Shown: positions 1 to 64,000 of the stretch, one piece after another | Layout: each line of letters starts with the position of its first letter | How positions within the stretch are numbered: the stretch's first letter is position 1 | DNA from: an uncultured Muribaculaceae bacterium | Lineage (GTDB): Bacteria > Cyanobacteriota > Vampirovibrionia > Gastranaerophilales > Gastranaerophilaceae | Assembly (NCBI GenBank): GCA_964626145.1 | Contig: CAZVBZ010000004.1 | Location: 23,235 to 87,234 of the forward strand | Direction of reading: 5' to 3' | Length of the DNA stretch: 64,000 nt | Notes under the pieces: generated by a model | The model's database searches: none | Told to the model about the DNA's origin: nothing | Seen by the model: only the letters and a program-made list of their open reading frames with translations | Made by a program: the position numbers and the translations under genes

Positions 1-1002
1 AATGTTTGGCAAAAACCTCGAGATTTAAACGAGGCAATCCGAGTATTTTATGTCGCTACCTCAAGAGCAGAAAAATACCTAAACATTCTTACTTTTGATG
101 AAACAGGAAAAAGTAAACCCGCATATTATACAAAAAATTTTCCAAACTCAATAACGCAAAAAGAGATAAATCCAGATGAAATCGAAATATCAAAAGCTGC
201 AATTATTCCGCCCGAACTTCCTATTATAAGCCAACCAATAGCACAAACTCAAAACGAAATTTGCCACCCAAAACAAGAAAATTATAAATTTTCTTTTAGT
301 AAATTAAACACTTTTCATACTTGCCCAAAGAAATTTCTTTTGAAATACAAATATGGTTTTACAAGTCTAAAAAGCCGCAATAAAGGGGCAGAAATTGGCA
401 CAATCATACATAAGTTAATTTATAACACTCTTGTATACAAAAAAGAACTTACTGAAACTGATATCCTTAAAATACTTGAAAACTACAACATTACAAAAGA
501 TACAAAAGACGCTGTACTTGAAAATTACAAAAACTTTTTAGATTGCAGTTGTTCTTTGTCGAAAATAAAAAATAATAAATACTTTGCAGAAAGAAATTTT
601 AATTTTGAATATGAATTAGAAGATAAAAAAGTTGAATTTACTGGAGATATAGACCTACTTATAAAAAATCCAGACAATACATATAAAATTATTGATTTCA
701 AAACTAATATAAATCTTAAAGAAAAAGATAAATTAAATTACTACAAACAATTATATTTGTATAAAAAAGCACTTGAAGCAGAAAAACTAGATATAAAATC
801 TGCAGAAATATTAAGTCTCAGCAGCAACGCTTTTAATACAACCATTCAACTAACAGATGAAAATAAAGTTGCAACAGAATTTAATACGCTTTTAAAAAAC
901 GCTATTTTATGTCTTGAAAATGAAACAACTACTAAAAAAGGAACAAATTGCCAATTCTGTGAATATTCGTACGCTTGTAATTATTTTTCTTCAACAAATT
1001 AA
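1..1002 (+). CDS. C-terminal part of a UvrD-family helicase fused to a PD-(D/E)XK (Cas4/AddB-like) nuclease domain; 5' end lies outside the window
   Basis: Frame 1 is open from nt 1 to the stop at 1002 (the table ORF 340..1002 is only the Met-initiated tail). 'VFYVATSRAEKYL' resembles UvrD helicase motif VI. 'TCPKKF', 'DIDLLIK...IIDFKTN' and 'QLYLYK' are RecB-type nuclease motifs. C-terminal Cys cluster CQFCEYSYAC. Confidence 0.6.
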   Translation, partial: NVWQKPRDLNEAIRVFYVATSRAEKYLNILTFDETGKSKPAYYTKNFPNSITQKEINPDEIEISKAAIIPPELPIISQPIAQTQNEICHPKQENYKFSFSKLNTFHTCPKKFLLKYKYGFTSLKSRNKGAEIGTIIHKLIYNTLVYKKELTETDILKILENYNITKDTKDAVLENYKNFLDCSCSLSKIKNNKYFAERNFNFEYELEDKKVEFTGDIDLLIKNPDNTYKIIDFKTNINLKEKDKLNYYKQLYLYKKALEAEKLDIKSAEILSLSSNAFNTTIQLTDENKVATEFNTLLKNAILCLENETTTKKGTNCQFCEYSYACNYFSSTN

Positions 1003-1758
1003 TTATTTATAATTTTCAATTATTGGTGAATAAGTTGAAAACTCAATCACAAAAGAGAATTTTTCTTTCGTTTTACTCAAAGACTCATAATTTAAAAAAC
1101 TTCCACACTGTTTAAGTAATTCGTTACTAACTGCCAACGGCAACGATATTTTTCCCCTTTTTGTTTGAAACAACATCGTGTCGTATATTTGACTTTGAAA
1201 ATCCGCATTTGTTTTTACATCCAGCGGCATCTTGCAATCATTAATTATAACAAATTTAACAGCCGCAGTACCATTTTCGTTTTTCTTTAGCGAAACACTA
1301 ACATTAATCAAACCGTTTTCTACAACTTGCAAAGAATGTTCTAATATATTATTAAGTACCTCAAATAGTTTTACTCCATTGCCATAAAGCCCTTGCGGAA
1401 TACATTCATCATAAGTAAATTTAAGATTATCTTTTACTTGATGTTTAACTGAAACAAGAATGCTTATTATCAAGCCTTTTAGTTTAATACAACTTGCCTC
1501 TTGTCTTAATAAACCAGCTTCTTCTTTTGTTTCTTTTAATAACGAATCCGCTAAATAAGCAAGAACCCTTTCTGAATGTTTTATATGAGTTAAAAGTTTT
1601 TTGTGTTCGGGGGAAGTTATGCACTTGTCAAGTAAATTTACAAAACCCGACAATCCATTAATTGCGCTTTTTATGTCTAAAGACAAGTTTTTGATACCAA
1701 TTAATCTATTCGCATCTGTGTCGCAATAATATTCAAGCTCATTTCTGTTGCCATACAT
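1003..1758 (-). CDS. histidine-kinase-like ATPase protein (degenerate HisKA/HATPase_c), no TM segment
   Basis: 251-aa ORF, long for this AT-rich DNA. N-box-like 'LFEVLNNILEHSLQVVENG' and H-box-like 'HIKHSERVLAYLAD'; G-boxes are degenerate. Confidence 0.35.
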   Translation of the reverse strand: MYGNRNELEYYCDTDANRLIGIKNLSLDIKSAINGLSGFVNLLDKCITSPEHKKLLTHIKHSERVLAYLADSLLKETKEEAGLLRQEASCIKLKGLIISILVSVKHQVKDNLKFTYDECIPQGLYGNGVKLFEVLNNILEHSLQVVENGLINVSVSLKKNENGTAAVKFVIINDCKMPLDVKTNADFQSQIYDTMLFQTKRGKISLPLAVSNELLKQCGSFLNYESLSKTKEKFSFVIEFSTYSPIIENYK

Positions 1759-1877
1759 TTAATTTCTCTATTAGTGAAGATAATATACTAAATTTTAAAC
1801 AATTCATATTACCCAACTGGGTAATCTTTTTTTTTCGACTAAATTTACATTTTTTAATATTATTGTAAAAACCACAC

Positions 1878-1925
1878 CCGCTGAACATTTTATGGTTATG
1901 TTCAATGGGCGTAGTTTTAAGTTAA
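1878..1925 (-). terminator. putative rho-independent terminator of the Cys-rich gene
   Basis: Imperfect ~12-bp inverted repeat (cccgctgaacat / atgttcaatggg) followed, on the minus strand, by a T5 run. Confidence 0.3.
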
Positions 1926-1926
1926 T

Positions 1927-2277
1927 TTATTTATCACAAGGATTGCAGCATTTATCTTTTCTTTTTTTTATTTTTTTATCGCAACCACAATCATCTTTAC
2001 ACTTGCAATCCTTTTTACTGCCGCAATCATCTTTACATTTAGTTTTTGGACAATCACATGGCTTTTTGCAATTGCAATCATCTTTGCATTTTTCTTGACA
2101 ATCACATGGCTGTTTTCTTTCGCAGTCTGTTTTCTGATATTCATTACAAACAGATTGACTTGCGGCTGACGGACAAGCATTATTTGCTGAAGAAATAGGA
2201 CACTCCGCAAAAACTCCATTCATATTAAAGGCTAAAACTGTACTAATCGCCATTGAAATAATTAAAGATTTATTCAT
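1927..2277 (-). CDS. small secreted Cys/Lys-rich repeat protein (metallothionein-like)
   Basis: Signal peptide MNKSLIISMAISTVLAFNMNGVFA followed by repeats of the form CDC..KCKDDC..CKKPCDC; ~29 Cys in 92 mature residues. The overlapping opposite-strand ORFs 1892..2098 and 1968..2219 are low-complexity mirror images. Confidence 0.6.
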   Translation of the reverse strand: MNKSLIISMAISTVLAFNMNGVFAECPISSANNACPSAASQSVCNEYQKTDCERKQPCDCQEKCKDDCNCKKPCDCPKTKCKDDCGSKKDCKCKDDCGCDKKIKKRKDKCCNPCDK

Positions 2278-2393
2278 AAATTCCTCCTTTTTATAATTTA
2301 CATAATTGTATACAATTAGAAAATTTTACATTAGCCAATTTACCTATAAATTAAAAAAAAGGATTTAATTTTATCGATTAAAGTTTATTATTA

Positions 2394-3032
2394 CTAAATT
2401 ATAGTAAATTCATTCTTTTTAAAGTCTAAAACTTTTTCTGCACGAAGATTAGAAAGCTCTCTACTTAATGCACTTCTATCTACGCATAAATATTCAGCCA
2501 TTTCCTCTCTATTCAAAGAAATTTCGAACTTGTTCGAATTAGCTTTCAATGCTTGTTTGTTTAAAAAAGTCATAATTTTTTCTCGTATAGTTTTTTTATC
2601 TAATATTTCCAAACGCTCTGAAAGTCTTAAATTCTCCATAGTTATCGTTTCTAACATATTTCGCAGAAATTTTGTTTGCCAACTTTTTGAGTCAAAACAC
2701 GCTTTAAGCATTTTTTCATAAGATAAAAACAAAATCCCGGTTTGTTTTTCTGCTTGAACCGTAACAGGAGAAGTTTTTATCCCTGCACAAATATAATTCA
2801 AGCCAAAAGTCTCGCCATCCCGAGCATAAGACAAAACCGTCTCTGAGCCATCAATATTTTTTGTATAAATTTTTACTTCACCAACAAGGACAACTGCTAT
2901 TTTAGAAATATTTTCTCCTTGGGTCAAAATCACATCACCTTTGGCGTAAACGTGAGGTGTTCCGTGCATATTTACTAAAATTTCTTCTACTAATTCTTCT
3001 TTAATCTTATTAAATAATGAGATATTTTCCAT
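2394..3032 (-). CDS. Crp/Fnr-family transcriptional regulator
   Basis: N-terminal cNMP-binding-like beta-roll and C-terminal HTH (REEMAEYLCVDRSALSRELSNLRAEKVL). Confidence 0.8.
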   Translation of the reverse strand: MENISLFNKIKEELVEEILVNMHGTPHVYAKGDVILTQGENISKIAVVLVGEVKIYTKNIDGSETVLSYARDGETFGLNYICAGIKTSPVTVQAEKQTGILFLSYEKMLKACFDSKSWQTKFLRNMLETITMENLRLSERLEILDKKTIREKIMTFLNKQALKANSNKFEISLNREEMAEYLCVDRSALSRELSNLRAEKVLDFKKNEFTII

Positions 3033-3041
3033 AATACACCT

Positions 3042-3055
3042 GTTGCATTTGCAAC
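3042..3055. promoter_or_regulatory. 14-bp perfect palindrome GTTGCA-tt-TGCAAC overlapping the RBS region of the Crp/Fnr gene
   Basis: Read directly from the sequence; lies 10-23 nt upstream of the minus-strand ATG at 3032. Confidence 0.4.
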
Positions 3056-3199
3056 GAACTACTATTTTATTTTAAATTAATTTCTCAATTAAAACAAGAA
3101 CTTTTATTGTAACAATTTTGTTATAATAAAAACATGGTAATAGCTAAAATATTGAATAAATATATAAAATGTGTTACAATAATAGTAGGAGAATGAAAA

Positions 3200-4510
3200 A
3201 TGTACACACTAGCATTACAGCAGAATAAAAATTACACCAAACTGATACTTTATTCGGTTTATGCAATGCTTTTAACCTTTATGGTGGCGCCGCCTAGGTA
3301 TATTCTTTATCAGGACAGCCTCCTCGCCATGGCAACCCCTGTACAATATGGACATGTATCTACAGATGTATTTACAACCAAAGCCGGCGAGGAGATGTAT
3401 AATCAAAATTTAATGCTTGCGGAAAAAGAGAGATGGAACAACTCAACAAAAACAAGATATAAAAATGGACTAATTTTAACAGTTAAACCAGGCGTAAAAC
3501 ATATAAAACTCACGCGACGCTCTCAAGCAGGCAATGTGAAAATAAACGTAGTAGAGATGAATAAAAAAATCAATCCAAACCTTGAAGTTGCCCCCGTTTT
3601 GGCTTCTGATACTTTATCAAGGAAAGCAAATATAAAAACACTCGCAGCAAAAGGAAACGCGATTGCCGCAATTAATGCAACCTATTTCAAACCACAAACC
3701 GGCGTTCCTCTCGGCACTTTAATGATAGACAAAAAAATTTATACAGGTCCGATTTACAACAGAGTAGCACTAGGAATAAAAAATGACAGCTATATAATGG
3801 ACAAATACCAACTTAACGCGGTGTTAAAATACAAAAAAATGTCAACAAAAATCGATAACATAAATCAGCCGCGAATGCTTTCAACATATTTACTTGTTTA
3901 CACAAAAGACTGGGGACAAAATAGCCCAACCGCCCCAAATTATGGCATAAATATAGCCATTGAGGATGGTAAAATTACAAAAGTTTCAAACGGTTCTTTA
4001 ACTATACCCCAAAACGGATTTGTTGTATCCGGACCCAAATCAAAGTTAGAACCGTTTTTTAATGCACAAATGCACGATGAAAAACAACCTTTTCTAGCCA
4101 ATCTTACAAAAGGTCGAAAAATTGAACTTGAAATAAAACAAAACGAAAACTGGGAAGATGTAAACCACATTGTGAGCGGCGGACCCTTCCTTGTAAAAGA
4201 TGGAAATATTTACGTTGACGTAAAAGAAGAAAAACTTCTTTCCATTACCGGACGAAACCCACGTACTGCAATAGGATACACAAAAGACAACGAATTTATA
4301 ATGATGACAATTGACGGACGAGAACAAACATCGGTCGGCATGACTCTCACAGAAACCGCGCGCCTAATGAAAGAGTTTGGCTGCGTCTGGGCGATGAACC
4401 TTGATGGCGGCGGTTCAAGCGTAATGCTGGTAAGTAACAAAATTGTAAATAACCCGAGCATTCAAGGCGGAATAGCAATTTCCAACGCATTAATTATTCG
4501 CGAAAGTTAA
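3200..4510 (+). CDS. phosphodiester glycosidase family protein (NAGPA-like)
   Basis: C-terminal NLDGGGSS motif typical of this family; N-terminal TM/signal segment; RBS aggag 6 nt upstream. Confidence 0.6.
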   Translation: MYTLALQQNKNYTKLILYSVYAMLLTFMVAPPRYILYQDSLLAMATPVQYGHVSTDVFTTKAGEEMYNQNLMLAEKERWNNSTKTRYKNGLILTVKPGVKHIKLTRRSQAGNVKINVVEMNKKINPNLEVAPVLASDTLSRKANIKTLAAKGNAIAAINATYFKPQTGVPLGTLMIDKKIYTGPIYNRVALGIKNDSYIMDKYQLNAVLKYKKMSTKIDNINQPRMLSTYLLVYTKDWGQNSPTAPNYGINIAIEDGKITKVSNGSLTIPQNGFVVSGPKSKLEPFFNAQMHDEKQPFLANLTKGRKIELEIKQNENWEDVNHIVSGGPFLVKDGNIYVDVKEEKLLSITGRNPRTAIGYTKDNEFIMMTIDGREQTSVGMTLTETARLMKEFGCVWAMNLDGGGSSVMLVSNKIVNNPSIQGGIAISNALIIRES

Positions 4511-4604
4511 AACAAAACATTATTACCTTGAATATTTTATTTATTTTGCGTGCTAAAAGATAAGTTAGTAGTTAGCCTAATATTTGTTGAACCAGGACAT
4601 ACGC

Positions 4605-4633
4605 TTGAAATCCCTATCAAATTTTGATAAAAT
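4605..4633 (+). promoter_or_regulatory. near-consensus sigma70-type promoter (TTGAAA-N17-TAAAAT) of pilin-like copy 1
   Basis: -35 TTGAAA at 4605-4610, 17-nt spacer, -10 TAAAAT at 4628-4633. The same architecture is upstream of copy 2. Confidence 0.55.
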
Positions 4634-4674
4634 GTAATAGTTAAAAGTACAAATGCAATAAAAAAGGATAGAAA

Positions 4675-5572
4675 ATGAAGTACGATAATTTTACTTTTAA
4701 AGACGCAAAAAACGTTTTTAGCTCGCTTTTAATGCCCCCCCCCCCCTACTGCCACAAGGGTTTCCAGGGTTTTAACTAAAAGCAAAAAACATGGTTGGAC
4801 TCTTGCAGAAACGTTAATTACTTTAACAATTATTGGAGTAATAGCTGCAATGACAGTGCCCAATTTAATGAGCAATTTTAGAAAATCGCAAACCGAGACA
4901 GGAATAAGGGTTGCTTATAAAATTTTAAACGATGCACTCAAAATGCCAATTGCTACAGAAGAAGCGCCTGATATGCCTACAATGATAATAGATTCACAAA
5001 CAGCCCCCGATATAACCGACGAATGGGACTCAATAATTAACCACTTTGCAACAAACTATCTCGTTCCATATTTAAAAGTTGCAAAGACATGTAAATCAGG
5101 AATAAGCACTGAAGATTGTGGTATACTGTATCCCAGCAAGCAAATTGATGGAAGCCCAACGCCACCAGATATGATGATGTATAATCCAAAGGACAAATAC
5201 AGAATTCAGCTCACAAATGGTATGCAAATTGGGGTTGGGAAGTACACGCCACAGGAGGGTGGTGACGGTTTTACTTTTTTAGTAGACATTAATGGTAAAA
5301 GCGGTCCAAATAGGCTAGCACACGACCAATTTTATTTTGCAATATCCGCAGCGACATGTAACACTACTAATCAATATTATTGCGACAAACATAATTTCAT
5401 ACAGGGGGGATTGCCTTATAGGAGTAGTACATCTAATAATATGTTTGATACCAGCATAAATCGGTGCATTAATAATATTGAATTCTGGGGTACTAAAGGG
5501 GCAGATTGTGCCGCGGTACTGCAACAAAACGGCTGGAAGATACCGGATAATTATCCGGTGAAAAAGTGGTAA
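4675..5572 (+). CDS. type IV pilin-like protein copy 1 (prepilin-type N-terminal cleavage/methylation domain); leader ORF and pilin body are out of frame by +1 at a poly-C tract
   Basis: RBS aaagga plus ATG at 4675 opens a leader (MKYDNFTFKDAKNVFSSLLMPPPP) that runs into C12 and stops at 4777-4779. The +1 frame continues ...TATRVSRVLTKSKKHG|WTLAETLITLTIIGVIAAMTVPNL..., a classic G|xxxxE prepilin site with a hydrophobic helix. The table ORF 4850..5572 begins inside that helix and so cannot be the true start. C-terminal GADCAAVLQQNGWKIPDNYPVKKW is shared with the paralogs. Confidence 0.75.
4735..4746 (+). repeat. homopolymeric C12 tract directly after ATG 4732
   Basis: Read directly from the sequence; 11 C (or 14) would place ATG 4675/4732 in frame with the prepilin body. 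Confidence 0.9.
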
Positions 5573-5658
5573 GCGTAAACATTTTTATACTTTTATAGAC
5601 AATGCTTTTTTTTACCTGTAAAATAAATAAGTAATAGATATAAGAGGAATGTGATTAT

Positions 5659-7032
5659 ATGTATAACGTTGCAATAGTTGGTGCCGGTCCTGCTGGTATT
5701 TTTGCTGCTTTAGAAATAACAAAGCTAAAACAAGACTGGAAAGTAATTTTAATTGAAAAAGGACAAAAGATTGAAAAAAGAAAATGCCTTTTAAGAGAAG
5801 GTTATGAAAAATGTCCAGGTTGCAAAAAATGCGGCTTGTTATGCGGCTGGGGCGGCGCTGGAGCGTTTTCTGATGGAAAACTGACTCTTACACCAGATGT
5901 TGGCGGACATTTGATAGATTATATGTCAAGAGAAAAAGTTGAAGATTTAATTGGTTATTCTGATAGTTTATATCTTAAATTTGGCGCAACTGATGAAGTA
6001 TTTGGTACAGATAAAAAAGTTTTTAGAGAAATTGAAAGAGAAGCGGCACTTGCTGAGCTTAAGCTCATTCATTCTCCAGTGAGACACCTCGGAACCGAAA
6101 GAAGTCTTGATGTTTTAAAAGGTATGCAAGATTATTTAAACGAAAAAATTACAATTTTAAATAATGTTGCCGCAGAACATCTTATCGTAGAATGCGAACA
6201 AGTAAAAGGTATTGTTCTTGATAATGGAGAAACAATTCGCGCAGAATATACTATAATTGCACCAGGGAGAGAAGGTGCTGACTGGCTTACAAAAGAATTT
6301 GACAAAAATAAAATAGGTTTTGTTAACAATGCTGTCGACGTAGGTGTAAGGGTTGAACTTCCTGCCCCTGTTTTTGAACCATTAACTTCAAAGCTTTATG
6401 AATCAAAACTTGTATATTATTCACCAACATTTGGAGACGAAGTAAGAACTTTTTGTATGAATCCAAATGGTGAAGTTGTTCAAGAAAATTACAACGGAAT
6501 TTCTACAGTAAACGGTCATAGTTATGCCGAAAAAACCACAAACAACACAAACTTTGCTCTTTTGGTAAGCAAAAAATTTACAGAACCGTTTAAAGAGCCT
6601 ATAGCTTACGGTCAACATGTTGCAAGTCTTGCAAACATGCTTGCCGGAGGTGTTCTTGTTCAAAGATTTGGTGATTTACTTGAAGGACGCCGCTCAACGC
6701 CGGAAAGAATTAAATCCAGCATAATAACTCCGACATTAACTTGCGCAACTCCTGGAGATTTAAGTCTTGTTATTCCATATAGACAAATGTTAAGCATAAT
6801 CGAAATGATTTACGCACTTGACAAAATTGCTCCTGGAACAGCTTCTAGATACACTCTGCTTTACGGTATAGAAGTTAAGTTCTATTCAGCAAGAGTTAAA
6901 CTTACAAACGAACTTGAAACAGAAGGTGTTAAAAATCTTTTTGCTATCGGTGACGGTGCAGGAGTAACGAGAGGATTAATTCAAGCCTCTGCGTCAGGTG
7001 TTCACGCTGCAAGAACAATTTGTTCAAGATAA
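5659..7032 (+). CDS. FAD-dependent oxidoreductase (COG2509-like) with a Cys cluster
   Basis: N-terminal GxGxxG (VAIVGAGPAGIFAA); CPGCKKCGLLCGWGG cysteine motif; second dinucleotide-binding motif near the C-terminus (AIGDGAG). Confidence 0.65.
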   Translation: MYNVAIVGAGPAGIFAALEITKLKQDWKVILIEKGQKIEKRKCLLREGYEKCPGCKKCGLLCGWGGAGAFSDGKLTLTPDVGGHLIDYMSREKVEDLIGYSDSLYLKFGATDEVFGTDKKVFREIEREAALAELKLIHSPVRHLGTERSLDVLKGMQDYLNEKITILNNVAAEHLIVECEQVKGIVLDNGETIRAEYTIIAPGREGADWLTKEFDKNKIGFVNNAVDVGVRVELPAPVFEPLTSKLYESKLVYYSPTFGDEVRTFCMNPNGEVVQENYNGISTVNGHSYAEKTTNNTNFALLVSKKFTEPFKEPIAYGQHVASLANMLAGGVLVQRFGDLLEGRRSTPERIKSSIITPTLTCATPGDLSLVIPYRQMLSIIEMIYALDKIAPGTASRYTLLYGIEVKFYSARVKLTNELETEGVKNLFAIGDGAGVTRGLIQASASGVHAARTICSR

Positions 7033-7051
7033 ATTTATAATAAAAAACAAA

Positions 7052-7082
7052 AACGGACGAAAATAAATTCGTCCGTTTTTTT
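7052..7082. terminator. bidirectional rho-independent terminator
   Basis: aacggacgaa/ttcgtccgtt hairpin followed by a T run; flanked by A runs. Sits between convergent genes. Confidence 0.7.
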
Positions 7083-7101
7083 ATGTTAAAGATTTATATT
7101 A

Positions 7102-7962
7102 TTAACCTTTAATTTGACCCATAACTTCTTCTGCAAAGTTTTCTTGTCTTTTTTCAAGACCTTCACCCAGCATAAATCTTGTAAATTCTTTTATTTCCAT
7201 TTTGCCAGAAATAAGTTGTTCTATAGTTTGGTTGGGATCTTTTACAAAAGGTTGTTCTAAAAGACATCTTTGAGCCATAAGTTTGTTAACACGACCTTCT
7301 ACAATTTTTGCTCTGATTTGTTCTGGTTTTTTAGCAAGGTCTTCTTTACCCATTTCAATTCTTGTTTCTTCTTCAATAACAGAAGCAGGAATTTCAGCTC
7401 TTGAAACAAATTCTGGAGCAGAAGAAGCAATGTGAAGGCAAATATCTTTAATCATTGTTTCTTCATTAGCAGAAGTGTTTAACAATACACCAATTTTTGA
7501 ATTGTGGATATAAGTACCAATATTTCCTTCATATCTAACAAATCTTCTTAAAGTAATTTTTTCACCAATTGTAGCAATTTTTTCTTTAATAAGTTCTTCA
7601 ACAGTTGAACCGCTTGAAGTTTTTGCTGAATTTAATTCTTCCAAAGATGCCGGATTTACATCTGCGGCAACTTTAGCAATTTCATTAGCAAGAGCTTTAA
7701 ATTCTTCATTTTTAGCAACAAAGTCTGTTTCGCAGTTTATTTCAACCATTGCACCTACTTTATCAGTAACATAAGAAGCAACAACTCCTTCTGCAGCAAT
7801 TCTGTTCATTTTTTTATCAGCTGAAGCAATACCTTTTTGTCTAAGATATTCCATAGCTTTTTCCATATCACCATTGTGTTCAACCAATGCTTTTTTAGCA
7901 TCCATAATGCCGGCACCGGTTTTTTCTCTAAGTTCTTTAACTTGAGCAGCACTAAATGTCAT
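7102..7962 (-). CDS. tsf: translation elongation factor Ts
   Basis: Strong family similarity (MTFSAAQVKELREKTGAGIMDAKKAL...) and conserved rpsB-tsf order. Confidence 0.95.
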   Translation of the reverse strand: MTFSAAQVKELREKTGAGIMDAKKALVEHNGDMEKAMEYLRQKGIASADKKMNRIAAEGVVASYVTDKVGAMVEINCETDFVAKNEEFKALANEIAKVAADVNPASLEELNSAKTSSGSTVEELIKEKIATIGEKITLRRFVRYEGNIGTYIHNSKIGVLLNTSANEETMIKDICLHIASSAPEFVSRAEIPASVIEEETRIEMGKEDLAKKPEQIRAKIVEGRVNKLMAQRCLLEQPFVKDPNQTIEQLISGKMEIKEFTRFMLGEGLEKRQENFAEEVMGQIKG

Positions 7963-8032
7963 TTTTCTATCTCCTTATTATTTTAAATAACGGAAAGCCC
8001 ATTCTAAAAGGGCTTTCCTAAATTATAAATTA

Positions 8033-8812
8033 TTAAACTTCTGCAGTTTCTTCTACAGTTTCTGTAACTCCAGCATCTTCTGCTTTAATAGTTTCTACTT
8101 TTGCAGAATTTTTAACTGCTTTTGCTTCTCTCAATTGTTTTCCTTCCAAAGCAGCGTCGGCTAATTTAGAAGAAATTAATTTAATTGAACGAATAGCATC
8201 GTCATTTCCTGGGATAACGTATTTAACTCCATCTGGGTTAGCGTTTGTATCAGCTAGACAAACAACTGGAATATTAAGTTTGTTAGCTTCTTGAATAGCA
8301 ATAAGTTCTTTTTGTTGGTCAACAACAAAAAGAATATCAGGCAAACCTCTCATTTCTTTAATACCGCCAAGAGACTTGCTCAATTTAGAAAGTTGTCTTG
8401 TAATTTGTGCAACTTCTTTTTTAGGTAATTTTTCTATATGTCCTGATTCAACAAAATCTTCTAATTCTCTGAGTTTATTAACTCGTGAACGAATTGTTTC
8501 AAAGTTAGTAAGCATACCGCCGAGCCATCTTTTGTTTATATAATAAACACCTGCTCTTTGAGCTTCTTCTTTAATTACATCTGTTGCTTGTTTTTTAGTA
8601 CCAACGAAAAGTATATTCTTTCCGCGAGCAGCAGCATCTCTAATTGCATCGCATGCTTCATCAAGCAGACCAACTGTTTTTCTTAAATCAATTACATAAA
8701 TTCCGTTTCTTGCTCCGAAAATATATTGTTTCATTTTCGGGTTCCAGCGTTGTGTTTGGTGTCCGAAGTGTACTCCGGCTTCTAAAAGTTCGATTAATGA
8801 TGCCTGTGGCAT
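8033..8812 (-). CDS. rpsB: 30S ribosomal protein S2
   Basis: [27 protein letters not shown]... is the canonical S2 N-terminus; adjacent to tsf. Confidence 0.95.
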
Positions 8813-8975
8813 GTTTTTCTCCTTGTTTTAACTAATACGCACAAGCTAAAAAGTACCATTTATACAAATTCGGGTTAAAATTTATACAAACTAAGCAAAA
8901 GCCTATCGTACACTTTCAACTTGTACAAATAGCATAATATAAACATGAAGAAATTTAAATAAAACTTAATTTTTC

Positions 8976-9476
8976 TTAAATATTTTTTATGTTAACAAAT
9001 TGATTTTCTCTTGAAATAGCAACTTTACCAGAACGCACTAACTCTTTTATGCCCATCGGTTTTAAAAGCTCAATAAGAGAATTAATTTGTCTTGAATCAC
9101 CAAAAGCCTGAATTGTATAGGTTTTATTTGTAACATCTATTATTTTTGCGTCAAAAATTTCAGCAATTCTCAATATTTCAGAGCGAGCCTCATCTTTTGC
9201 TGTAACTTTACACAAAATAAGTTCTCTTTCTATATAATCCAAAGAATTTAAATCAACAACTTTTAAAGTCGGAATTAACCTATTTAATTGTTTTGTAATT
9301 TGTTCAATAACAGAATCTTCACCATAAGTTATAACTGTCAAGCGAGAGTAATCGTTATCAAGCGTAGGTGCAACGGTAAGGCTTTCTATATTATAACCTC
9401 TACCTGAAAATAAATCCGAAACTCTTGACAAAACTCCTGATTCATTTCTTACTAAAACTGATATAGTATGTTTCAT
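8976..9476 (-). CDS. ACT-domain protein, acetolactate synthase small-subunit-like
   Basis: MKHTISVLVRNESGVLSRVSDLFSGRGYNIESLTV matches IlvH/IlvN ACT domains; no adjacent large subunit. Confidence 0.6.
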   Translation of the reverse strand: MKHTISVLVRNESGVLSRVSDLFSGRGYNIESLTVAPTLDNDYSRLTVITYGEDSVIEQITKQLNRLIPTLKVVDLNSLDYIERELILCKVTAKDEARSEILRIAEIFDAKIIDVTNKTYTIQAFGDSRQINSLIELLKPMGIKELVRSGKVAISRENQFVNIKNI

Positions 9477-9552
9477 TTCCAGTCCTCTATTTTAATTAAT
9501 TAATTTATATTGTATCATAAAAAAGTCTATTCATATAACAAGGTTTAAAATA

Positions 9553-10140
9553 ATGATAAAACTTGGTTTAACAGGAAATATTGCCGCAGGAAAATCAGAA
9601 GTTGAAAAAATATTCAAAAAACTAGGAATTCCAACAATATGCGCAGATTCAATAGTACATAATATTTTTAACAATAATGAAACTGTTAAAAAATCAATAG
9701 TAGAAACATTTAGCGGTTATGATGTATTGACAGAACAAAAATTAGACAGAAAAAAATTAGGTAAAATTGTTTTTTCTGACGCAAATTTAAAAAAGAAGTT
9801 AGAAAAAATTATTCACCCTATTGTTATTAAAGAAATTTTTAACTTTTTTAATAAAGAAAAAGATAAAAATGTAATTGTTGTAGATATTCCACTTTTGTTT
9901 GAAGGACATTTTGAATATTTATTTGACAAAATATTACTAGTTTACGCAAATGACAAAATACGTTTTGAAAGAATAAAAAAAAGAAACGGATTTAGTGACG
10001 AATATATAGAAAAAATTATGAAATCTCAAATGAATCAAGAAGAAAAGAAAAAATTATCTGATTTTGTTATAATCAATGAAAACCAAACACTTAATGATTT
10101 ACAAAAAGACGTTAAACATATTATAAAAGAACTAAAATGA
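9553..10140 (+). CDS. coaE: dephospho-CoA kinase
   Basis: P-loop GLTGNIAAGKSEV and CoaE family similarity. Confidence 0.85.
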   Translation: MIKLGLTGNIAAGKSEVEKIFKKLGIPTICADSIVHNIFNNNETVKKSIVETFSGYDVLTEQKLDRKKLGKIVFSDANLKKKLEKIIHPIVIKEIFNFFNKEKDKNVIVVDIPLLFEGHFEYLFDKILLVYANDKIRFERIKKRNGFSDEYIEKIMKSQMNQEEKKKLSDFVIINENQTLNDLQKDVKHIIKELK

Positions 10141-10424
10141 TACTAGAAAGTTTTTCAAAAATATTAAAAAGAACAAATTCTAAAAAATACATAAAACTAC
10201 TTACTTTATGGTTAAAAAAAAGAATATCTAAACCTGCAAAAACAAAAGTAGACAGAATTATTCAAAGTGAATGCTGGTTCGCTAAAAATAAATATGGAGA
10301 TTTTATAATAATTCCAAAATCACAAACAGGAAGAAATTTAACGCAATCTTTATATAATTATGTTAAAAGTGTCGAAAATGTAGATGTTTCAAGATTTTTG
10401 CACAACAATAATAAAATAAAATAA
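10137..10424 (+). CDS. hypothetical small basic protein
   Basis: 95-aa ORF overlapping the coaE stop (ATGA); no recognisable domain. Confidence 0.3.
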   Translation: MILESFSKILKRTNSKKYIKLLTLWLKKRISKPAKTKVDRIIQSECWFAKNKYGDFIIIPKSQTGRNLTQSLYNYVKSVENVDVSRFLHNNNKIK

Positions 10425-10709
10425 AAAAATATTTGTATTATTTTTTATGTAGATAACTTGTAGAAAAGTTTTATAAAACTGTCTTATTTTTAGTTAAAAT
10501 TTTGTATAAAAAATTTTTTATACAAAAAAATAATAACAAATTACAACTTTTATTACATTTATCTACAAATTCTTTACAATTTAAAACTCAATAATAACAA
10601 TACTTTTAGTAATTTATCTACATAAAATTTAATCTATTATTACTATTATTATTTTTATATATTATTATTAATATAAATAATCAATTAGAAATGCAGTTAA
10701 GGAGTAAAC
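10425..10709. promoter_or_regulatory. putative oriC / DnaA-box cluster upstream of dnaN
   Basis: ~285-bp, >80% AT intergenic region. It contains three perfect TTATCTACA 9-mers at 10448-10456 (inverted), 10559-10567 and 10614-10622. It also contains a perfect 26-bp palindrome TTTGTATAAAAAA|TTTTTTATACAAA at 10501-10526. Confidence 0.5.
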
Positions 10710-11831
10710 ATGATTTTTACAATAGAAAAAGAATCTTTGCTGAATAATTTAAGAATTGTTGAAAAAGCAAGTTTGTCAAAAGGTATTCAACCTGTTTTAT
10801 CAAATATTTTAATAGAAGCAAAAGATAACGAAGTACGTTTTTCGGCTACAGATTTAGATTTGTCAATTCAAGCTGCTACAACAGCAGTTGTTGAAACAGA
10901 TGGAGCAGTAACACTTCCTGCTAAAAAATTGAGCGACATTGTTTCAAGACTTCCCGAAAAACCAGTTGTTTTTAATATAGATTTAAATACTAATGTTGCA
11001 AGTATTACATGCGGTAATGCGAAATTTGAACTTGTCGGTATAGCAGCAAGTGAATTTCCAAACGTTGTTGATAAATCAATATTAGCGGATAAAGAATCTT
11101 TTGAAATAGAAGTAAAACCGTTTGTAAAAGGTATAAAACATACTGTTTATGCTGCAGCAAACTATGAAAATAGAAATATTATTAGTGGTGTTTTTTGTTC
11201 AATAGATTCAGAAAAACTAGAAATGGCTGCAACAGATGGAAATAGATTAACGAGAATTGTTGAAATTATTAAAAATGATGAACAAAAATCAAAATCTTTT
11301 GTTATTCCATCAAGAACACTTCAAGAAGTTTTGCGTATTGTATCGCTAGTTAACGATACTGTTTTAGAAATTTATGCAGATGTGTCAAGAATTATAGTTA
11401 AAACTAATTCGGTAATACTTTCTTCTAGACTTCTTGAGGGTGAATATCCTCCGTACAAACAGCTTATACCTACATCTTGTGCAAAAGAAGCAGTCGTAGC
11501 AAGAGAAGATTTAATAAATGCTTTGGAGCGAGTTTCTGTAATGGTAAATGAAAGAACAAATATTATTAAATTTACTTTTGCTAAAGAGTCATTGACTCTT
11601 AAAGCAGATACTCCTGAAACAGGCGCTTCAGAAGATGTTATTTCAATTGAATTTTCAGATAGTGAAGAACTTGTTATTGCTTTTAACTACAAATATGTGT
11701 TAGATTCATTAAAAATAATGGAAAGTAAAAATGTAAAAATAGGTTTGGGTGGCAGTTTGTCTGCTACAATATTTAAACCAGATTCAGAAGATGATTATCT
11801 GTGTTTAATAATGCCTATTCAGATAAGATAA
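10710..11831 (+). CDS. dnaN: DNA polymerase III beta sliding clamp
   Basis: Family similarity over the full length; RBS aaggag upstream. Confidence 0.9.
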   Translation: MIFTIEKESLLNNLRIVEKASLSKGIQPVLSNILIEAKDNEVRFSATDLDLSIQAATTAVVETDGAVTLPAKKLSDIVSRLPEKPVVFNIDLNTNVASITCGNAKFELVGIAASEFPNVVDKSILADKESFEIEVKPFVKGIKHTVYAAANYENRNIISGVFCSIDSEKLEMAATDGNRLTRIVEIIKNDEQKSKSFVIPSRTLQEVLRIVSLVNDTVLEIYADVSRIIVKTNSVILSSRLLEGEYPPYKQLIPTSCAKEAVVAREDLINALERVSVMVNERTNIIKFTFAKESLTLKADTPETGASEDVISIEFSDSEELVIAFNYKYVLDSLKIMESKNVKIGLGGSLSATIFKPDSEDDYLCLIMPIQIR

Positions 11832-11840
11832 GAGGTAAAA

Positions 11841-12773
11841 ATGAAAGTTACAGTAAAGGTTCCGGCTACAACAGCTAATTTAGGTCCGGGATTTGATTGT
11901 TTTGGTTTAGCATTGCCGATATATAACGAAGTTACTATAGAAGAAACCGTAATGCCTGGGACAGGAATTGAAATTTCAATTCTTTCTAATAATCAGGAAG
12001 AACTTGATATTATGTCTATTCCAACCGACAAAGAAAATATTGTTTATAAAGCAGTTGAGCTTTTATATAATTCTATAGGACAAGTTCCAAGTGAACTTAA
12101 AATTACAATAAAATCAGATATTCCTATAGCTAAAGGTTTGGGAAGTTCGGCATCTGTTATTGTTGGTGGACTCGTTGCTGCAAATGAACTTTTGGGGCAT
12201 CCAGCTGATGAAGCAGCTCTTTTGTCTATAGCAACAGAAGTTGAAGGTCATCCAGATAATGTAACACCTGCTATAGTTGGTGGTATGGTTATTTCTTCCC
12301 AAGAAGAAGATGGAAGTATTGTTTATAGAAAATTAGATTGGCCACAAGATTGGAAAATAATGGTTTGTGTACCTGATTACGAACTTCCTACTGATATAGC
12401 TCGTTCTGTTATTCCAAAAGAAGTTCCATTAAAAGACGCTTCTTTTAACTTAAGAAGAAGTGCTATGCTTGTACATGCTGTACATGAAGAAGATGAAGAT
12501 TTAATGAGGCTTGCTTTAACAGATAAACTTCATCAACCCTACAGAATGAAACTTGTACCAGGATTAAGTGAAATTATTGAAAATTTAAAACATGAACAAG
12601 ATGTTTTAGGATGTGTTTTGAGCGGTGCTGGTCCTTCTGTAATAGTTATAACCAAAGGAAATTCGCAAGAAAGAATAAAAGATATTGTAAAAAATACCTG
12701 GACTGATTTGAATGTAAAATCAGATATACAGGTTTTGAAAGTTGAAGAACAGGGCGCTGTTGTTTTAAATTAA
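11841..12773 (+). CDS. thrB: homoserine kinase
   Basis: GHMP kinase motifs (PATTANLGPGFD; KGLGSSAS). Confidence 0.85.
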   Translation: MKVTVKVPATTANLGPGFDCFGLALPIYNEVTIEETVMPGTGIEISILSNNQEELDIMSIPTDKENIVYKAVELLYNSIGQVPSELKITIKSDIPIAKGLGSSASVIVGGLVAANELLGHPADEAALLSIATEVEGHPDNVTPAIVGGMVISSQEEDGSIVYRKLDWPQDWKIMVCVPDYELPTDIARSVIPKEVPLKDASFNLRRSAMLVHAVHEEDEDLMRLALTDKLHQPYRMKLVPGLSEIIENLKHEQDVLGCVLSGAGPSVIVITKGNSQERIKDIVKNTWTDLNVKSDIQVLKVEEQGAVVLN

Positions 12774-12774
12774 T

Positions 12775-13461
12775 ATGGGTAAATTCTTTAATTATAACGT
12801 AAATACTGGCTTATACAATATGTCTTTTGATGAAAAAATGCTTAATGATTGTATAACTAGTGAGGATAAAGAGCCTGTTTTGAGATTATATGGGTGGAGT
12901 CCGGCATGTGTTTCTCTTGGTAGAAATCAAAGAGATACAATAGATTATGAAGTTTGTAATCAAAATAATATTGATGTTGTAAGAAGAATTACTGGTGGGA
13001 GAGCACTTCTTCATGACAAAGAACTTACTTATTCTTTCGTTTGTCCTGTAAATTTTTTACAGTCTGGTGAAAGTGTTATTAAGTCGTATAAAGAAATTTC
13101 TCAGGCTTTGATTTTTGGGATGAATGAACTTGGTATAAATGTTGATTTTCCAGAAGAAAAGAAAATAAAAACAACTGCAAATTATTGTATGTCACTTTCT
13201 ACTGGCGCAGATTTAAGTTATAAAGGTAAAAAAATTATAGGTTCTGCGCAAGTTCGAAAATCAGGTTATATTTTGCAGCATGGTTCAATTCTTATTGATG
13301 TAGATTTTAATCTTATTAAAAAGTTATTTCACGAATCTGCTAAAATCCATGAAATAACTTTTGTAAAGGAGATAAATAGTAGTTTAAAAATTGATGATTT
13401 GATTTTCTATATCAAAAGAGGATTTGAAAAGAAATTTAATCAAACTTTTTTTAGTTTATAA
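12775..13461 (+). CDS. lipoate-protein ligase / octanoyltransferase family protein (BPL_LPL catalytic domain)
   Basis: RRITGGRALLHDKELTYSF resembles the LplA-family motif RRxxGGxAVxHD; 228 aa, catalytic domain only. Confidence 0.6.
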   Translation: MGKFFNYNVNTGLYNMSFDEKMLNDCITSEDKEPVLRLYGWSPACVSLGRNQRDTIDYEVCNQNNIDVVRRITGGRALLHDKELTYSFVCPVNFLQSGESVIKSYKEISQALIFGMNELGINVDFPEEKKIKTTANYCMSLSTGADLSYKGKKIIGSAQVRKSGYILQHGSILIDVDFNLIKKLFHESAKIHEITFVKEINSSLKIDDLIFYIKRGFEKKFNQTFFSL

Positions 13462-13629
13462 TGGATAAACTAAAAAATCTTTCTCTGACATAGCTGCAGT
13501 GCATTCGAGTGCTTTTTCAAGAAATGCTTCAATAGCTTTTTCTATAGTTTTAACTTCTTTTCTTAGCATTCTGTAATCTTTTTCTTTGCTTTTGTTTAGT
13601 GCTTGTTTAAAATTTTCGTAGTTTTTCAT
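13456..13629 (-). CDS. hypothetical 57-aa helical protein (below the ORF-table size cut-off)
   Basis: Translates to MKNYENFKQALNKSKEKDYRMLRKEVKTIEKAIEAFLEKALECTAAMSEKDFLVYPL; found by manual translation. Confidence 0.25.
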   Translation of the reverse strand: MKNYENFKQALNKSKEKDYRMLRKEVKTIEKAIEAFLEKALECTAAMSEKDFLVYPL

Positions 13630-13790
13630 CACACATACCCTTTTTTTAATAACCTACATTTTATTTATCGGCATTTTTATTTAATAACTTTAATAAATGT
13701 GAAAAAAAAGTTACAAAACAAAACAATACTATTTATCAGTGTGTTTTCAAAAAAATATTTATACTAAAATATAATTAAGGAGCGGAAAAG

Positions 13791-15098
13791 ATGAAGAGTA
13801 AAAGACTCACCCTTTATATTTTTATAGCTTTGATACTTGGCGTATTAGTTGGTGGATTTTACCCTGAAATAGGTGTAAAAACACAGTTTTTAGCGACTGT
13901 TTTTTTAAACATGATTAAAATGATTATTGCTCCTTTGTTATTTGCAACGCTTGTTATTGGTATTGCAGGTCATGGTGATGTTAAACATTTAGGAAAAATA
14001 GGCATAAAAACTATTTTTTACTTTGAAGTTGTTACTACTATTGCGCTTTTTATAGGTCTTGCAGCTGGTCATATTTTTCAGCCTGGTAAAGGTTTTGTGA
14101 TAGATATAAGTAATGCCCAGATGAATATGGTTCAAGCTATGGCTGATTCACACCATCATGAAACAATTTCTGAAATGCTTATAACAATGGTGCCGACAAG
14201 TATTGTAGATGCAATGGCAACTGGTAATCTTTTGCAAATTGTTGTTTTTGCAATATTTTTTGCTTTAGCAATTTGTGCAATAAAAGAGAAGGCAAAACCA
14301 TTTTTATCTATACTAACTTCTTTGTCAGATATTATGTTTAAATTTACAGAACTTGTTATGTGGTTTGCACCAATAGGTATTTTCGGTGCAATAGCCTCTA
14401 CTGTAGCGCATAACGGTTTCCAAATTCTTGGTAATTATGCAAAAATAATATTTGCACTTTATGCTGCACTTATAATTTTTGTTTTTTGTGTATTAATTAT
14501 AGTTTGCAAGATATGTAAAGTTCCGTTTAGAGGAATATTAAGAGCAATATCAGAACCTGCGCTGCTTGCTTTTTCAACAGCAAGTTCAGAGGCAGCTTTG
14601 CCTAAAGCTATGGAAATAATGGAAAAATTTGGTGTTCCTAAAAATATAGTTGGTTTTGTTATGCCTACAGGTTATACTTTTAATTTAGATGGAAGTACAT
14701 TGTATTTGGCTTTGGGTGTTTTGTTTTCAACTCAAATTGTTGGCATAGATTTGTCATTACAACAGCAAATTTTTATAATGATAGCTTTGATGCTTACTTC
14801 TAAAGGTATTGCTGGAATTCCAAGAGTTGCTCTGGTTGTTATGGCTGGTACTCTTTCTTCCTTTGGATATCCGATTATAGGTGTTGCTATTTTGCTTGGA
14901 ATTGACCAAATTTTAGACATGGGGCGTACTACAGTTAATTTGATTGGTAATTGTGTAGCTACGGTTGTTATAGCAAAATGGGAAAAAGATTTTGATTATG
15001 ATAAAATGGAAAATTTTATAAATAGTGAAAAAAAGAAAAAAGCGCTTATAAAAAGATTTAGAGCCAGAAATGATGAAAAAAAAGTAATTCAGGCATAA
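13791..15098 (+). CDS. dicarboxylate/amino acid:cation symporter (DAACS, GltP-like)
   Basis: Multi-pass membrane protein with DAACS family similarity; RBS aaggag. Confidence 0.85.
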   Translation: MKSKRLTLYIFIALILGVLVGGFYPEIGVKTQFLATVFLNMIKMIIAPLLFATLVIGIAGHGDVKHLGKIGIKTIFYFEVVTTIALFIGLAAGHIFQPGKGFVIDISNAQMNMVQAMADSHHHETISEMLITMVPTSIVDAMATGNLLQIVVFAIFFALAICAIKEKAKPFLSILTSLSDIMFKFTELVMWFAPIGIFGAIASTVAHNGFQILGNYAKIIFALYAALIIFVFCVLIIVCKICKVPFRGILRAISEPALLAFSTASSEAALPKAMEIMEKFGVPKNIVGFVMPTGYTFNLDGSTLYLALGVLFSTQIVGIDLSLQQQIFIMIALMLTSKGIAGIPRVALVVMAGTLSSFGYPIIGVAILLGIDQILDMGRTTVNLIGNCVATVVIAKWEKDFDYDKMENFINSEKKKKALIKRFRARNDEKKVIQA

Positions 15099-15165
15099 TT
15101 TATTATTCTTTTGTCTATAATAAATTTTCTTCTCGCATGTAATAAATAAAAATAAAGGAGAAGAA

Positions 15166-16179
15166 ATGAAAAACATAGTTTTTTTTAATATAGATAATGA
15201 TGATAAAATTTTTTTTGAAAAAGAATTTGGAAAAGCTTTTAATTTAAAATTTTTTAAGCATTCTTTAGAAGATTTTGTACATATTACAGAAGATATTAAA
15301 AATGCTAATGTTATTTCATGTTTTACAACTTCTGAACTTAGTTCAAAAATATTAGAAAAATTTTCTAATTTGGAAATGATTGCTCTGCGTTGTGTTGGCT
15401 TTAATAATGTTGATATAGAATATTGTAAAAAAAATAATATAAAAGTTTTAAACTCAAAAGGTTATGGTAATAGAACAGTTGCGGAATTTACGTTTGGTTT
15501 AATTTTTGATGTTTCAAGATATGTTTCTAAATCTTACCTCGATTTGGTAGATAATAGTAAGCAAAAAAGTAATTATACTGGAATAGAAATAAAAGGAAAA
15601 ACAATTGGAATTATAGGACTAGGTGCAATAGGTTCTGAGGTAGCAAAAATAGCTCACAATTTGCAAATGAATGTTCTAGGCTATGATATTTATGAGAATG
15701 AAAATTTAAAAGAAAATTACAACGTTAAATATGTTTCTTTAGATAAATTGCTTTCAGAGTCTGATTTTATATCAATACATGCTCCACTTACAAAAGAAAA
15801 CTATCATCTTATAGATGAAAAAAAATTTGCACTAATGAAAGAAACAGCAATTGTAATAAATACAGCAAGAGGTGAAATTATTGATACAAATGCATTATAC
15901 AAAGCTCTTTCATTTGGTACTATTAAAGGTGCGGGGCTTGATGTGCTTGAATGCGAAGATGTTACAAATGATAAAAATTTTAAATTTGACATGGATTATC
16001 TTGACAAAAAGTCTATAAAACAAATATTATTAAACCACGAGATTACTAAACTCGATAATGCAATAGTTACACCTCATATTGCTTATGATACAGAAGAAGC
16101 TAAAGAAAGAATAAGACAAATTACAACAAAAAATATATATTCTTTTTTTGCTGGAAATATTCAAAATAACGTTTATTAA
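15166..16179 (+). CDS. D-isomer-specific 2-hydroxyacid dehydrogenase (NAD-binding)
   Basis: GxGxxG (GIIGLGAIGSEVA) and the catalytic R/E/H pattern of this family. Confidence 0.8.
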   Translation: MKNIVFFNIDNDDKIFFEKEFGKAFNLKFFKHSLEDFVHITEDIKNANVISCFTTSELSSKILEKFSNLEMIALRCVGFNNVDIEYCKKNNIKVLNSKGYGNRTVAEFTFGLIFDVSRYVSKSYLDLVDNSKQKSNYTGIEIKGKTIGIIGLGAIGSEVAKIAHNLQMNVLGYDIYENENLKENYNVKYVSLDKLLSESDFISIHAPLTKENYHLIDEKKFALMKETAIVINTARGEIIDTNALYKALSFGTIKGAGLDVLECEDVTNDKNFKFDMDYLDKKSIKQILLNHEITKLDNAIVTPHIAYDTEEAKERIRQITTKNIYSFFAGNIQNNVY

Positions 16180-17127
16180 ATGACTTTACTCCAAATTGAA
16201 AAATTAAATTTAGGCTTTAACCTGTCCAGTGGCTTTAAACAGGTTATTTATGATGTTTCACTTTCTGTAGAAAAAGGGCAAATGCTTGCTATAGTTGGTG
16301 AATCTGGATGTGGAAAAACTCTAACAGCTATGAGTATTTTAAATCTTCTGCCAAAGAATGCAGAAATAAAATCAGGTCAAATTTTATTTAACAATGAAAA
16401 TTTACTCCAAAAAACAGATTTTCAAATGCAAAAAATTAGAGGAAAAAATATTGCACTTATTCCTCAAGACCCTATGACAGCGTTAAATCCTTTATATACT
16501 ATAGAAAATCAACTTTTAGAAGTTATTAAACTTCATCAACCTGATGAAAAAAATCCTCAACAAATAGCTTTAAAAGCTTTAGAAGACGTAAAAATTCCAA
16601 ATGCATTTGAACGATTAAAATCTTATCCGCATGAACTTTCTGGAGGAATGAAACAACGTATTATTATTGCAATGGCACTTGCATGCAAAGCTGATTTAAT
16701 AATAGCTGATGAGCCGACAACTGCATTAGACGTAACAGTTCAATCTCAAATAATGATACTTTTAAATCAAATAAAAGAAACAAGAAATACAGCGATTATA
16801 TTGATTACACATGATTTAGGACTTGTTGCAGAAAATGCAGATTTTGTGGCTGTTATGTATGCTGGTAATATTGTTGAATATGCACCAAAAAACGTGTTAT
16901 TTAAAAATCCGCTTCATCCTTATACAAAAGCATTATTTATGGCTTTACCGGATATGAATAGTGAAAAGCTAATTCCAATTGATGGTCATCCACCATCAAT
17001 TGATGAAACAATTTATGGTTGTCAGTTTCATCCGCGATGTAAATGTAAAAAGGAAATTTGTTTTCAAAAAAAACCTCTGGTAATTAAAAAAGAAAACTCT
17101 TTTGTTTCTTGTTGGCTTTATAAATAA
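16180..17127 (+). CDS. ABC transporter ATP-binding protein (OppD/DppD-type, orphan)
   Basis: Walker A GESGCGKT, signature LSGGMKQR, Walker B IIADEPT, oligopeptide-type C-terminal tail. No permease or binding-protein gene nearby. Confidence 0.8.
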   Translation: MTLLQIEKLNLGFNLSSGFKQVIYDVSLSVEKGQMLAIVGESGCGKTLTAMSILNLLPKNAEIKSGQILFNNENLLQKTDFQMQKIRGKNIALIPQDPMTALNPLYTIENQLLEVIKLHQPDEKNPQQIALKALEDVKIPNAFERLKSYPHELSGGMKQRIIIAMALACKADLIIADEPTTALDVTVQSQIMILLNQIKETRNTAIILITHDLGLVAENADFVAVMYAGNIVEYAPKNVLFKNPLHPYTKALFMALPDMNSEKLIPIDGHPPSIDETIYGCQFHPRCKCKKEICFQKKPLVIKKENSFVSCWLYK

Positions 17128-17191
17128 ATAATTTAATCCGGCATAATTTTTGTGTTATAATTTGTTCAAAACATAATGCGGGAGTTTAAAC

Positions 17192-18634
17192 ATGAGTGAA
17201 TTAAGAGATAAATATGAAGTTGTTATAGGACTAGAAGTTCACGCACAACTTAAAACTAAGTCAAAAATATTTGCACCAGACGGAACAGAATTTGGTAAAG
17301 AACAAAATACACAAATTAGTCCTATTACTTTAGGTATGCCTGGAGTTTTGCCTGTTTTAAATAAAGAATGTGTTAATATGGGTATTATTTTGGGGCTTGC
17401 TCTTAATTGTGAAATTCCAGAAAGATGTAAGTTTGATAGAAAACAGTATTTTTACGCTGATTTACCAAAAGGTTATCAAATATCACAATACGATGAACCT
17501 ATATGCATAAATGGTTATATTGATGTTAAAGGTAAAAGAATTGGCATAACTAGAGCACACTTGGAAGAAGATGCTGGAAAACTCGTTCATGCAGGTGCAG
17601 ATGGACTTGCTGGGTCAAATTATTCTTTGGTTGACTTAAATAGAGCAGGTACGCCACTTTTGGAAATAGTTTCCGAACCAGATATGAGAAGTTCTGAAGA
17701 AGCAAAAGATTATATGGAAGAACTTAGAAATATAGTTAGATATCTTGGTGTTTGCGATGGAAACCTTGATGAAGGTTCAATGCGTTGCGATGCAAATATT
17801 TCCATCATGCCAAAAGGTTCAAAAGAATTTGGTACTCGTGCAGAAATTAAAAACGTAAACTCATTTAGAGCACTCCAAAGAGCTATAGAATACGAAATTG
17901 ATAGACAAATAGAATTAGTTGAATCGGGTGAAAAAGTTGTTCAAGAAACTCGTCTTTGGGATGACAATCAAGGCGTTACAAAGTCAATGCGTGGTAAAGA
18001 AGATGCACATGATTACAGATATTTCCCGGAACCAGATTTAATGCCTTTAGAAATCTCACGTGAATGGGTTGAAAATATCCGTAAGTCTATGCCAGAATTA
18101 CCTGCTCAAAAACGAAAAAAATATGAAGAAGCCGGTCTAAGTGCCTATGATGCAAATGTTATTGTAGACCAAATGGAAACAGCCCTTTTCTACGATAAAG
18201 TTTTGAAATTGGGTGCAAATGCAAGAATAGCTTCTAATTTCCTTATGGGTGAAATTACAGCTTACCTAAAAGAAGAACACTTAACTATTGATAAAACAAA
18301 AATTACACCAGAAAGTCTTACAAAATTAATTGAATTGATTGAAAAAGGAACAATTTCAAATAATATTGCAAAAACCCTTGTTATGACTCTTGTAAAAGAA
18401 GGTGGAAACCCCGAAGAAATAGTTGAAAAACAAGGATTAGGCGTTATTTCTGATGAAGGCGCAATTAAAGAAATATGTAAAAAAGTTGTTGACTCCAACC
18501 CAAATCAAGTTGCTGCTTATAAAGGCGGAAAACAGCAATTGTTTGGATTTTTTGTTGGACAAGTGATGAAAGAAACTAAAGGACGAGCAAATCCTCAAAC
18601 AGTAAATACAATTTTAAAAGAGTTATTAAGTTAA
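17192..18634 (+). CDS. gatB: Asp-tRNA(Asn)/Glu-tRNA(Gln) amidotransferase subunit B
   Basis: Full-length GatB similarity (YEVVIGLEVHAQL...). Confidence 0.9.
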   Translation: MSELRDKYEVVIGLEVHAQLKTKSKIFAPDGTEFGKEQNTQISPITLGMPGVLPVLNKECVNMGIILGLALNCEIPERCKFDRKQYFYADLPKGYQISQYDEPICINGYIDVKGKRIGITRAHLEEDAGKLVHAGADGLAGSNYSLVDLNRAGTPLLEIVSEPDMRSSEEAKDYMEELRNIVRYLGVCDGNLDEGSMRCDANISIMPKGSKEFGTRAEIKNVNSFRALQRAIEYEIDRQIELVESGEKVVQETRLWDDNQGVTKSMRGKEDAHDYRYFPEPDLMPLEISREWVENIRKSMPELPAQKRKKYEEAGLSAYDANVIVDQMETALFYDKVLKLGANARIASNFLMGEITAYLKEEHLTIDKTKITPESLTKLIELIEKGTISNNIAKTLVMTLVKEGGNPEEIVEKQGLGVISDEGAIKEICKKVVDSNPNQVAAYKGGKQQLFGFFVGQVMKETKGRANPQTVNTILKELLS

Positions 18635-18701
18635 AAAATAAATTTTACTTAGTTACGCAACTGTAATGACTTTTATTTGTAAATTGCTCATAATTGCTAT
18701 T

Positions 18702-18935
18702 ATGAAATATAATAACATGGGTAAATTTATAAGAAGAAAACGCATTGAGCAAGGTATTTCTCTTAATGAATGTGCATTAAATGCAACAGTTGAAGGAGCA
18801 ACACTTTGTCGTGTTGAAACAAAACCGCAAGATATTAAAGTTTGCTGGTTGGCTAAAATTGCTGCAGTTTTTGGCATGACACTGTCCGAATTCATTAAAG
18901 AATACGAAAATTCTCAATGGGCAAAAGAAGAATAA
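18702..18935 (+). CDS. small HTH (XRE-like) DNA-binding protein, paralog A
   Basis: MKYNNMGKFIRRKRIEQGISLNECALNA... Start placed at the Met aligned with paralog B (MQYVNVGKFIRRKR); the table ORF begins at 18666. Confidence 0.5.
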   Translation: MKYNNMGKFIRRKRIEQGISLNECALNATVEGATLCRVETKPQDIKVCWLAKIAAVFGMTLSEFIKEYENSQWAKEE

Positions 18936-18948
18936 ATTTAAGTTAAAA

Positions 18949-20034
18949 TTAAGCTTCTATTTGTGCAAGTTTTTCAAGTTTAAGCTTTTGGTCATGTTCG
19001 ACTAAAAGTCCTATAAGGTCGTCTAATTCTCCGTCAATTACTGTCCAAACGTTTAAGTTTTGTCCAATTCTATGGTCTGTAAGACGTCCTTGCGGGAAAT
19101 TATATGTTCTTATGCGTTCTGAACGGTCACCAGTACCAACTTGTGAGCGCCTAAGGTCAGTAATTTCTTGCATTTGTTTTTGAACTTCTAAATCATATAA
19201 TTTTGCTTTAAGAATTTGAAGTGCACGTTCTTTGTTTTGAAGTTGCGAGCGTTCTTCAGTACAAAAAACCATTAATCCGGTTGGTTTGTGAACAACACGA
19301 ACAGCTGTTTCAACTTTGTTAACGTTTTGTCCCCCAGCCCCTCCCGAACGGCATGTTGAAATTTCTAAATCAACTGGATTTATATCTATTTCAACATCAT
19401 CAACTTCGGGCATAACGGCAACAGTTGCGGTTGACGTATGAACTCGTCCTTGGCTTTCTGTCTCGGGAACACGTTGAACACGGTGGACGCCGGATTCATA
19501 TTTAAGCTGGGAGTAAATGCTATCACCTTTCATAGAAATAACAACTTCTGAAACGCCGCCAGCCTCACAATCATTTATTGATAAAATTTGAGTTGACCAA
19601 CCTTTTTTGTCCGCATAACGCATGTACATTCTCATTAAATCGCCAGCAAATATGTTTGCTTCATCTCCGCCAGCTCCGCCACGAATTTCAAGCATAATAT
19701 CTTTGTCATCCATTGGGTCACGAGGAAGGAGAAGAACTTTCATTCTTTCTGAGTATTCTTCGATTTTTTTCTCGTTTTCTTCAATTTCTGCTTTCAAAAA
19801 ACCTTTCATTTCTTCATCTTTTTCTGTTTTCAAAAGTTCTTGAGCGTCTTTTATGGCTTCGTCAGCATTTTTAAAAGCGTGGTAAACTTCTACCGTTTCT
19901 TCCATAGCTTTTCTTTGTTTTGAAAGGTCTCGAAATTTATTGTAATCTTGTGCTGTAGCAGGGTCTGACAAAATTAACCCAAGTTCATTATATTTTGTTT
20001 CTATTTGTAATATTTTATCAAGCATGTCTTTCAT
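18949..20034 (-). CDS. prfA: peptide chain release factor 1
   Basis: RF1 family with GGQ motif ([11 protein letters not shown]). Start trimmed to the Met with RBS aaagga (MKDMLDKIL...), because the table start at 20112 would overlap thyX by 65 nt. Confidence 0.9.
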
Positions 20035-20047
20035 TGATTTTTTCCTT

Positions 20048-20746
20048 TTAAATATCTCTTGTAGCCATTCTACCACAAGATTTGTCTTCGTCACAGAAAC
20101 CGAGTCTTTCACATTTTGGAACGAGATATGGTTTTAACCAAGGTTCTTGTTCTGTTAGGGCATTACACATTAACCGAACAAGAAGTCTTATTTCATCTTG
20201 CGCTCGTGTGCAAAGTCTTATATTTGCGAGGTGAATCATTTCTCTTAGATTTAGGCTAGCAACCATAGAGGAAGCAGCCGCGTTTGGAAGAATAAATCTT
20301 GCATCTTCTGCGGGAATTCCGTTTTCTGTCATTTCTGTGTAAAAATCGGCAACTTTTTTCATAAATTCATCGTATTTTTCTTTTAATTCAGAATTTTTTT
20401 GAATAGTTGGAGGAGTAAGATAATCAAATTGTCCTTTTTCTTTAACATATCTTTGAGATTTTTGAGAAAAAGACATGTGGCGGTGTCTAACAAGCTGGTG
20501 AGTACAAGCGCGTGACACATTTGAAATAGCAAAAGATACCTGAATATGTTCTATTGTTGAATAATGTCCAGATGAAATAACCCTTGATATGAGCTTTAAC
20601 ATTTTTTCTTCATCTTCGGCTTTATCATAAATATTAATCGGCGAATCGGCGCTGTAACAAGTGCGGCATGCCGTGTAAATTGTGCGTAGCATGTTGTCCG
20701 GTTTAGATATTAATTGTACTACTGGTTTATTTGAAAATTCAGACAT
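20048..20746 (-). CDS. thyX: FAD-dependent thymidylate synthase
   Basis: ThyX signature [14 protein letters not shown]. Confidence 0.9.
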
Positions 20747-20830
20747 AATTTTTCCTCCATAATAAAATTATTGCCCGATTTGAGTAAAAAGGGCAATAAT
20801 TTACCAAAAAATTCACAAAATAGCTCAAAA

Positions 20831-21031
20831 CTATTTCTTTTCGTATCTTTTTTTGAATCTTTCAACACGTCCTTCTGTATCCATAATTCTTTGGTTACCG
20901 GTGTAGAACGGATGGCATTTGTTGCAAATTTCAACAGTGATGTTATCAAGAACAGAGCCTGTTTCAATTTCGTTACCGCAAACGCACTTAATTTTCATTT
21001 TTTTATAATCTGGATGAATTCCTTCTTTCAT
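20831..21031 (-). CDS. rpmE: 50S ribosomal protein L31
   Basis: [11 protein letters not shown]...CxxC...CHPFYTG; start trimmed from the table ORF (21100) to the conserved Met. Confidence 0.85.
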
Positions 21032-21118
21032 TATTTTGTTCCTTTCGTAAAATGGTTGTAAAACATTATAGTCATGTAAATTTTTATTATCAAGTGTCAT
21101 GATAAAGATTGTAAAAAA

Positions 21119-22273
21119 CTATGAATTAATTTCAAGATATTCTACAATATTTAATACATTTTTATTTACTTTTGAATGAATTAATCCTTTTGTTATTCCA
21201 ATAACACAACCAGGACACGAGGTTAAAACATAATCCGCATTTGTTTTTGTAATATTTTTAATTTTTTGTTCAGAGATTTTTTCTGCAATTTTAGGAAATT
21301 TTATTGAAAAATCCCCTGAAAACCCGCAACAAACATCAAAATCTTTCATTTCTTTGTAATTTACAAAATTTTCTATTAATTGTTTAGATATTTTTTCTTT
21401 TTTTTCTCTTAAATGACAGGGGAGGTGATATGTTACGCTGTGGTTGTTTTTTTTGTTTTCGAGTTTAAAAAGCAATTCGTAAATGTCAACAATTTTTTCT
21501 GAAAAATCTTTTTTGTAGTCTTTTAAAGTACTAAGACAACTTGCACAATCGCAAACGATGTAGTCGCAATCTTCGCTTAATAGTTTTGAATTTTTTTCTT
21601 TTAATTTATTAAAAAGGTCATATTTTCCATTGTAAAGAGCGGAAATGCCGCAGCAGTCAAAGCTTTTTTGAATTACTTCTACTCCGTTTTTTTCAAGTTG
21701 GTTTAAAAGGGCATTTTTTACGGAAGGGTTTAAGTATTTTGTAAAGCAGCCTTCAAAATAAATTACTTTTAATTTGTTTTTTTTATTTGTTGTTTTTTTT
21801 CTTTTAATATTTATTTTTGAAATTTTATCAAAAAGGAGAAAAATTTCGCCAAAAAAGCCAAATTTAATAATAATTTTTTTAAATAAAAAAACAAAAGACG
21901 AAAAATGAAAAAATCTATAAGTTTTAAAAATTAAACTTAACAAAATCATTCGTAATTTAAAAAAAGAATCATACTTGAAAGGAAAACAATAATTTTTGTA
22001 CTCATTTTTTGCAGCACAAAGAATTTCGGTTGTTTTAATAGAACTTGGACAAAAATCATTACAAGCTTTGCAATTTAAACACATTGATAATGCTTTATCC
22101 ATATTTTTTGTATAATTTAAATCTCCTTTTAATAAACCGAGTAACAAGTTAAATTTTCCGCGAGAAACAATAGTTTCTTTACCGGTTGCTTTATAAACAG
22201 GGCAAACCGACTGGCAGAGTCCGCATTTTGAACATGTTTTTAGTTGTGTTTCGTAATCTTTAAGTTTTTTCAT
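21119..22273 (-). CDS. (Fe-S)-binding oxidoreductase: two 4Fe-4S ferredoxin motifs plus two CCG domains (GlcF/GlpC/HdrD-like)
   Basis: CSKCGLCQSVCP and CLNCKACNDFCP; C-terminal CCG motifs. A ~70-aa low-complexity hydrophobic insert sits between the modules. Confidence 0.7.
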   Translation of the reverse strand: MKKLKDYETQLKTCSKCGLCQSVCPVYKATGKETIVSRGKFNLLLGLLKGDLNYTKNMDKALSMCLNCKACNDFCPSSIKTTEILCAAKNEYKNYCFPFKYDSFFKLRMILLSLIFKTYRFFHFSSFVFLFKKIIIKFGFFGEIFLLFDKISKINIKRKKTTNKKNKLKVIYFEGCFTKYLNPSVKNALLNQLEKNGVEVIQKSFDCCGISALYNGKYDLFNKLKEKNSKLLSEDCDYIVCDCASCLSTLKDYKKDFSEKIVDIYELLFKLENKKNNHSVTYHLPCHLREKKEKISKQLIENFVNYKEMKDFDVCCGFSGDFSIKFPKIAEKISEQKIKNITKTNADYVLTSCPGCVIGITKGLIHSKVNKNVLNIVEYLEINS

Positions 22274-22381
22274 ATAAATATTTTATATCAAAAATTTATT
22301 CAATTATTTGTTGAGTTGCAATATATTTTAATACAGATAAAATATAATTATCTGAATTTGTATTGATGGTAAAATTATTAT

Positions 22382-24565
22382 ATGAAAAAATTAAAATTTC
22401 TAAATGTTTTTGATGACGGTATGTCATCCTCAAAAATTATAAATATTGTAGCTTTTGTTTTATTTTCTTTAGTTTTTACTTTGGTTCTTTCATCAAAATA
22501 TTTTTTGTTTGAAAACCTTATTACAGCTGATAATACAAGTAAACATGATATTATTGCCAATAAAACAATTGAAGTTATTGATACTTTTAAAACAGAACAG
22601 CAAAAAAAAGAAGTAGCGCTAAGAATTGAACCAATTTTGACGCCTGCGGAAGATAATTATATAAAAAACAATTTGACAAATCTTGTTGAAGCTATTTCTC
22701 AAATAAGGCAAAGCGATGCTTCAAACGCAGTAAAAAAAGAGCAGTTGAACATTTTATTTGACCTTAGTGATTCAACACAAAAAGCATTTGTTGTTAATTA
22801 TTTTTTAAGTGCGTCTCCACAAAGATTAGAAGTTATAAAACTCAAAGCAAAACAAACTCTGGATGCAGTTTTGAATGAAGGTGTTACGGAAAAAGATTTT
22901 GAAAAACAAAATATAGCCCGAGTTATTGTCAGAAATACTGGACATGACGTTACAAGAAATCAAATTCGCATAATTTCTGCCTTATTGGAGCAAGTTATTA
23001 TGCCTAATATGATAGTAGATGAGCATGCTACAGAACTTGCTCGCAAAAATGCAATAAACTCTGTTCAACCCTACAAAGTTGTTTTTCACAAAGGTGATAA
23101 AATTGTATTTCAAGGGGAATTTATTACAAAGCTTAAAAGAGACGCGCTTTCTAAAGCCGGATATCATGTTTTGGAATTAAATTATCAAGGATTTATCGGT
23201 ATTTTTTGTCTTGTAGTTGTTGGAATGCTTTCTCTGGTTTATTATCTTCAGTTTTTTGAGAAACCATTTCTTAACAAAAACTATATTATGTTGATGTCGT
23301 TGATGTCACTTTTTGTAACCGGTTGCGCAGTTTTGTTGCCAGATGATTTTTCAGTTTATCTTATTCCGTTTCCTGCATTTGCCATAATTTTATCTATTTT
23401 TACAAACCCTAGAGTGTCTTTTTTGACCTCTATATTACTTATTACAATGACTTCACTTACGTTAAAGCTGGACGCGGCGTCAATGGCAATATTTATCATT
23501 GTTGCATTAATTTCAACTGTTTCTGTTGCACGTGTTAAGTCCTCACGGCGTTTTGACTTGGTTAAAACCGGTTTTGAAATTTCGTTGGTTATGGTTTTAC
23601 TCATTTTAAGCGTTTATTTATTGGAAAAATGCCTTGTGGATGTCAATGGGGCTATACTGGTCAGAGATACTCTTGCAGGTTTGGCTAATGGCATTTTGAG
23701 TGGAATTGTAGCGTTAGGAACGCTGCCCTTGTTAGAAAGTGTATTTAAAATTATTACGCCTTATGGATTGGTTGAACTTGCAGACCCAAATCAGCCATTG
23801 TTAAAGCGTTTAAACTATGAGGCGCCAGGAACTTATGACCATAGTCTTAGGTTGTCGCATCTTTGTGAGGCAGCAGCAGAGGCAATTGGTGCAGACCCCA
23901 TTCTTGCACGAGTTGGCGCTTTTTATCATGATATTGGAAAATTAAAACGCCCGCTGTTTTTTGTAGAAAATCAAACATATTTTGGTATTGAAAACCCACA
24001 TACAAAGCTTAATCCTAGACTTAGCAAAATGGTTATAACCGCACATCCAAAAGATGGTATTGAACTTGCAAAAGAGTATGGAATACCGCTTATTGTTCAA
24101 AATTTTATTATTCAGCACCATGGGGATTCTCTTGCTAGTTATTTTTATAACCAAGCGCTTAAAGAAGAAGGTGCTGAAAACGTTAACGAAGAACAATTCC
24201 GCTATACAGGACCAAAGCCAAATAGTAAAGAAACAGCCATATTGATGCTTGCAGATGCGGTAGAGTCGGCTTCAAGAACTCTTTCTGACCATTCACAAGA
24301 ATCTTTGGATGCGTTGATTGATAAACTTTTCCGAGAAAGACTTAATGACGGGCAACTTTCGGACTCTCCATTAACGCTTAAGGACTTAAAAATTATTGCA
24401 ACAACTTTTTCAAGAGTTTTGAGAGCGGCGCATCACCAGCGTATTAAATATCATCAAAGTGCAATTTTGGAACTCGAAAACAAAATAAAAACAAAGCAAT
24501 CGCAGCTTTTTGTAGACTCAGAAACAAATAACGAGCAAAAAGATAACGGTAAAAATAATGATTAA
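22382..24565 (+). CDS. pgpH: 7TM-receptor/HD-domain phosphohydrolase (PgpH/YqfF family)
   Basis: N-terminal extracellular region, 7 TM helices, C-terminal HD domain (HDIGK...HHG). Conserved position upstream of ybeY-dgkA, as in Bacillus yqfF-yqfG-dgkA. Confidence 0.8.
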   Translation: MKKLKFLNVFDDGMSSSKIINIVAFVLFSLVFTLVLSSKYFLFENLITADNTSKHDIIANKTIEVIDTFKTEQQKKEVALRIEPILTPAEDNYIKNNLTNLVEAISQIRQSDASNAVKKEQLNILFDLSDSTQKAFVVNYFLSASPQRLEVIKLKAKQTLDAVLNEGVTEKDFEKQNIARVIVRNTGHDVTRNQIRIISALLEQVIMPNMIVDEHATELARKNAINSVQPYKVVFHKGDKIVFQGEFITKLKRDALSKAGYHVLELNYQGFIGIFCLVVVGMLSLVYYLQFFEKPFLNKNYIMLMSLMSLFVTGCAVLLPDDFSVYLIPFPAFAIILSIFTNPRVSFLTSILLITMTSLTLKLDAASMAIFIIVALISTVSVARVKSSRRFDLVKTGFEISLVMVLLILSVYLLEKCLVDVNGAILVRDTLAGLANGILSGIVALGTLPLLESVFKIITPYGLVELADPNQPLLKRLNYEAPGTYDHSLRLSHLCEAAAEAIGADPILARVGAFYHDIGKLKRPLFFVENQTYFGIENPHTKLNPRLSKMVITAHPKDGIELAKEYGIPLIVQNFIIQHHGDSLASYFYNQALKEEGAENVNEEQFRYTGPKPNSKETAILMLADAVESASRTLSDHSQESLDALIDKLFRERLNDGQLSDSPLTLKDLKIIATTFSRVLRAAHHQRIKYHQSAILELENKIKTKQSQLFVDSETNNEQKDNGKNND

Positions 24566-25073
24566 ATCAAATATTTTTATTGAAAATATTTATCCTGATT
24601 TTGAAATCGATGATAAAAAAGTCCTTTTGGGAACAAAAAAAATTCTCAAATATTTTCTTGAAAATAAATATATTTTTGAAAATAGTTGTTTGAGTGAAGA
24701 AAAGTTTAAAACGGTATCTTTTGACATTGTTTTTTGTAATAATGACAAAATTCATGAAATAAACCGAGAATATCGCCAAAAAGACCGCCCTACTGATGTA
24801 ATAACGTTTGCCCTTTTTGCCGATAGTTTACCAGAAGAAAGATTTGTTTTTGATGAAGAAATAAATCTTGGTGAAATTATTATTTCTTTGGATAAAACAT
24901 TTGAACAATCAAAAGATAAAAATCATTCATTTGGCGAAGAATTGTTTTTCTTAATTTCACATGGCATAATGCATTTGTTGGGATATGATCATCAAACCGA
25001 AAGCGAATTAGAGTTTATGCTTGACCAACAAGGTAAGTCAATGGAGAAGGTTAATGTCAAAATACGCACATAA
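24558..25073 (+). CDS. ybeY: rRNA maturation endoribonuclease YbeY
   Basis: HGIMHLLGYDH zinc-binding motif. Confidence 0.9.
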   Translation: MIKSNIFIENIYPDFEIDDKKVLLGTKKILKYFLENKYIFENSCLSEEKFKTVSFDIVFCNNDKIHEINREYRQKDRPTDVITFALFADSLPEERFVFDEEINLGEIIISLDKTFEQSKDKNHSFGEELFFLISHGIMHLLGYDHQTESELEFMLDQQGKSMEKVNVKIRT

Positions 25074-25425
25074 TAATTTTTTTAAATCTTTTGCAACCGC
25101 AAGAAAAGGACTAAGAGTTGCATTTAAGTCGCAAAAAAATTTCCGCATACATGTTTTTGCAATGATTTTAGTCATAATTTTAGCGTTGTTGTTTCATTTT
25201 GATTATTTAGAGTTTTGTCTTTTGTTTTTTGCAATAGGATTGGTTATGAGCGCAGAATTGTTTAATTCAGTAATAGAATTTGCGCTAGATGCATTGTATA
25301 AAAATAAATATTCCACCCTTGTAAAAATGGCAAAAGATATGGCGGCAGGCGGGGTGCTTATTGCCACTGTGACAAGCATTTCTATAGGAATATTGTTATT
25401 TGGTCACAAGATATTGTTTTCATAA
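25054..25425 (+). CDS. dgkA: diacylglycerol/undecaprenol kinase
   Basis: DgkA family (three TM helices). Start moved from the table ORF (25021) to the Met with RBS GGAGAAGG; overlaps the ybeY end. Confidence 0.8.
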   Translation: MSKYAHNNFFKSFATARKGLRVAFKSQKNFRIHVFAMILVIILALLFHFDYLEFCLLFFAIGLVMSAELFNSVIEFALDALYKNKYSTLVKMAKDMAAGGVLIATVTSISIGILLFGHKILFS

Positions 25426-25521
25426 TCCTTAAAAAAACATTAAGAAGATTGGTTAATGGCTATGCTTGGGCTATAATAAATGATAGGCATTACACCTGTT
25501 TTATAATAAGAGGTATTTGTT

Positions 25522-26118
25522 ATGAAAAATAATGAAAATGATGAAATTAAATTAGATGAAAATGCGCAAAATAATCCGTTTGCGCAAGATAATAATTTAG
25601 ATGCAGATGGTGCAGAAACGGCTGAAAAAATACAAGAACCACAAGAAAATCAAGAAACCGTTTCGGATGAAGATGTAAATAAAATAAAAAAAGATTTTGA
25701 AAATCTTAATAATCAATATTTGCGTTTGGCGGCTGATTTTGATAACTATAGAAAAAGACAAGCTCAAGAACGTGAAAATTTGATTAATTATGGTAAAACA
25801 GAGGCATTTTCTAAACTTTTGGAAGTGCTTGACAATTTTGATAGAGCTGAAACAGCGCTTAAAGATACAGAGGACGTAACTTGTGTTAAAGAGGCGTTTA
25901 ACGTTTTACATAAACAAATTACAGAATCTTTAGAAAAAATGGGTTTAACCCCAATTGAAACTGTAGGAAAAGAGTTTGACCCAAATATTCACGACGCGGT
26001 TATGCAAACGCCAAGTACTGATTATCCAGACCAAACAATTATTGCAGAATTGCAAAAAGGTTATAAGCTGGGCGACAAAGTGTTACGCCCCGCATTAGTT
26101 AATGTTGCAACAAATTAA
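25522..26118 (+). CDS. grpE: nucleotide exchange factor GrpE
   Basis: GrpE family similarity ([14 protein letters not shown]...). Confidence 0.9.
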
Positions 26119-26135
26119 GAACAACGGAAGAAAAA

Positions 26136-27266
26136 ATGACGACTGATTACTACGAATTGCTGGGAGTTTCAAAATCAGCAACAAAAGATGAAATAAAATC
26201 CGCATTTAGAAAAAATGCCAGAAAATACCATCCAGACGTAAATAAAGCGCCCGATGCCGAAGAAAAGTTTAAAGCTTTGGGTAAGGCGTATGAAACGCTT
26301 ATGGATGACGAAAAACGCTCTGTGTATGACCGCTGGGGCGAAGAAGGCTTGTCTAACGCAGGTTATAGTTCGCAAGGTCCATTTGACGGTGGTTTTGGCA
26401 ATCTTAATGATATTTTTGAAAGCTTTTTTGGCGGCTTTGGTTTTTCTTCCGGCTATGAAAGAAATCCTAACGCACCGCAACGAGGCGGAGATATTAGGGT
26501 TGATATTGAGTTAGATTTTGAGGAAGCAATATTTGGCGTTGAAAAAGAAATAAAAATAGACCACCTAGAAAAGTGTGAAGATTGCGGCGGCACTGGGAAT
26601 GAGCCTGGGTCTCAGCCTCAAACATGTCCAACTTGTGGTGGTACGGGACGCGTACAACAAGTTACAAATACAATTATGGGGCAATTTACACAAATTAGTA
26701 CTTGTCCGAATTGTGGTGGAAGTGGTCAAAAAATCACCTCGCCGTGCAAAACTTGTAAAGGCTCTGGCCGTGTAGAAAAAGAAAAAACAATTAATGTAAA
26801 GATTCCTAAAGGGGTTGATAACGGAGCTAAAATTCGTGTAGCTCAAGAGGGTGATGCCGGCAAAAATGGCGGACCAAACGGTGATTTGTATATTGTCTTG
26901 CATGTAAAAGAACATAAATATTTTAAAAGAGAAAATTTTGATATTTATTCTGAAATACCGGTCGAAATTCCTCAGGCAGTGCTCGGTGATGAAATAAATA
27001 TTCAAACCTTGGATGGCGATAGAAAAATTTCCGTGCCATCGGGAACGGAAAGTGGTAAAATAATAGTATTAAAAGATGCTGGCGTTCCTTATCTTAATAA
27101 TCCGAATAGACGTGGAAATCATTATGTTGTATTGAAAATTCGCACTCCGCAAACACTTTCGGAAGAAGAAAGAAAGCTTTATGCACGGTTGTTTGAGCTT
27201 TCTACAGGAAAAGCAGCAAATGATGAAAGTATTTTAAAACGATTTAAAAAAGCGTTGCACAATTAA
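26136..27266 (+). CDS. dnaJ: molecular chaperone DnaJ
   Basis: J domain with HPD, G/F region, four CxxCxGxG zinc-finger repeats. Confidence 0.95.
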
Positions 27267-27289
27267 TCTGAATGGATTGAGGAGAAAAG

Positions 27290-28975
27290 ATGAAAAAATT
27301 TTTGTTATCATTAATTGCCGGTTTGACAATTTCTGCTATGCAGCCTGTTTTTGCGACGCAATTGCCACCAGATATAAAAAATTATATTCTCCAAAATATT
27401 CCAACAGCAACAATTCGTTTTGATGGTTTGATTACCTTGCCGGATGGAACTTTTTATTTGCCGTTGCTACCGTCATATACGGTTAAAGATGCTGAATTTG
27501 GCGTAAAATATACATATCCAGAAAATAAGTCTTTGGATAAAAAACCGGAAATATTGATTTTTGAAAACAATTATTGCTTGCTTAAACTTATTAAAACTAA
27601 AAATAAAGGCTTGACAGTTGTTTCTTTGCAGGATTTTCCGTTGGAAGTGAGAACCGGAATTTTGCCACAAGATTTGCTTGTGCCAAAAGGACTAGTTTTG
27701 CCGGATGTTTTGGTTGGAATTTTGGGGGATTTAAATATTCCATTAACCTCTAATTTAAAAATTACTGAAAAACAACAAATTCCACAAGATTTTACCGTAA
27801 AAGATACCTTGCCAAAAAAGCCGGAAAAAGTAAATGTTATTGCGCCATTAAAAAATAAACAATTTTTTGTAACAAATTTTAATTCTAATTTTATTTACAT
27901 TTTGCCTTCAGAATTGCGCGATGTTCAATATACGCTAAAACTCGATAGTATTCCGAAAGTAGTAAAAGAAGTTCAAGGAAATTATCTGTTAGTTTCAACA
28001 AATGGCAAAACTTACATTGATGTTGTTGATATTAAAAATGAAGAAATAGCAAAACAAATTGATATTGGCGCAGAACCTGATGAAATAGTTGTAACACAAG
28101 ATGAAAAACTTGCGTATGTTGTTTCAAATAAAAGCTCAAATATTTTTGTAATTGATATTCCAACAATGTCTTTTACAAAACAAATTCAAATCAAAGGGCT
28201 GCCAGAAAAATTAAATCTTTCGGCAGATGAAAAAAAACTTGTATATCAAGATGCCGCAACAAGTGATATATATAGCGTTGAGCTAAATAACAACTATGTT
28301 AACATTTATCAATGTAATGTTCCAAATGTCTCAAAAATAACAATTTTTAATGATAAAGTATATGCCTTAAGCAGAACAAAAAATGTACTTCGCGTTTTTC
28401 CATATCAGCAATTTGTTGTAGAAAAAAACGCAGAAGACAAAGAAGTTCTTGGCGCTCAAAAATCTTATTATATAAAAAATGCATTTATTGCAACTGGTTC
28501 TGCAACAAAAAATTTCCGCAAAAAAGAACAAGAAGAACTGGAAAAACTCAATTATGTTGAAAATGGCGAGTCGATAGAAACGTCTATAAAACCGGTTGAT
28601 ATGACTTTGTATAATGGAAAATTATACATTTTAAGTGCGTCTACAAACTCAATCGATGTTTTTAATCCATTAAAAAATGTTATGGAAAAAAACATTTCAC
28701 TTAGAGTTCCTGGTTTTTCAAACAAAATTAATCCCCTTAAGGGTACAAATCTTGTCATAATAACAAATGCGGCAGAAAAAAAATATGTAGTTGTTGATTT
28801 AGCCAAACAAGCTGTTTTACAAGTAAATCCCATCGATGTTCCAATGACAACCCTTACCGTTGTTAATAAATTAAAATTCGATGATTTAGATGTAAAAGAT
28901 GTCAAAACACCTATAAAAGACTCACAACCAGAAGAAAATTTGCAATTTGAAGAAACGCCAACGGAGACGTTATAA
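27290..28975 (+). CDS. secreted beta-propeller-repeat protein (YVTN-like repeats)
   Basis: Signal peptide MKKFLLSLIAGLTISAMQPVFA; repeated ~40-aa units (e.g. KLAYVVSNKSSNIFVIDI, GKLYILSASTNSIDVFNP). Confidence 0.5.
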   Translation: MKKFLLSLIAGLTISAMQPVFATQLPPDIKNYILQNIPTATIRFDGLITLPDGTFYLPLLPSYTVKDAEFGVKYTYPENKSLDKKPEILIFENNYCLLKLIKTKNKGLTVVSLQDFPLEVRTGILPQDLLVPKGLVLPDVLVGILGDLNIPLTSNLKITEKQQIPQDFTVKDTLPKKPEKVNVIAPLKNKQFFVTNFNSNFIYILPSELRDVQYTLKLDSIPKVVKEVQGNYLLVSTNGKTYIDVVDIKNEEIAKQIDIGAEPDEIVVTQDEKLAYVVSNKSSNIFVIDIPTMSFTKQIQIKGLPEKLNLSADEKKLVYQDAATSDIYSVELNNNYVNIYQCNVPNVSKITIFNDKVYALSRTKNVLRVFPYQQFVVEKNAEDKEVLGAQKSYYIKNAFIATGSATKNFRKKEQEELEKLNYVENGESIETSIKPVDMTLYNGKLYILSASTNSIDVFNPLKNVMEKNISLRVPGFSNKINPLKGTNLVIITNAAEKKYVVVDLAKQAVLQVNPIDVPMTTLTVVNKLKFDDLDVKDVKTPIKDSQPEENLQFEETPTETL

Positions 28976-29529
28976 TGGATGAAATGTTGGAAAAAACACT
29001 CTGTGAGCTTGAAAAAACACAACACGAATTTTGGAATGTTTCAAGACAAACTGGTAATTTTCTTAACATGCTTGTAAAAATCGCAAAATGCAAAAATGGT
29101 CTGGAAATTGGTACGTCAAACGGTTATTCGGGCTTGTGGCTTGGTACAGCGTTTAAAGAAAATGGCGGGACACTCTCTACAATTGAGTTTTGGGAAAAAC
29201 GTCAGTGTATCGCCCGTGAGAATTTTGAAAAATGCGGCGTTTCCGACGTAATTACCCCTATTATTGGTTCGGGTGTGGATGTTTTGCAAAAATGGGAACA
29301 ACCTTTAGATTTTGCTTTTTTGGACGCAAATAAAGCCCAGTATATCGAGTTTTTTAGGCTTATAGACAAACATCTTGTCAAGGGCGGAATTATTGCGGCA
29401 GATAATATTACCTCACATCCGGATAAGGTGAAACCCTTTGTTGATGCAATAAAAAACGATAAACGTTATCAGGTAGAGATTTTGGATTTGCCCGCCGGAC
29501 TTTTGGTTGCGTATAAAAATAAAGATTAA
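28975..29529 (+). CDS. class I SAM-dependent O-methyltransferase (caffeoyl-CoA/catechol OMT-like)
   Basis: LEIGTSNGYSGLWL SAM-binding motif; about the family length. Confidence 0.7.
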   Translation: MDEMLEKTLCELEKTQHEFWNVSRQTGNFLNMLVKIAKCKNGLEIGTSNGYSGLWLGTAFKENGGTLSTIEFWEKRQCIARENFEKCGVSDVITPIIGSGVDVLQKWEQPLDFAFLDANKAQYIEFFRLIDKHLVKGGIIAADNITSHPDKVKPFVDAIKNDKRYQVEILDLPAGLLVAYKNKD

Positions 29530-29592
29530 ATTTTTTCTTTATTTTCTGTTTATTTTTCTGTAAAATAAAATAAACATTAAAATAGGTGGAAA

Positions 29593-30873
29593 ATGAGTAG
29601 ATTTGTTGGAATTATCGGCATTATTGTAATTTTTGCAATTTGTTTTCTTATGTCGAATAATAAAAAGAAAATTAGCTTAAAAACAGTGCTTTCTGGCTTT
29701 GGATTGCAGCTTTTGTTAGCTTTGTTTGTGCTAAAAACCAGCCTTGGAAAGGCAATATTCTTTCAAGCTGGTCGCGCAGTTGAAAAAATACTTGATTTTG
29801 CAAATGAAGGCGGAAACTTTGTCTTTGGTGCATTGACATCACAACCAGAAAAATTTGTTGAGGTTTTTGGCGCAGGCGCAGACTTTATTTTTGCGCTTAA
29901 ACTTATTCCTACAATAATATTTGTTCTTATTATTGTAAATATCCTTTATCATATTGGATTAATGCAAAAAATTGTTTATGTTTGTGCAAAAGTTATGTAT
30001 AAAATTATGAACATATCTGGGGCGGAAGCTCTTTCTAACGCTGCGAGTGCATTTGTTGGACAAGTTGAGGCTCAAATTATGATTAAGCCATATCTTGCAA
30101 CTATGACGATGTCGGAGTTGCTGGCGTCTATGACCGGCTCAATGGCGTGTATTGCCGGCGGTGTAATGGCAATGTACATAGGCATGGGCATTCCGGCTGA
30201 GTATCTTCTTTCGGCTAGTATTATGGCGGCTCCGGGCGCGCTGGTTATTTCAAAAATTGTTTTTCCGGAAACAGAGCCGTCACAGACCAAAAACGACGTT
30301 ACAATAGAGGTAAAACAGAACTATGTCAATATTATTGACGCGATAGCTCACGGAGCGTCAGACGGCATGCGGGTTTCCATTAATGTTATTGCCATGCTGA
30401 TTGCGTTGATAGCCCTAATCCACATGGTGGACTGGTTTTTGGGGTACGTCGGGCTGTTTTTGGTCAATATATGCCATTTACCGGCACATTTGCTGGGTAT
30501 AGATTTTACCCAACTTTCAATGAAAGAAATTTTGGGCGCAATTTTTTCTGTATTTGCTTTTCTGATGGGCGTTCCGCTTGATGAAGCACCCGCAGTAGGC
30601 TCCTTGATGGGCACCAAGCTTGTTTTCAATGAGTTCATCGCATATATGGATTTGGCGCGGGTTCAGCCGTTACTTTCCCCCAAAAGCATTATTATAGCAA
30701 CGTTTGCGCTATGTGGATTTGCAAATTTGGGGTCAATTGCTATTCAAATTGGAGGCATAGGTGAGCTTGCGCCTTCTCGCAGAAAGGATTTGGCTAAACT
30801 CGGTGTAAAAGCCCTGATATGTGGAACTTTGGCGTCGTACGTTTCAGCGTGTATTGCGGGTATCTTGCTATAA
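29593..30873 (+). CDS. concentrative nucleoside transporter (NupC family)
   Basis: CNT family similarity across the TM helices. Confidence 0.8.
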   Translation: MSRFVGIIGIIVIFAICFLMSNNKKKISLKTVLSGFGLQLLLALFVLKTSLGKAIFFQAGRAVEKILDFANEGGNFVFGALTSQPEKFVEVFGAGADFIFALKLIPTIIFVLIIVNILYHIGLMQKIVYVCAKVMYKIMNISGAEALSNAASAFVGQVEAQIMIKPYLATMTMSELLASMTGSMACIAGGVMAMYIGMGIPAEYLLSASIMAAPGALVISKIVFPETEPSQTKNDVTIEVKQNYVNIIDAIAHGASDGMRVSINVIAMLIALIALIHMVDWFLGYVGLFLVNICHLPAHLLGIDFTQLSMKEILGAIFSVFAFLMGVPLDEAPAVGSLMGTKLVFNEFIAYMDLARVQPLLSPKSIIIATFALCGFANLGSIAIQIGGIGELAPSRRKDLAKLGVKALICGTLASYVSACIAGILL

Positions 30874-30925
30874 GCTCTGGGAACTGCGTTTTGGTGGCTT
30901 TAGCCGCTTTTGGCTCAACGTGTTA

Positions 30926-32764
30926 TTAAGTTTGACCAAAAAATATTTTCATACGACAATTTTGGCAATCAAATAGGATTTCATATTTTTGTCCTTTTTC
31001 ATCTACCAAAAAAAGTGGTTCTGTCAGTGTTTTCGCCGGTTTTTGTTTACCACAAAATCCCAAAGAATATTTTAGACAGTGCTTTGTTTCCATCACTTGT
31101 TTTTTGTTGAAATCCTTGTGGGTAGGGTGTTCTAGCCCATATTCTTCTACGATACAGCCGCAATTTTCGAAAAAGCGCTTCGCGTATTCGTTTGTTACGT
31201 TGTATTTATAATTTAATGATTTGTTTTCTGGTTCTGGGTATTTTATTGCGGATTGTTTTTTTATAGTATAATTTTTTTCTCGAATTGTTTGGAATTCTGT
31301 TATTAATTTGCGCCTTATGTCATTTATTTCGTTTATTTTTATGAACGGAAGAATTTGGGCGTTTATTTGAACTTTTTCGGCGTAGAACTCCGTTTCACCA
31401 AGCTTTGCTAGTTGTTTTTTCAAGTTTTCTTCTGCTTTTTCTTTGTTTTGTGCGGGTTCAAAATGATTTTCAAAATTTATGCAGTGAGAAACCTTGTCGT
31501 CTGAAATGTTTATGCTTATTGAGTTTTCGCCTATCTCTACTTTTATTTGTACAGGAATTTTTCTTTTAATTTTTGCATTTTCAAGTTTTTTTAAATATTT
31601 GCAGTCAAAATTTCTATATATCTCAATTCCTTTTTTTAAATTTTTTATCGAATTTGGAAAAATCCAACCATCATTTATTTTGTCTATCTTTGTGCCGCAA
31701 AGCTCTTTTCCTGTAAGGTTTTTGGCGAAAAACGTAATTCCATCACCAATATTTAAGCCGCTTTTATCAAGCTTAAATCCGTGTTTGTTGACTTCAATAA
31801 TTTTTCCTATGTATTCTCCGCGATTTTTGGGGGTGTCAAACGTAGTGATATCCTTGTTTCTGCCGTTTAAAAAATATGCACAGTAACCGCGGTTAAAGGA
31901 TTTGTTTATGTCAAATTCAAAATCGGTGAAAACCTTTCCAGAAGAAGCTTTTTCTCTGTTTTTTTTGATTAAAATTTTGTCAAGTTCTTTTCTGTAAAAA
32001 CCAACAACATTTTTTACGTAATTTACATCTTTTAATCGCCCTTCAATTTTAAAAGATGTAACACCGGCGTCAACTAAATCTTCGAGATAATTTGTTGCGT
32101 TAAAATCTTTTAAACATAACAAATGGCTGTTTTCTGCGATAGCACTGCCGTTTGCGTCTATGAGTGAGTATTTTTTTCTGCAAGCTTGGGCGCATTCGCC
32201 TCGATTTGCTGAACGACCGCCAATTGCATAGCTCATGTAGCATTGCCCGCTATACGAAACGCAAAGAGCACCATGAATAAAGCATTCCAGCTCGATTGAG
32301 GTGTTTTGTGAAATGTTTTTTATTTCTGCAAGGCTAAGCTCGCGCGCTAGAACGGCGCGGCAAAACCCTGTTTTTTCAAGGAATTTAACTTTTTCGAGCG
32401 TTGAATTGTGGCATTGCGTGCTCGCATGCAGTTCAATAGGCGGTAAATTGAGTTCAAGTAGCCCAAAATCCTGTATAATAAGCGCGTCTGTGCCAATTTG
32501 GTAAAGTTTGTTTATCAATTCTTTTGCCAATTGCAGTTCATTGTCGAAAAGTACAGTGTTTATTGTGACGTAGACTTTCACATTGAATTTGTGCGCGTAA
32601 TTAATTATCTCGGCTATGTCTTTGAGACTATTTCCTGCATTTTTTCGTGCACCGAAAGCGTTTGCGCCAATGTAAATTGCATCAGCCCCGCAGTTTATTG
32701 CCGCAAAAGCGCATTCTTTGTCTTTTGCAGGTGCGAGAAGTTCTATTTGTGAATTCTTTTTCAT
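30926..32764 (-). CDS. peptidase U32 family protein (PrtC/YhbU-like)
   Basis: N-terminal U32 TIM-barrel motifs (LLAPAKD..., E-x-F-x-HGALC) plus a long C-terminal extension with a CxxC pair. Confidence 0.75.
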   Translation of the reverse strand: MKKNSQIELLAPAKDKECAFAAINCGADAIYIGANAFGARKNAGNSLKDIAEIINYAHKFNVKVYVTINTVLFDNELQLAKELINKLYQIGTDALIIQDFGLLELNLPPIELHASTQCHNSTLEKVKFLEKTGFCRAVLARELSLAEIKNISQNTSIELECFIHGALCVSYSGQCYMSYAIGGRSANRGECAQACRKKYSLIDANGSAIAENSHLLCLKDFNATNYLEDLVDAGVTSFKIEGRLKDVNYVKNVVGFYRKELDKILIKKNREKASSGKVFTDFEFDINKSFNRGYCAYFLNGRNKDITTFDTPKNRGEYIGKIIEVNKHGFKLDKSGLNIGDGITFFAKNLTGKELCGTKIDKINDGWIFPNSIKNLKKGIEIYRNFDCKYLKKLENAKIKRKIPVQIKVEIGENSISINISDDKVSHCINFENHFEPAQNKEKAEENLKKQLAKLGETEFYAEKVQINAQILPFIKINEINDIRRKLITEFQTIREKNYTIKKQSAIKYPEPENKSLNYKYNVTNEYAKRFFENCGCIVEEYGLEHPTHKDFNKKQVMETKHCLKYSLGFCGKQKPAKTLTEPLFLVDEKGQKYEILFDCQNCRMKIFFGQT

Positions 32765-32923
32765 AAAAAAAGTATATGAGAAAATTTTAGTTATGTAAAA
32801 TTTTAACTTTGGACTTTACAAACCTTTTTAAGCATGTAGAATAATTATACTCACTTCCTCTGAGTACAAAAGACCGTTTTGGGAGTCATTAACCCAAAGC
32901 CGTTAAAAGAAAAGGAAAACATT

Positions 32924-33193
32924 ATGGCAAACATTAAATCCGCAAAAAAACGCGTATTAGTAGCAGAAAGAAACAGACTGAGAAATGTTGCAGTTAAGTC
33001 AGAAATCAAAACTGCAATCAAAAGAGCATTAGTTTTGGCTCAAGAAAAAAACGAAGAAGCTGTTACCTTTGCAGTAAATACAGTTTACAAATTGTGTGAT
33101 AAAGCCGTAGGCAAAGGTGTTTTGCACAAAAATACTGCAGCAAGAAAAAAATCAAGATTGACTCTTGCTGTAAATAAATTGTTGGCAAAATAA
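32924..33193 (+). CDS. rpsT: 30S ribosomal protein S20
   Basis: MANIKSAKKRVLVAERNRLRN; start trimmed from the table ORF (32879) to the conserved Met. Confidence 0.9.
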   Translation: MANIKSAKKRVLVAERNRLRNVAVKSEIKTAIKRALVLAQEKNEEAVTFAVNTVYKLCDKAVGKGVLHKNTAARKKSRLTLAVNKLLAK

Positions 33194-33207
33194 CTTACTA
33201 AAGATTA

Positions 33208-33242
33208 AAACGCCGGAAACTTAATTGTTTCCGGCGTTTTTT
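33208..33242. terminator. bidirectional rho-independent terminator
   Basis: aaacgccggaaac/gtttccggcgttt 13-bp hairpin plus T run; between convergent rpsT and pilin-like copy 2. Confidence 0.75.
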
Positions 33243-33245
33243 GTA

Positions 33246-34122
33246 TTAGAATTTCTTTACCGGATAGTCGTCTGGTATCTTCCAGCCGTTTTGCTGCAGT
33301 ACCGCGGCACAACCCGCCCCGCTGTTGGTATTATTGCAGGAATTTATACTAGCATCAAAAGCGTTCTCAGAAGTCCTGCAGCGATAAGAAAGTCCTCCTT
33401 GTATAAAATTATGTTTAGAATCGTAATATGGATCGTTCATCCACGAGGGCTTATCTGCTGATATTACAAAATAAAATTGGTCATACGCCAGCCTATTTGG
33501 ACCACTTTTACCATTAATGTCTACTAAAAATGAAAATCCGTCATCAGCTCCATTTGTATACTTACCAACCCCAATTTCCATACCATTTGTGAGTTGAATT
33601 CTGTATTTTTGATAAGGGTTATACATTCCCATATTGGGGATGCGAGTTCCATCAATTGTCTTGCTCGGATAGAGTATTCCGCAGGTAGTATCCTTTATTC
33701 CATATTCACATGTTTTTGCAACTTTTAAATACGGAACAAGATAATTTGTTGCAAAATGGTTAATTATTGAGCCAAAATCGTCGGTTAAATCAGGTGCGGT
33801 GTTTGAAGCTATTATCATTGCAGACATATTAGGCGCTTTGCCTGTTACAACTGGCATCATCAGTGCATCGTTTAAAATTTTATAAGCAACCCTTATTCCT
33901 GTCTCGGTTTGCGATTTTCTAAAATTGCTCATTAAATTGGGCACTGTCATTGCAGCTATTACTCCAATAATTGTTAAAGTAATTAACGTTTCTGCAAGAG
34001 TCCAACCATGTTTTTTGCTTTTAGTTAAAACCCTGGAAACCCTTGTGGCAGTAGGGGGGGTGCATTAAAAGCGAGCTAAAAACGTTTTTTACGTCTTTAA
34101 AAGTAAATTTTTTTGTATGCAT
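33246..34122 (-). CDS. type IV pilin-like protein copy 2; leader and pilin body are out of frame by +1 at a poly-C tract (poly-G on the + strand)
   Basis: On the minus strand: RBS gaggg, ATG at 34122, leader MHTKKFTFKDVKNVFSSLLMHPP, a C7 tract, stop after 34 codons. The +1 frame reads ...TATRVSRVLTKSKKHG|WTLAETLITLTIIGVIAAMTVPNL... About 70% protein identity to copy 1, with identical N- and C-terminal ends. Confidence 0.75.
34054..34060 (-). repeat. homopolymeric G7 (= C7 on the coding strand) tract in the copy 2 leader
   Basis: Read directly from the sequence; 6 or 9 C would restore the frame. Confidence 0.9.
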
Positions 34123-34164
34123 TACTACACCCTCATAAATTTTTCTAACATTCTACATTATTCA

Positions 34165-34193
34165 ATTTTATCAAAAAACGATAAGAATTTCAA
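34165..34193 (-). promoter_or_regulatory. near-consensus sigma70-type promoter (TTGAAA-N17-TAAAAT) of pilin-like copy 2
   Basis: The reverse complement reads cTTGAAAttcttatcgttttttgaTAAAATt, the same architecture as 4605-4633. Confidence 0.55.
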
Positions 34194-34195
34194 GT

Positions 34196-34395
34196 GCAGT
34201 TTTAATTTTTTAGTTTGAGCAGAGATTCTTCGGTCGGAAATCAACTATAGCTTGCATTTTACCACTCAAAGCTTATTCCCTCAGAATGACGCGGAAAATT
34301 TGTGGACATAGGAGAATCCTAGCCCGACGGACTTTAATTCTACAGTGTTCCTGGTGGAAAACCCGCCACTGCGGGCTGAGTGAGATTTGTAAAGT
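34196..34395. other. GC-enriched, hairpin-rich intergenic element of unknown identity
   Basis: Local GC is clearly above the flanking AT-rich DNA and no ORF is present. A CCCGC-cact-GCGGG stem-loop and several other complementary segments occur. Confidence 0.3.
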
Positions 34396-34448
34396 TTAAA
34401 AAATTTTAATATATTGCTTTTATAGTCGCTTTCTGCCAAAATAAACCC

Positions 34449-35048
34449 ATGAATTACATTTGGTTTTTTATTATCACAATTTCTATAATCTTTGGAGCAA
34501 TTAATGGTCGGCTCTCAGAGGTTGTAAACGCTGTTCTTTCCGGCGCAGAAAAAACCATCCAAATTTCACTTTACTTAATTGGGATTATGTCTTTTTGGCT
34601 TGGAATTATGAAAATTGCTGAAAGCAGCGGCTGTGTTGATTTTGTCGCCAAAATAGTTTCTCCTGTTGCCCAAAAACTTTTTCCTGAATTAAAAAATGAT
34701 AAAAAAGCTATTGGTTGTGTTGCAATGAACTTTGCGGCAAATATGTTTGGACTATCAAACGCCGCAACTCCTATGGGGATTAATGCAATAGAAGAAATGC
34801 AAAAACACAATACTAATAAGAAAAGCGCTTCAAACGCAATGTGTATGCTACTTGCAATGAATACTGCCGGATTTCAGCTTATACCGGCGACAATAATTGC
34901 CATTCTTGCTGCAAATGGTGACAAAACCCCAACAGTGATTGTTTTGCCAACTTTAATTGTTACAACAATCGCGTTTGCTTTTGCAATATTTATAGCAAAA
35001 GTTTTTGAGAAAATTTGGACTCCGCAGGAGGCAGAAATAAGTGATTAG
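34449..35048 (+). CDS. spmA: spore maturation protein A-like (nucleoside-recognition domain membrane protein)
   Basis: SpmA family similarity; translationally coupled to spmB. Confidence 0.7.
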   Translation: MNYIWFFIITISIIFGAINGRLSEVVNAVLSGAEKTIQISLYLIGIMSFWLGIMKIAESSGCVDFVAKIVSPVAQKLFPELKNDKKAIGCVAMNFAANMFGLSNAATPMGINAIEEMQKHNTNKKSASNAMCMLLAMNTAGFQLIPATIIAILAANGDKTPTVIVLPTLIVTTIAFAFAIFIAKVFEKIWTPQEAEISD

Positions 35049-35577
35049 AGCGGTTTTTGATACAATTTCATTATGGCTAATTCCTGCAATCATTTTAATT
35101 GTTCTTTTTTGCGGGTTGGTAAAAAAACTGCCGATTTATGAACTTTTTATTGATGGGGCAAAAGATGGTGCCAAAATAGGCGTAAACATTTTTCCCTACT
35201 TGCTTGCGATAATTGTTGCTGTATCAATGTTGCGTGCGTCCGGTGCAATTGAAGCAATTGGCGCGGTTTTGGGGTCTGCATTAACCCAAATTCACCTTCC
35301 TGCTGATGTTTTGCCGGTAATGGTTGTGCGCTCGCTTTCTGGGAGCGCGGTTTTGGGTATTATAAGTGACATCGCGTCGAGTCATGATGTGAATTCCTAC
35401 ACCACAAGGCTTGCTGCGGTAATGGCAGGAAGTTCTGAGACAACGTTTTATGTTCTTGCGGTTTATTTTGGCGCAATCGGAATTAAAAAATATCGCTACG
35501 CGCTTTTAACCGGCATCCTCGCTGATTGCGCCGGAATTGTTGCGGCAATCGCTGTTTCTTATTGGTTTTTTGGTTAA
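35041..35577 (+). CDS. spmB: spore maturation protein B-like membrane protein
   Basis: SpmB family similarity; overlaps the spmA stop. Confidence 0.7.
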   Translation: MIRAVFDTISLWLIPAIILIVLFCGLVKKLPIYELFIDGAKDGAKIGVNIFPYLLAIIVAVSMLRASGAIEAIGAVLGSALTQIHLPADVLPVMVVRSLSGSAVLGIISDIASSHDVNSYTTRLAAVMAGSSETTFYVLAVYFGAIGIKKYRYALLTGILADCAGIVAAIAVSYWFFG

Positions 35578-35593
35578 GATGTTTTATTAAACA

Positions 35594-35626
35594 AAAACCG
35601 CCAGAAATGGCGGTTTTCTCTTTTTA
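35594..35626. terminator. bidirectional rho-independent terminator
   Basis: aaaaccgcca/tggcggtttt hairpin plus T run; between convergent spmB and ftsH. Confidence 0.7.
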
Positions 35627-37471
35627 TCCTCGATTATTTCGAACTTGTGTCATTAAGTCTTCAAATTCTTTTTCGTCAAGTGTTTCATGTTCAAGAAGAT
35701 TGTGTGCAATAGTTTCAAGCATGTCTCGATTTTCTCTAAGCAAATGTTTGGCGAGATTGTAGCGCTCATCTACAATGCGTTTAACCTCTTTATCAATCTC
35801 TGCGGCAACTTCTTCAGAATAATCCCGCTGGTGTCCAAAATCACGACCCATGAAAACGTGTTCTTGTGACTTGCCGTACGCTAAATTTCCCATTTTATCA
35901 GACATGCCCCAGGTAATGACCATTTTACGGGCAAGTTCTGAAACCTTTTCTAAATCATTTTGAGCGCCGGTTGTAATAAAATCTGCACCATAAATAATTT
36001 CTTCCGCAACCCTTCCGCCTAAAATCATGGTTATTTTATCTAAAAGTTGTGTTTTCGTGTAGGTTAAATGGTCTTTTTCTGGCAAAGTCATTGTCACGCC
36101 CAAAGCCATTCCACGCGGAATAATAGACACTTTATGGAGCGGGTCGCAATATTTAAGGATTTTGGCAAGTAGAGCATGCCCAACTTCATGATATGCGGTA
36201 TTTTCTTTTTCTTCATCGTTAATAATTTTACTTTTCTTTTCTGGTCCGGCTATAACTTTGTCAATAGCTTCTTCCATGTTGCTCATTTCGATAGTGTCTT
36301 TGTTGTGGCGAGCCGCTAGCAATGCCGCCTCGTTGAGCAAGTTTTGTAAATCAGCGCCGGTAAAACCGGGCGTGCGTTTTGCTATAACTTTAAGGTCAAC
36401 AGTTTTGCCGAGAGGTTTATTTTTTGCATGAACATTTAATATTTGTTCTCTGCCTAGAATGTCGGGTTTATTAATAAAAATTTGCCTGTCAAAACGCCCT
36501 GGGCGCAAAAGGGCGTTATCCAAAATGTCTGGTCTGTTTGTTGCTGCAATTATAATAATATTTGTGTTTTCATCAAAACCATCCATTTCAACAAGAAGTT
36601 GGTTGAGGGTTTGTTCGCGTTCGTCATGCCCGCCGCCCCAGCCGGCACCTCTTTGTCTACCTACAGCGTCGATTTCATCAATAAATATAATACACGGTTG
36701 ATGTTTTTTAGCTTGTTCAAACAAATCGCGAACACGGCTTGCACCAACACCGACAAACATTTCTACAAAATCAGAACCAGAAATTGAGAAAAATGGAACG
36801 CCGGCTTCTCCAGCAACGGCTTTTGCCATAAGGGTTTTACCCGTACCTGGAGGTCCAACAAGAAGTACGCCTTTAGGAATTTTGGCACCTAATTTTAGGT
36901 ATTTTTCACCATTTTTAAGAAAATCTACGATTTCGGAAAGCTCTTGGCGTTCTTCATCAATGCCAGCTACGTCTTTGAAGGTAACTTTAACTTTGTTGTC
37001 AAGCATGAGCTTGGCTTTGCTTTTACCAAACGACATAGCCTGAGAGCCGCCGGCTTGAACAATTTTGCTCATAACTGCAATAATAATAACAAAAATTATA
37101 ATTGGGAATAGTATGTTAAAGAATAAGCCAGTATTTTCATTTGGTTTTTTAACCGTAACATCGACTTTATTTTCGTCAAGTAATGGATACAATGAGCTAT
37201 CGTTCATTGGAATTTGCGTTTTAATAAGGATTTTGGGTGGAGCAACTTGCGCATTTTTTTCATTAACTTTCGGTTGTTTAACCGGAAGCGCAATAACCGT
37301 TTGTCCTTCTATTTCTACTGATTTAATTTCATGGTTTTTAATTTGTTCGATAAATTTTGTATAAGAAACTTCTTCCGTGCTTGTTATTGGTCCTGTGTAA
37401 AGCATTGCGGCAAGTGCAAGAACAAGTAAAACTACTACAATCCAAATTCCGGCTGTTTGACTTTTATTCAT
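35624..37471 (-). CDS. ftsH: ATP-dependent zinc metalloprotease FtsH
   Basis: AAA module (GPPGTGKT), second region of homology, and HEXXH (HEVGHAL). Confidence 0.95.
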
Positions 37472-37620
37472 TAATTTTCCCTTTCACTTTGTTTTATTAG
37501 TCTATTTTACAACCCCTTACGTTAAAAGTCTATACTTTAACCGGACTGGTTATCATGATATACATTTAAATTTTTTTGATATATAATTTGACTGAAATGT
37601 AATGAGTTAGAGTATTTCTT

Positions 37621-38991
37621 ATGTTAAATATTGAAACAACTATAGAAAGAATACGTGAAATTATTAACGATGAAAATTATTCGCAACTTCAAGAAGAATT
37701 GAATAATTTTCACTCTGCTGACTTAGCAGAAATTTTTCCAATGTTGAATGCCGAGGAAAGGCTCATTGCGTTTGAAAATGTTGATGAGGACAAAGCCGCA
37801 GAGCTTTTAGAATATTTAACCCCGCAATATCAAGTTGAATTACTTGGTGAAATTGATGAAGAAAAAGCTTCTCGCATAATAACACTTATGCCGCATGACT
37901 CTGCTGCGGATATTTTGGGTGATATGGAAGAAGATGAGTCTGAAAGTTACCTGAACAAACTTCCGCACAAATTTTCAGATGAAATCAGAGAACTTTTAAC
38001 ATACAAAGAAGATACTGCTGGCGGCTTAATGAACTCTATTGTTCTTACTGTGCGAAAAGAAATGACCGTAGAAGAAGTTTTGACGTATATTCGCAAGGAA
38101 GCCGAAGAAGACAACATGGAACTTTACTACATCTACGTTGTTGATAAGCACAATCACCTTTTGGGCGTTGTTTCTTTGCGTGATTTGTTAACCTCGCATG
38201 CTAAAGTTCGAATTGAAGAAATCATGATGAGTGATATTGTAAAGCTTCATGTTGATGATAAACAAGACCATGTAGCGGATGTATTTATGAAATATCAGTA
38301 TAATGCTTTGCCAGTTGTGGATCTTTACAATCGGCTAAAAGGTATTGTTACTTGGGATGATGTTTCAGATATTGTTGAAGAAGAAACAACCGAAGAAATT
38401 TTGCAATCTTCTGGTATTACAACAGCGGTTGTTGATGAAGATGAAATTCTTTCTGGAAATATATTTAAGGCAATTAGAGCTAGAGCGCCATGGCTTTTTA
38501 TAACATTGATTGGCGAATTTATAGCGGTAAATATTGCAGATAGATTTGAATTTGCAATACATGCTCTGCCGGTAATTGCTATATTTATGCCGCTACTTGC
38601 AGGATTGGGGGGAAACATTGGTACACAAAGTATTACGCTTATGGTGCGCGGACTTTCAACTGGACAAGTTACAATGAGTTCTGCACTTCATCACATTGGG
38701 CGAGAAATGCTTGTTGGGCTGATGATTGGACTTGTTTTTGGTTTGCTTGTAACACTATCAACCTGGGGTTGGCAACATCATATTGAACTTGGCGCTGTTG
38801 TTGGGCTTGCGATGACTGTTAACATGACCCTTGCAACGATTATTGGAACAGTAACGCCGTTTCTTTTAAAGGCAATAAAAATAGACCCCGCTGTAGCTTC
38901 AGGTCCTGTAATTGCAACAACTATCGATGTTGTTGGTTTGGCAATTTACTTTAGTATGGTAAGTGTTTTCTTGTTGGGAGTATTAAAATAA
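37621..38991 (+). CDS. mgtE: magnesium transporter MgtE
   Basis: N-terminal MgtE-N domain, tandem CBS domains, C-terminal TM domain. Confidence 0.9.
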   Translation: MLNIETTIERIREIINDENYSQLQEELNNFHSADLAEIFPMLNAEERLIAFENVDEDKAAELLEYLTPQYQVELLGEIDEEKASRIITLMPHDSAADILGDMEEDESESYLNKLPHKFSDEIRELLTYKEDTAGGLMNSIVLTVRKEMTVEEVLTYIRKEAEEDNMELYYIYVVDKHNHLLGVVSLRDLLTSHAKVRIEEIMMSDIVKLHVDDKQDHVADVFMKYQYNALPVVDLYNRLKGIVTWDDVSDIVEEETTEEILQSSGITTAVVDEDEILSGNIFKAIRARAPWLFITLIGEFIAVNIADRFEFAIHALPVIAIFMPLLAGLGGNIGTQSITLMVRGLSTGQVTMSSALHHIGREMLVGLMIGLVFGLLVTLSTWGWQHHIELGAVVGLAMTVNMTLATIIGTVTPFLLKAIKIDPAVASGPVIATTIDVVGLAIYFSMVSVFLLGVLK

Positions 38992-40490
38992 TGCAATTTA
39001 AAGGAATTAATATTGTACCTAAAGTTCAAGTTAAAGATAGAGACTCTTTGTCGTATGTTTATACGCCTGGTGTCGGTTCAAGCTGTATGGCTATTAAACA
39101 AAACATGCAGGCAAGTTTTATTTATACAAATAGAATTAATTCAGTTGCTGTAATCTCAAAAGACTATACTACCGCATTAAATCGAGCTATTTTTTTAAAG
39201 AATACATTGTTAATTGACGCGTATCCTTTGTGCATAAATGACATGACGGTGGAAAATCTAGAATTTATAGTTAATAACATTGAGCCGAGTTTTAATGCGA
39301 TTGATATTAGTTGTGTTGAGTTAAATACTGATAATGTTAATTTTAATGTTAAAATACCAGTTTTAAAAGGCGCAAATACAAACTTAAAAGAATTTTTTGG
39401 TTGTATTGCCAGGACAGCCTTTATGCCGGATTTAGAAAAATTTACTGGTACGGCGCAAGAAAAATCTCTAAAAATTCGAGAGTTTTTTGGTGGCGTAATA
39501 GAAACACGGCTTAATGAAACCACGGTCAAAAAACCAGTTGCTATTATTTCTGATGGAAGTGCGGTGCTTGGATTTGGTAATATTGGTGCTGAGGCAGGAC
39601 TCCCAGTTATGGAGGGAAAGGCTGTCTTATTTAAAACATTGGGTGATGTTGATGCAATGCCTTTGTGCATAAAAACGCAGAACCCAGATGAAATAATCAG
39701 GCTGGTTCTTCTGTTAGAAGATTCTTTTTCGGGCGTTAATTTAGAAGATATTTCTGCGCCCCGTTGTTTTGAAGTTGAAGATACGCTAAAAGAAAAGTCT
39801 AAAATTGTAATTTTCCATGATGACCAGCATGGAACGGCTATTGTTGTTCTGGCGGCACTTTTAAATTCATTACATTTAGTTCAAAAAAAGATTGAAGATG
39901 TCAAAGTCGTTTTTTCTGGTGCTGGAGCCGCGGCACAAGCTGTGTGTAAATTATTTTTAAAAGCGGGGTTTAAAAATATTATTATGAATGATATTCATGG
40001 GGCAGTTTATGCCGGGCGGCAACAAAACGACTCGTCTCTTGAAAAAATTTCACAATACACAAACCTTACACACATTAAAGGTACGTTGCAAGAAACAATA
40101 AAAGGAGCAGATGTTTTTGTTGGACTTTCTGCGCCAAATGTATTATCTTCCGAAATGATAAAAACGATGGCGCAAAAGCCGATTGTGTTTGCATTAGCCA
40201 ACCCTATCCCCGAAATTGAACCAAATCTTGCAAAGGCGGCGGGTGCATATATTGTAGCGACCGGGCGCAGTGATTTTGAAAATCAGGTTAATAATTCTCT
40301 TGCTTTTCCGGGATTATTTAAAGGTGTTCTTGAGGGTAATTTAAGTAAAATAACTGACGAAATGAAACTTGAATGCGCTTTTTCGATTGCTTCGCTTGTA
40401 AGCGAAAACGAATTAAGCCCTTCAAAAATTATACCAGACCCCCTGGATTACAGAGTTCCAGAGGTAATTGCAAAAAATATTACTAAATAA
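38991..40490 (+). CDS. NAD(P)-dependent malic enzyme with a ~110-aa internal insertion/partial duplication
   Basis: N-terminal YTPGV...VAVIS motif, then a second copy of the nucleotide-binding motif (VAIISDGSAVLGFGNIGAEAGLPVMEGKAVLFK), then the canonical NAD-binding domain (FSGAGAAA). Confidence 0.75.
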   Translation: MQFKGINIVPKVQVKDRDSLSYVYTPGVGSSCMAIKQNMQASFIYTNRINSVAVISKDYTTALNRAIFLKNTLLIDAYPLCINDMTVENLEFIVNNIEPSFNAIDISCVELNTDNVNFNVKIPVLKGANTNLKEFFGCIARTAFMPDLEKFTGTAQEKSLKIREFFGGVIETRLNETTVKKPVAIISDGSAVLGFGNIGAEAGLPVMEGKAVLFKTLGDVDAMPLCIKTQNPDEIIRLVLLLEDSFSGVNLEDISAPRCFEVEDTLKEKSKIVIFHDDQHGTAIVVLAALLNSLHLVQKKIEDVKVVFSGAGAAAQAVCKLFLKAGFKNIIMNDIHGAVYAGRQQNDSSLEKISQYTNLTHIKGTLQETIKGADVFVGLSAPNVLSSEMIKTMAQKPIVFALANPIPEIEPNLAKAAGAYIVATGRSDFENQVNNSLAFPGLFKGVLEGNLSKITDEMKLECAFSIASLVSENELSPSKIIPDPLDYRVPEVIAKNITK

Positions 40491-40528
40491 ATTTTTGTAG
40501 TATTATTAATAAAAATAAGGTTAACGTT

Positions 40529-40888
40529 ATGTACGAAGTAAAAATAGAAACAAGCTTTTCAGCGGCACATCATCTTTTAAATTACAAGGGTAATTGCGAA
40601 AATCAACATGGGCACAACTGGAAAGTTGAAGTTTATGTAAAAGGTGAAAGCCTTGATAAATCAAATATTTTAGTAGATTTCAAGGTTTTAAAAAAAGAAG
40701 TTAACGCAATAATGGAGTTGCTTGACCATAAAGATATAAACGAGTTGGAACAATTCAAAAATATCAGCCCGAGTAGCGAAATTATTGCAAAATTTATTTA
40801 TGAAGAAGCAAGAAAAGTGTTCCCGAATGTTTCTAGAGTTTGTGTTTGGGAGACACAAAATTCTTGTGCAAGTTATTTTGAGGATTAA
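40529..40888 (+). CDS. queD: 6-carboxy-5,6,7,8-tetrahydropterin synthase
   Basis: PTPS family; CxxxHGH motif (CENQHGHNW). Confidence 0.85.
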   Translation: MYEVKIETSFSAAHHLLNYKGNCENQHGHNWKVEVYVKGESLDKSNILVDFKVLKKEVNAIMELLDHKDINELEQFKNISPSSEIIAKFIYEEARKVFPNVSRVCVWETQNSCASYFED

Positions 40889-40890
40889 TT

Positions 40891-41736
40891 ATGCCAATTT
40901 TACAAGCTGTTTTAATGGGATTTATACAAGGTCTTACAGAATTTTTGCCCGTAAGTTCTTCTGGGCATTTGGTTTTAACATCAAGTTTATACAAGGTTTT
41001 TACTGGGGTTGAATTAATTCATGAAGGACCGCAAGAAGCTTTTTTTGACATAATTTTACATTTGGGAACGCTTTTTGCAATTTTGATTTATTTTAGAAAA
41101 GATATAATAGAAATTATTAGCAAATTTGTCGAAGCGTGTAAAAATAAAAACTTTAGCTCTAATGAGTCAAAAATTCCGTTATTTATTATTTTAAGTACGG
41201 TTTTTACTCTTATGGTTGTTTTTCCACTTAAAGACGTGGTAGAAAAACTTTTAAGCGCACCGGTTTTCACTGGAATATTTTTGCTTATGACTGCAATTGT
41301 TTTGTATTTGAGCGAATGGATATCAAAAAGATTTGCCAGAAAAGATGATGAAATAACTCTCAAACGGTCTATTTTAATTGGGCTTGCGCAGGGGCTTGCT
41401 ATTTTCCCTGGATTGTCTCGCTCAGGCATGACTATTGCAACTGGACTAGCAACAGGTTTAGACAGAGTAACATGTGCAAAGTATTCTTTCTTGTTAAGCA
41501 CGCCAATTATCATTGCAGCATCTTTGCTATATCCTTTAATAGAAATTAATTACAGAGATTTTGTAGGTTTTGACTGGGCGTCTATATTTATTGGCTTTGT
41601 TATTTCTGCATTTGTTGGTTATTTTTGTATTAAATATTTTATAAAATTTTTATCAAAATTTTCCATGAATGTTTTTGCCTATTACTGTTTTGTGGTCGGC
41701 ATTGCAATGATAATCGGGTTTACAGTTTACTCATAA
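40891..41736 (+). CDS. uppP: undecaprenyl-diphosphate phosphatase
   Basis: BacA/UppP family (SSSGH, PGLSRSG motifs). Confidence 0.9.
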   Translation: MPILQAVLMGFIQGLTEFLPVSSSGHLVLTSSLYKVFTGVELIHEGPQEAFFDIILHLGTLFAILIYFRKDIIEIISKFVEACKNKNFSSNESKIPLFIILSTVFTLMVVFPLKDVVEKLLSAPVFTGIFLLMTAIVLYLSEWISKRFARKDDEITLKRSILIGLAQGLAIFPGLSRSGMTIATGLATGLDRVTCAKYSFLLSTPIIIAASLLYPLIEINYRDFVGFDWASIFIGFVISAFVGYFCIKYFIKFLSKFSMNVFAYYCFVVGIAMIIGFTVYS

Positions 41737-42177
41737 TTATTTAATGTTATTGGTTAAATAAAAGAAAATTCGTTCAACCAGGATAGGCGAAAAAGCGTAA
41801 CTATTGTGGATTGGCGTAATTCTTATCATAGAAGTTTTGTTATCAACAGAAGTTATTGATGCTAGTAAAATTTTGTTTCCTGCCCAAAAGGAAATATATC
41901 CGCTGCGAGATTGAATTTCATCAATTTTATAATTATTGGCATTTATTGCTGCAAGTGTAAGGTAAAAAAGATTGTCGACGCTTGTTTTGTAGGACCTTAC
42001 ACAGTTTTCAAAATTAGTTGTCACTGTAGGTGATTTGGTTGCAGAGGAATTTTGTGGCACGGTTTGTGTGGTCTGAATTTTGGGCGCAGGGGTAGTATTT
42101 TGTAAAACCGGACTTTCTGCAAATGCCGGAAAATTAATAAATATTAAAGCTATCAAAAATAAAGCCTTATTCTTCAT
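41737..42177 (-). CDS. hypothetical secreted protein
   Basis: Signal peptide MKNKALFLIALIFINFPAFA; overlaps the polA stop by 11 nt, so likely co-transcribed. Confidence 0.4.
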   Translation of the reverse strand: MKNKALFLIALIFINFPAFAESPVLQNTTPAPKIQTTQTVPQNSSATKSPTVTTNFENCVRSYKTSVDNLFYLTLAAINANNYKIDEIQSRSGYISFWAGNKILLASITSVDNKTSMIRITPIHNSYAFSPILVERIFFYLTNNIK

Positions 42178-45052
42178 TGCTCATCTCCATCCAGCTTGAG
42201 CCAGATTCCATATCAATTTTTAATGGTACAAGTAACGGTTGTCCATGTTCCATCGCTGTTTTAACAATTTCTTTAACTTCTTCTAATTCATCTTTTGCAA
42301 CTTCCAAAACGAGTTCATCGTGAACTTGAATAATCAATTTGGATTTTAGCTTCCGTTCGTTGAGCTGTTTATAAACTTCAATCATAGCAAGTTTGACCAA
42401 ATCTGCGGCAGAGCCTTGCAACGGTGCATTAATAGCAGCACGCTCGCCAAATTCTTTTATTTGTTTATTAGATGAAGTTAGTTCATCTTGTAGGTAGCGT
42501 TTTCTGCCATAAATTGTTTCGACGTAGCCATGTTCGTGTGCATATTGTATTGAAGAATCCATAAATTGTTTAATTTTTGGGTACGTTGCAAAATATTTAT
42601 CTATAAAAATTTGAGCTGAGGCGATTGAGATATTTAAAGATTTTGCAAGTCCATAACGTGATTGTCCATAAATTATACCAAAATTTACAGCTTTTGCTTT
42701 GTATCTCATATCTTTTTCAACTCCTTCAAGTGGAACTTCAAAGATTTTTGCTGCTGTCATTGTGTGTATATCTTCGTCTGAACAAAAAGCCTCAATTAAC
42801 TCATCATCTCTTGAACAATGTGCAAGAAATCTTAATTCAACTTGGGAATAATCAGCAGAAAGAATAACGTTTTTGTTTTTATCAGCAGGCACAAAAGCTT
42901 TACGTATGCGGCTTCCAACCTCTGTTCGAATTGGAATATTTTGTAAATTGGGATTAGAAGATGACAATCTGCCAGTTGTCGTTGCTGCTTGGTTAAAATT
43001 ACCGTGAACGCGATTGTCTTTAGAATTAACAAGGTGTGGCAATGTGTCGATATACGTTGATTTTAGCTTTTGATAATGTCTGTGTTTTAAAATAAATTGG
43101 ACGATTTCATGATTTTCGGCAAGTTCCTCCAAAACCTTTGCATTTGTTGAATATCCGGTTCTGGTTTTGTGCTTAGTTTTGGTTTTATATTGCAGTTGTT
43201 CAAATAAAATTTCTCCAACTTGGCGTGGAGAATTAATATTAAATTTCATTCCCGCAAGAGCAAATATTTTTTCTTCAAGTTTTGATATTTCTAAATTGAG
43301 TTCGTTGGACAACTCTTTTAAATAATTTTTATCGATAGAAACGCCTGTTCTTTCCATATCTGCAAGAACATAAAGTAATGGGATTTCCATATTATAAAGC
43401 AGGTCTTTTTCTTTTTCGTCGAGATTTTCTGTCCAAAAACGAGTTAATTCAAGAGTTGCAAAAGCATCATCACAAGAATAGTCGGCTGCGTCTTCAATCA
43501 TAACGCTTTCCATTGTATAAGCATCTTTGCCTTTACCAATAAGCGTTTCTATGTCTTTCATTAAATAGTTTAAATGTTCTCCTGCTTGGTTTTTTAGTCC
43601 ATGTTTTCGTGATGAATCTTTTACATAACTTGCAAGCATGGTGTCAAAAATAATATTTTCGAGAAAAACATTATAATTTCTAAATACATTTATGTCGTAT
43701 TTACCGTTTTGAGTTGTTTTGTAAATATTTTTATCTGACAAAATTGGGGAAAGAAATTCAAGAACATAATCAACGTCTAGTTGTTCTCCTATTTGGTGTC
43801 CAACTGGTATATAATATGATTTTGTTTTGTTTTCTGCATCGCAGTTTAGTTTTACTTTTCCGTTTGTGGCTCCAATTTGTGGATTAAATGCGATTGATAT
43901 TCCAACCAAATCAGAGTCTATTGCGTTTATATTATTTGTTTCTGTATCAATTGCAAAAAGTGTTTGCTGTTTTAATTCAGCTATGAAACTTTCAAAATCG
44001 TTTTGGGTGAGAATAATATGTTTTTCAAAGTCAAAATTTATATTGCAACGAGGCTTTTGCTGCGAGGTAAATAAACCAAGCTGCATTTGACCGGATTGTA
44101 GTGCAACCAAATCTTCATCCGTAGGAAGGTTTAAAAGCGACTTGTTGTTTTCTTCGGAAGAAAAAGGTTTTAAAATATCTTTTATGTTGCGTAAAAAGTT
44201 GAAAAACTGCACTCGTTGAAAATAGGCGCCGACCTTTTCTATATCGGGCATTTCTAACTTGGTTTTTTCAAAGTCAAAATTAATATCAACATCTGTTTTT
44301 ATTTTAGCCAAAAATTGACTTAAACGCGCAATTTCTTCTCCTTCTTGAATTTTTTTTCGAATAGCATTTTCTTTAATTTCATTTGAATTCGCAAAAATTT
44401 GTTCAAGGTTTTCAAACCTATCGAGCAATTTAACTGTGGTTTTTTCTCCAATTCCACGAATTCCTGGAATGTTATCAGAAGTATCACCACGCAGCGCTTT
44501 ATAATCTACAACTTGAAATGGGTAAATTTGCAATTTTTCGTATACAGCGTTCCAATCATATTCTTTTAATTCGCCTTTTGACGGAATAAGCACTTTAACA
44601 TATCCGCCTCTATCAATAAGCTGAAATGCATCTTGGTCGCCAGTGAGAATAATTGTTTTGTGTCCAAGTTCTTTGGCTTCACGAGCAATTGTGCCGATTA
44701 CATCATCGGCTTCAAAACCCTCTTTTGTATAAATAGGAATGCTAAAAGCTTCTAATCCTTCAATGATTAGTTGAATTTGACTTCTAAGCGCATCTGGCAT
44801 GGTTTCGCGATTGGCTTTGTATTCAGAATATTCTTTTAACCGGAAGGTTTCTCGTCCAACATCAAACGCAACAGCGATTGCGTCAGGTTTAATGCGTGGG
44901 TTTTTGAGCAAATCAATCATTGCTTTAAAAAAACCATAAACAGCCCAGGTTGGCTGATTATAGGTTGTTTTCATGCCGCTTCTTTCAAGGGCAAAATAGC
45001 TCCTGAAAGCTAGTGCGTGTCCATCTATCAAGATTAAAGTTTTTTGTGACAT
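42167..45052 (-). CDS. polA: DNA polymerase I
   Basis: 5'-nuclease, 3'-5' exonuclease and polymerase domains, all with family similarity. Confidence 0.95.
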   Translation of the reverse strand: MSQKTLILIDGHALAFRSYFALERSGMKTTYNQPTWAVYGFFKAMIDLLKNPRIKPDAIAVAFDVGRETFRLKEYSEYKANRETMPDALRSQIQLIIEGLEAFSIPIYTKEGFEADDVIGTIAREAKELGHKTIILTGDQDAFQLIDRGGYVKVLIPSKGELKEYDWNAVYEKLQIYPFQVVDYKALRGDTSDNIPGIRGIGEKTTVKLLDRFENLEQIFANSNEIKENAIRKKIQEGEEIARLSQFLAKIKTDVDINFDFEKTKLEMPDIEKVGAYFQRVQFFNFLRNIKDILKPFSSEENNKSLLNLPTDEDLVALQSGQMQLGLFTSQQKPRCNINFDFEKHIILTQNDFESFIAELKQQTLFAIDTETNNINAIDSDLVGISIAFNPQIGATNGKVKLNCDAENKTKSYYIPVGHQIGEQLDVDYVLEFLSPILSDKNIYKTTQNGKYDINVFRNYNVFLENIIFDTMLASYVKDSSRKHGLKNQAGEHLNYLMKDIETLIGKGKDAYTMESVMIEDAADYSCDDAFATLELTRFWTENLDEKEKDLLYNMEIPLLYVLADMERTGVSIDKNYLKELSNELNLEISKLEEKIFALAGMKFNINSPRQVGEILFEQLQYKTKTKHKTRTGYSTNAKVLEELAENHEIVQFILKHRHYQKLKSTYIDTLPHLVNSKDNRVHGNFNQAATTTGRLSSSNPNLQNIPIRTEVGSRIRKAFVPADKNKNVILSADYSQVELRFLAHCSRDDELIEAFCSDEDIHTMTAAKIFEVPLEGVEKDMRYKAKAVNFGIIYGQSRYGLAKSLNISIASAQIFIDKYFATYPKIKQFMDSSIQYAHEHGYVETIYGRKRYLQDELTSSNKQIKEFGERAAINAPLQGSAADLVKLAMIEVYKQLNERKLKSKLIIQVHDELVLEVAKDELEEVKEIVKTAMEHGQPLLVPLKIDMESGSSWMEMSNEE

Positions 45053-45127
45053 TTTGTTCTCCTAAACCCATTAATGAAATTTTAGTTTAAAATTCATAAT
45101 ATATCAAGCTTTTAGTGCTGTTTTTAA

Positions 45128-45793
45128 CTATTGTAAATTAACAGAGCCGCCGTGGACTGTAGATGTTGAAAGACAAGTAAGTTTAGTTATTCCTGTTTTT
45201 TGGAATGATGAAATCATTTCTCTAAGCGTGCTTCCGGTTGTTAGAATATCATCAATTAGTAAAAGGTTTTCGTTGTTATAGTTTTCGGGATAAACTTTAA
45301 ACGCATTTTTTAAATTTTCTTCTCGTTCAGATTTTTTAAGTTTATATTGTGGTTTTGTTTCTTTTATTCTTTCAATTAAATTTGTTTTAATATCCCAGCC
45401 GCTAAGTTTTGATAATTCATTTGCAACAAGTTCCATATGATTAAATTTACGTTGTTTGTAACGTTTTTTGTGTAGTGGTACTGGAACAATTGTAAATTGT
45501 GCCGATGTGCCAACTATTTTTATAAAATATTCGTACATAAATTTTGCCTGAAAAAATGCTAAATCCTTTTGGTTGTGATATTTTACACCACGAATAAGCT
45601 TTTGCATTTCTTTTGCATAATGACAACTTGAATAAATCTTAACATTATTTATTGTTAAAATTGGTTGCAGTGGAAGTTCTTCAATTAAATCATAACAATG
45701 AGTGCACATAATGGTATTACCATCACTTGAGCGACAAAAATAGCACTTTTTCTTATAGACAAAATCCAAAATTTTTATTAAATATTTCAACAT
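45128..45793 (-). CDS. ComF-family protein (phosphoribosyltransferase domain)
   Basis: N-terminal CxxC zinc-finger pairs and a C-terminal PRTase motif (LLIDDILTTGSTL). Confidence 0.7.
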   Translation of the reverse strand: MLKYLIKILDFVYKKKCYFCRSSDGNTIMCTHCYDLIEELPLQPILTINNVKIYSSCHYAKEMQKLIRGVKYHNQKDLAFFQAKFMYEYFIKIVGTSAQFTIVPVPLHKKRYKQRKFNHMELVANELSKLSGWDIKTNLIERIKETKPQYKLKKSEREENLKNAFKVYPENYNNENLLLIDDILTTGSTLREMISSFQKTGITKLTCLSTSTVHGGSVNLQ

Positions 45794-45841
45794 AAATCAA
45801 TTATATGATAAAATTTTTGTTATATGTAGAAAGAGGAAAAA

Positions 45842-47212
45842 ATGAATATAATTTTAATGATTTTATTGATAAGCTTACTAATTCTTGTACATGAGCTAGG
45901 ACACTTCGCCGCAGCTAGAATTTGTGGAATAAAGGTTTCAAAGTTTGGTTTTGGACTCCCTTTTGGACCAACGCTATTTGAAAAGAAAATTGGCGATACA
46001 ACGTTTTACATTCATGCCTTTTTGTTAGGTGGTTATGTTTCTTTTCCTGATGATGAAAAAGATTCTGGATTACCAGAGGACTCTCCTGAGTTGTTTAAAA
46101 ATAAAACTGTTGGGCAACGAGCTTTTGTTGCAGCTGCTGGTGTCTGTGCAAACGTTCTTTGTGCTGCGGTTTTAGTTCTTTTTACTGCGTTTGTTTGGGG
46201 CAAGCTTCCATCAAGCGAGTATGAAGTTTATGTAACAAAAATTGTTGCAGAAAAAGGGGCATCCGTTTATAGCTCTGGATTAAAAGCCGGGGATAGAATT
46301 GTTACAATTAATGGAACAAAAATAATTCACCCTATACAGGTTAATTTCTTTGCACAAGCAAGCAAGCCTTTTGATGGACAAATTACAAAAAAAGCTTTTG
46401 AGCAAAAGTTGCAAATACTTCAAAAATTAAACCCTCAAATTTCAACGGAAGAAATTATTCCTGCAGGAAAAACACTTTTGCTTCCGGCAACAACGGATGA
46501 GGATAAAATTAGTCTTTCAAAAACAGAACTTTTGGGAATAAAATCGAAAGATAATAAGTCAAACATAAAACTAACAGATAGTCAAAAACTCCTTAGAGAC
46601 AATCTTTTGAATAAAAAAACGTACATAACGGATGGAAAAACGTCTTTAAAAGATGTTGCAATTGCAACTACAGATGCAAAAGTTCCTATGATAATAGAAG
46701 TTGAACGTGAAGGGAAAATACTTACATTAAATAAACTCTATCCAAATAAGGATGGAATTATCGGAATTGAACGTGAATATAAAGAAATTTTTAGTGATAC
46801 AAAAAATGTAAAAACAGGCATAGTAAATTCTTGGCAATATTTATATTCTAATACAGAAACAATGCTATGGAGTTTAGGACAGATTTTTACAGGAAAAATT
46901 CCACTAAAAGACCTCCATGGTATAGTTGCAATCACAAAAGTTGGCGGTGATGTAATTGAACAGCAAGGTTTGTTTAAGGGCTTTCTTTTGACGGCAATGA
47001 TAAGTTTAAACCTTGCTATAGTAAACCTTTTGCCAATTCCGGCACTTGATGGCGGGCATTTAATGTTTTTATTAATTGAAAAAATTCGAGGACGAGCATT
47101 AAATGAAGAAACGCTGGAAAAAATAGGAAATACAGGTTTCTATTTGTTAATACTATTAATGATAGTAATTGTTTTTAATGATATTGTCGGACTTATAACA
47201 AACAAGTTTTAG
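45842..47212 (+). CDS. rseP: RIP zinc metalloprotease (site-2 protease) RseP
   Basis: HEXXH in TM1 (LVHELGHFAAAR), PDZ region, C-terminal LDG motif. Confidence 0.85.
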   Translation: MNIILMILLISLLILVHELGHFAAARICGIKVSKFGFGLPFGPTLFEKKIGDTTFYIHAFLLGGYVSFPDDEKDSGLPEDSPELFKNKTVGQRAFVAAAGVCANVLCAAVLVLFTAFVWGKLPSSEYEVYVTKIVAEKGASVYSSGLKAGDRIVTINGTKIIHPIQVNFFAQASKPFDGQITKKAFEQKLQILQKLNPQISTEEIIPAGKTLLLPATTDEDKISLSKTELLGIKSKDNKSNIKLTDSQKLLRDNLLNKKTYITDGKTSLKDVAIATTDAKVPMIIEVEREGKILTLNKLYPNKDGIIGIEREYKEIFSDTKNVKTGIVNSWQYLYSNTETMLWSLGQIFTGKIPLKDLHGIVAITKVGGDVIEQQGLFKGFLLTAMISLNLAIVNLLPIPALDGGHLMFLLIEKIRGRALNEETLEKIGNTGFYLLILLMIVIVFNDIVGLITNKF

Positions 47213-47787
47213 TTAACCTTGTTGCAAAGGTCACAACACATTTCGATAATATTTTTTTGCCAATCGTCAATTTTTTCAACATAAAAATCGGCGCCGCGTT
47301 CTCTACAAAATTGTTTGTGTTCCTTTTTGCTGGAGGCGGTCATAATTCCTACAATGGATTTTTCAGTTTTTTGTTCGTTAATTTTTAGAATTTCATCTAA
47401 AAGAATAAAACCTTCCCGTTCAGTTGGAATAAATAAGTCCAAAATTACTATATCAAAATGTTGTTTTTTGTATTTTGTAATTGCGTCGTATATTTCTCTT
47501 GAGCAGATGGTGTTAAACCCTTTTTTTGTTAAAAGCGTGCTTATTTGATATGTAATTGTGCCCAAATCGTCAACGATTAGGACTGTTTTAGTTTTTTCAT
47601 CATTGCTGAATGAACCGAACGCTTCATTTTTTGTATTTGTAGCAGGCAATAATTTTTTTATTTTGTCGACTACTTTTTTTAAATCGTCTACACTAAGATT
47701 TTCGGAATTAACTGGGATTTCTTCAACTAAACCATAGAATGCTTCAACAAAATCTTCATCTACTTCAATCATAAATTTGTTATTCAT
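47209..47787 (-). CDS. response-regulator receiver-domain protein with an uncharacterised ~70-aa N-terminal region and no output domain
   Basis: Receiver motifs (LIVDD, D...D, T, K) in the C-terminal half. Confidence 0.6.
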   Translation of the reverse strand: MNNKFMIEVDEDFVEAFYGLVEEIPVNSENLSVDDLKKVVDKIKKLLPATNTKNEAFGSFSNDEKTKTVLIVDDLGTITYQISTLLTKKGFNTICSREIYDAITKYKKQHFDIVILDLFIPTEREGFILLDEILKINEQKTEKSIVGIMTASSKKEHKQFCRERGADFYVEKIDDWQKNIIEMCCDLCNKVN

Positions 47788-47813
47788 TGATTCTTTTTTC
47801 CTTAATTACAATA

Positions 47814-49661
47814 TTATTTTTTCTTTACGTGTTTTTTTCTAGTCTTTTTTTTTACTGTTTGTGTTTGTTGTTGGGTTTGATTTTTGGGGTCAATATAACT
47901 TCTCGTATTAAAAACCCCAGACATTAAAACATTAACATATTTGTCTTCAAAATGAGCATAATCAAATAAAATAAAACCACTCATAGAGAGTTTTCTTGTC
48001 TCATGAACCTGTCTCAATAAATCATCGGTAGAACCGCCCATAAACGTAACAAACAACCCAGGGTAAACATTTGTTAAATGGGAAGAATTTTTTTTGATGT
48101 CATTTATAAGCAAAGATGCTGTTTGTTTATCACAAGTTAAAATTAATGGAGTAAATCCATCAACATAACCGTAAATTGACCAAGAACGCCAATCTTGCAT
48201 TTTTGTTTCTAAACATCTTTGGCGGTCAGGAAAAATTACCGCAGTTAAAGTGATTTTGTTTGCTTTTGCAAGATTTTTTGTTTCTCTTACAAATTTTGTG
48301 ATTTTGTCCTGACGATATTTTGACCATTGATACCATTCTGGCGTTTCTTTTTTTATGTCAATTGGGTCAATATCATATATTTTTTCAAAATCCGCTCTGG
48401 CGTATTCTGTATATCCCCAATTAGTATTTTCATAATTATTAAATTTTGCCTGAATACTTTGTGGGTAGCGGATGTAATCAAGATTTATACCATCTGGTTT
48501 ATATTTGTAAACAATTTCATTTAATATTTCTGTTAAAAATTGTTGCACCTCGGGATTTGCGGGGTCAATAAAATATCCATTGTGTTCGGAAACAGAAGGT
48601 ACTGGCTCTGTTGAGTCATAATTTGCCTTTGTTTTGTTAATCCATTGTGGATATGCGTTTAGAATATCTTTGGGGTTGTTTGGGTTGTATTTATTCCCGA
48701 CATAAAAAGATTCAAACCAAACGTGGACTTTTATATTTCTTGCGTGTGCTTCTCTAATCCAAATATACAATGGGTCAAAACCAATAAATTCTTCTCTTTG
48801 ATTTGTAAGTCCATATTTTTTAAGTACAAATGAGGGGTAAATGGTTTTACCGTGAAAATATGTTTCCAGAAAAACATTATTTATCCCAGATTTTTGAAGT
48901 CGCTCTAAAGTGTCTATTATCTGTGTTTCGTTTGTTTCGGTTGGGCGAATCCATACACCTTTAAATTCGTTTGGATAATATGGAAGGGCTGTTTCAATGG
49001 CTTTATTAGCCATTGCGCTTGCTATTGCGGCATATTTTTGAACGTCTTTATTGTCGTGTTCTGCTCTTTTGAGATTTATTTTTGCTTTTTTGAGATAGCT
49101 TTCGGCTTCGCGCCTATCATAACATGGGTTGTTCATTTCGTAATAATGCATTATTGAAAGAACTTCTTTAATTTTTTCTTCGGCGCCAAAAATGAAACTA
49201 TAAGGGGTTATGTAGGTTTTAAGTGTCATATTTTGTGTATCAATAAAAACTTTTGTTCCAATGGTTATATTTTCGTTTATCCAGTTTTTCGCTGTTCCGT
49301 GTCCGCTAATAACGTACCCATTTTCTGGAATAATAGAGTCGGCGCCATAAAGCTGTGTGACTATACCATTTTGTACAATAGCTTCTGAACCAAATTCATT
49401 TGTATTTGTTCTGTCGCCATATTCTTTTGTGTAAATAATGAGCTGGTTTACCCCTCTTTGTCCTGGATAAAAAGCCCCTGACGCATTATTAGAAATGGTA
49501 GGATTAATTTTGTTAATTTTTTTTGAGGCTTCTTTGTATATAATTTCTTGAGAATCAATTATCGGCTGTTTTTCAAGTACAGAACTTTGCGCAAACGCTG
49601 CCATTAACTGGTTAGACAGCAAAAAAATACCAAATAAGACTGTACTAAATACTTTTTTCAT
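47814..49661 (-). CDS. secreted glycoside-hydrolase-like protein (GHL10/DUF4015-type TIM barrel) with a lysine-rich C-terminal tail
   Basis: Signal peptide; similarity to the family-10-like putative glycosyl hydrolases; C-terminal KKKTRKKHVKKK. Confidence 0.5.
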   Translation of the reverse strand: MKKVFSTVLFGIFLLSNQLMAAFAQSSVLEKQPIIDSQEIIYKEASKKINKINPTISNNASGAFYPGQRGVNQLIIYTKEYGDRTNTNEFGSEAIVQNGIVTQLYGADSIIPENGYVISGHGTAKNWINENITIGTKVFIDTQNMTLKTYITPYSFIFGAEEKIKEVLSIMHYYEMNNPCYDRREAESYLKKAKINLKRAEHDNKDVQKYAAIASAMANKAIETALPYYPNEFKGVWIRPTETNETQIIDTLERLQKSGINNVFLETYFHGKTIYPSFVLKKYGLTNQREEFIGFDPLYIWIREAHARNIKVHVWFESFYVGNKYNPNNPKDILNAYPQWINKTKANYDSTEPVPSVSEHNGYFIDPANPEVQQFLTEILNEIVYKYKPDGINLDYIRYPQSIQAKFNNYENTNWGYTEYARADFEKIYDIDPIDIKKETPEWYQWSKYRQDKITKFVRETKNLAKANKITLTAVIFPDRQRCLETKMQDWRSWSIYGYVDGFTPLILTCDKQTASLLINDIKKNSSHLTNVYPGLFVTFMGGSTDDLLRQVHETRKLSMSGFILFDYAHFEDKYVNVLMSGVFNTRSYIDPKNQTQQQTQTVKKKTRKKHVKKK

Positions 49662-49857
49662 ATTACTATTCTATACCTGATTTCAATTATGTATATCCTT
49701 AGAATTGCCTATATTTTTAACATTTTTTATTATAAATATATTTTAAAACTTATATGAAATAAGTTTTTAACAAATATTAGGATTTTTTTCTATTTTTTTG
49801 CTTATTCAGCGTTTTTATTATAAATTATTTGTAAAGGTAGAAATAGAGAGAAATATT

Positions 49858-51642
49858 ATGCAAATTACATCAATGAAAAGTCACAAATGCGGCGATTTAA
49901 GAGGAAAAAATGTTAAAGAAAAAGTTAAACTTTCTGGCTGGGTTTCAACTATTCGCGACCTGGGTGGAATTATTTTTATTGAACTTAGAGACCGTTCGGG
50001 GTTTTTCCAAATAGTTGCCGACCCTCAAATTAATCCAGATGTTCACAAAGTTTTTGAAACATTAAAAAATGAGTACGTAATAACCGTTGAAGGTATTGTT
50101 TCAATTCGTCCAGAAGAAACATTTAACCCTAAATATCCAACCGGTGAAGTAGAAATGTATCCAGAAAGCGTTATTGTTCTTTCTAAATCCGAAACACTTC
50201 CTTTTGTTTTGGAGGATGAAAATGTTTCAGAAGATGTGCGCTTAAAATATCGTTATTTAGACATCAGACGTGATTCAATGTTGAGTAAACTTAAATTGCG
50301 TCACAAAATAGTTTCAGCAATTAGAAATTATTTGAATAATCAAGATTTTATGGAGGTTGAAACACCTATTCTTATAAATACAAGTCCAGAAGGTGCTAGA
50401 GACTACCTGGTTCCATCCAGAGTGCATGAAGGCAAATTTTATGCATTGCCACAATCACCACAAATTTTTAAACAACTTTTGATGGTTGGTGGAATTGAAA
50501 AATATTATCAAATTGCAAAATGTTTCCGTGATGAGGATCTTCGAGCAGACAGACAACCTGAATTTACGCAAGTTGATATGGAAATGTCTTTTGTAAATCA
50601 GGATGATATTATCAGTATGGTTGAAGGACTTATTGTAGAGGCGTTTAAGCAAGCAGAAGTTGATGTTAAGCCTCCATTCAAGCGTATAACTTACAAAGAA
50701 GCAATGGAAAAATACGGTTCTGACAAGCCTGATACTCGTTTTGGTATGGAACTTTTTGATATATCAGATATCCTTATAAATTCAAGTTTTGACGCAATAA
50801 AAGATGTTCTTCAAACTGGTGGAACGGCTCGTGCGCTAAAAGTTGAAGGTATTGCGAATTACTCAAGAAAAGAGATGGATGATATAAGAAGTCTTGCAAT
50901 TTCTTTTGGCGCAAAAGGTCTTGCTTGGGTAACGTTTATGGAAGATGGAACTGTTAAATCCCCAATACTTAAATTCCTTAATGAAGAACAAATCGCTGAG
51001 TTTAAAGCGAAAGCAGATGCTAAAGATGGGGATATAGTATTTTTACTTGCAGACAAGCCAAAACTTGTTTTTGATGTACTTGGAAGATTAAGACTTCATT
51101 TTGGTGAAAAACTTGGTTTTATTGACAAAGCAGCTCATGACCTTTTGTGGGTTGTCGATTTTCCTATGTTTGAATATTCGGAAGAAGAACAACGCTTTAT
51201 GTCTGTTCACCACCCATTTACATCGCCAAATTTGGAGGATGTCGACAAAATGGAAACCGACCCCGGCAGTTGCCGCTCAATTGCTTATGATATTATTTAT
51301 AACGGAAACGAACTTGGTGGCGGTAGTGTAAGAATTCATGACAGTGAATTGCAAGAACGTGTTTTTAAAGCGCTCGGCTTGAGCGAACAAGACGTTAAAG
51401 AAAAATTTGAATATCTTGTAAACGCTTTCAAATTTGGTACGCCGCCGCATGCCGGTCTTGCAATCGGTCTCGATAGATTGGTTGCTTTACTTGCAAGAAC
51501 AGACAGCATTCGTGATGTTATTGCGTTCCCCAAAAATTCAAACGCAAAATGTTTGATGACCGATGCTCCGGGACATGCTTCAGAAGAACAACTTCGAGAG
51601 CTGCATCTTAAATTGAGAGAACGCCCAATGGCAAATAAATAA
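49858..51642 (+). CDS. aspS: aspartate--tRNA ligase
   Basis: Class II aaRS motifs plus an anticodon-binding OB fold; start trimmed from the table ORF (49798) to MQITSMKSHKCGDLRG. Confidence 0.95.
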   Translation: MQITSMKSHKCGDLRGKNVKEKVKLSGWVSTIRDLGGIIFIELRDRSGFFQIVADPQINPDVHKVFETLKNEYVITVEGIVSIRPEETFNPKYPTGEVEMYPESVIVLSKSETLPFVLEDENVSEDVRLKYRYLDIRRDSMLSKLKLRHKIVSAIRNYLNNQDFMEVETPILINTSPEGARDYLVPSRVHEGKFYALPQSPQIFKQLLMVGGIEKYYQIAKCFRDEDLRADRQPEFTQVDMEMSFVNQDDIISMVEGLIVEAFKQAEVDVKPPFKRITYKEAMEKYGSDKPDTRFGMELFDISDILINSSFDAIKDVLQTGGTARALKVEGIANYSRKEMDDIRSLAISFGAKGLAWVTFMEDGTVKSPILKFLNEEQIAEFKAKADAKDGDIVFLLADKPKLVFDVLGRLRLHFGEKLGFIDKAAHDLLWVVDFPMFEYSEEEQRFMSVHHPFTSPNLEDVDKMETDPGSCRSIAYDIIYNGNELGGGSVRIHDSELQERVFKALGLSEQDVKEKFEYLVNAFKFGTPPHAGLAIGLDRLVALLARTDSIRDVIAFPKNSNAKCLMTDAPGHASEEQLRELHLKLRERPMANK

Positions 51643-51666
51643 TAAATGTTACAAATTTTAAAATAC

Positions 51667-51693
51667 AAGCGGAGAGCCAATCTCCGCTTTTTA
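51667..51693 (+). terminator. rho-independent terminator after aspS
   Basis: aagcggagag/tctccgcttt hairpin plus T5. Confidence 0.7.
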
Positions 51694-51910
51694 TTGGAGA
51701 AGAATATTAAGAAATGTTAAAAAATACCACGTATTTATATAAAATTAATCAATTTTTTATATATTCTTGTTTTTATATAAATGTAAGACATAAATCGGTT
51801 AAGAACCACAAAATATAATATTCTGAGGAATAAAAGAGAGTTTTTTCACACACCACACACTTCACACACTTCACACACAGCGAGGAATGTAAATAAAATT
51901 TCATTCCAAA

Positions 51911-51941
51911 GGGCCAAAATTAAAAATGGCTCTTTTTTTTT
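51911..51941 (+). terminator. terminator-like hairpin plus T9 in the typA leader region
   Basis: gggcca/tggctc stem (one G-U pair), 10-nt loop, nine T. Confidence 0.45.
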
Positions 51942-52015
51942 GCAATAAAATATGTTTTATAGAAAATATTTGTTGTATTATGTTTACGTAACCCCACGCC
52001 GAACAGGATAAAAAA

Positions 52016-53815
52016 ATGAATAACGAAAAAATTAGAAATATAGCAATAATTGCGCACGTAGACCACGGTAAAACTACAATGGTTGATTGTATGCTTAAAC
52101 AGAGTGGCGTTTTTAGAGAAAATCAAGTTGTCCAAGAACGTGTTCTTGATAGCAACGACCTTGAAAAAGAACGCGGCATAACAATTTTGTCAAAAAATAT
52201 TGCAATTAATTACAAAGATTACAAAATAAATGTTGTAGATACCCCTGGGCACGCGGATTTCGGTGGAGAAGTCGAACGCGTACTCGGAATGGTTGATGGT
52301 GCACTTTTGATTGTTGATGCAGCAGAGGGTCCTATGCCGCAAACGCGGTTTGTGCTTTCAAAAGCACTTGAACTCGGCATCAGAGTTCTTGTTGTAGTAA
52401 ACAAAATTGACAAACCTGCTGCAGAACCTCACAAAGCGTTGGATAAAGTTTTTGATTTGTTTACTGAACTAACGACAGATGAATATTTACTTGATTTTCC
52501 ATATATATTCGCTAGCAGTTTACATGGTTTTGCCAAAAAAGAATTGGAAGATGACTCAAAAGACATAACACCGCTTTTAGACGCAATTATTGAATATATT
52601 AAGCCACCGGTTGGTGATGCAAGTGCCCAGTTACAATTTCAGGCAACAACGCTTGATTATAATGAATATGTTGGACGAATAGTTACAGGTAGACTTGTGA
52701 ATGGTAAAATTAAATCTCAAGAGCAAGTTTCTCTTATTAAAACTGATGGTTCGGTTGAACGTGGAAAAATTGCAAAACTTTATGGTTTTGAGGATTTAGG
52801 GCGTGTTGAAATTCAAGAGGCGTCTGCTGGCGATATTGTTGCAATTGCTGGTTTCCCAGATATACAGATAGGAGAAACGATTTCAACATTAAATGATCCT
52901 AAAGCGTTGCCGTTGATTAAAGTTGATGAACCAACATTGCAAATGAATTTTTCTGTAAACAATAGCCCCTTTGCAGGAACAGAAGGAAAATTTGTAACTA
53001 GTCGTCAAATTAGAAAAAGACTTTATCACGAGCTTGAAAAAAATGTCAGTCTTCGTGTTGAAGACACAGATAGCACTGATGTTTTTAAAGTTAGTGGTCG
53101 TGGTGAACTCCATTTGAGTATTCTTATTGAAACAATGAGACGTGAGGGATATGAGTTTCAAGTTTCAAAACCACAAGTAATTTTTAAAACAATAGACGAA
53201 GTTTATTGCGAACCTTTTGAAAATCTTGTTGTGGATGTTCCAGAGGAATATGCAGGTAGTTGTATTGAACGATTAGCGGGAAGAAAAGCCGAAATGCAGT
53301 CTATGCAGGTTTCGGGTAATCGCTCTCATATGACGTTTGTAATTCCGGCAAGAGGGTTAATTGGATTTAGGAGCGAATTTATTAGAATGACTCGTGGTGA
53401 GGGCATTATGTACCATACTTACAACGATTATAAGCCATACGCTGGCGATATTCCTCGACAAAGGAATGGTTCCCTTGTGGCTTTTGAAGATGGTGAGGCA
53501 ATTCCTTACGCATTGGCGCAATTTGAGGACCGTGGTGTATTCTTTATTACCCCGAAAACAAAAGTATACAGAGGGATGATTGTTGGAGAATGCAACCGAC
53601 TGCAAGATATTGCTATAAACGTATGTAAAACAAAAAAATTAACCAACATGAGAAGTGCAACCGCCGATGTAATGGTAACACTGCAAGCTCCTCGGCTTAT
53701 GTCGCTCGAGGATTGTCTTGAATATATTGAGGACGATGAACTTGTAGAAATTACACCCGAAAATGTTAGAATTAGGAAAGCTAATTTGGTTAAAATTACA
53801 TCAAAATTAAATTAA
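52016..53815 (+). CDS. typA: translational GTPase TypA/BipA
   Basis: GTP-binding motifs ([18 protein letters not shown]) and the BipA C-terminal domain. Confidence 0.95.
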
Positions 53816-54060
53816 TCAAGGTTATCCTTTTCTTTTTGGGCTTCTTGAGAGTTTTCGTATTCTTCAAGAAACGCTGAGAGTGTCATGCCGAAATTTTTTG
53901 CAATTTTTGCCAAAAATCTAACATTAACATTTTGGGGCTTTGTTTCTACTCTGCTTAAGGTTGAAACTTCAACTTCTGAATCCAACGCAAAAGCGTTTAA
54001 AGAAATTTTCATTTCTTTCCGTTTACGTCTGATAAATTTTCCCACATTCACATATTGCAT
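53812..54060 (-). CDS. small HTH (XRE-like) DNA-binding protein, paralog B
   Basis: MQYVNVGKFIRRKRKEMKISLNAFALDSEVEVSTLSRVETKPQ...; ~55% identical to paralog A at 18702-18935. Confidence 0.5.
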   Translation of the reverse strand: MQYVNVGKFIRRKRKEMKISLNAFALDSEVEVSTLSRVETKPQNVNVRFLAKIAKNFGMTLSAFLEEYENSQEAQKEKDNLD

Positions 54061-54123
54061 AAATGTAATTGTGAAGGATAAACAAAAAGATTTCATTACA
54101 TTTTTGCAAAACTATATAAATAT

Positions 54124-54696
54124 TTAAATTTCTGGTGAAATTGCCCCTTGTCTTAATATTTTTAGTGAACCGTCAATATACATTAGTACGGTTGATTCTA
54201 AGCCTTTAGCAGAATTTGAAACGTCAGGAACGACATAATCAACAAATTTGCCAATAAAATTAACTGCTTCTCTGTAATTTTTTGCAGATGGTAATCCAGA
54301 AAGGTTTGCACTAGTTGTTGCAAGTACATGTCCATCTATGTTTTCACAAATTTTTACAAAAACGTCGTTGTTGGGAACTCTGATACCAACTGTAGGCATG
54401 CCAGACGTTATAAAAAGGGGTGTTTTTTCCGATTTTTTTGTTACTAATGTTAATGCGCCAGGAAAATATTTTGCAACAAGATTTTTTTCTACTGATGTTA
54501 ATTCGCCAATGTAGGGCAAAAGGTTGTCTATTGAATTAGACATAAGGATTAACGGTTTTGCGCGGTCTCGACCTTTTAGTTCATAGATTCTGTCAACGGC
54601 TGTTTTGTTTTCTGGTAAACACCCTACGCCCCAGACGGTATCTGTTACAAATGAAATAATTCCGTTATTTTTAAGGATTTCATTTATTTTTTCCAT
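54124..54696 (-). CDS. tsaC: L-threonylcarbamoyladenylate synthase (YrdC/TsaC family)
   Basis: YrdC-domain similarity (FVTDTVWGVGC...). Confidence 0.8.
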   Translation of the reverse strand: MEKINEILKNNGIISFVTDTVWGVGCLPENKTAVDRIYELKGRDRAKPLILMSNSIDNLLPYIGELTSVEKNLVAKYFPGALTLVTKKSEKTPLFITSGMPTVGIRVPNNDVFVKICENIDGHVLATTSANLSGLPSAKNYREAVNFIGKFVDYVVPDVSNSAKGLESTVLMYIDGSLKILRQGAISPEI

Positions 54697-56267
54697 TTTG
54701 CAATAATCCTATTTAATAATTCATAAGCGTATTCAATTTTAAACAATAAAACTAATCCCCCATAAACCAAGCTAATGAACACAAGCATAACAAAAAGGTT
54801 AATTATTAAGGGGAAATTAACTGGTTCAAGAGCTTTGTAAAGTCCAAAACAAATTCCATATGTCAAAATTGCAATAGCAAACATTTTTAATAAATCGATA
54901 AAATATTTTCTAAACCCAATATTTATTTTTTTGCGGATAAAATAACCAAGAACCGCCGCATTCCACAATGTTACAAGCGAAGTAGAAAGAGTAATTCCGC
55001 CAATACCAAGCCGTGGAACCATAAACCAATTTAAAATAAATTTTAGTACAATTGAAGCAAAGGCAACGTAAAAAGGCGTTTTAGAGTCATTAAAAGCGTA
55101 ATAAACTCTTGTAATTGAATCTCTAAAAACATACGGTAGAAGCGACACAGATAAAAAGATTAAGGCTTCTGAAACCATAAACGTTGCGTCAGAACCAAAT
55201 GCGCCCCGTTCAAAGACAAATTTTATACCATCATGTCCAAGAAGAATAATTGCAATTAAAATTGGAAAACTTGCAAAATTAAGCAACCCAACACCTTTAT
55301 TAAAATAATATTTTATTCCCTCAAAATCTTTTTCCGCTACCAGTCTTGAAAATAAAGGAAACAAGGGAACGAGGAATGCCGTTACAAGTATTCCTACTGG
55401 AAATTGAAAAATTCTATTTGCGTAACCAATAGAGGACCAGGCGCCTTCTTTTAATGAGGATGCAAAAAACATATCCACGTAAATATGAATTTGTCCTACT
55501 GTAGAGCTTAAAATTGCAGGAAAAAGTAATTCTAGAATATTTTTAAATTGTTGATTATTAAAAAAATCAAAATTTGGTCTAAACCTAAACCCAAGCCGTC
55601 TTATTTTGGGTAGCTGAAATAAAAACTGGCAAAATGCGCCAACCGTAGTTGCCACGGCAAGCATTGTACCGTTTGTGTCGTTTTTAGCGAGGGCAATAAT
55701 TATAATTATTGCCAAACTCATTAAAATTGGAGATATGTTTGGTATCATGAATTTTTTATACGAAACAAGAATTCCATAATAAATTCCGACAACTCCACCG
55801 ATTATAAAGACGGGTGACATTATTTTTAAATGTTGCGAGGCAAGATTTACAAGAGCTGGAGAACCGTTGGAAATTATTACCTGCATAATAACGTCTGAAA
55901 AAGTGAAAATTAAAACACCGAGAGCGACAAAAACAATTAAAGTTGCTGTTAAAAAGGTGTTAAACAATTTATTTAAACGTGCATCAGCGCAATTACTACC
56001 CTGTGGAATAAGTTTTGAAAAAACGCTCACAACGGCACTATGAAAAGGACCACCGACTCCACCTAGCAAAATCAAAGCCAAAGATGGAATTTGATAAGCA
56101 TAAAAATAAGAGTCTGAGACTAACCCGGCACCATAAAAATTTGCGATTACTATGTCTCTTAAAAAACCTACTAATTTGCTTATTACGATAACTACTGCTA
56201 TCATCCAGGCAGATTTTAAAAGACTTTCTGTTTTGTCAACAGAGTTATTTTGCATTTTTACTTCCAT
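54684..56267 (-). CDS. murJ: lipid II flippase MurJ
   Basis: MviN/MurJ family; 14 predicted TM helices. Confidence 0.9.
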   Translation of the reverse strand: MEVKMQNNSVDKTESLLKSAWMIAVVIVISKLVGFLRDIVIANFYGAGLVSDSYFYAYQIPSLALILLGGVGGPFHSAVVSVFSKLIPQGSNCADARLNKLFNTFLTATLIVFVALGVLIFTFSDVIMQVIISNGSPALVNLASQHLKIMSPVFIIGGVVGIYYGILVSYKKFMIPNISPILMSLAIIIIIALAKNDTNGTMLAVATTVGAFCQFLFQLPKIRRLGFRFRPNFDFFNNQQFKNILELLFPAILSSTVGQIHIYVDMFFASSLKEGAWSSIGYANRIFQFPVGILVTAFLVPLFPLFSRLVAEKDFEGIKYYFNKGVGLLNFASFPILIAIILLGHDGIKFVFERGAFGSDATFMVSEALIFLSVSLLPYVFRDSITRVYYAFNDSKTPFYVAFASIVLKFILNWFMVPRLGIGGITLSTSLVTLWNAAVLGYFIRKKINIGFRKYFIDLLKMFAIAILTYGICFGLYKALEPVNFPLIINLFVMLVFISLVYGGLVLLFKIEYAYELLNRIIAKWKK

Positions 56268-57888
56268 ACAATTCGATATACACCTTAACTGGTTTACACT
56301 TATTATTATCTAAAGGATAAAAGAAATATACCTTGTTGTCACCTAAATTTAAGTATTGTGAAATATCAACAAAATATTTTTTACTTAAACTTGGTTGCAT
56401 TTTTAAATCAAATTCTTTTCCGTTTATTACTACTTTAAGCTCTGAGTACCCAAAATGATTTTCAACAACTATTTTGGCATGTTTTTGGGTTAGATTAAAA
56501 TCAAATAAAGCGGCATTTTTATCAGCTTCGCAAGAAAGCGCTATTGGTAAAAGTACTATATTTGTACCGGAATAATAATGTTGGAAAATTTCATCAAAAG
56601 TTTTACCTTCTTTTGCCATTGCGCCGGCACCAAACTGGCTCATTCCAACTCCATGTCCATATCCGCCGCCAAAAGCGGTTATATTAGTAAGTTCTCCGTT
56701 TTCAAATTCTTGTTCAAAAACGGCATTTGCGCTTGGAAGTGCTTTGCCTTTTTCTTTAAAAAGTCTTCTTATTGTTAATTCTTTTTCAACTTTGAATATT
56801 TCTTTATCTGTAATAATTTCCATTGAAACTATTTTTCCAGAATCGCCACGTTTTGTAACTTTTATTTCTTTAAGTGAACCAAAATCTTCTGGATTTTTCA
56901 GTTCCGGTGAGCAATAACCCGTTTTATAAGCTGCCTGTAAACCTGATTTTAAAACCATCTCAAGTTCTTCTTTTGTCCAATGTTTTTGCCACCTAAAATA
57001 TGGTGAGTCATTGTCGTAAGTTTTAGGTGTAGATTTATAAAAATTCAGTGCTTTTTGCTCCGTTTCAAGAGAAGGTGTTTTTTCGTTGTCAGGAATAGCT
57101 TTTAGATATGGGTATATTTCAGATTTTTTGGGCAAAAAAGCATTATCGTAACTTTCTGTATATCCGCCGGCGGTTGAGCTATAAAGAGCTAAAATCAAAT
57201 CATTTTCGTATAAACCAACCATTCCTCTTGTTTCTTTCACTGCTCGTGTAGCAAAATCAGACTCGGTGTTTGCCCCAAAATAAACCTGACATGCAACGCT
57301 ATCGCACACATCAAACTCGTGATATTTTCGTTCGCGCGGACGGAGCGTATAGTTTCTAGCGGCAATTGCTTGAACTTTTAATGCTTCTATACCAAATCTT
57401 ACTGGCATTTCATTTGGAACAACGCCCAAAAGATATGTTTCAAGATTGAGTATGTTGTTTGTCAGAAACATGTTTTCTTTATTTTGAGGTTTTACAAGCT
57501 CTATTTTCCCTCGGTACAAAGCTGGTTTTCCAGCACGTTTAAGGTTATAAATTCCAAGTAATCCGTCTTGTTCCGTGCTTAAAACTAATGGTGGTTTAAT
57601 GGAGCTAGCTAAAAGTTTGTCGTTTTCATATACGTTAAAGAGATTATCTTTGATTGTAATTTTTACAGGAATTTGTGCAGAAAACTCTTTAACAATGTTG
57701 CCGGATGATTTTTCTGTTAAAGTTAGTTTTTTTGTTGCGTAGAATACGTTTTCAGAATAATAATACCGTTGAAAACTGTTGTCGCTAATTCCGACACTAA
57801 TAATCGGATTTGTTGTGACAGGAGCTGCTATTGCTGCGGCAGTTCCTAAAAAAAACGATAACAAACAAAGTATAAATTTTTGTTTCAT
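56245..57888 (-). CDS. SpoIID/LytB-domain protein
   Basis: Signal peptide plus a C-terminal SpoIID amidase-enhancer domain. Confidence 0.7.
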   Translation of the reverse strand: MKQKFILCLLSFFLGTAAAIAAPVTTNPIISVGISDNSFQRYYYSENVFYATKKLTLTEKSSGNIVKEFSAQIPVKITIKDNLFNVYENDKLLASSIKPPLVLSTEQDGLLGIYNLKRAGKPALYRGKIELVKPQNKENMFLTNNILNLETYLLGVVPNEMPVRFGIEALKVQAIAARNYTLRPRERKYHEFDVCDSVACQVYFGANTESDFATRAVKETRGMVGLYENDLILALYSSTAGGYTESYDNAFLPKKSEIYPYLKAIPDNEKTPSLETEQKALNFYKSTPKTYDNDSPYFRWQKHWTKEELEMVLKSGLQAAYKTGYCSPELKNPEDFGSLKEIKVTKRGDSGKIVSMEIITDKEIFKVEKELTIRRLFKEKGKALPSANAVFEQEFENGELTNITAFGGGYGHGVGMSQFGAGAMAKEGKTFDEIFQHYYSGTNIVLLPIALSCEADKNAALFDFNLTQKHAKIVVENHFGYSELKVVINGKEFDLKMQPSLSKKYFVDISQYLNLGDNKVYFFYPLDNNKCKPVKVYIELYGSKNAK

Positions 57889-57921
57889 AACTTGTTTATA
57901 TTAAAACAAACAAATAAAAAT

Positions 57922-58263
57922 TTATACAACTTTAAACTTACGGTTTTTGAATTCTAGCGTTTTAATAATGCTGCTTTCTTCATTTGGATAAATATTAAAA
58001 CTTTTGTCATAATTAAGCAAATTAATCGCCGCAAAAACCTCTGCCTCCAAATTACACAATGAAATTTTATTTGTTTTTGTAATTTTTTTTAAAAATTTTA
58101 AAGTTGTGTTTTTAATTTTTGATACCCCGGAAAGATTGACAATAAAAGACTTTTCTGGGCGTAGCATTATGTGTGTCAAAACATTATTAACATCTTCAAT
58201 GTTAAATTCTTCTAACATACAATTAAATATTAAATTTTCTTCATATTCTTTAATATGAAGCAT
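57922..58263 (-). CDS. STAS-domain protein (anti-sigma-factor-antagonist-like)
   Basis: 113 aa with a SpoIIAA-like pattern (FIVNLSGVSKIKNTTLKFL...). Confidence 0.45.
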   Translation of the reverse strand: MLHIKEYEENLIFNCMLEEFNIEDVNNVLTHIMLRPEKSFIVNLSGVSKIKNTTLKFLKKITKTNKISLCNLEAEVFAAINLLNYDKSFNIYPNEESSIIKTLEFKNRKFKVV

Positions 58264-58517
58264 CGCCTAATCCAAATTAATAATACGTTACTGTTTACAA
58301 TACTATTTTAACAATATTTTTAATTTATTAATATTGGCTATTAGTTCAAATTTTTTAAAACTAAAGTTTAATAAAAGAATAAATATTTTTATATTGTTAT
58401 GTTGTCCAAAAATCCAGAAAATTACCTCAAATTTATTATTCTAACCTTTAAAACGACCTTATGGGTAATGATTGTTTTTATTAACAAATAAAAAATAAAA
58501 AGAAAAAGGAGAAAATA

Positions 58518-59093
58518 ATGAAACATTCAGTACAAGGTAGTGAAACAGAAAAAAACCTTATGATGGCTTTTGCCGGAGAATCTCAAGCTAGAAATCGTTA
58601 TACATATTACGCTTCAAAAGCAAAAAAAGAAGGCTATTTGCAACTCTCTAATATATTTTTAGAAACAGCAGAAAACGAAAAGGCTCATGCAAAAGTTTTT
58701 TTGGAATATCTAGAAAATGAGCCAGTAGCTATAACGGCAAAATTTATGACAGGTTTAAAAGATACAAAGGAAAATTTGACATTTGCAATCGAAGGAGAAC
58801 ACGAAGAAAATTCAAAGCTTTATCCATATTTTGCAGAAGTTGCTGAGAGCGAAGGTTTTTCAGATATTGCAGAGTCGTTCAAACATGTTGCAGAAGTAGA
58901 AAAATTTCATCAGCAAAGATTTGAAAAATTGTTAGAAAATCTTGAACAAGACAAGGTTTTTAAAAAAGAAAATAAAGTCGAATGGATATGCTTAAACTGC
59001 GGTTTTCATGTAATTAGCAAAGAAGCCCCTCAAAAATGCCCTTCATGCAAACATCCACAAGATTTTTTTGAACTTTGGTGTGAGAATTATTAG
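58518..59093 (+). CDS. rbr: rubrerythrin
   Basis: Ferritin-like diiron E...ExxH motifs and a C-terminal rubredoxin-like CxxC...CxxC. Confidence 0.9.
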   Translation: MKHSVQGSETEKNLMMAFAGESQARNRYTYYASKAKKEGYLQLSNIFLETAENEKAHAKVFLEYLENEPVAITAKFMTGLKDTKENLTFAIEGEHEENSKLYPYFAEVAESEGFSDIAESFKHVAEVEKFHQQRFEKLLENLEQDKVFKKENKVEWICLNCGFHVISKEAPQKCPSCKHPQDFFELWCENY

Positions 59094-59138
59094 ACGTTGC
59101 AAATTGGTTTTTATTTACAAAAACCAATTTGTATTTTG

Positions 59139-59507
59139 TTACAAAGATACTTTGTAACCACCACCATTGTTATTGTAATGTACAACGGTTCGACTGGGTT
59201 TACAAGCTATGCAAGCATTAGAAAATTTCCCATTTACATAAATATTAACACTGCGACGTCCATCAAAATAATAATATTTTTTAGTTACCCCAGTATTTAA
59301 TTTCGATTTTATTAATCTGCCTGTTTTGTAAAACATTTCTCCATTTGGAATTTGAAGGCGGCCAGTAAACCCATTTTTACCATCAATAAGGGCTTTACCG
59401 TTTTTGAATGTTCCTATTTGCTTAAATGTATCAATATCAACTTTTTTAAAAAAATATTTAATGCAATTTAAACCGTTTTTACATATTTTATTTAAATTAA
59501 TTGTCAT
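59139..59507 (-). CDS. hypothetical protein with Gly/Lys-rich repeats
   Basis: ORF only; repeated KNGxxxG / NGxxF units. Confidence 0.3.
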   Translation of the reverse strand: MTINLNKICKNGLNCIKYFFKKVDIDTFKQIGTFKNGKALIDGKNGFTGRLQIPNGEMFYKTGRLIKSKLNTGVTKKYYYFDGRRSVNIYVNGKFSNACIACKPSRTVVHYNNNGGGYKVSL

Positions 59508-59734
59508 TACAAACTAACCTTTCTGTTTTTATACATGTAAATAAAAGCATATAAATACTAAAAATTGCTATTAATTTAAAAATTGCATTTAATATTTATT
59601 TACATTCATGGAATACAAAGTAGTAAAAAGAAAATATGTAAAAGCTTTATTTTCAAGAATTAGTGCCAGTGGTTTGCATTCAGGTGTTAAATATGCTATA
59701 CTCTTGGCTGGTTTAATTGATAAAAGGAGTTTTT

Positions 59735-61024
59735 ATGAAATGTAGTAAATGTGGTGTGGATTTTGAAACATATCAGTGTGGAAACATAAAAATAAACTAT
59801 TGTAAAAAGTGTAAATCTGTTTGGATTAAATATCCAATGCTAAAAAAATTATCCGAAAGCTTAGATTTAAAAACACCTATATTAAATCCTGTTGAAATGG
59901 AGGCTGTAAGAGTTAAAGAGGAGGTTGCTCCTTGTCCAGAATGCGGCGGAAAAACAGACAAAGTATATTTAGGGGTAATTCTTGATAAATGTACTCTTTG
60001 TAATGGAATCTTATTTGATAATGGGGAACTTGCAAAATTTTTTAAGAGTTACATGAGGCAAGACCCTGGAGTTATTGGAAATATTGAATTTCTTCAAAAA
60101 TATTGTTCTAATTCCCGTGTTCACACAAAATCAAACAATATCCCTGAAATAGAAATTCAAAGCAAAGAGACAGAAAAACCAGTAATTTCAGTAAATGGTT
60201 TTTTTATGATATTTATACTTTTTGTAGTGCTTTTATTTAGTGGATTGTTTCTTCTTATTGATGCTCTTTCTGCATTATCTTGCATAGGAGTATTTTTGTT
60301 TGCTATTATGCTACCAGGGTTTAAGCTCTTAAAACCACAAGAAGCAATGGTTCTTACTGTGTTTGGAAAATATATTGGCACCCTGAAAGGCGCAGGTTTT
60401 TATTATGTAAATCCCTTTGCAAGAAGTGCTACTGCGCTGATGTCTCCGATTTCGTTAAAGGCAAGGACGCTTGATAATGGCAAACAAAAAATTAACGATG
60501 AAATGGGTAATCCTATAGAAGTTGGAATTATTGTAATTTGGGAGGTTCAAGATACCGCCAAAGCTATTTTTAACGTTGAAGATTATAAATCATTTCTATC
60601 CTCACAAAGCGATTCTGCGCTAAGAAATATTGTTAGAATGTATCCTTATGATGCACAGGAAGACTCTGGCATAACTTCTTTAAGGGGAGATAGTCGTGAA
60701 ATTTCACAAAAATTAAAAGAAGAAATTCAACACAATGTAAAAGTTGCAGGGCTTAATATTATCGATGCGAAAATTACGCACCTAGCCTATGCGCCAGAAA
60801 TCGCAGCAGCAATGCTACAAAGACAACAAGCATTTGCAATTATTGATGCGAAAAAAGCTATTGTAGAGGGGGCTGTGGGCATGGTTGAAATGGCTTTGAC
60901 AAAGCTGAAAGATAATAATGACATATCTATGAGTAATTCCGAAAAGGTCAAAATGATAAACGATTTGCTTGTAATTTTGTGTAGCGGCAAAGAAGCCCAG
61001 CCGGTCGTTAAAAGCGGAGTGTAA
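59735..61024 (+). CDS. SPFH/band-7 membrane protein with two N-terminal zinc-ribbon modules
   Basis: CSKCG...CKKC and CPECGG...CTLC, then a TM segment, then an SPFH domain. Start placed at the Met preceded by RBS aaaggag; the table ORF begins at 59717. Confidence 0.65.
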   Translation: MKCSKCGVDFETYQCGNIKINYCKKCKSVWIKYPMLKKLSESLDLKTPILNPVEMEAVRVKEEVAPCPECGGKTDKVYLGVILDKCTLCNGILFDNGELAKFFKSYMRQDPGVIGNIEFLQKYCSNSRVHTKSNNIPEIEIQSKETEKPVISVNGFFMIFILFVVLLFSGLFLLIDALSALSCIGVFLFAIMLPGFKLLKPQEAMVLTVFGKYIGTLKGAGFYYVNPFARSATALMSPISLKARTLDNGKQKINDEMGNPIEVGIIVIWEVQDTAKAIFNVEDYKSFLSSQSDSALRNIVRMYPYDAQEDSGITSLRGDSREISQKLKEEIQHNVKVAGLNIIDAKITHLAYAPEIAAAMLQRQQAFAIIDAKKAIVEGAVGMVEMALTKLKDNNDISMSNSEKVKMINDLLVILCSGKEAQPVVKSGV

Positions 61025-61126
61025 TTTTAAATGTAATTGTTGGAGTTCATTTTTAACAATATTAGGTGACCGATAAACACAAAATAGGACAGTTATTAAC
61101 TAGTTTCATAGTTCTGGCAAAAAAAG

Positions 61127-61156
61127 AATAAAAAACCTCCGTAAAAGGAGGTTTTT
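61127..61156. terminator. bidirectional terminator (SPFH gene / tRNA-Leu)
   Basis: aaaacctcc/ggaggtttt hairpin flanked by A and T runs. Confidence 0.65.
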
Positions 61157-61161
61157 AAAAA

Positions 61162-61245
61162 TGCCGAAGGCCGGACTCGAACCGGCACGTGGTTGCCCAC
61201 ACAAGATTTTGAGTCTAGCACGTCTACCAATTTCATCACTTCGGC
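61162..61245 (-). tRNA. tRNA-Leu(CAA), type II (long variable arm); CCA not encoded
   Basis: Reverse complement gives GCCGAAGTGATGAAATTGGTAGACGTGCTAGACTCAAAATCTTGTGTGGGCAACCACGTGCCGGTTCGAGTCCGGCCTTCGGCA, near-identical in fold to canonical bacterial tRNA-Leu(CAA). 7/7 acceptor stem, perfect T arm, one U-U mismatch in the anticodon stem. Confidence 0.85.
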
Positions 61246-61500
61246 GCGAATACTTGTAGCAAAAGCCTATTTCAAGCTTTTTCTGTTCAGTTCAAACAGT
61301 TTACCACAACAGCAAAATATTTAATTTTCAATGCTTGATTAAATTTTATCAAGAACAAATTTTTAAATCAATACTTAAAATAAAAACCCCATAGTTGTGG
61401 GGTTTAGGAGTTTAAGTGTTAAGGAGTTTGTTTTTTTAGACGAAAAACCATTAAAAAAGTTTCAAATTGCGAGTGTAAAATTTTGAGTTATAATTTATGT

Positions 61501-63387
61501 ATGTTTAATTATGATGTAATTGTAGTTGGCGCGGGGCATGCCGGTTGTGAAGCCGCGGTATCTGCCGCAAGATTGGGTCAAAAGGTTCTTTTGACAACAC
61601 TTAATATAGAAAATATTGCACTTATGCCGTGTAATCCTGCCGTGGGAGGTCCGGCAAAGTCTTGTCTGGTGCGGGAAATTGATGCACTCGGTGGAGTTAT
61701 GGGTGTTGTTGCAGATGCAACTTATATTCAAATGAAAATGCTTAATCGCTCCAAAGGTCCTGCAGTTCGCGCTTTGCGCGCTCAGTCCGATAAAAAAGAA
61801 TACATGCGCTTTATGCGCCATTTAATTGAATCAGAAAGCAATTTGAGCCTTAAACAATGTATGGTTACAGCTTTGCTGGTTGAAAATGGTAAAGTCTGTG
61901 GAGTCGTTGACGAATTAGGGTTGGAATACCGCGCTAATGCTGTAATTTTAACTACCGGTACTTCTCTCGATGGTAAAATTTGGATTGGTTTGCAGTCTAT
62001 TTGCGCAGGACGGTTGGGCGAAGCCGCCGCCGTTGGGCTGTCAGATAGTTTGAGAGCGTGTGGGCTAAACGTTCAAAAGCTTAAAACTGGAACCCCGGCG
62101 CGAGTTGATAGTCGTACAATTGATTATTCTAAAATGACGGTTCAGCCAGGCGATGACGAACTTAATTTCTTTTCCTTTTTGCCGAATCGCCCTGTGCGAC
62201 CGCAAATTCCTTGTTACTTAACAAGAACTAACGCACGAACGCATGAAGTTATTCGCCAAAACCTTGATAAATCGCCAATGTACACTGGGCTTATCCACGG
62301 AAAAGGTCCTCGTTATTGCCCTTCTATCGAAGATAAAATCGTACGCTTTGCCCAGAACCCGTCTCACCATATTTTTATTGAGCCAGAGGGCAAAGACACC
62401 TACGAAGTTTATGTACAAGGCTTTTCAACCAGTTTGCCGGCAATGGCACAAATAGAAATGCTGCATACCTTGCCCGGATTGGAAAAAGTTCATGTAATTA
62501 AACCAGCTTATGCCGTTGAGTATGATTATGTGCCCGCGGTGCAACTTTCGCATACGCTTATGACGAAAAAAATTCAGGGATTATTTTGCGCCGGTCAAAT
62601 TAATGGTACAAGCGGCTATGAAGAAGCAGCCGCACAAGGGTTGATTGCCGGAATCAACGCGTCTTTGTACAATGATAATCGAGAGATGATAACGCTTTCA
62701 CGTATGTCGTCGTATATTGGTACGCTTATTGATGATTTAGTTACAAAAGATATTGATGAACCTTACAGAATGCTTACCTCTCGTTCTGAGTACAGATTGA
62801 TTTTGCGCCAAGATAATGCTGATATGCGACTTACTGAAATAGGGCATAAGGTTGGGCTAATAAGCGATTTGCGCTTTAAGCTGTTTAATGATAAAAAAAT
62901 TGCCGTAGAAAATGAAATTGCGCGCTTAAAAAGCACAAAAGTTTCACCAACAGAAGAAGTTTTGTCGATTTTGGCAAAATACGGGGAAAGTCTTGATAGA
63001 GGCAAAAAACTTGCAGAGCTTCTAAAACGTCCGACATTAAATTATGACGCGTTAAAAGAACTTGACCAAGAAACGAAAGATTTAAATTTATCCCGAGAGG
63101 TGTATGAGCAAGCAGAGATTGAAATTAAGTACGATGGCTATTTAAAACGTCAGCAAGAACAAATTGATATTTCAGATAAATTGGAAAAGATAAAAATTCC
63201 CGCGGATATTGATTATCGAGCGATTGCGCAGATTTCAACTGAAACAAAGGATAAACTTGAAAAAATTCGTCCTGTTACACTGGCGCAAGCATCGCGTATT
63301 GGGGGCGTCAAACCCGCGGATATATCTGTTTTGATGGTTATTTTAGAAACGCATAAAGCTCCAACTATTACTCAAAGTAAAGCTTAA
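61501..63387 (+). CDS. mnmG: tRNA uridine 5-carboxymethylaminomethyl modification enzyme MnmG (GidA)
   Basis: MFNYDVIVVGAGHAGCEAA FAD motif and full-length MnmG similarity; the table ORF begins at 61483. Confidence 0.95.
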   Translation: MFNYDVIVVGAGHAGCEAAVSAARLGQKVLLTTLNIENIALMPCNPAVGGPAKSCLVREIDALGGVMGVVADATYIQMKMLNRSKGPAVRALRAQSDKKEYMRFMRHLIESESNLSLKQCMVTALLVENGKVCGVVDELGLEYRANAVILTTGTSLDGKIWIGLQSICAGRLGEAAAVGLSDSLRACGLNVQKLKTGTPARVDSRTIDYSKMTVQPGDDELNFFSFLPNRPVRPQIPCYLTRTNARTHEVIRQNLDKSPMYTGLIHGKGPRYCPSIEDKIVRFAQNPSHHIFIEPEGKDTYEVYVQGFSTSLPAMAQIEMLHTLPGLEKVHVIKPAYAVEYDYVPAVQLSHTLMTKKIQGLFCAGQINGTSGYEEAAAQGLIAGINASLYNDNREMITLSRMSSYIGTLIDDLVTKDIDEPYRMLTSRSEYRLILRQDNADMRLTEIGHKVGLISDLRFKLFNDKKIAVENEIARLKSTKVSPTEEVLSILAKYGESLDRGKKLAELLKRPTLNYDALKELDQETKDLNLSREVYEQAEIEIKYDGYLKRQQEQIDISDKLEKIKIPADIDYRAIAQISTETKDKLEKIRPVTLAQASRIGGVKPADISVLMVILETHKAPTITQSKA

Positions 63388-63388
63388 C

Positions 63389-64000
63389 CTAGAATTTCTT
63401 TATCGGATAGTCGTCCGGGAATTTCCAACCGTTGGTGATAATAGTATGTGCGCAACTCATTCCTTCGGTATTTGGCGCGCAGCTGTTAGAAGTTTCGTAA
63501 AATCCGTATGGACCGAATTTAGACGGAGTGAGGATATAATGCAAGAATGTAAAAATATCATTGCCTACTATGTTTGGACCTTTAAACCCATTTAAATCAA
63601 CTAAATAATAAACGCGTTGTATTGGGCGGGAGCCAATGTGAACTAGCATTCCATTGTCTAGCATTATGCTGTAGCTCAAAATGTAAAACGGGGCGTCTGA
63701 CAATTTTCTTCCGTTCATAAATTGTGGATTGTAATTATTATAGTCCGTTGATTTTTGTAGAGATTTGTTCTGGTCTTTTGTTTTAACGTATGGGATAAAA
63801 TATTTTTTAATGTAAGTTATGCGGCTGGCATAATCCCACGTACTTGGCTCTCCGTGCTCTGCAATCGCCATTTTGTTTGCGTTTTGTAGAATAGAATAAG
63901 CAACTTGGAGTTGAGAAATTCGCTCTTGCTTTTTCCATTTTTGGGTTAAATTCGGCACAGTCATCGCCGCAATTACTCCAATAATTGTTAAAGTAATCAA
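63389..64000 (-). CDS. type IV pilin-like protein copy 3 (partial; 5' end beyond the window)
   Basis: ...ITLTIIGVIAAMTVPNL... N-terminal helix and a C-terminal CAHTIITNGWKFPDDYPIKKF motif shared with copies 1 and 2; the central region is divergent. Confidence 0.7.
   Translation of the reverse strand: MITLTIIGVIAAMTVPNLTQKWKKQERISQLQVAYSILQNANKMAIAEHGEPSTWDYASRITYIKKYFIPYVKTKDQNKSLQKSTDYNNYNPQFMNGRKLSDAPFYILSYSIMLDNGMLVHIGSRPIQRVYYLVDLNGFKGPNIVGNDIFTFLHYILTPSKFGPYGFYETSNSCAPNTEGMSCAHTIITNGWKFPDDYPIKKF

Follow-up and report, generated by a model that had tools for sequence, protein, structure and literature searches.

The window analysed here, i.e., the whole 64-kb stretch of DNA, carries on its minus strand (1927..2277, stop codon included) a gene whose 116-aa Cys/Lys/Asp-rich product is, by sequence criteria, exported and, as judged from profile and database searches, belongs to no described family. 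We show that this ORF is a real gene, under purifying selection, monocistronic, lineage-restricted and variable in repeat number. Its product may resemble metallothioneins and act, after export by Sec, as a thiolate sponge that takes up Cu(I) or other soft metals in this obligate anaerobe, a possible reading that we put forward tentatively. With still more reserve, we suggest that it could represent the founding member of a family of Sec-exported bacterial metallothioneins, i.e., unstructured CxC-repeat sponges for Cu(I) or soft metals in the reducing periplasm of gut Melainabacteria, with a capacity tuned from strain to strain. The order of the host, Gastranaerophilales, is obligately anaerobic (PMC9029806), and known bacterial metallothioneins are cytoplasmic (PMC7558416, PMC9470648). 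According to a review, hardly anything is known of how Cu(I) is stored in the periplasm (PMC9470648), and our literature searches found neither an exported bacterial metallothionein nor any report on such proteins in Melainabacteria.

If true, this reading would add a new answer to metal stress in the envelope, namely an exported protein of the metallothionein type, suited to anoxic gut-like habitats. In such habitats, Cu(I) is the predominant form, thiols remain reduced and defences that depend on oxygen fail. There the sponge would take the place that multicopper oxidases, which need oxygen, and Met/His-rich sponges have in aerobes. It would also offer a first way into the functions of the uncultured Gastranaerophilales, as well as a small metal-binding module that is secreted naturally and might be used in bioremediation or surface display.

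The gene, its expression signals and its neighbours

The ORF list and its translation contain the 116-aa frame described in the earlier note, running from ATG to stop on the minus strand, and 4 public contigs encode an identical protein. Its Cys share is the highest among window ORFs of at least 60 aa (17%, versus a median of 1.2% in ORFs of at least 150 aa). The DNA is repetitive and AT-rich and alternative ORFs overlap on both strands, as would suit a spurious low-complexity frame that is no gene. This possibility, which the earlier note had named as a ground for refutation, is ruled out by the conservation analysis, and we regard it as barely credible. Indeed, dN/dS in the ORF frame is 0.08-0.23 in comparisons with orthologues, similar to that of the flanking genes, with dS up to about 2; a strain indel (see below) keeps the frame; the signal peptide, the ribosome-binding site and the terminator are kept across six lineages; and the Cys enrichment has a binomial P of about 1e-12 or lower (about 1e-19 against the window median, about 4e-12 against random codons of the same base composition).

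A Shine-Dalgarno sequence, GGAGG (2283..2287, minus strand), lies 5 nt before the ATG, and the ribosome-binding region, AAAAAGGAGG, is nearly invariant across six loci, one locus having AAAAAAGGAGG. By consensus scan, a putative sigma-70-type promoter with a TG extension (TTTATA-16 nt-TAAAAT; 2323..2350, minus strand) was located, which we infer to be that of the Cys-rich gene. A GGCTAAT element is found directly 5' of its -10 box; both the -10 position and the element, as GG[GC]TAAT, are kept in two other lineages (L012 and L014), and partly in L011. A palindrome of the 5' leader, AATTGTATACAATT (2306-2319), was considered as an operator and rejected, because it is not kept outside the species. 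At the other end, the gene has its own terminator, as previously proposed: an intrinsic one (1863..1918, minus strand), beginning 9 nt past the stop and made of a hairpin with 21-nt arms (1868-1918) followed by UUUUU, with a folding z-score of -4.8. A simple terminator scan missed this hairpin because its loop is 9 nt long. At the equivalent place, L012 and L014 have different, classical terminators with a GC stem and a T-run.

The gene lies 3' of a Crp/Fnr-family regulator, again in agreement with the earlier note; the regulator gene (2394..3032, minus strand; PF00027, 4.5e-14, and PF13545, 6.6e-8) is on the same strand, 116 nt away, and its product has no FNR-type N-terminal Cys cluster. A Crp-family gene precedes the Cys-rich gene in all five syntenic lineages. 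Directly downstream, a gene encodes a soluble histidine-kinase-like pseudokinase (1003..1758, minus strand), recognized through weak HisKA and HATPase_c matches. Alignment with solved kinases shows that the His of its H-box is replaced by Leu and that the G1 and G2 boxes are lost. This gene is syntenic in L003, L008, L012 and L014.

The exported protein, its repeats and its family

The N-terminus is of the Sec type, and the division proposed earlier, into a signal peptide and a mature part of 92 residues, holds by inspection. The signal peptide, read from the sequence, comprises residues 1-24 (MNKSLIISMAISTVLAFNMNGVFA; 2206..2277, minus strand), i.e., MNK, then SLIISMAISTVLAF as a 15-residue hydrophobic core, then NMNGVFA|E, with a predicted signal peptidase I cut after V-F-A. 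By the same inspection, the n/h/c architecture and the A-x-A site are kept in all relatives despite sequence divergence, the five other lineages having A or V at -3 and A at -1. No twin-arginine motif is present in the window signal peptide. Moreover, the lipobox pattern [LVI][ASTVI][GAS]C is not found: the window protein and L012 have F/L-A-E-C and another member, P0005, has L-A-Q-C, A-A-C occurring at the cleavage region in L014 and L015 only. The lipoprotein reading thus fails, since E or Q at -1, as in several members, is incompatible with a lipobox.

The mature 92 residues consist of 22% Cys, 22% Lys and 14% Asp, with no His or Met and a single aromatic residue. The earlier note counted about 29 cysteines, whereas there are 20 (21.7% of the mature part); the CDC, CKC and KDDC motifs that it described are all there. 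Three parts can be distinguished. The first one (residues 25-57, ECPISSANNACPSAASQSVCNEYQKTDCERKQP; 2107..2205, minus strand) is non-repeated and contains 4 Cys spaced by 9, 9 and 8; C26, P27, C35, V43 and C44 are invariant in the family. The second one (residues 58-99; 1981..2106, minus strand), delimited by its Cys spacing, is a core of degenerate C-x-C-x-x-x / CKDDC repeats, within which the DNA itself contains direct repeats. The third one (residues 100-116, DKKIKKRKDKCCNPCDK; 1930..1980, minus strand), delimited by family conservation, is a basic tail with a C-terminal motif, KDKCC[ND]PCxK, kept in the window family, L012 and L014 and present in a variant form in P0005.

The number of repeats differs between strains, a check that the earlier note had called for. 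DNA alignment of the window with L008 and L003 delimits a 36-bp (12-aa) unit (1987..2022, minus strand) that is present or absent according to the strain; the indel is in frame and bordered by TGTAAAGATGATTG[CT]GG direct repeats, and one variant (P0002, 104 aa) is without exactly this unit. The regularity of the repeats also differs, P0005 having nine regular CxCxxx hexads while those of the window protein are irregular. Across members, the mature chains measure 80-99 aa and contain 20-28% Cys, 4-15 CxC and 3-14 CxxxC motifs, CC being found once in six of the seven members; they have 0-1 His, 0-1 Met, 0-2 aromatic residues and no more than 5-10 hydrophobic ones. Conservation is highest at Cys (13 of 20 invariant, versus 0 of 13 for Asp). 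For both the window protein and P0005, the most regular member, AlphaFold2 predicted no secondary structure (pLDDT 36.6 and 36.3), which, coming from a six-sequence alignment, is weak evidence for disorder.

The earlier note did not recognize the protein as part of a described family, and the searches agree with it. Pfam gave 0 families, the E-value limit being 1 for the window protein, 0.1 for the L015 protein, and 0.01 for P0005 and P0006; NCBIfam, PHROGs and PADLOC gave no match for the Cys-rich protein, and a profile search of the PDB returned just an insignificant EGF-like match. No significant profile match was obtained with the sequence-defined metallothionein families (PF00131, PF01439, PF02069 and others), and human MT2A, SmtA and MymT scored at noise level against the family profile (5.9 bits for MymT). 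In a word-indexed search of 5.8 billion proteins, the single-sequence query recovered only itself and the family-profile query four clusters; an exhaustive phmmer search of 1.84 billion representatives added only two relatives. These searches of 1.8-5.8 billion proteins thus delimit only about six lineages, all in Candidatus Gastranaerophilales. JGI metagenome contigs, scanned once using the family alignment and once using the L015 protein, gave no match; as a search query, the latter gave no match and did not recover itself either.

Possible metal binding weighed against other roles

Three readings had been offered in the earlier note, i.e., a metallothionein-like, a highly disulfide-bonded or a cationic peptide. 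The first one is the best supported, by composition, by motifs and by a CsoR pairing seen in the L015 relative, all of it circumstantial. The operational definition of a metallothionein calls for a low molecular weight, about 15-30% Cys in CxC/CC/CxxC motifs, few or no aromatic residues or His, and no hydrophobic core, all of which the mature chains show. Exported by Sec and released by signal peptidase I, the mature protein of about 10 kDa would reside in the periplasm or on the surface of a diderm cell. Its chain, with neither hydrophobic core nor predicted fold, would present C-x-C, C-x-x-x-C and CC motifs among Lys and Asp. We infer that about 20 thiolates would be kept reduced in the anoxic envelope and would wrap soft metals in metal-thiolate clusters, Cu(I) being the likeliest metal and Zn(II) or Cd(II) possible ones. 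The metal would be buffered or sequestered before reaching the cytoplasm. The flanking lysines would compensate for the clusters' negative charge, and gain or loss of repeat units would change the binding capacity.

The sole functional lead comes from L015, a locus in another Gastranaerophilaceae genome, so that the link to copper rests on one relative. Its protein aligns collinearly with P0005 over 106 residues, at 47% identity (composition-adjusted BLASTP, E = 1e-12), and hhalign gives a probability of 97%; on the contrary, HMMER puts the entire score down to composition bias, shuffled sequences with the Cys positions fixed scoring in the same range. As BLASTP and hhalign support the homology and HMMER does not, the L015 protein is a probable, not a certain, divergent member of the family. 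Its gene lies behind a near-consensus TTGACA-17-TATTAT promoter, followed 8 nt later by a CsoR-type box, ACCCCCGAGGGGT, a pattern expected 0.01 times in this locus. A CsoR-family gene (PF02583, 9e-25) comes next; the best solved relatives of its product are Cu(I)-sensing CsoRs (4M1P, 2HH7 and 4ADZ), and the Cys-His-Cys ligand set is kept. The window gene has neither the box nor the adjacent copper-type CsoR within 64 kb. CsoR control of this gene was considered and rejected, since the window encodes no CsoR and the promoter contains no GC-rich box; in the absence of a CsoR box, the gene is probably not CsoR-regulated. The 64-kb window contains no CsoR, CopA, CopZ or other metal-resistance gene, and no metal-transport or thiol-oxidoreductase gene was found among the 44 scanned of its 51 ORFs of at least 150 aa, a set that covers these 64 kb and not the rest of the genome.

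Exported Cys-rich proteins are usually disulfide-bonded, and cyanobacterial relatives of the host have VKOR. The protein may be a structural component of the envelope or surface in which intra- or intermolecular disulfides form after export, a reading that we find rather unlikely. By analogy, it could be a rigid disulfide-laddered repeat, like the 12-residue coils of beetle antifreeze proteins, or a cross-linked layer, like Chlamydia OmcA. The protein is exported, very rich in Cys and has no hydrophobic core; a fold could therefore be held together by disulfides or metals only. The CxCxxxCxCxxx period would place Cys 6 residues apart, as in disulfide-laddered beta-helices; the strain indel is of exactly 12 residues, i.e., two hexads; and the basic tail could bind the anionic envelope. 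Cys counts are even in most members (20, 16, 20, 18 and 28), but odd in two of them (21 and 27). They amount to 16, 20 and 21 among near-identical strains, in which single Cys are gained or lost (C64R, S87C), and to 18, 20, 27 and 28 elsewhere. A single Cys is thus dispensable, which is easier to reconcile with redundant thiolate ligands than with a fixed disulfide map. Moreover, the repeats of the window protein are irregular, AlphaFold shows no solenoid or other fold even for the most regular member, no lipobox comparable to that of OmcA is present, and the pairing of L015 with a copper sensor is left unexplained. The host is also an obligate anaerobe, and Dutton et al., in 2008, are said to have found many obligate anaerobes without a periplasmic disulfide-forming system. 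If disulfides nevertheless cross-linked the protein, this would count as evidence that an obligate anaerobe folds proteins oxidatively and has a Cys-rich component in its envelope.

The same thiols could serve, without any specific metal role, as a sacrificial buffer or redox sink that scavenges oxygen, peroxide, other oxidants or electrophiles outside the cytoplasm; this we judge to be quite unlikely. Metallothioneins also serve as oxidant scavengers (PMC7558416), and the host is an obligate anaerobe. The GG[GC]TAAT element 5' of the -10 box is common to the promoters of the Cys-rich gene, the pseudokinase gene and a rubrerythrin gene (58518-59093); TGGSTAATR occurs 6 times in the window versus 2.3 expected, the 3 intergenic matches being those three promoters. 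The L011 orthologue adjoins a small rubrerythrin-like gene. However, the motif link is weak: 3 of 100 shuffles reach 6 matches. The rubrerythrin-like gene of L011 is convergent and not co-transcribed, and no partner reductase able to recycle thiols is encoded nearby. CsoR-family members also sense persulfides and aldehydes, but the sensor of L015 has the copper ligand set, and its pairing with the Cys-rich gene would remain unexplained.

The product is a small secreted protein, rich in Cys and slightly basic, with a tail full of Lys, and its gene stands between two regulatory genes in a trio that is conserved; it might instead be a bioactive peptide, either a bacteriocin- or defensin-like antimicrobial or a signal sensed via the neighbouring regulators. 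We hold this to be highly improbable, and find the cationic-peptide reading of the earlier note unlikely too, because the net charge of the syntenic members is only +2 to +5 and hydrophobic residues are almost absent. Nor is there any amphipathic or hydrophobic segment. Genes for immunity, for a transporter or for modification are not found nearby, PADLOC and PHROGs giving no match. The kinase-like protein encoded downstream, being soluble and catalytically inactive, cannot sense an external peptide. Finally, purifying selection acts at the level of the housekeeping neighbours, unlike what is seen in typical fast-evolving toxins.

Comparison with known systems and candidate regulation

Read as a metallothionein-like sponge, the protein can be compared with several known systems. 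MymT of Mycobacterium tuberculosis (RicR regulon) is, likewise, a small bacterial Cys-rich Cu(I) metallothionein whose motifs are of the CxC type; a copper sensor of the CsoR family controls it, and the L015 relative has a CsoR gene and a CsoR-type box. MymT is also confined to a narrow lineage and was long unannotated, as here (PMC7558416). It differs in being cytoplasmic, non-repetitive, 53 aa long and devoid of signal peptide, and the window gene has no CsoR box. SmtA/BmtA (PF02069), found in the sister lineage cyanobacteria, are also low-molecular-weight Cys-rich metal buffers, and have a dedicated metal sensor as regulator. On the contrary, SmtA is cytoplasmic, with a zinc-finger-like fold, His ligands, aromatic residues and 9 Cys, whereas the window protein has no His, carries a signal peptide and has no Pfam match. 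Thus, SmtA/BmtA and MymT are characterized as cytoplasmic and without signal peptide, whereas a Sec-type signal peptide is present in all members of the family described here. The one exported thiolate-based Cu(I) store known in bacteria is Csp1 (PMC7558416), whose location and chemistry match those proposed for the window protein. Csp1 uses Tat for its export and is a tetramer of pre-folded four-helix bundles lined with Cys; the window protein has no predicted helices, no RR motif, a Sec-type signal, CxC repeats and no Pfam match.

The eukaryotic metallothioneins with CxC repeats (vertebrate MT, Neurospora Cu-MT and Tetrahymena MTT) resemble it in composition (20-30% Cys in CxC/CC/CxxxC motifs, with Lys beside Cys), in having neither aromatic residues nor His, in their modular repeats of variable copy number and in their unstructured apo form. 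They are intracellular, have no signal peptide and no detectable homology with it, and Asp is far commoner in the window protein. Among exported proteins, PcoE/SilE and the MXKDX pentapeptide-repeat sponges are small, Sec-exported, disordered, built from repeats and periplasmic, with ligands placed amid Lys/Asp; the MxKDx pattern is comparable with CKDDC. Their ligands are Met/His, which resist oxidation and suit aerobes, whereas the window protein has Cys as would-be ligands, no Met or His and no NCBIfam match. OmcA is, as the window protein, a small exported Cys-, Lys- and Asp-rich protein, belonging to the envelope of the diderm Chlamydia. It is a disulfide-cross-linked lipoprotein with a lipobox Cys, whereas the window protein has no lipobox, no detected homology with OmcA and an obligate anaerobe as host.

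Regulation of the window gene may involve the adjacent Crp-family regulator or the GG[GC]TAAT element. A sigma-B-like reading of the GG[GC]TAAT promoters was considered as well; these promoters share no consistent -35 element. Between the terminator and the pseudokinase gene lies a palindrome, TTACCCAGTTGGGTAA (7-2-7, 1809..1824), likely to be an operator and, from its position, upstream of the pseudokinase gene rather than of the Cys-rich gene. It contains TACCC-N4-GGGTA (1810-1823), which we take to resemble CsoR/RicR boxes. The position of this palindrome is kept in L003, L012 and L014, with degenerate arms.

The gene and its expression signals

In the AT-rich window (G+C 33.4%), an open reading frame of 116 codons runs from ATG to stop on the reverse strand (1927-2277), and its product consists of MNKSLIISMAISTVLAFNMNGVFA, up to the predicted cleavage, followed by ECPISSANNACPSAASQSVCNEYQKTDCERKQPCDCQEKCKDDCNCKKPCDCPKTKCKDDCGSKKDCKCKDDCGCDKKIKKRKDKCCNPCDK. 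Residues 1-24 are organised like a Sec signal peptide: the n-region is basic, the hydrophobic core spans 15 residues, and V-F-A occupies positions -3 to -1. Cys accounts for 20 (21.7%) of the 92 mature residues, Lys for another 20, and Asp for 13; His and Met are absent, and a single residue is aromatic. The earlier note had counted about 29 cysteines here, which is too many; the rest of its description was accurate. Long ORFs of the window have a median Cys content of 1.2%; at 17%, this protein is the extreme outlier (P ~1e-19 against the long-ORF median and ~4e-12 against random codons of the same base composition).

The gene is equipped with its own signals. GGAGG is located 5 nt 5' of the ATG, a promoter-like TTTATA-16-TAAAAT (2350-2323, reverse strand) precedes the gene, and a hairpin with 21-nt arms and a U-run follows the stop codon (folding z-score of -4.8). 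The ribosome-binding, promoter-like, and terminator elements occupy the same positions in the orthologous loci, where the terminators are unrelated in sequence and classical in shape. Pairwise dN/dS is 0.08-0.23 (dS from 0.1 to >2), compared with 0.06-0.16 for the upstream Crp-family gene and 0.14-0.28 for the downstream kinase-like gene. The Cys-rich ORF is a real gene, transcribed separately. Indeed, a dN/dS like that of the neighbours, together with conserved expression signals, excludes a spurious, low-complexity ORF. Since the signals, the conservation, and the dN/dS all belong to the 1927-2277 frame, the overlapping ORFs in other frames are not the gene. The predicted 5' leader also contains a perfect 14-bp palindrome, AATTGTATACAATT (2306-2319), which is kept within the species only (loci L003 and L008) and is not conserved in L012, L014, or L011.

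Distribution and anatomy of the family

A word-indexed search of 5.8 billion proteins returned only the protein's own cluster, in which the window protein is joined by two variants, of 116 and 104 aa. Exhaustive phmmer on 1.84 billion representatives recovered two further relatives, P0004 (66% identity) and P0005 (45%), and a profile search added P0006 to the family. The one-genome-per-species scan gave two loci, both in MAGs named Candidatus Gastranaerophilales or Gastranaerophilaceae, and two scans of JGI metagenome contigs gave no match. Since the matches are restricted to these lineages across searches, the family appears confined to one gut Melainabacteria clade, at least within collections of this very large size. 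This clade is composed of obligate anaerobes with a G+C of ~30-38% (PMC9029806), with which that of the window agrees. Pfam (E up to 1), NCBIfam, PHROGs, and PADLOC contain no match for the protein, and an all-PDB profile search yielded an insignificant EGF-like match only. The family appears undescribed; the earlier note, too, had recognised no described family.

In every member, the signal peptide ends in A-x-A, and a Cys is found two residues past the predicted cleavage. A short N-terminal part without repeats, which includes "VC", leads into the core, made of C-x-C-x-x-x hexads; the tail after the core is rich in Lys and ends with KDKCC[ND]PCxK in five lineages. The repeat is purest in P0005, with nine consecutive hexads (CDCAKK CPCKDD CKCKED CGCKKA ...), and the window protein carries a degenerate form of it. 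Cys is the most conserved residue across six sequences (13/20 invariant, compared with 9/21 for Lys and 0/13 for Asp). Despite this overall conservation, a single Cys is expendable, near-identical strains differing by C64R or S87C, and the mature Cys counts among members are 20, 16, 21, 20, 18, 27, and 28. Repeat number also varies between strains, a point that the earlier note had raised: exactly 36 bp (window 1987-2022) are missing in one of them. The direct repeats TGTAAAGATGATTG[CT]GG border this deletion, as would be expected for slippage or unequal recombination.

AlphaFold2, supplied with the family alignment, predicted no secondary structure for either the window protein (mean pLDDT of 36.6) or P0005 (36.3). 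With six sequences, this absence of fold is weak evidence, and it agrees with a chain whose 5-10 hydrophobic residues do not suffice for a core. An indel of 12 residues and Cys spaced 6 residues apart would suit a disulfide-laddered coil, as in a disulfide-rich envelope protein, but the Cys counts are odd and variable, the repeats are irregular, no solenoid is predicted, and the host is anaerobic, so that we consider this explanation unlikely.

A probable relative associated with CsoR and the proposed metallothionein-like reading

The single functional lead for the family comes from L015, a locus in another Gastranaerophilaceae genome and the second of the two loci given by the one-genome-per-species scan. 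Its protein has the same build, with 28 Cys, and is a probable divergent member: composition-adjusted BLASTP aligns it with P0005 at 47% identity over 106 collinear residues including the signal peptide (E = 1e-12), and hhalign gives a probability of 97%. Against homology, HMMER puts the entire score down to composition bias, the real sequence scoring no better than shuffles in which the Cys positions are kept. The gene context differs from that of the other members: the unit (3820-4648 of MAG contig JBJEGN010000129.1) comprises a near-consensus promoter (TTGACA-17-TATTAT, 11/12 matches), a ACCCCCGAGGGGT box 8 nt past it, the gene of the exported relative, a terminator, and a 90-aa CsoR-family gene (PF02583, 9e-25). 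Usual CsoR operators are C4/G4-tract palindromes overlapping the transcription start, and the box is the sole G/C-tract palindrome of that type in the locus (0.01 expected). Among solved structures, the best relatives of this CsoR are sensors of Cu(I), from Geobacillus, M. tuberculosis, and Streptomyces; InrS, which senses nickel, and FrmR, which senses formaldehyde, rank below them. The CsoR of L015 keeps the Cys...His-x3-Cys ligand set. The arrangement resembles that of the cytoplasmic Cu metallothionein MymT, which is under the CsoR paralogue RicR (PMC7558416, PMC9470648).

The most economical reading, which we hold tentatively, is an exported metallothionein-like binder of Cu(I) or another soft metal. 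The protein would be exported into an anoxic envelope, in which its thiols would stay reduced; the metal would be wrapped in thiolate clusters, Lys would balance the cluster charge, and the repeat number would set the binding capacity. A metallothionein-like role, the leading idea of the earlier note, remains the best, if tentative, of the available readings by composition and by the CsoR context of L015. Three points count against it: homology to any metallothionein family was searched for and none was found, the copper link depends on a single relative, and the promoter of the window gene carries no CsoR box. That the protein could act as a secreted bioactive peptide seems very improbable. 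In composition, it comes closest to MymT and eukaryotic CxC metallothioneins, whereas in predicted location it comes closest to Csp1 or to the Met/His-rich sponges, PcoE/SilE and the MXKDX-repeat proteins. Moreover, known bacterial metallothioneins lack a signal peptide, whereas one is predicted here. Sequence-defined membership tests for these known systems all failed, and the protein belongs to none of the systems compared. We class it as a putatively metallothionein-like Cys-repeat protein, Sec-exported and lineage-specific. Such a reading could address a clear knowledge gap, periplasmic copper handling.

Neighbourhood and candidate regulatory elements

Gene order is the same in the window and four other lineages: a NAGPA-family glycosidase; the Crp/Fnr-family regulator, the Cys-rich gene, and a 251-aa kinase-like protein; then AddA/AddB. 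The Crp-family protein lacks the FNR-type Cys cluster. The kinase-like protein (1003-1758, reverse strand), downstream of the Cys-rich gene, is a soluble pseudokinase: its alignment with solved kinases shows LSLDIK in the H-box in place of MSHEIR, loss of both nucleotide-binding boxes (G1 and G2), and replacement of the phospho-acceptor His (by Tyr in L012 and L014). Its PDB matches include the RetS kinase region. Of the five syntenic lineages, four have the pseudokinase gene beside the Cys-rich gene; the exception is L011, the most divergent, where the Cys-rich gene still lies between the Crp gene and AddA. In this part of L011 (520-1828), a gene for MGMT (O6-methylguanine-DNA methyltransferase) has come between the Crp and Cys-rich genes, and the pseudokinase gene is replaced by one for a 98-aa rubrerythrin/EncFtn-like protein, in convergent orientation to the Cys-rich gene.

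The remainder of the window consists of housekeeping genes, and these 64 kb showed no CsoR, nor, among the 44 scanned of the 51 ORFs of at least 150 aa, any metal transporter, chaperone, or thiol oxidoreductase. A perfect 7-2-7 palindrome, TTACCCAGTTGGGTAA (1809-1824), ~50 nt 5' of the pseudokinase start codon, resembles CsoR/RicR-type boxes (TACCC-N-GGGTA), in a window devoid of a CsoR gene; its position is kept in L003, L012, and L014 with degenerate arms. The Cys-rich gene itself has no CsoR box in the window and its own regulation must therefore differ.

Three intergenic promoters carry GG[GC]TAAT immediately before the putative -10, those of the Cys-rich gene (2330-2336, reverse), the pseudokinase gene (1808-1814, reverse), and the rubrerythrin gene at 58518-59093 (58463-58469, forward). 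TGGSTAATR is found six times in the window for 2.3 expected, and GG[GC]TAAT may mark a common stress regulon or an alternative-sigma promoter. The element common to the Cys-rich and rubrerythrin promoters, and the rubrerythrin-like neighbour in L011, hint at a thiol redox buffer, a role that we regard as rather improbable. Divergent from the rubrerythrin gene is a gene for a 113-aa STAS-domain protein (57922-58263, reverse; PF01740, 8e-5) of the anti-sigma-factor antagonist type, and this proximity hints at a partner-switching stress module.

Another perfect palindrome, GTTGCATTTGCAAC (3042-3055), lies over the ribosome-binding region, 10-23 nt 5' of the Crp-family start codon. It is kept in L012 and is found in L014 inside an in-frame extension 5' of the orthologous Crp start; it may serve in autoregulation or, as a hairpin, hide the ribosome-binding site.

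At E up to 1e-5, Pfam gave no match for three sizeable ORFs of the window: 27290-28975 (forward, 561 aa), 33246-33950 (reverse, 234 aa), and 45128-45793 (reverse, 221 aa). Type IV pilin-like proteins are frequent in Melainabacteria, and two ORFs close to the locus may encode such proteins: window 4850-5572 (forward), with a weak C-terminal DUF6613 match only, and L014 5144-5680, which has a prepilin-type N-terminus.

Follow-up and report, generated by a model that had tools for sequence, protein, structure and literature searches.

Pilin diversity can be generated by recombination at a conserved 5' pilin sequence, as in pilE/pilS of Neisseria, Piv of Moraxella and the R64 shufflon. The opa genes of Neisseria keep a conserved framework around their variable regions and recombine between loci, and the tract of Neisseria pilC sits in the signal-peptide coding region. 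The opa genes exist as about 11 dispersed copies with their own promoters and a CTCTT repeat in the leader-peptide coding sequence (PMC3745409). Bordetella fimbriae have also been listed as phase-variable (PMC3745409). In the bab genes of Helicobacter pylori, the reading frame depends on a CT dinucleotide repeat about 56 bp downstream of the ATG, and gene conversion at the 5' end, about 60-240 bp from the start, yields chimeras in which the switch has been moved to another body (PMC4552749). The tufA and tufB genes of Salmonella undergo concerted evolution via homologous recombination, and up to about 50% of the events invert the interval between them (PMC6735719; PMC5485169).

The 64-kb window (the whole stretch of DNA that was analysed) carries two full pilin-like genes, copies 1 and 2, and part of a third, copy 3 (Table 1). 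Our main reading, with a probability of about 0.78, is that copies 1 and 2 are phase-variable type IV pilin-like paralogs whose 249 bp of 5' near-identity are the footprint of recent gene conversion. Such a footprint is of a well-known kind and involves no new mechanism. Like copies 1 and 2, babA, babB and babC are paralogs at scattered loci that are homologous towards both ends (5' and 3') and diverge in between, and the geometry, scale and consequence match. Unlike them, the bab genes encode outer-membrane adhesins with a Sec signal and use a dinucleotide repeat, every copy seen here has a tract, and switching and conversion were shown experimentally for bab whereas they are deduced for copies 1 and 2. 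The opa genes share dispersed copies with their own promoter and a phase-variable repeat in the leader coding sequence, but their repeat unit has five nucleotides, in contrast to the homopolymer here, and the products are beta-barrel outer-membrane proteins, not pilin-like. A homopolymeric G/C tract controls a pilus- or fimbria-related gene in both Neisseria pilC and Bordetella fim. However, PilC functions as a tip adhesin or in assembly and is not a pilin, and the C-stretch of fim lies in the promoter and acts on transcription, whereas the tract here is inside the open reading frame (ORF). The tuf genes are also two inverted copies on opposite sides of the replication origin, but there whole genes are homogenised under strong selection for an identical product across a 761-kb interval, whereas here only about 250 bp are homogenised and the bodies diverge. 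The silent cassettes of pilE/pilS are promoterless, whereas both full copies here have a promoter-like site and an ATG. The Moraxella Piv system and the R64 shufflon have an adjacent invertase or recombinase, unlike the present locus.

A near-identical 5' module in two pilin-like genes

By their sequence features, copies 1 and 2 belong, as dispersed paralogs, to a type IV pilin-like family with a class III signal peptide and DUF6613. The cleavage region KKHG/WTLAETLITLTIIGVIAA (the slash marks the predicted cleavage site) has a motif of the type with Gly at -1 and Glu at +5. TIGR02532 was matched (17.2 against a cutoff of 16.3), Pfam N_methyl scored 18.1 (below its 21.2 cutoff), GspG/ComG N-terminal matches appeared in a profile scan, and a PDB profile search matched the alpha-1 helices of pilins and GspG. 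AF2 modelling (pLDDT 83.6) gave a long helix at the N-terminus and a beta-sheet; a Foldseek search against the PDB gave no meaningful match. Direct scans for DUF6613 (PF20318) scored 18.3 and 18.0 bits, below the 24.3 cutoff, and precomputed database annotation places PF20318 on P0001 and P0003 (the same proteins) and on nearly all homologues. The pilin-frame ORF of copy 1 consists, in order, of the leader PPPPTATRVSRVLTKSKKHG, G/WTLAE, the alpha-1 helix, a variable globular domain and the C-terminal NGWKIPDNYPVKKW. The best relatives of the family are in Gastranaerophilales/Melainabacteria genomes. No prepilin peptidase and no pilus or type II secretion (T2SS) assembly genes were found in the 64-kb window.

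A repeat search of the window found copies 1 and 2 as an inverted repeat about 28.5-28.6 kb apart, with arms of 366 nt at 92% identity (4740-5105 and 33695-34060) and a second pair of 57 nt at 95% (4687-4743 and 34054-34110). In a MAFFT alignment, the longest perfect run is 199 nt (4740-4938; 4747-4934 is 100% identical), and the two arms of the module differ by a single SNP at 4706, by C/A at 4739 and by a 3-nt indel in the tract. The first difference downstream of the run, C/G at 4939, is synonymous. The tract itself is 12 C in copy 1 against CA+7C in copy 2, a 3-nt difference. Further upstream, identity is 96% in the pre-tract leader (4687-4734), 42% over the start codon and four codons (4675-4686), 45% in the 5' UTR and ribosome-binding site (4635-4674) and 81% in the promoter (4604-4634), where the two copies have only CTTGAAAT and TTTTGATAAAAT in common. 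The module takes in the tract, the rest of the leader after it and the coding region for alpha-1, and it stops where that helix stops. In 20,000 permutations of the differences, no run reached 199 nt (maximum 78), and the run of 63 identical third codon positions compares with a permutation maximum of 37.

The sequence-only reading had described a module of about 330 bp at 4605-4935 that took in the promoter. The inverted near-identity is real, but it spans only about 249 bp (4690-4938) and leaves the promoter outside: the -35 and extended -10 boxes alone are common to both copies, and the 5' UTR and first codons are unalignable. The TTGAAA-N17-TAAAAT architecture was confirmed at both copies, each with an upstream TG, and the estimate of about 70% identity for the gene bodies agrees with the 74% DNA identity measured from 4939 to 5572. 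The description of identical ends holds for the 5' end; the 3' end, 84% identical in DNA, is conserved at the protein level only, in the family motif NGWKIPDxYPVKK (C-terminal NGWKIPDDYPVKKF in copies 1 and 2).

A false identity, with unreliable tract lengths, would also arise if a short-read metagenome assembler had collapsed or consensus-polished similar repeats. The source is apparently a metagenome-assembled contig of 87 kb, and repeats and homopolymers are weak points of metagenome assemblies. However, one contig spans both copies with unique flanks on either side, the identity ends with the alpha-1 helix and not at a k-mer-like length, one SNP and the tract difference are kept inside the module, and a relative on a different contig (P0002) has the same N-terminal protein sequence. 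We consider such an artefact unlikely.

Table 1. Features of the pilin-like copies and the interval between them (positions in the window).
Feature	Position	Strand	Remarks
Copy 1 promoter-like site	4605..4633	+	TTGAAA-17-TAAAAT, TG (extended -10)
Copy 1 leader ORF as assembled	4675..4779	+	MKYDNFTFKDAKNVFSSLLMPPPPYCHKGFQGFN, then stop; out of frame with pilin body
Near-identical 5' module, copy 1 arm	4690..4938	+	249 bp; repeat search, alignment
Copy 1 pilin-frame ORF	4733..5572	+	start codon absent in frame
Copy 1 poly-C tract	4735..4746	+	12 C; poly-Pro part of leader, frame-setting
Interval that a module crossover would invert	5573..33245	.	
Terminator-like hairpin	33207..33240	.	bidirectional; copy 2/rpsT gap
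Copy 2 pilin-frame ORF	33246..34064	-	
Near-identical module, copy 2 arm	33862..34107	-	perfect run 33862-34060
Copy 2 leader ORF as assembled	34020..34122	-	MHTKKFTFKDVKNVFSSLLMHPPYCHKGFQGFN, then stop; body in another frame
Copy 2 tract	34054..34062	-	CACCCCCCC; interrupted poly-C, 7 contiguous C
Copy 2 promoter-like site	34165..34193	-	TTGAAA-17-TAAAAT, TG
Copy 3	63389..64000	-	different subfamily, cut by window end; overlaps module by 55 nt

Poly-C tracts and the reading frame

In the assembly, the poly-C tract throws both copies out of frame, a feature that the sequence-only reading had missed. With one C too many each, they are OFF as assembled, a state that may not be real because homopolymer lengths are error-prone. 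In silico, C11 or C14 gives copy 1 an ORF of 298 or 299 aa and C12 one of 34 aa; for copy 2, C6 or C9 gives 291 or 292 aa and the assembled C7 gives 33 aa. The 64-kb window has two G/C runs of 7 or more, and these are the tracts of copies 1 and 2. Each full copy has its own promoter-like site, ribosome-binding site (AAGGA about 6 nt 5' of the ATG in copy 1) and ATG. The tracts follow the ATG and precede the cleavage site, about 100 nt past the -10 box.

In the proposed arrangement, a sigma-70-type promoter, ribosome-binding site and ATG would be followed by a leader of about 36-40 aa with the poly-C tract in its middle. The tract would lie in a portion of the protein predicted to be cleaved off, and length changes of 3 nt would therefore be harmless. 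All other length changes would turn translation of the body ON or OFF by slipped-strand phase variation. Switching and leader cleavage are both predicted here from sequence.

Relatives support the translation of the leader. P0014 and P0025 carry the in-frame leader MxxxNFTFKDAKNVFSSLLIAPPPTATRVSRFLTKxKKHG/[WF]TLAE, three others (P0016, P0056 and P0084) carry MPPPPT[AL][TA]RVS..., and similar leaders are found in L038, P0029, P0113, P0125 and P0140. Given these in-frame homologues, the leader appears to be translated and conserved as a peptide. Other searches returned less: exact peptide words of copy 1 found no relatives in genome contigs, the family alignment found only relatives of at most 34% identity in genome contigs, back-translated leader and alpha-1 patterns had zero matches in metagenome contigs, and an 88-aa reconstructed leader query gave only 2 candidates in a word-indexed protein search.

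Tracts of 8 or more G or C were surveyed at 80 related loci (903 kb). Of the 54 found, 36 precede a pilin motif by no more than 200 nt and most of the remainder by 250-450 nt, so that tracts are over-represented at these genes. As indirect evidence of switching, one genome combines G10 paralogs that are in frame (ON) with G11 paralogs that are out of frame (OFF). At copies 1 and 2 themselves, no variation in tract length was observed. Some other subfamilies have a conserved palindrome between the tract and the start codon.

Could the tract instead be read through by programmed +1 ribosomal frameshifting or transcriptional slippage, with the module as a recoding signal? The same +1 shift is required by both copies, and CCC_C and poly-Pro stalls are +1-prone contexts. 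However, the relatives without an internal start show no bias in frame: about 5 are in frame (ON), about 7 have one extra nucleotide and need +1, and about 9 have two extra and need -1. Poly-G (Gly) tracts behave likewise, and the same leader has in-frame alleles, which makes recoding highly improbable.

By analogy with H. pylori bab or Neisseria opa, then, this is probably a phase-variable paralog family. Antigenic variation through gene conversion had been suggested for these genes, but the pilE/pilS kind does not fit, since no copy lacks a promoter, a start codon or a switch tract. An independently phase-variable paralog family with recombining 5' switch modules is the better description. 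The principle of a tract switch combined with conversion is familiar from other bacteria; a literature search found no report of such a switch for this lineage.

Probable gene conversion between copies 1 and 2

Synonymous and non-synonymous differences between copies 1 and 2 were counted by the Nei-Gojobori method for the block of 63 codons after the tract and for the remaining 204 codons. The block has 0/43.7 synonymous and 0/145 non-synonymous differences. The rest has a pS of 0.52 (dS 0.88) and a pN of 0.18, and some of its 30-codon windows exceed a dS of 1. The block would be expected to contain about 23 synonymous differences but has none. Since synonymous sites are unchanged in the block and saturating elsewhere, recent gene conversion is indicated and not selection alone. 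Plain purifying selection, which had been named as the alternative cause of the 5' identity, fails on the same contrast. Strong selection on the peptide also acts on part of the identical stretch, namely the leader and alpha-1.

A recent whole-gene duplication, after which the body diversified rapidly under selection and the 5' end stayed unchanged, would suit the high pN of the bodies (0.18) and the exposed globular domain that they encode. It is contradicted by the body dS of 0.88, near saturation, against zero in the block, because protein-level selection cannot create a synonymous contrast. This history is extremely improbable.

Selection at the nucleotide level could in principle keep the module identical, for example as a regulatory RNA leader, as DNA bound by a protein or as the target of a site-specific recombinase or invertase. 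The sharp boundary of the block speaks for it, as do the promoter boxes and leader conserved among paralogs in other genomes and the palindrome of some other subfamilies. However, copy 3 differs from copy 1 at 6 positions in the 55 nt of module that it overlaps, all of them synonymous. Because copy 3 varies at these sites, constraint on the nucleotides does not explain the identity. The in-frame leaders of relatives also vary in sequence, and neither copy is adjoined by a recombinase gene. A structured RNA in the leader was rejected, with no Rfam match and a fold of 4641-4810 no stabler than shuffles (z = +1.2). On balance, nucleotide-level selection is quite unlikely.

The genome provides two full sequences, copies 1 and 2; P0002, P0014 and the other relatives come from the same genome or a relative. 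P0002, compared at the protein level, is a mosaic: it is copy 2-like at 38/38 informative sites over 165 aa and then switches to a partly copy-1-like C-terminus. Upstream modules have a median identity of 0.73 (maximum 0.95) within one genome and of 0.58 (maximum 0.71) between genomes. The earlier suggestion of gene conversion in the family is borne out by the block homogenised at synonymous sites, the copy 3 control and the P0002 mosaic, and these comparisons leave gene conversion or recombination among paralogs well supported.

Non-reciprocal homologous recombination between copies 1 and 2 would have produced the 249-bp near-identity, 199 bp of it perfect, and wiped out synonymous differences in the 5' module. 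Peptide-level selection on the leader and alpha-1 would keep the homology sufficient to seed conversion. From the sequence we infer that the event was recent and copied the stretch from one gene to the other. Conversion or crossover downstream of the tract could join the promoter-plus-tract state of one copy to another variable body.

The 28.5-kb interval and possible surface variation in Gastranaerophilales

A reciprocal crossover between the two modules would invert the 28.5-kb interval, an event that is mechanistically possible from the geometry of the arms. The interval holds tsf, rpsB, ilvN, coaE, dnaN, thrB, gatB, prfA, thyX, ybeY, grpE, dnaJ, nupC and rpsT. A candidate oriC lies inside it at about 10140-10710, and the GC skew changes sign at about 9.5-10 kb, at the putative origin. 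The interval thus probably contains the origin, and inversion should therefore be tolerated. No inversion footprint was seen in the GC skew at the positions of copy 1 or copy 2. The copies are flanked by rpsT and by genes for a NAGPA glycosidase, an FAD protein and Gate-domain proteins; none flanking copy 1 or copy 2 is a recombinase gene, and site-specific pilin inversion of the Piv or shufflon type was rejected for lack of a recombinase nearby. In distant relatives, pilin paralogs adjoin NAGPA, Gate-domain, TrhP and ftsH genes in other orientations. Counts of tract lengths and junctions in existing metagenomic reads offer a testable handle on switching and inversion.

A bolder proposal, which we regard as speculative and rather doubtful, is that the promoter-leader-tract unit is a portable switch cassette, actively exchanged among dozens of pilin-like paralogs of gut Gastranaerophilales, so that ON/OFF state and body become combinatorial, and that the origin segment flips reversibly in the population. 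If true, it would mean a large undescribed 'phasome' with recombinational shuffling in a host-associated lineage, uncultured and sister to the Cyanobacteria.

To our knowledge, the Melainabacteria/Gastranaerophilales are uncultured gut residents whose interactions with host and phage are essentially unknown. Their pilin-like genes appear to carry frame-setting G/C tracts in a disposable leader and 5' ends that bear the switch and recombine, and the frameshift leads public gene calls to cut these genes short. Taken together, the tracts, the recombination and the truncated calls point to stochastic surface variation in Gastranaerophilales, a hallmark of lifestyles under pressure from hosts or phages.

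The conserved 5' block of two pilin-like genes

Copies 1 and 2, two pilin-like paralogs on opposite strands, share a perfect run of 199 nt (Table). Chance does not account for it: in 20,000 permutations of the differences between the copies, the longest run was 78. Counting third codon positions alone, the observed run is 63 and the longest permuted one 37. The sequence-only reading had described a module of about 330 bp that included the promoter. The repeat is real, but it covers only about 250 bp and excludes the promoter, where the copies have only the boxes CTTGAAAT and TTTTGATAAAAT in common. The TTGAAA-17-TAAAAT architecture proposed for both copies was predicted again at each, with a TG upstream.

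Table. Features of the window; segment identities are from a MAFFT alignment of copies 1 and 2 cut into segments (copy 1 coordinates), and inverted arms are from a repeat search of the window
Feature	Position	Strand	Identity	Remark
Copy 1	4675-5572	+		pilin-like gene
Copy 2	34122-33246	-		pilin-like gene
Copy 3	63389-64000	-		paralog of another subfamily, cut by window end
Inverted arms, first pair	4740-5105 / 33695-34060		92%	366 nt, 28,589 nt apart
Inverted arms, second pair	4687-4743 / 34054-34110		95%	57 nt
Far upstream			43%
Promoter	4604-4634		81%
5' UTR	4635-4674		45%
Start codon and 4 codons			42%
Pre-tract leader	4687-4734		96%
Tract				12 C in copy 1, CA+7C in copy 2
Segment 3' of tract	4747-4934		100%
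Body segments, in order	beyond 4934		82%, 69%, 88%, 54%, 84%
3' of stop codon			38%
Perfect run	4740-4938			199 nt
Near-identical module	4690-4938			249 nt
Candidate oriC	10140-10710			intergenic, upstream of dnaN
TTATCTACA sites	10448, 10559, 10614			DnaA-box-like
dnaN	10710-11831
Small inverted repeat	18756-18932 / 53830-54006		70%	177 nt, two small paralogous ORFs
XRE-type HTH protein	53812-54096	-		one of these two ORFs

The pilin-frame ORFs of both copies read ...PPPPTATRVSRVLTKSKKHG/WTLAETLITLTIIGVIAAMTVPNL... (a slash marks prepilin cleavage), followed by a variable middle and ...CAAVLQQNGWKIPD[ND]YPVKK[WF]. Both match the prepilin N-terminal domain (TIGR02532 above cutoff, plus the GspG and ComG N-termini) and, weakly, Pfam N_methyl and DUF6613. 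The latter is also found in the precomputed database annotation of these proteins and their homologues. Among known structures, the family profile hits the alpha-1 helix of type IV pilins and of GspG, and an AlphaFold model (pLDDT 83.6, pTM 0.82) places a 50-residue N-terminal helix before a beta-sheet. These results are evidence for copies 1 and 2 being type IV pilin-like proteins. A profile search of all six frames found exactly three family members in the window; no pilus machinery genes lie within its 64 kb.

When species-representative genomes were scanned with the family alignment, more than 580 relatives emerged. The top 80 come nearly all from Gastranaerophilales/Melainabacteria MAGs, with identity of at most 34% in all 80. 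The flanking housekeeping genes also find their best matches in such MAGs (e.g., FtsH, 72%). In distant genomes, pilin-like paralogs adjoin homologues of the genes flanking copies 1 and 2, in differing relative orientations: NAGPA (loci L041 and L003), Gate1/Gate2 (L047), a TrhP-like gene (L030) and ftsH (L019). This arrangement suggests that these neighborhoods are long-lived insertion sites with local rearrangement.

Probable gene conversion as the source of identity

Across the 63 codons 3' of the tract, none of the 43.7 synonymous and none of the 145.3 non-synonymous sites differ between the copies. The other 204 codons have a pS of 0.52 (dS 0.88) and a pN of 0.18, so that about 23 synonymous changes would be expected in the block. 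Selection at the protein level cannot remove synonymous differences and was rejected as the sole cause of identity; with it fails the alternative of plain purifying selection on promoter and signal peptide, which the sequence-only reading had set against conversion. Constraint on the nucleotide sequence of the module could in principle keep the copies identical, but this is unlikely: copy 3 overlaps the block by 55 nt and differs from it at 6 positions, all synonymous; the leader RNA matches no Rfam family and folds no more stably than shuffled sequences (z = +1.2); and no recombinase genes flank copy 1 or copy 2. Nor can the whole gene have been duplicated recently, since dS in the body is close to saturation. 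With selection, nucleotide constraint and whole-gene duplication set aside, recent gene conversion, in which about 200-250 bp were transferred non-reciprocally, remains as a well-supported explanation. The conversion first proposed from the sequence is supported by synonymous sites homogenized in the block and not in the body.

The conversion tract ends at 4938/4939, where the alpha-1 helix of the AlphaFold model also ends, and its 5' edge lies at the homopolymer tract or near 4690. The database protein P0002, from a 12,273-bp NCBI contig, agrees with copy 2 at 38/38 informative residues over 165 aa; its C-terminal third is partly copy-1-like and partly unique. P0002 is evidence of mosaicism in the family at the protein level. 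It also starts at an internal Met, and its 5' end is probably out of frame too. A second subfamily (copy 3, P0014, P0016, P0054 and P0055) shows the same design as copies 1 and 2: it has a common N-terminal ...LTQKWKKQERISQLQVAYSILQNA and then diverges to about 52-54% identity.

Frame-setting tracts in the window and in related loci

In the assembled copy 1, a 34-codon ORF (MKYDNFTFKDAKNVFSSLLMPPPPYCHKGFQGFN*) runs from the ATG at 4675, and the pilin frame starts directly 3' of the TAA at 4730-4732, with no start codon of its own. The same holds for copy 2. Changing the tract in silico to C11 or C14 gives copy 1 a continuous ORF of 298 or 299 aa, and C6 or C9 gives copy 2 one of 291 or 292 aa; tract lengths and frame states here come from a single assembly, in which homopolymer lengths are error-prone. 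The public gene calls for copies 1 and 2 (P0001 and P0003) begin at an internal Met (MTVPNL...; ATGs at 4850 and 33950) and miss the signal peptide, as the true start is concealed by the frameshift. The protein collection has no entry for the product of copy 3, despite its location on the same contig.

In-frame homologues include P0014 and P0025 (MxxxNFTFKDAKNVFSSLLIAPPPTATRVSRFLTKxKKHG/[WF]TLAE) and P0016, P0056 and P0084, which start at MPPPPT.... A related pre-tract leader, M-x-[FY]-[DQ]-x-[YF]-[IT]-[VF]-..., is found in L038, P0029, P0113, P0125 and P0140, with the tract decayed in some. The in-frame homologues and related leaders together indicate that the leader is a long signal extension, translated and conserved as a peptide, with the tract in its disposable middle.

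The window and the 80 related loci, 903 kb together, contain 54 G/C homopolymers of at least 8 nt. Of these, 36 precede a pilin cleavage motif by no more than 200 nt, and most of the others precede one by 250-450 nt. The usual layout is a promoter, AAGGAG, ATG, 8-20 codons, G9-11 or C10-12, 6-45 codons and [GA]/FTLAE. By our own reading of the frames tabulated for these loci, the genes without an internal start comprise about 5 that are in frame, about 7 that carry one extra nt and about 9 that carry two, the mix that randomly sampled switch states would give. This mix argues against a directional programmed frameshift. In the SUTW01 genome, G10 paralogs are in frame and G11 paralogs out of frame. 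Upstream 150-nt modules have a median identity of 0.73 within genomes (maximum 0.95) vs 0.58 between genomes (maximum 0.71), a wider gap than in the N-terminal coding region (0.73 vs 0.67). These values fit a switch module that evolves in concert or has recently expanded.

Several relatives carry variant arrangements. In L009 (~3840-3870 and ~8650-8680), L037, L072 and L080, a conserved TATAATAGTGATATGAAATATCAC separates tract and pilin start; within it are the palindrome GTGATAT...ATATCAC and an internal ATG from which a canonical short leader, MKYHNKRFG/FTLAE, is read. What the tract controls in such subfamilies may be an upstream ORF or transcription, and not the pilin frame. In L038, about 60 nt before 7950, a double homopolymer (C12 followed directly by A10) lies in the leader of a paralog that has nearly the same promoter and UTR as its neighbor at 6069. 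On the minus strand of L037, a G10 tract upstream of 8736 is preceded by two ATGs that overlap in different frames (AATGTATGAAAAG), so that a start codon could serve two of the three tract phases.

The interval between the copies and known systems

Between copies 1 and 2 lie tsf, rpsB, ilvN, coaE, dnaN, thrB, gatB, prfA, thyX, ybeY, grpE, dnaJ, nupC, rpsT and others. The candidate oriC has 22% GC, the cumulative GC-skew minimum and three DnaA-box-like sites, and the copies lie on opposite sides of it. GC skew changes sign at this putative origin and not at the copies. A reciprocal crossover between inverted repeats inverts the segment between them, and 199 bp of perfect identity gives RecA-type recombination ample homology. 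Inversion of the 28.5-kb interval by crossover between copies 1 and 2 is a plausible prediction; a crossover downstream of the tract would swap promoter and tract between the two bodies. The window also holds a smaller inverted repeat of 177 nt.

The arrangement around the candidate origin resembles Salmonella tufA/tufB, two genes that evolve in concert and whose recombination leads to inversion of the interval in up to about half of events (PMC6735719; PMC5485169); here, inversion is predicted from geometry. In its logic, the system comes closest to the H. pylori bab family, with conserved ends, a variable middle and a frame-setting repeat about 56 bp into the CDS, in which gene conversion within the first 60-240 bp puts the switch on another paralog (PMC4552749). 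The leader-repeat design is common to Neisseria opa, with its many dispersed copies and a repeat within the leader-peptide coding sequence (PMC3745409). Inversion of the Piv or shufflon type was rejected, there being no recombinase next to either copy, as were pilE/pilS cassettes, there being no silent cassettes among the copies here. The literature search found nothing relevant on DUF6613, nor on phase variation, homopolymeric tracts or pilins in Melainabacteria/Gastranaerophilales.

Of the antigenic variation by gene conversion originally proposed, the conversion is well supported and the antigenic label is not. A phase-variable paralog family with recombining 5' switch modules is the description that should replace it. 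The tract survey suggests a lineage-wide set of phase-variable pilin-like DUF6613 genes in Gastranaerophilales/Melainabacteria. The mechanism belongs to a known kind, for which both lineage and gene family are new.

Follow-up and report, generated by a model that had tools for sequence, protein, structure and literature searches.

A poly-C tract in the leader of a type IV pilin-like gene from gut Gastranaerophilales and its probable role in phase variation

How is a pilin expressed when its only plausible start codon lies in another reading frame? In the 64-kb window, i.e. the whole stretch of DNA analysed here, a ribosome-binding site and an ATG open a short leader that runs through twelve consecutive C residues and then terminates, while the body of a type IV prepilin continues in the +1 frame. 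A sequence-only reading of this arrangement had proposed that the tract serves either phase variation or a dedicated +1 ribosomal slip. Here, we describe the locus and its second copy in the window, compare them with related loci, and weigh the explanations against each other.

Two out-of-frame pilin genes in the window

Copy 1 is preceded by a sigma-70-like promoter sequence at 4605–4633 (plus strand) with 10 of 12 matches, composed of TTGAAA, a 17-nt spacer and TAAAAT, with a TG ahead of the -10 hexamer (extended -10). The block TTGAAA...TGATAAAAT is kept upstream of copy 2 as well, and the sequence flanking it has diverged. The ribosome-binding site AAGGA, read directly at 4664–4668 on the plus strand, lies 6 nt ahead of the ATG at 4675–4677. 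The frame-0 leader ORF opened by this codon (4675–4779, plus strand) has 34 codons, reads MKYDNFTFKDAKNVFSSLLMPPPPYCHKGFQGFN and ends with TAA at 4777–4779. It contains a second in-frame ATG at 4732–4734, immediately followed by the C12 homopolymer at 4735–4746 (plus strand). The two ATGs, the C12 tract and the leader stop had been placed at the same coordinates by the sequence-only reading, which had also noted the ribosome-binding site.

The pilin frame of copy 1 is shifted by +1 relative to the ATG and spans 4733–5572 on the plus strand, with 279 open codons and a stop codon at 5570–5572. It reads ...PPPPTATRVSRVLTKSKKHG↓WTLAETLITLTIIGVIAAMTVPNL, where PPPPTATRVSRVLTKSKKHG is the linker and the arrow marks the predicted cleavage site KKHG↓WTLAE. 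The G(-1) codon occupies 4793–4795, and the mature pilin of 258 amino acids is encoded from W4796 onwards (4796–5569). No ATG, GTG or TTG occurs in this frame from the tract to residue 19 of the mature protein; the earliest such codon is the ATG at 4850, which lies within the hydrophobic (transmembrane) helix, and the public gene call P0001 (240 aa) takes this codon as its start. The earlier proposal of a prepilin with a KKHG site in a startless +1 frame thus holds, but the length of 240 amino acids that it gave for the pilin is that of the ORF truncated at ATG 4850. A further ATG at 4791 was considered as an alternative pilin start and rejected, as it belongs to the third frame and yields only a very short ORF.

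The C12 tract is the only run of G or C of at least 8 nt in the window, whose G+C content is 33%. Overlapping C8 matches were found five times, compared with a mean of 0.16 in dinucleotide-preserving shuffles, and none of 100 shuffles reached five. The tract is therefore far beyond chance expectation.

Several lines of evidence concern the identity of the encoded protein. Both window copies pass the cut-off of 16.3 of the NCBIfam profile TIGR02532 (prepilin-type cleavage/methylation domain) with scores of 18.0 for copy 1 and 17.9 for copy 2, while the Pfam N_methyl score of 18.9 stays under its cut-off of 21.2. The glutamate at position +5 is present, and the residue at +1 is a tryptophan in both window copies and a phenylalanine in relatives. 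The Pfam DUF6613 profile (PF20318) gives 18.0 and 17.7 for the window copies, below its gathering cut-off of 24.3; the same family is listed for P0001, P0003 and nearly all homologues in precomputed database annotation, and the C-terminal motif NGWKIPD.YPVKK is common to window copies and homologues. An AF2 model (pLDDT 84.7) shows an N-terminal helix of 51 residues followed by a four-stranded beta-sheet, a putatively pilin-like architecture, for which a Foldseek structure search returned no match. No prepilin peptidase or pilus machinery gene was found in the 64-kb window; pilA-D and pilT have been reported in a Gastranaerophilus genome (PMC5877343).

The second copy that the sequence-only reading had implied is present on the minus strand and spans 33246–34122. 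Its promoter-like site (34165–34193, minus strand) consists of TTGAAA at 34193–34188, a 17-nt spacer and TAAAAT at 34170–34165, as conserved with copy 1. The ribosome-binding site is GAGGG, at the place equivalent to the AAGGA of copy 1, and the start codons of both copies stand at the same codon position, with the opening five codons differing (MHTKK vs MKYDN). The frame-0 leader ORF (34021–34122, minus strand) reads MHTKKFTFKDVKNVFSSLLMHPPYCHKGFQGFN and then stops. Its tract, CAC7, lies at 34054–34062 on the minus strand (visible as G7 at 34054–34060 on the plus strand); it is interrupted by an A and is exactly 3 nt shorter than that of copy 1, which leaves the same +1 offset. The pilin frame (33246–34064, minus strand) holds 272 codons plus stop, with the G(-1) codon at 34007–34005 and a mature pilin of 252 amino acids. 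Just 3′ of the stop codon, the hairpin CGCCGGAAAC-AATTAA-GTTTCCGGCG followed by TTTT (33207–33236, minus strand), read by eye, is likely to be an intrinsic terminator. The genes adjoining both copies are housekeeping genes.

A comparison of the two copies showed that from leader codon 6 to mature codon 47, about 250 nt, they differ by only one substitution and the tract, while the flanks have diverged. The tract is the sole indel in this common block and the most changeable element of the homogenised 5′ end. Presumably both 5′ ends have been homogenised by gene conversion, which the maintained identity suggests is ongoing. The bodies, at a dS of 0.93, have a dN/dS of 0.21, which indicates purifying selection on both pilins.

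In-frame relatives and the tract across the family

To search for related proteins, the frame-corrected (fused) product of copy 1 was used as the query. P0006 and P0007 bear the same long leader in frame, reading ...NFTFKDAKNVFSSLLIAPPPTATRVSRFLTK.KKHG↓, and the N-terminus of P0006 is MQYQNFTFKDAKNVFSSLLIAPPPTATRVSRFLTKNKKHG↓WTLAE...; P0010 and P0014 begin with MPPPPT...KHG↓, also in frame. A methionine five codons ahead of FTFKD is common to copy 1, copy 2, P0006 and P0007, with different codons in between. When one C was removed from copy 1 in silico, its leader could be aligned to those of P0006, P0007 and P0010, which are in frame, in agreement with the earlier claim that the loss of a single C fuses leader and pilin. 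The in-frame relatives with this leader were read as protein sequence, from which their tract lengths were deduced. Some genomes thus encode the fused long-leader prepilin as a real product.

This leader type thus occurs in both frame states, in frame in P0006, P0007, P0010 and P0014 and out of frame in copy 1, copy 2 and the related locus L010. All three out-of-frame DNA examples show the +1 offset, with tracts of C12, CAC7 and C8, respectively. P0002, from another assembly, was called from an internal MTVPNL in the same way as the window genes and is presumably out of frame as well. P0004 and P0005, the nearest relatives by body, have ordinary short leaders and lack the tract. With the leader alone, a word-index protein search gave no candidate, and an exhaustive protein search with the 34-aa OFF peptide matched only P0052, an unrelated repeat protein.

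We then considered the family as a whole. All 373 genomic relatives came from Gastranaerophilales / Melainabacteria gut assemblies; among the genomes and metagenome contigs scanned, no close relative of the window lineage was detected, the best being 42% and 39% identical. Given this family distribution and its G+C content, the window presumably belongs to Gastranaerophilales too. Pooling 161 related loci with the window gave 718 kb around DUF6613 pilin genes. In this set, 85 of the 100 runs of G or C of at least 8 nt are found no more than 300 nt upstream of a prepilin cleavage site; these intervals together account for about 4% of the sequence. The other 15 are mostly linked to pilins also, through longer linkers, positions at locus ends or a D+5 variant of the site. 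Conversely, a tract is present at about half of the roughly 180 cleavage sites. A large pilin-like family thus appears to be wired to homopolymer switches, which would involve about half of the DUF6613 genes sampled and almost all of the long G/C runs near them.

The layout recurs in about 80 distinct loci. A strong ribosome-binding site and ATG are followed by 5–20 codons (about 10), often basic (MKKLRIA..., MQKTSIARIS...), a G or C tract of 8–13 nt, a linker of 0 to about 130 codons and the cleavage site [G/A]↓FTLAE. Such a ribosome-binding site and ATG 16–60 nt upstream of the tract are the rule in related loci, where their assignment was heuristic. Tract lengths have a mode of 10–11, and poly-G tracts outnumber poly-C tracts by 58 to 20. 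Between tract and cleavage site, 69 of 73 loci keep the pilin frame open, compared with only 7 and 3 of 73 for the other two frames; the linker is therefore coding and the tract marks a frame junction. Seventeen related loci (e.g. L015, L061 and L043) have their own ribosome-binding site and start between tract and cleavage site. Some leaders in the family contain repeated ‘decoy’ FTLAEGATHVA segments.

For the 68 distinct loci that have no such start of their own, the frame of the upstream ATG relative to the pilin was in frame in 7, offset by 1 in 32 and offset by 2 in 21. In-frame alleles (10 of 69) fall below the random expectation of one third (p = 3e-4). The frame state can also differ within one genome: in the CALUTI01 MAG, the tract-bearing paralogue L052 is in frame, while L008 and L026 are out of frame.

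Comparison of the tract in related genomes, which had been suggested as a check, revealed mixed frame states and also differences in length. L118 and L120, from two human-gut assemblies, have no mismatch over 3334 nt and differ by G8 vs G11, both in frame. A second pair, L098 and L121, shares 97% identity; L098 has G11 and is out of frame, and L121 has G10 and is in frame. Tract length therefore varies at the DNA level in the loci of relatives. Three further tracts (L005, L084 and L147) lie at contig ends, one of them an implausible C53, which fits heterogeneity or sequencing difficulty breaking assemblies there.

A probable slipped-strand switch and its alternatives

Taken with the anatomy of the locus, these observations make it likely that C12 acts as a contingency switch of the slipped-strand (simple-sequence-repeat) type, placed inside the long cleaved leader of a DUF6613 type IV pilin-like gene. 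The conserved promoter would drive transcription, and ribosomes would initiate at ATG 4675. With C11, C14 or C8, the ribosome would pass through the proline run and the linker into KKHG↓WTLAE (ON), after which prepilin peptidase would cut off the entire leader, tract included, and the pilin could be displayed on the surface. Since the tract lies inside the removed leader, length changes of 3 nt would leave the mature pilin unaltered. In the sequenced C12 state, translation would halt at 4777 and no pilin would be made (OFF). Replication slippage would alter the tract length at high frequency, so that paralogues would switch independently, and both copies in the window would be in the OFF phase. 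The short, A-interrupted tract of copy 2 is presumably less mutable and slower to switch.

The locus shares several of the features by which contingency loci are known. The tract belongs to a class of repeat with hypermutable length (G or C runs from about 8 nt upwards, for which the C7 of copy 2 is marginal), and it separates the start codon from the functional part of the ORF, so that a change of ±1 nt switches the frame. ON and OFF alleles both occur in nature, for the same leader type and in the family, and in relatives the length differs between otherwise identical sequences. Some observations speak against a switch in the DNA: copy 2 is OFF with a C7 that is expected to switch slowly, copies 1, 2 and L010 share one +1 offset, and the window holds no gene for a prepilin peptidase or pilus machinery. 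The scarcity of in-frame alleles can be accommodated by assuming in addition that OFF is selected or that a single paralogue is expressed at a time; alternatively, it could point to recoding. Selection for OFF (e.g. by antibody or a pilus-specific phage) or one-paralogue expression would explain it as well as recoding does.

Recoding as the main route of expression is the strongest of the alternatives, and we regard it as unlikely. Here, a +1 slip of tRNA-Pro on CCC-C, or slippage of RNA polymerase on the homopolymer, would produce a low, stochastic amount of full-length prepilin from unchanged DNA, with the out-of-frame arrangement as the functional ground state. CCC-C is a +1-prone context, and runs of at least 9 nt promote transcriptional slippage, a length reached by copy 1 only. 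The +1 offset common to copy 1, copy 2 and L010 despite their different tracts, together with the family-wide scarcity of in-frame alleles, would be in line with such a route. As at tRNA-Pro CCC-C or prfB-type +1 sites, the sequence is slippery toward +1 and the shift needed is also +1. Unlike those sites, the window tract lacks a following stop or hungry codon, an SD-like stimulator upstream and an RNA structure: the 0-frame codon right after C12 is UAC, neither a stop nor an obviously slow or known hungry codon, and folding of the RNA from 4640 to 4810 was no better than that of shuffles (z = +0.86). A search of the tract region and the whole window against Rfam gave nothing relevant, and on this and the folding result an RNA element or frameshift stimulator was rejected. 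The only Rfam match in the 64-kb window is a tRNA-Leu at 61162–61245. The release-factor gene at 18949–20112 was considered as a parallel to the prfB +1 site and discarded, being an unshifted gene that starts with MKDMLDK....

The family comparison also argues against recoding. In-frame homologues with the same leader show that the out-of-frame state is not obligatory, and tract length varies in the DNA of relatives. A programmed +1 frameshift would be accompanied by one fixed offset among orthologues, but offsets of 0, 1 and 2 all occur, and the predominance of poly-G adds to this, so that no single ribosomal mechanism fits the family. Thus, of the two mechanisms proposed by the sequence-only reading, phase variation is the one well supported by the frame junction, the in-frame relatives, the mixed frames in about 80 loci and the length variation in relatives, and we do not favour a +1 ribosomal frameshift dedicated to CCC-C. 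In addition to the DNA switch, transcriptional slippage or tRNA-Pro slippage at a low level may allow some expression in the OFF state, for which the scarcity of in-frame alleles and the common +1 offset leave room. In a broader form, equally doubtful in our view, the out-of-frame state would itself be the selected default (about 12–14% in frame vs one third), with expression through polymerase slippage and/or frameshifting on GGG-G and CCC-C. If true, each paralogue would have a fixed, low and stochastic output, a form of bet-hedging in a cyanobacterial sister lineage that needs no DNA switch.

A homopolymer miscall, in which the true tract of copy 1 is C11 or C14 and the gene is intact in the sequenced population, is less probable still. 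C12 is hard to call from short reads, the contig is probably metagenome-assembled, and the related tracts at contig ends, with the implausible C53, illustrate the difficulty. But copy 2 is equally out of frame with a C7 that is reliably sequenced, so that its OFF state is no miscall, and an assembly error could apply to copy 1 only. P0002, in a different assembly, was also called from an internal Met, and random errors would predict about one third of alleles in frame, compared with the 14% observed. Even with an error in copy 1, the tract would stay a hypermutable frame junction.

It is quite improbable that both copies are decaying pseudogenes, i.e. dead paralogues frameshifted at a fragile tract. 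Both are indeed out of frame, and the short interrupted tract of copy 2 could be a locked-off remnant. Against this stand intact bodies of 258 and 252 codons under purifying selection, the conserved promoter, ribosome-binding site and start codon in both copies, the 250 nt held identical at the 5′ end with the gene conversion that this implies, and the similar layout elsewhere in the family. Finally, we give hardly any credence to the idea that the frame-0 ORF is itself the product, a regulatory leader peptide that carries a stalling motif (PPPP or GGG) and controls a downstream pilin with its own start: although the 17 related loci with their own start, and a separate upstream tract-ORF in some members, would suit it, the window pilin frame offers no start codon between the tract and mature residue 19, the linker is open in the pilin frame almost throughout the family, and the interchangeability of G and C tracts points to a DNA-level rather than a peptide-level feature.

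Relation to known phase-variable systems

The contingency switch proposed for the C12 locus resembles well-known systems. In Neisseria, the poly-G tract of pilC and the CTCTT repeats of opa lie in the signal-peptide coding region and mediate translational slipped-strand phase variation. As in these genes, the repeat of the window locus follows the start codon and precedes the sequence for the mature part of a surface or pilus protein, its length would shift the frame between ON and OFF, and it would go with the removed leader, leaving the mature protein unchanged. As for opa, there is a multi-gene family, in which the copies would switch independently and most are OFF. Unlike pilC and opa, the proposed switch would act on the structural pilin-like subunit itself and is embedded in a class III (prepilin) leader that, at about 40 amino acids, is unusually long, and the family, DUF6613, uses G or C homopolymers in uncultured gut Melainabacteria.

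Poly-G/C contingency loci are also known from Campylobacter jejuni and Helicobacter pylori, and promoter poly-C tracts from Bordetella pertussis fim2 and fim3. With the former the window family shares low-G+C genomes, the concentration of nearly all long G/C runs in surface-structure genes and tracts of 8–13 nt. Those loci mostly encode glycosyltransferases, flagellar modification, restriction-modification and outer-membrane proteins, whereas the tracts described here occupy a stereotyped leader position in one expanded pilin family. In fim2 and fim3, as proposed here, a poly-C run sets the phase of a fimbrial subunit gene, but that tract lies in the promoter and alters transcription, while the window tract is located downstream of the ribosome-binding site and ATG, inside the reading frame. 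The purpose of the proposed switch is likely to be the variation of pili under pressure from antibody, phage or niche.

A literature search combining Melainabacteria, Gastranaerophilales or Vampirovibrionia with phase variation, homopolymer or pilin returned no description of such a switch. The type of mechanism is known; what is new is the lineage, the gene family, the scale and the fact that the tract sits inside an extended class III leader belonging to the pilin-like subunit itself. To our knowledge, Gastranaerophilales are uncultured, widespread gut relatives of Cyanobacteria whose interactions with hosts, phages and other microbes are almost wholly uncharted. If the proposed switch is real, these gut commensals share a contingency-locus strategy for which Neisseria, Haemophilus, Campylobacter and Helicobacter are the best-known examples. 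There is also a consequence for annotation. Gene callers shorten or miss such genes, as with the window call, whose first residue is an internal Met of the transmembrane helix. Together with contigs that break at tracts, this would leave the pilin repertoires of such MAGs systematically mis-annotated.

Possible sequence exchange among the pilin genes

Over ~250 nt, the two DUF6613 pilin paralogues of the window (copy 1, 4690–4938 on the + strand; copy 2, 34107–33862 on the − strand) are identical except for one substitution and the homopolymeric tract in the leader. This block comprises the leader, the prepilin cleavage site and mature codons 1–47, whereas across the remainder of the gene the two copies differ with a dS of 0.93. 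This suggests that gene conversion homogenises the 5′ end of the paralogues. Residues 1–160 of P0002, a relative from another assembly, share 100% identity with copy 2 (33246–33950) and the sequence diverges thereafter, while its final 20 residues are closer to copy 1 (19/20 match) than to copy 2. These alignments give the pilin a mosaic appearance, a hint that C-terminal cassettes may be exchanged between paralogues or strains.

Length, number and assembly of the tracts

Two human gut metagenome contigs, L118 (ORUV01001938) and L120 (ORNP01005079), are identical over 3334 nt save for the tract of the pilin leader, which is G8 in the former and G11 in the latter. Both alleles are in frame; as read from the sequence, the 3-nt difference is one that keeps the ON state, with the leader fused to the pilin. 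In the leader of the related locus L071, one short ORF contains a pair of poly-C tracts (C10, C11) situated 24 nt apart (2471–2515; MNKALSFAPPPTKKKQKVFPPPRQ...), which would constitute a two-tract switch.

Elsewhere, the tract lies at the end of the contig (L005, 1–53; L084, 3212–3223; L147, 2254–2265), and assemblies seem to break at pilin-leader tracts. One of these terminal tracts is a C53 run located 17 nt upstream of a cleavage site, which may be either an artefact or an extreme expansion.

Leader architecture and gene calls in related loci

In ~17 loci, stops close off a short tract-bearing ORF, and a prepilin leader of normal, short length then begins from a separate RBS and ATG, as in L015 (2342–2513 and 3330–3501), L061 (2350–2507) and L043. 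Simple fusion cannot be the mode of tract action in these loci. In L015, a hairpin (CCGTG...CACGG) is situated between the short ORF and the separate RBS/ATG.

Several related leaders contain a ‘decoy’ cleavage motif (FTLAEGATHVA or GATRVA) 20–25 codons upstream of the real one (L079, 3390–3450; also L042, L056, L031, L013 and L072), and the DNA encoding its GATHVA portion is a perfect palindrome, GCTACGCACGTAGC.

Since the public gene calls for copies 1 and 2 (P0001, window 4850–5572, and P0003, 33246–33950, respectively) begin at an internal Met within the transmembrane helix, as those for many tract-bearing pilins of such MAGs probably do, the family appears to be systematically mis-annotated.

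Follow-up and report, generated by a model that had tools for sequence, protein, structure and literature searches.

A candidate chromosomal replication origin directly upstream of dnaN in a Gastranaerophilales bacterium

Results

An AT-rich gap between ORF95 and dnaN

The gene order in this part of the window (the whole 64-kb stretch of DNA that was analysed) runs, from left to right, tsf, rpsB, ilvN (minus strand), then coaE, ORF95, an intergenic gap of 285 bp, dnaN, thrB, a lipoate ligase gene and a dicarboxylate symporter gene (Table 1). The gap has a GC content of 13.7%, compared with roughly 22–44% in 1-kb segments elsewhere, and is thus much more AT-rich than the genes, as an earlier note on this DNA had described. 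That note also had dnaN preceded by coaE and a small basic ORF rather than by dnaA, which is what we find, and its placing of mnmG about 50 kb off in the same window agrees with the position of that gene at 61483–63387, 51 kb from the gap. DnaN is 87–90% identical to its counterparts in bins labelled Candidatus Gastranaerophilales or Gastranaerophilaceae; identity falls to 58–63% for more distant bins, among them one labelled Cyanobacteria. The organism is a Gastranaerophilales bacterium (Melainabacteria, the sister group of Cyanobacteria).

The window was extended leftward by 9 kb using a Logan contig (L011) identical to it over 4716 nt, giving 73 kb of examined DNA; on the right, a search via MnmG yielded matching contigs of just 2.6 kb. 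Searching with tblastn, using an E. coli DnaA query, revealed no dnaA in the window, the 9-kb extension or the related loci L001–L009. The query can be taken to work, because it recovered dnaA directly upstream of dnaN in a gammaproteobacterial control locus (L010). No RNA family in Rfam matched positions 9000–12000 at E ≤ 1, and a terminator scan of the region gave no hits.

Table 1 Predicted features of the ORF95–dnaN region, in window coordinates
Feature	Coordinates	Strand	Description
coaE (dephospho-CoA kinase)	9553–10140	+	Stop codon overlaps ORF95 start
ORF95	10137–10424	+	95-aa small basic protein, pI 10.3; upstream of the candidate origin in most related loci
Candidate oriC	10425–10709		Entire ORF95–dnaN intergenic region; sole dense TTNTNNACA cluster in 73 kb; GC3-skew sign change bracketed there
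DnaA box B1	10448–10456	-	TTATCTACA; core TT.T..ACA invariant in alignment A1; full-core site at this position in 10/11 loci
DnaA box B2	10459–10467	-	TTTTCTACA; 11 bp start-to-start from B1; core invariant in A1
Perfect palindrome, 28 bp	10500–10527		TTTTGTATAAAAAATTTTTTATACAAAA; made of inverted weak boxes B3 and B4
Weak DnaA box B3	10503–10511	-	TTTTATACA; left palindrome arm; box-like in most close relatives, e.g. TTATCTACA in L001
Weak DnaA box B4	10516–10524	+	TTTTATACA; right palindrome arm; full core in 7/8 close loci (TTTTATACA in six, TTTTGTACA in L137)
DnaA box B5	10559–10567	+	TTATCTACA
DnaA box B6	10570–10578	+	TTCTTTACA; 11 bp start-to-start from B5; TT.T..ACA invariant in all nine A1 sequences
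DnaA box B7	10614–10622	+	TTATCTACA; nearest the unwinding element and pointing toward it; core invariant in A1
Spacer, 11 nt, AT-only	10623–10633	+	TAAAATTTAAT; B7 to trios; length conserved, sequence varies between loci
DnaA-trio array, eight repeats	10634–10657	-	Top CTA TTA TTA CTA TTA TTA TTT TTA; bottom 3'-GAT AAT AAT GAT AAT AAT AAA AAT-5'
Predicted DNA unwinding element	10636–10681		Least stable 40-mer of the window (10636–10675) and longest AT-only run (10644–10681, 38 nt)
dnaN (DNA polymerase III beta clamp)	10710–11831	+	TIGR00663, E 1e-86; transcribed away from the candidate origin

A cluster of DnaA boxes in two opposed arrays

Three perfect copies of a single 9-mer, one of them inverted, had been noticed in the gap. 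These are the sites B1, B5 and B7, which read TTATCTACA, one mismatch from TTATCCACA; they are the only copies in the window and fall within 175 bp, against an expectation of 0.76 per window. Relaxing the box to TTNTNNACA, the core common to all copies, gave seven sites in the 285-bp gap, where dinucleotide shuffles of the same segment contain 0.9 ± 0.9 and never reached seven (0/2000). When density was scanned over the 73 kb, the gap region emerged as the sole such cluster, with nine TTNTNNACA sites per 300 bp compared with four in the next best region.

The boxes form two opposed arrays, B1–B3 on the minus strand and B4–B7 on the plus strand. Successive box starts are 11, 44, 13, 43, 11 and 44 bp apart, and as most of these distances are multiples of ~11 bp, most boxes may lie on one face of the helix. 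Between the arrays sits a perfect palindrome, described previously as 26 bp long and AT-only. Its actual length is 28 bp, and it is not AT-only because it contains a G and a C, only the central 18 bp being made up of A and T. We rejected its proposed role as the unwinding element on grounds of stability and conservation: 40-mers over it have a predicted stability of around -38.5 kcal/mol, compared with -32.8 kcal/mol at 10636–10675, and only the right arm is well conserved. The palindrome is instead the junction between the two arrays, a pair of inverted weak boxes. The second longest perfect palindrome of the window, GGCAATAATTATAATTATTGCC (22 bp), lies far to the right at 55692–55713.

The boxes are conserved in related loci

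We aligned the dnaN-upstream regions of eight related genomes with that of the window (alignment A1, nine sequences); two further genomes, each represented by duplicate contigs, were added later. The invariant columns of A1 fall on TT.T..ACA of B1, B2, B6 and B7. Related loci carry 5–9 TTNTNNACA sites in the 330–400 nt upstream of dnaN, and in the eight closer loci nearly all seven positions are occupied by a full-core site, to within 1 nt. The more distant loci L007–L009 keep the right-hand boxes, while their left half is rearranged or not positionally conserved. A position matrix from 77 sites (percent) reads T91 T96 W T97 N T84 A96 C86 A95. The predicted box consensus of the clade is thus TTWTNTACA, which departs from the classical stringent TTWTNCACA at position 6 only.

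Some of these genomes have an extra gene between ORF95 and the boxes (L135 10353–11063, L136 2087–2797, L001 4997–5731). In L135 and L136 it encodes a 236-aa protein with a faint match to the prepilin-type N_methyl family, and the architecture downstream of it is unchanged. A separate case is L003 (positions 1–173 of contig JAZTXF010000120.1, 3159 nt), whose dnaN is 89% identical to that of the window. There, about the last 30 nt before the start codon are retained, and all sequence further upstream has given way to unrelated DNA of higher GC content. This breakpoint coincides with the right edge of the AT-rich element, and could reflect a misassembly or a real rearrangement at this site.

A box, spacer, trios and an AT-rich tract

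The 40-mer at 10636–10675 has the lowest predicted duplex stability in the 64-kb window (-32.8 kcal/mol by a nearest-neighbour estimate; next best, -35.4). Since the least stable DNA and the longest AT-only run both fall there, the unwinding element is best placed at 10636–10681 rather than at the palindrome. It overlaps an array of eight consecutive NAN trios, six of them G/AAT, on the bottom strand. Runs of five or more (C/T)TA repeats occur once in the 73 kb and arose in 17/5000 shuffles of the gap; a box plus trios arose in 0/5000. Within the array, a 20-nt block, TTATTACTAYTATTATTTTT (10637–10656), is kept in every related locus save for one T-to-A change in L005. Of the ten related loci, nine have exactly 14 nt between B7 and this block and L002 has 13 nt, while the distance from the block to the dnaN ATG varies from 66 to 152 nt. 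With a fixed distance to B7 and a variable one to the start codon, the block goes with the box and not with the gene. A single trio position varies, and there CTA takes the place of TTA, which turns AAT into the consensus GAT.

This arrangement corresponds to the known "basal unwinding system", a box-spacer-trio module (Richardson 2016, Pelliciari 2021). The published rule for the module comprises a box with no more than two mismatches, a spacer of 0–16 nt (mode 10–13) and at least three NAN trios with the consensus 3'-GAT-5' (PMC8287927), a perfect trio being written 5'-CTA-3' on the complementary strand (PMC8235120). Here, B7 has a single mismatch and is oriented 5'-TTATCCACA-3' toward the trios, with the polarity of the B. 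subtilis and S. elongatus entries; its 11-nt distance to the first trio and the number of trios both fall within the published limits. The second abutting box and the GC-rich clamp of ~4 bp are absent from this site, where the spacer TAAAATTTAAT is AT-only and not box-like. Those two elements are common, being present in 57% of origins, and are not obligatory. We therefore assign B7, the spacer, the trios and the AT-rich tract to a putative basal unwinding system. As the NAN pattern is undemanding in DNA that is 86% AT, the main grounds for assigning the trios are their conservation and their fixed spacing.

A second AT-only run of 28 nt (10407–10434) marks the left edge of the box array and overlaps ORF95 at its 3' end; the 40-mer at 10409–10448 (-35.6 kcal/mol), which ranks third in the window for low stability, lies there too. 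Loci whose left flank differs do not conserve this run, and we therefore did not treat it as a second unwinding element. A second unwinding site to the left of B1 was likewise rejected: judged by eye, the minus-strand DNA that follows B1 is A-rich and not trio-like, and it is unconserved between loci.

With a base composition of 86% AT, one may ask whether the gap is an ordinary AT-rich spacer whose repeats and palindrome arose by chance from low complexity. The 20-mer TTATTACTAYTATTATTTTT does occur in at least 80 metagenome loci and, among the matches listed, all are unrelated low-complexity DNA. However, in none of the 80 examined is the 20-mer preceded by a box at 14 nt, followed by dnaN or accompanied by a box cluster. 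Seven boxes, and a box plus trios, were never seen in the shuffles described above, and the elements hold their positions in genomes whose DnaN is just 58–63% identical. We consider a chance origin of these elements extremely improbable.

Strand asymmetry switches at the gap

As raw skew is confounded by gene orientation, G-C skew was taken at third codon positions (GC3), always on the plus strand. Left of the gap, GC3 skew was -0.22 for plus-strand genes and -0.09 for minus-strand genes; to the right, the corresponding values were +0.18 and +0.24. The sign changes between ORF95 (-0.17) and dnaN (+0.35), and genes in the 9-kb leftward extension have a skew of -0.26. Per-gene means were -0.19 on the left (17 genes) and +0.20 on the right (43 genes; Mann-Whitney p = 8e-7), with negative values in 12 of the 17 left genes and positive values in 40 of the 43 right genes. 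The leading strand is G-rich in most bacteria, and a negative-to-positive change read 5' to 3' is therefore the signature of an origin, not a terminus. The same switch is found at the dnaN-upstream gap in L001, L002, L004, L005 and L009; it is faint in L006 and lacking in L007.

Plotted over the 73 kb, cumulative G-C traces a V whose lowest point, at 9539, is ~0.9 kb to the left of the gap; as the examined span of the replicon is 73 kb, this minimum is a local one. The earlier note had asked whether the minimum would fall at about 10.5 kb of the window, and within these 73 kb the switch is seen nowhere else.

With regard to gene orientation, the DNA left of the gap (window -5130 to 1002 and 3200–7032) contains many long plus-strand genes, including an addA/addB-like helicase-nuclease pair, which would be transcribed head-on to a leftward fork. 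On the right, ~62% of coding bases run in the same direction as the fork.

The shape of the skew bears on the number of origins. With 73 kb of the genome seen, the gap could be half of a bipartite origin, or the chromosome could have several origins of which this is one; a further box cluster or unwinding region would then lie elsewhere. Both possibilities have precedents: H. pylori and B. subtilis have bipartite origins (PMC8235120; PMC3479198), and some cyanobacteria, such as Synechocystis, fire from multiple origins (PMC7198777). Against this, the 73 kb contain no second cluster, and boxes, trios and AT-rich element together make up a complete unwinding module at this one site. A clear V of the kind seen here is what single-origin chromosomes typically show, whereas multi-origin cyanobacteria have irregular profiles (PMC7198777). 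We regard a bipartite or multiple arrangement as improbable.

A rearrangement roughly symmetric about the gap

Gene order around the gap differs between two closely related Gastranaerophilales genomes, one represented by L135 and the other by L137 and L138. We compared L135 1–3042 and 17861–20294 with L137 1–2624 and L138 9889–13073; the right side of L135 has the gene order of the window. The gatB-prfA block lies +6.5 kb to the right of the gap in L135 and on the left side, inverted, in the other genome. Conversely, the block spoIID-113aa-117aa-rubrerythrin is on the left side in L135 and lies +6.6 kb to the right, also inverted, in L137/L138. An inversion of ~13–15 kb, roughly symmetric about the gap, with its left endpoint ~6–8 kb and its right endpoint 6.6 kb away, would produce this block swap. 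Inversions that are symmetric about the origin are known from the evolution of bacterial genomes, and the predicted event lends modest, independent support to an origin at this position. In the window itself, the spoIID-rubrerythrin block lies 46–48 kb to the right (56245–59093).

The presence of a box cluster directly upstream of a replication gene can also be explained without an origin, if the cluster serves dnaN as a promoter under DnaA control or as a titration site, comparable to the B. subtilis clusters outside oriC, and replication starts elsewhere, for example next to dnaA. DnaA binds clusters outside oriC as well, and regulates transcription (PMC7198777); the neighbourhood of dnaA lies outside the examined DNA, and weak promoter-like hexamers are present in the AT-rich block. 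Promoter-like sites, however, number 14 where 12.0 ± 3.4 are expected, showing no enrichment. A regulatory role would leave other observations unaccounted for. The GC3 sign change falls at this site whichever strand the genes are on, and related loci show it too; the inversion is roughly centred on the site. The conserved block keeps its distance to B7 and not to the dnaN start codon, and the least stable DNA of the window and the only trio array coincide here. On this evidence, a purely regulatory cluster appears distinctly improbable.

Discussion

A probable DnaA-dependent origin upstream of dnaN

We propose that the gap between ORF95 and dnaN is the DnaA-dependent chromosomal oriC of a Gastranaerophilales bacterium, located directly upstream of dnaN as in cyanobacteria, and put the probability of this reading at roughly 85%. 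An origin in this position, with no dnaA beside it, had been the central suggestion of the earlier note, and it is upheld by the box cluster, its positional conservation in ten independent related loci, the box-trio module and the GC3 switch. As dnaA was not located, we infer DnaA dependence from the box and trio sequences, and the presence of DnaA in the genome is an assumption.

A mechanism can be sketched by applying the Bacillus subtilis, Helicobacter pylori and Synechococcus elongatus models to the sequence features observed here. DnaA would bind the seven boxes, of consensus TTWTNTACA, in the two opposed arrays. The rightward array ends in B7, which would point the assembly at the unwinding module. 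From B7, a DnaA-ATP filament could extend across the 11-nt spacer onto the bottom-strand trios 3'-GAT AAT AAT GAT AAT AAT-5' (10634–10657), and in doing so open the adjoining 38-nt AT-only tract (10644–10681), where the helicase would be loaded. One fork would then travel leftward via coaE, ilvN and rpsB, and the other rightward via dnaN.

Comparison with known origins

Cyanobacterial genomes carry dnaA and dnaN at separate locations, and the experimentally mapped origin of S. elongatus PCC 7942 lies near dnaN at the shift point of the skew (PMC7198777). A dnaN-linked origin without an adjacent dnaA is thus the usual cyanobacterial layout and is not unusual for this lineage. The box-trio module has been reported to occur in most bacterial origins and to function in S. 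elongatus (PMC8287927), where it reads 3'-AAAAGGTGT AAAAGGTGT CGGG GATGATGATGAC-5' (PMC8287927 supplement). The candidate origin shares with that of this sister lineage its position next to dnaN, the lack of an adjacent dnaA, the GC-skew shift and the box-spacer-trio module. There are also differences. The S. elongatus box consensus is TTTTCCACA, a sequence with no copy in the gap and a single one in the window, at 16309; the clade studied here has TTWTNTACA, with T rather than C at position 6 (T in 84% of 77 sites). In S. elongatus the trios follow two abutting boxes and a CGGG clamp, compared with a single box and an AT-only 11-nt spacer here, and they are mostly GAT there and mostly AAT in the present locus. 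Finally, the S. elongatus origin was mapped experimentally, whereas the present one is a prediction from sequence.

The B. subtilis module is 3'-AATAGGTGT TTAGGTGT CCGG GATGATAATGAAGATGAT-5' (PMC8287927 supplement). Like the B. subtilis incC region (boxes 6 and 7, DnaA-trios and an AT-rich 27-mer), the candidate origin is ordered 5'-box, spacer, CTA/TTA repeats, AT-rich tract-3' and lies directly upstream of dnaN. The spacer following the best box is 11–14 nt here and 12 nt in B. subtilis, with at least six trios. B. subtilis differs in that dnaA is immediately upstream and the origin is bipartite around it; its GGCC clamp and the second box by the trios are both missing from the present site.

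In E. coli, oriC consists of two opposed box sub-arrays with 2-bp gaps between neighbours, and the unwinding element flanks the array that points toward it; the origin also uses 13-mer repeats, GATC sites and IHF. The candidate origin resembles it in its opposed sub-arrays, in the 2-bp gaps (11 bp start-to-start) and in having the unwinding element beside the array that faces it. The E. coli origin is apart from both dnaA and dnaN and adjoins mnmG (gidA), whereas mnmG is 51 kb away in our window. E. coli scores weakly for the box-trio module (PMC8287927). In the searchable library used for the literature search, we found no described origin from the Melainabacteria or Gastranaerophilales.

ORF95 and implications

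ORF95 is found upstream of the candidate origin in most related loci, including those with DnaN 58–63% identical. The protein has 24 close homologues and matches no family in Pfam or NCBIfam; its AlphaFold model is confident (pLDDT 90.7), with a fold matching no solved structure. It is a speculative and rather unlikely proposal that ORF95 acts at the origin as a factor specific to this lineage, perhaps as a small regulator of initiation that binds DNA, and that it belongs to a conserved ORF95-oriC-dnaN cassette with a shifted box specificity (T at position 6) and an unwinding module without the GC clamp.

The locus is built like known bacterial origins, and the understanding of bacterial origins is unchanged by it. 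What it offers is a base-resolved model of an origin, with boxes, trios and unwinding element, for an uncultured lineage of the human and animal gut. It would represent a natural variant of the box-trio module, in which one box precedes an AT-only spacer and the sixth box position is T. A defined origin would allow growth rates to be estimated from metagenome coverage (the peak-to-trough ratio) and genome bins to be oriented and checked. The presence of oriC at dnaN, away from dnaA, suggests that this layout is older than the split of photosynthetic cyanobacteria and Melainabacteria.
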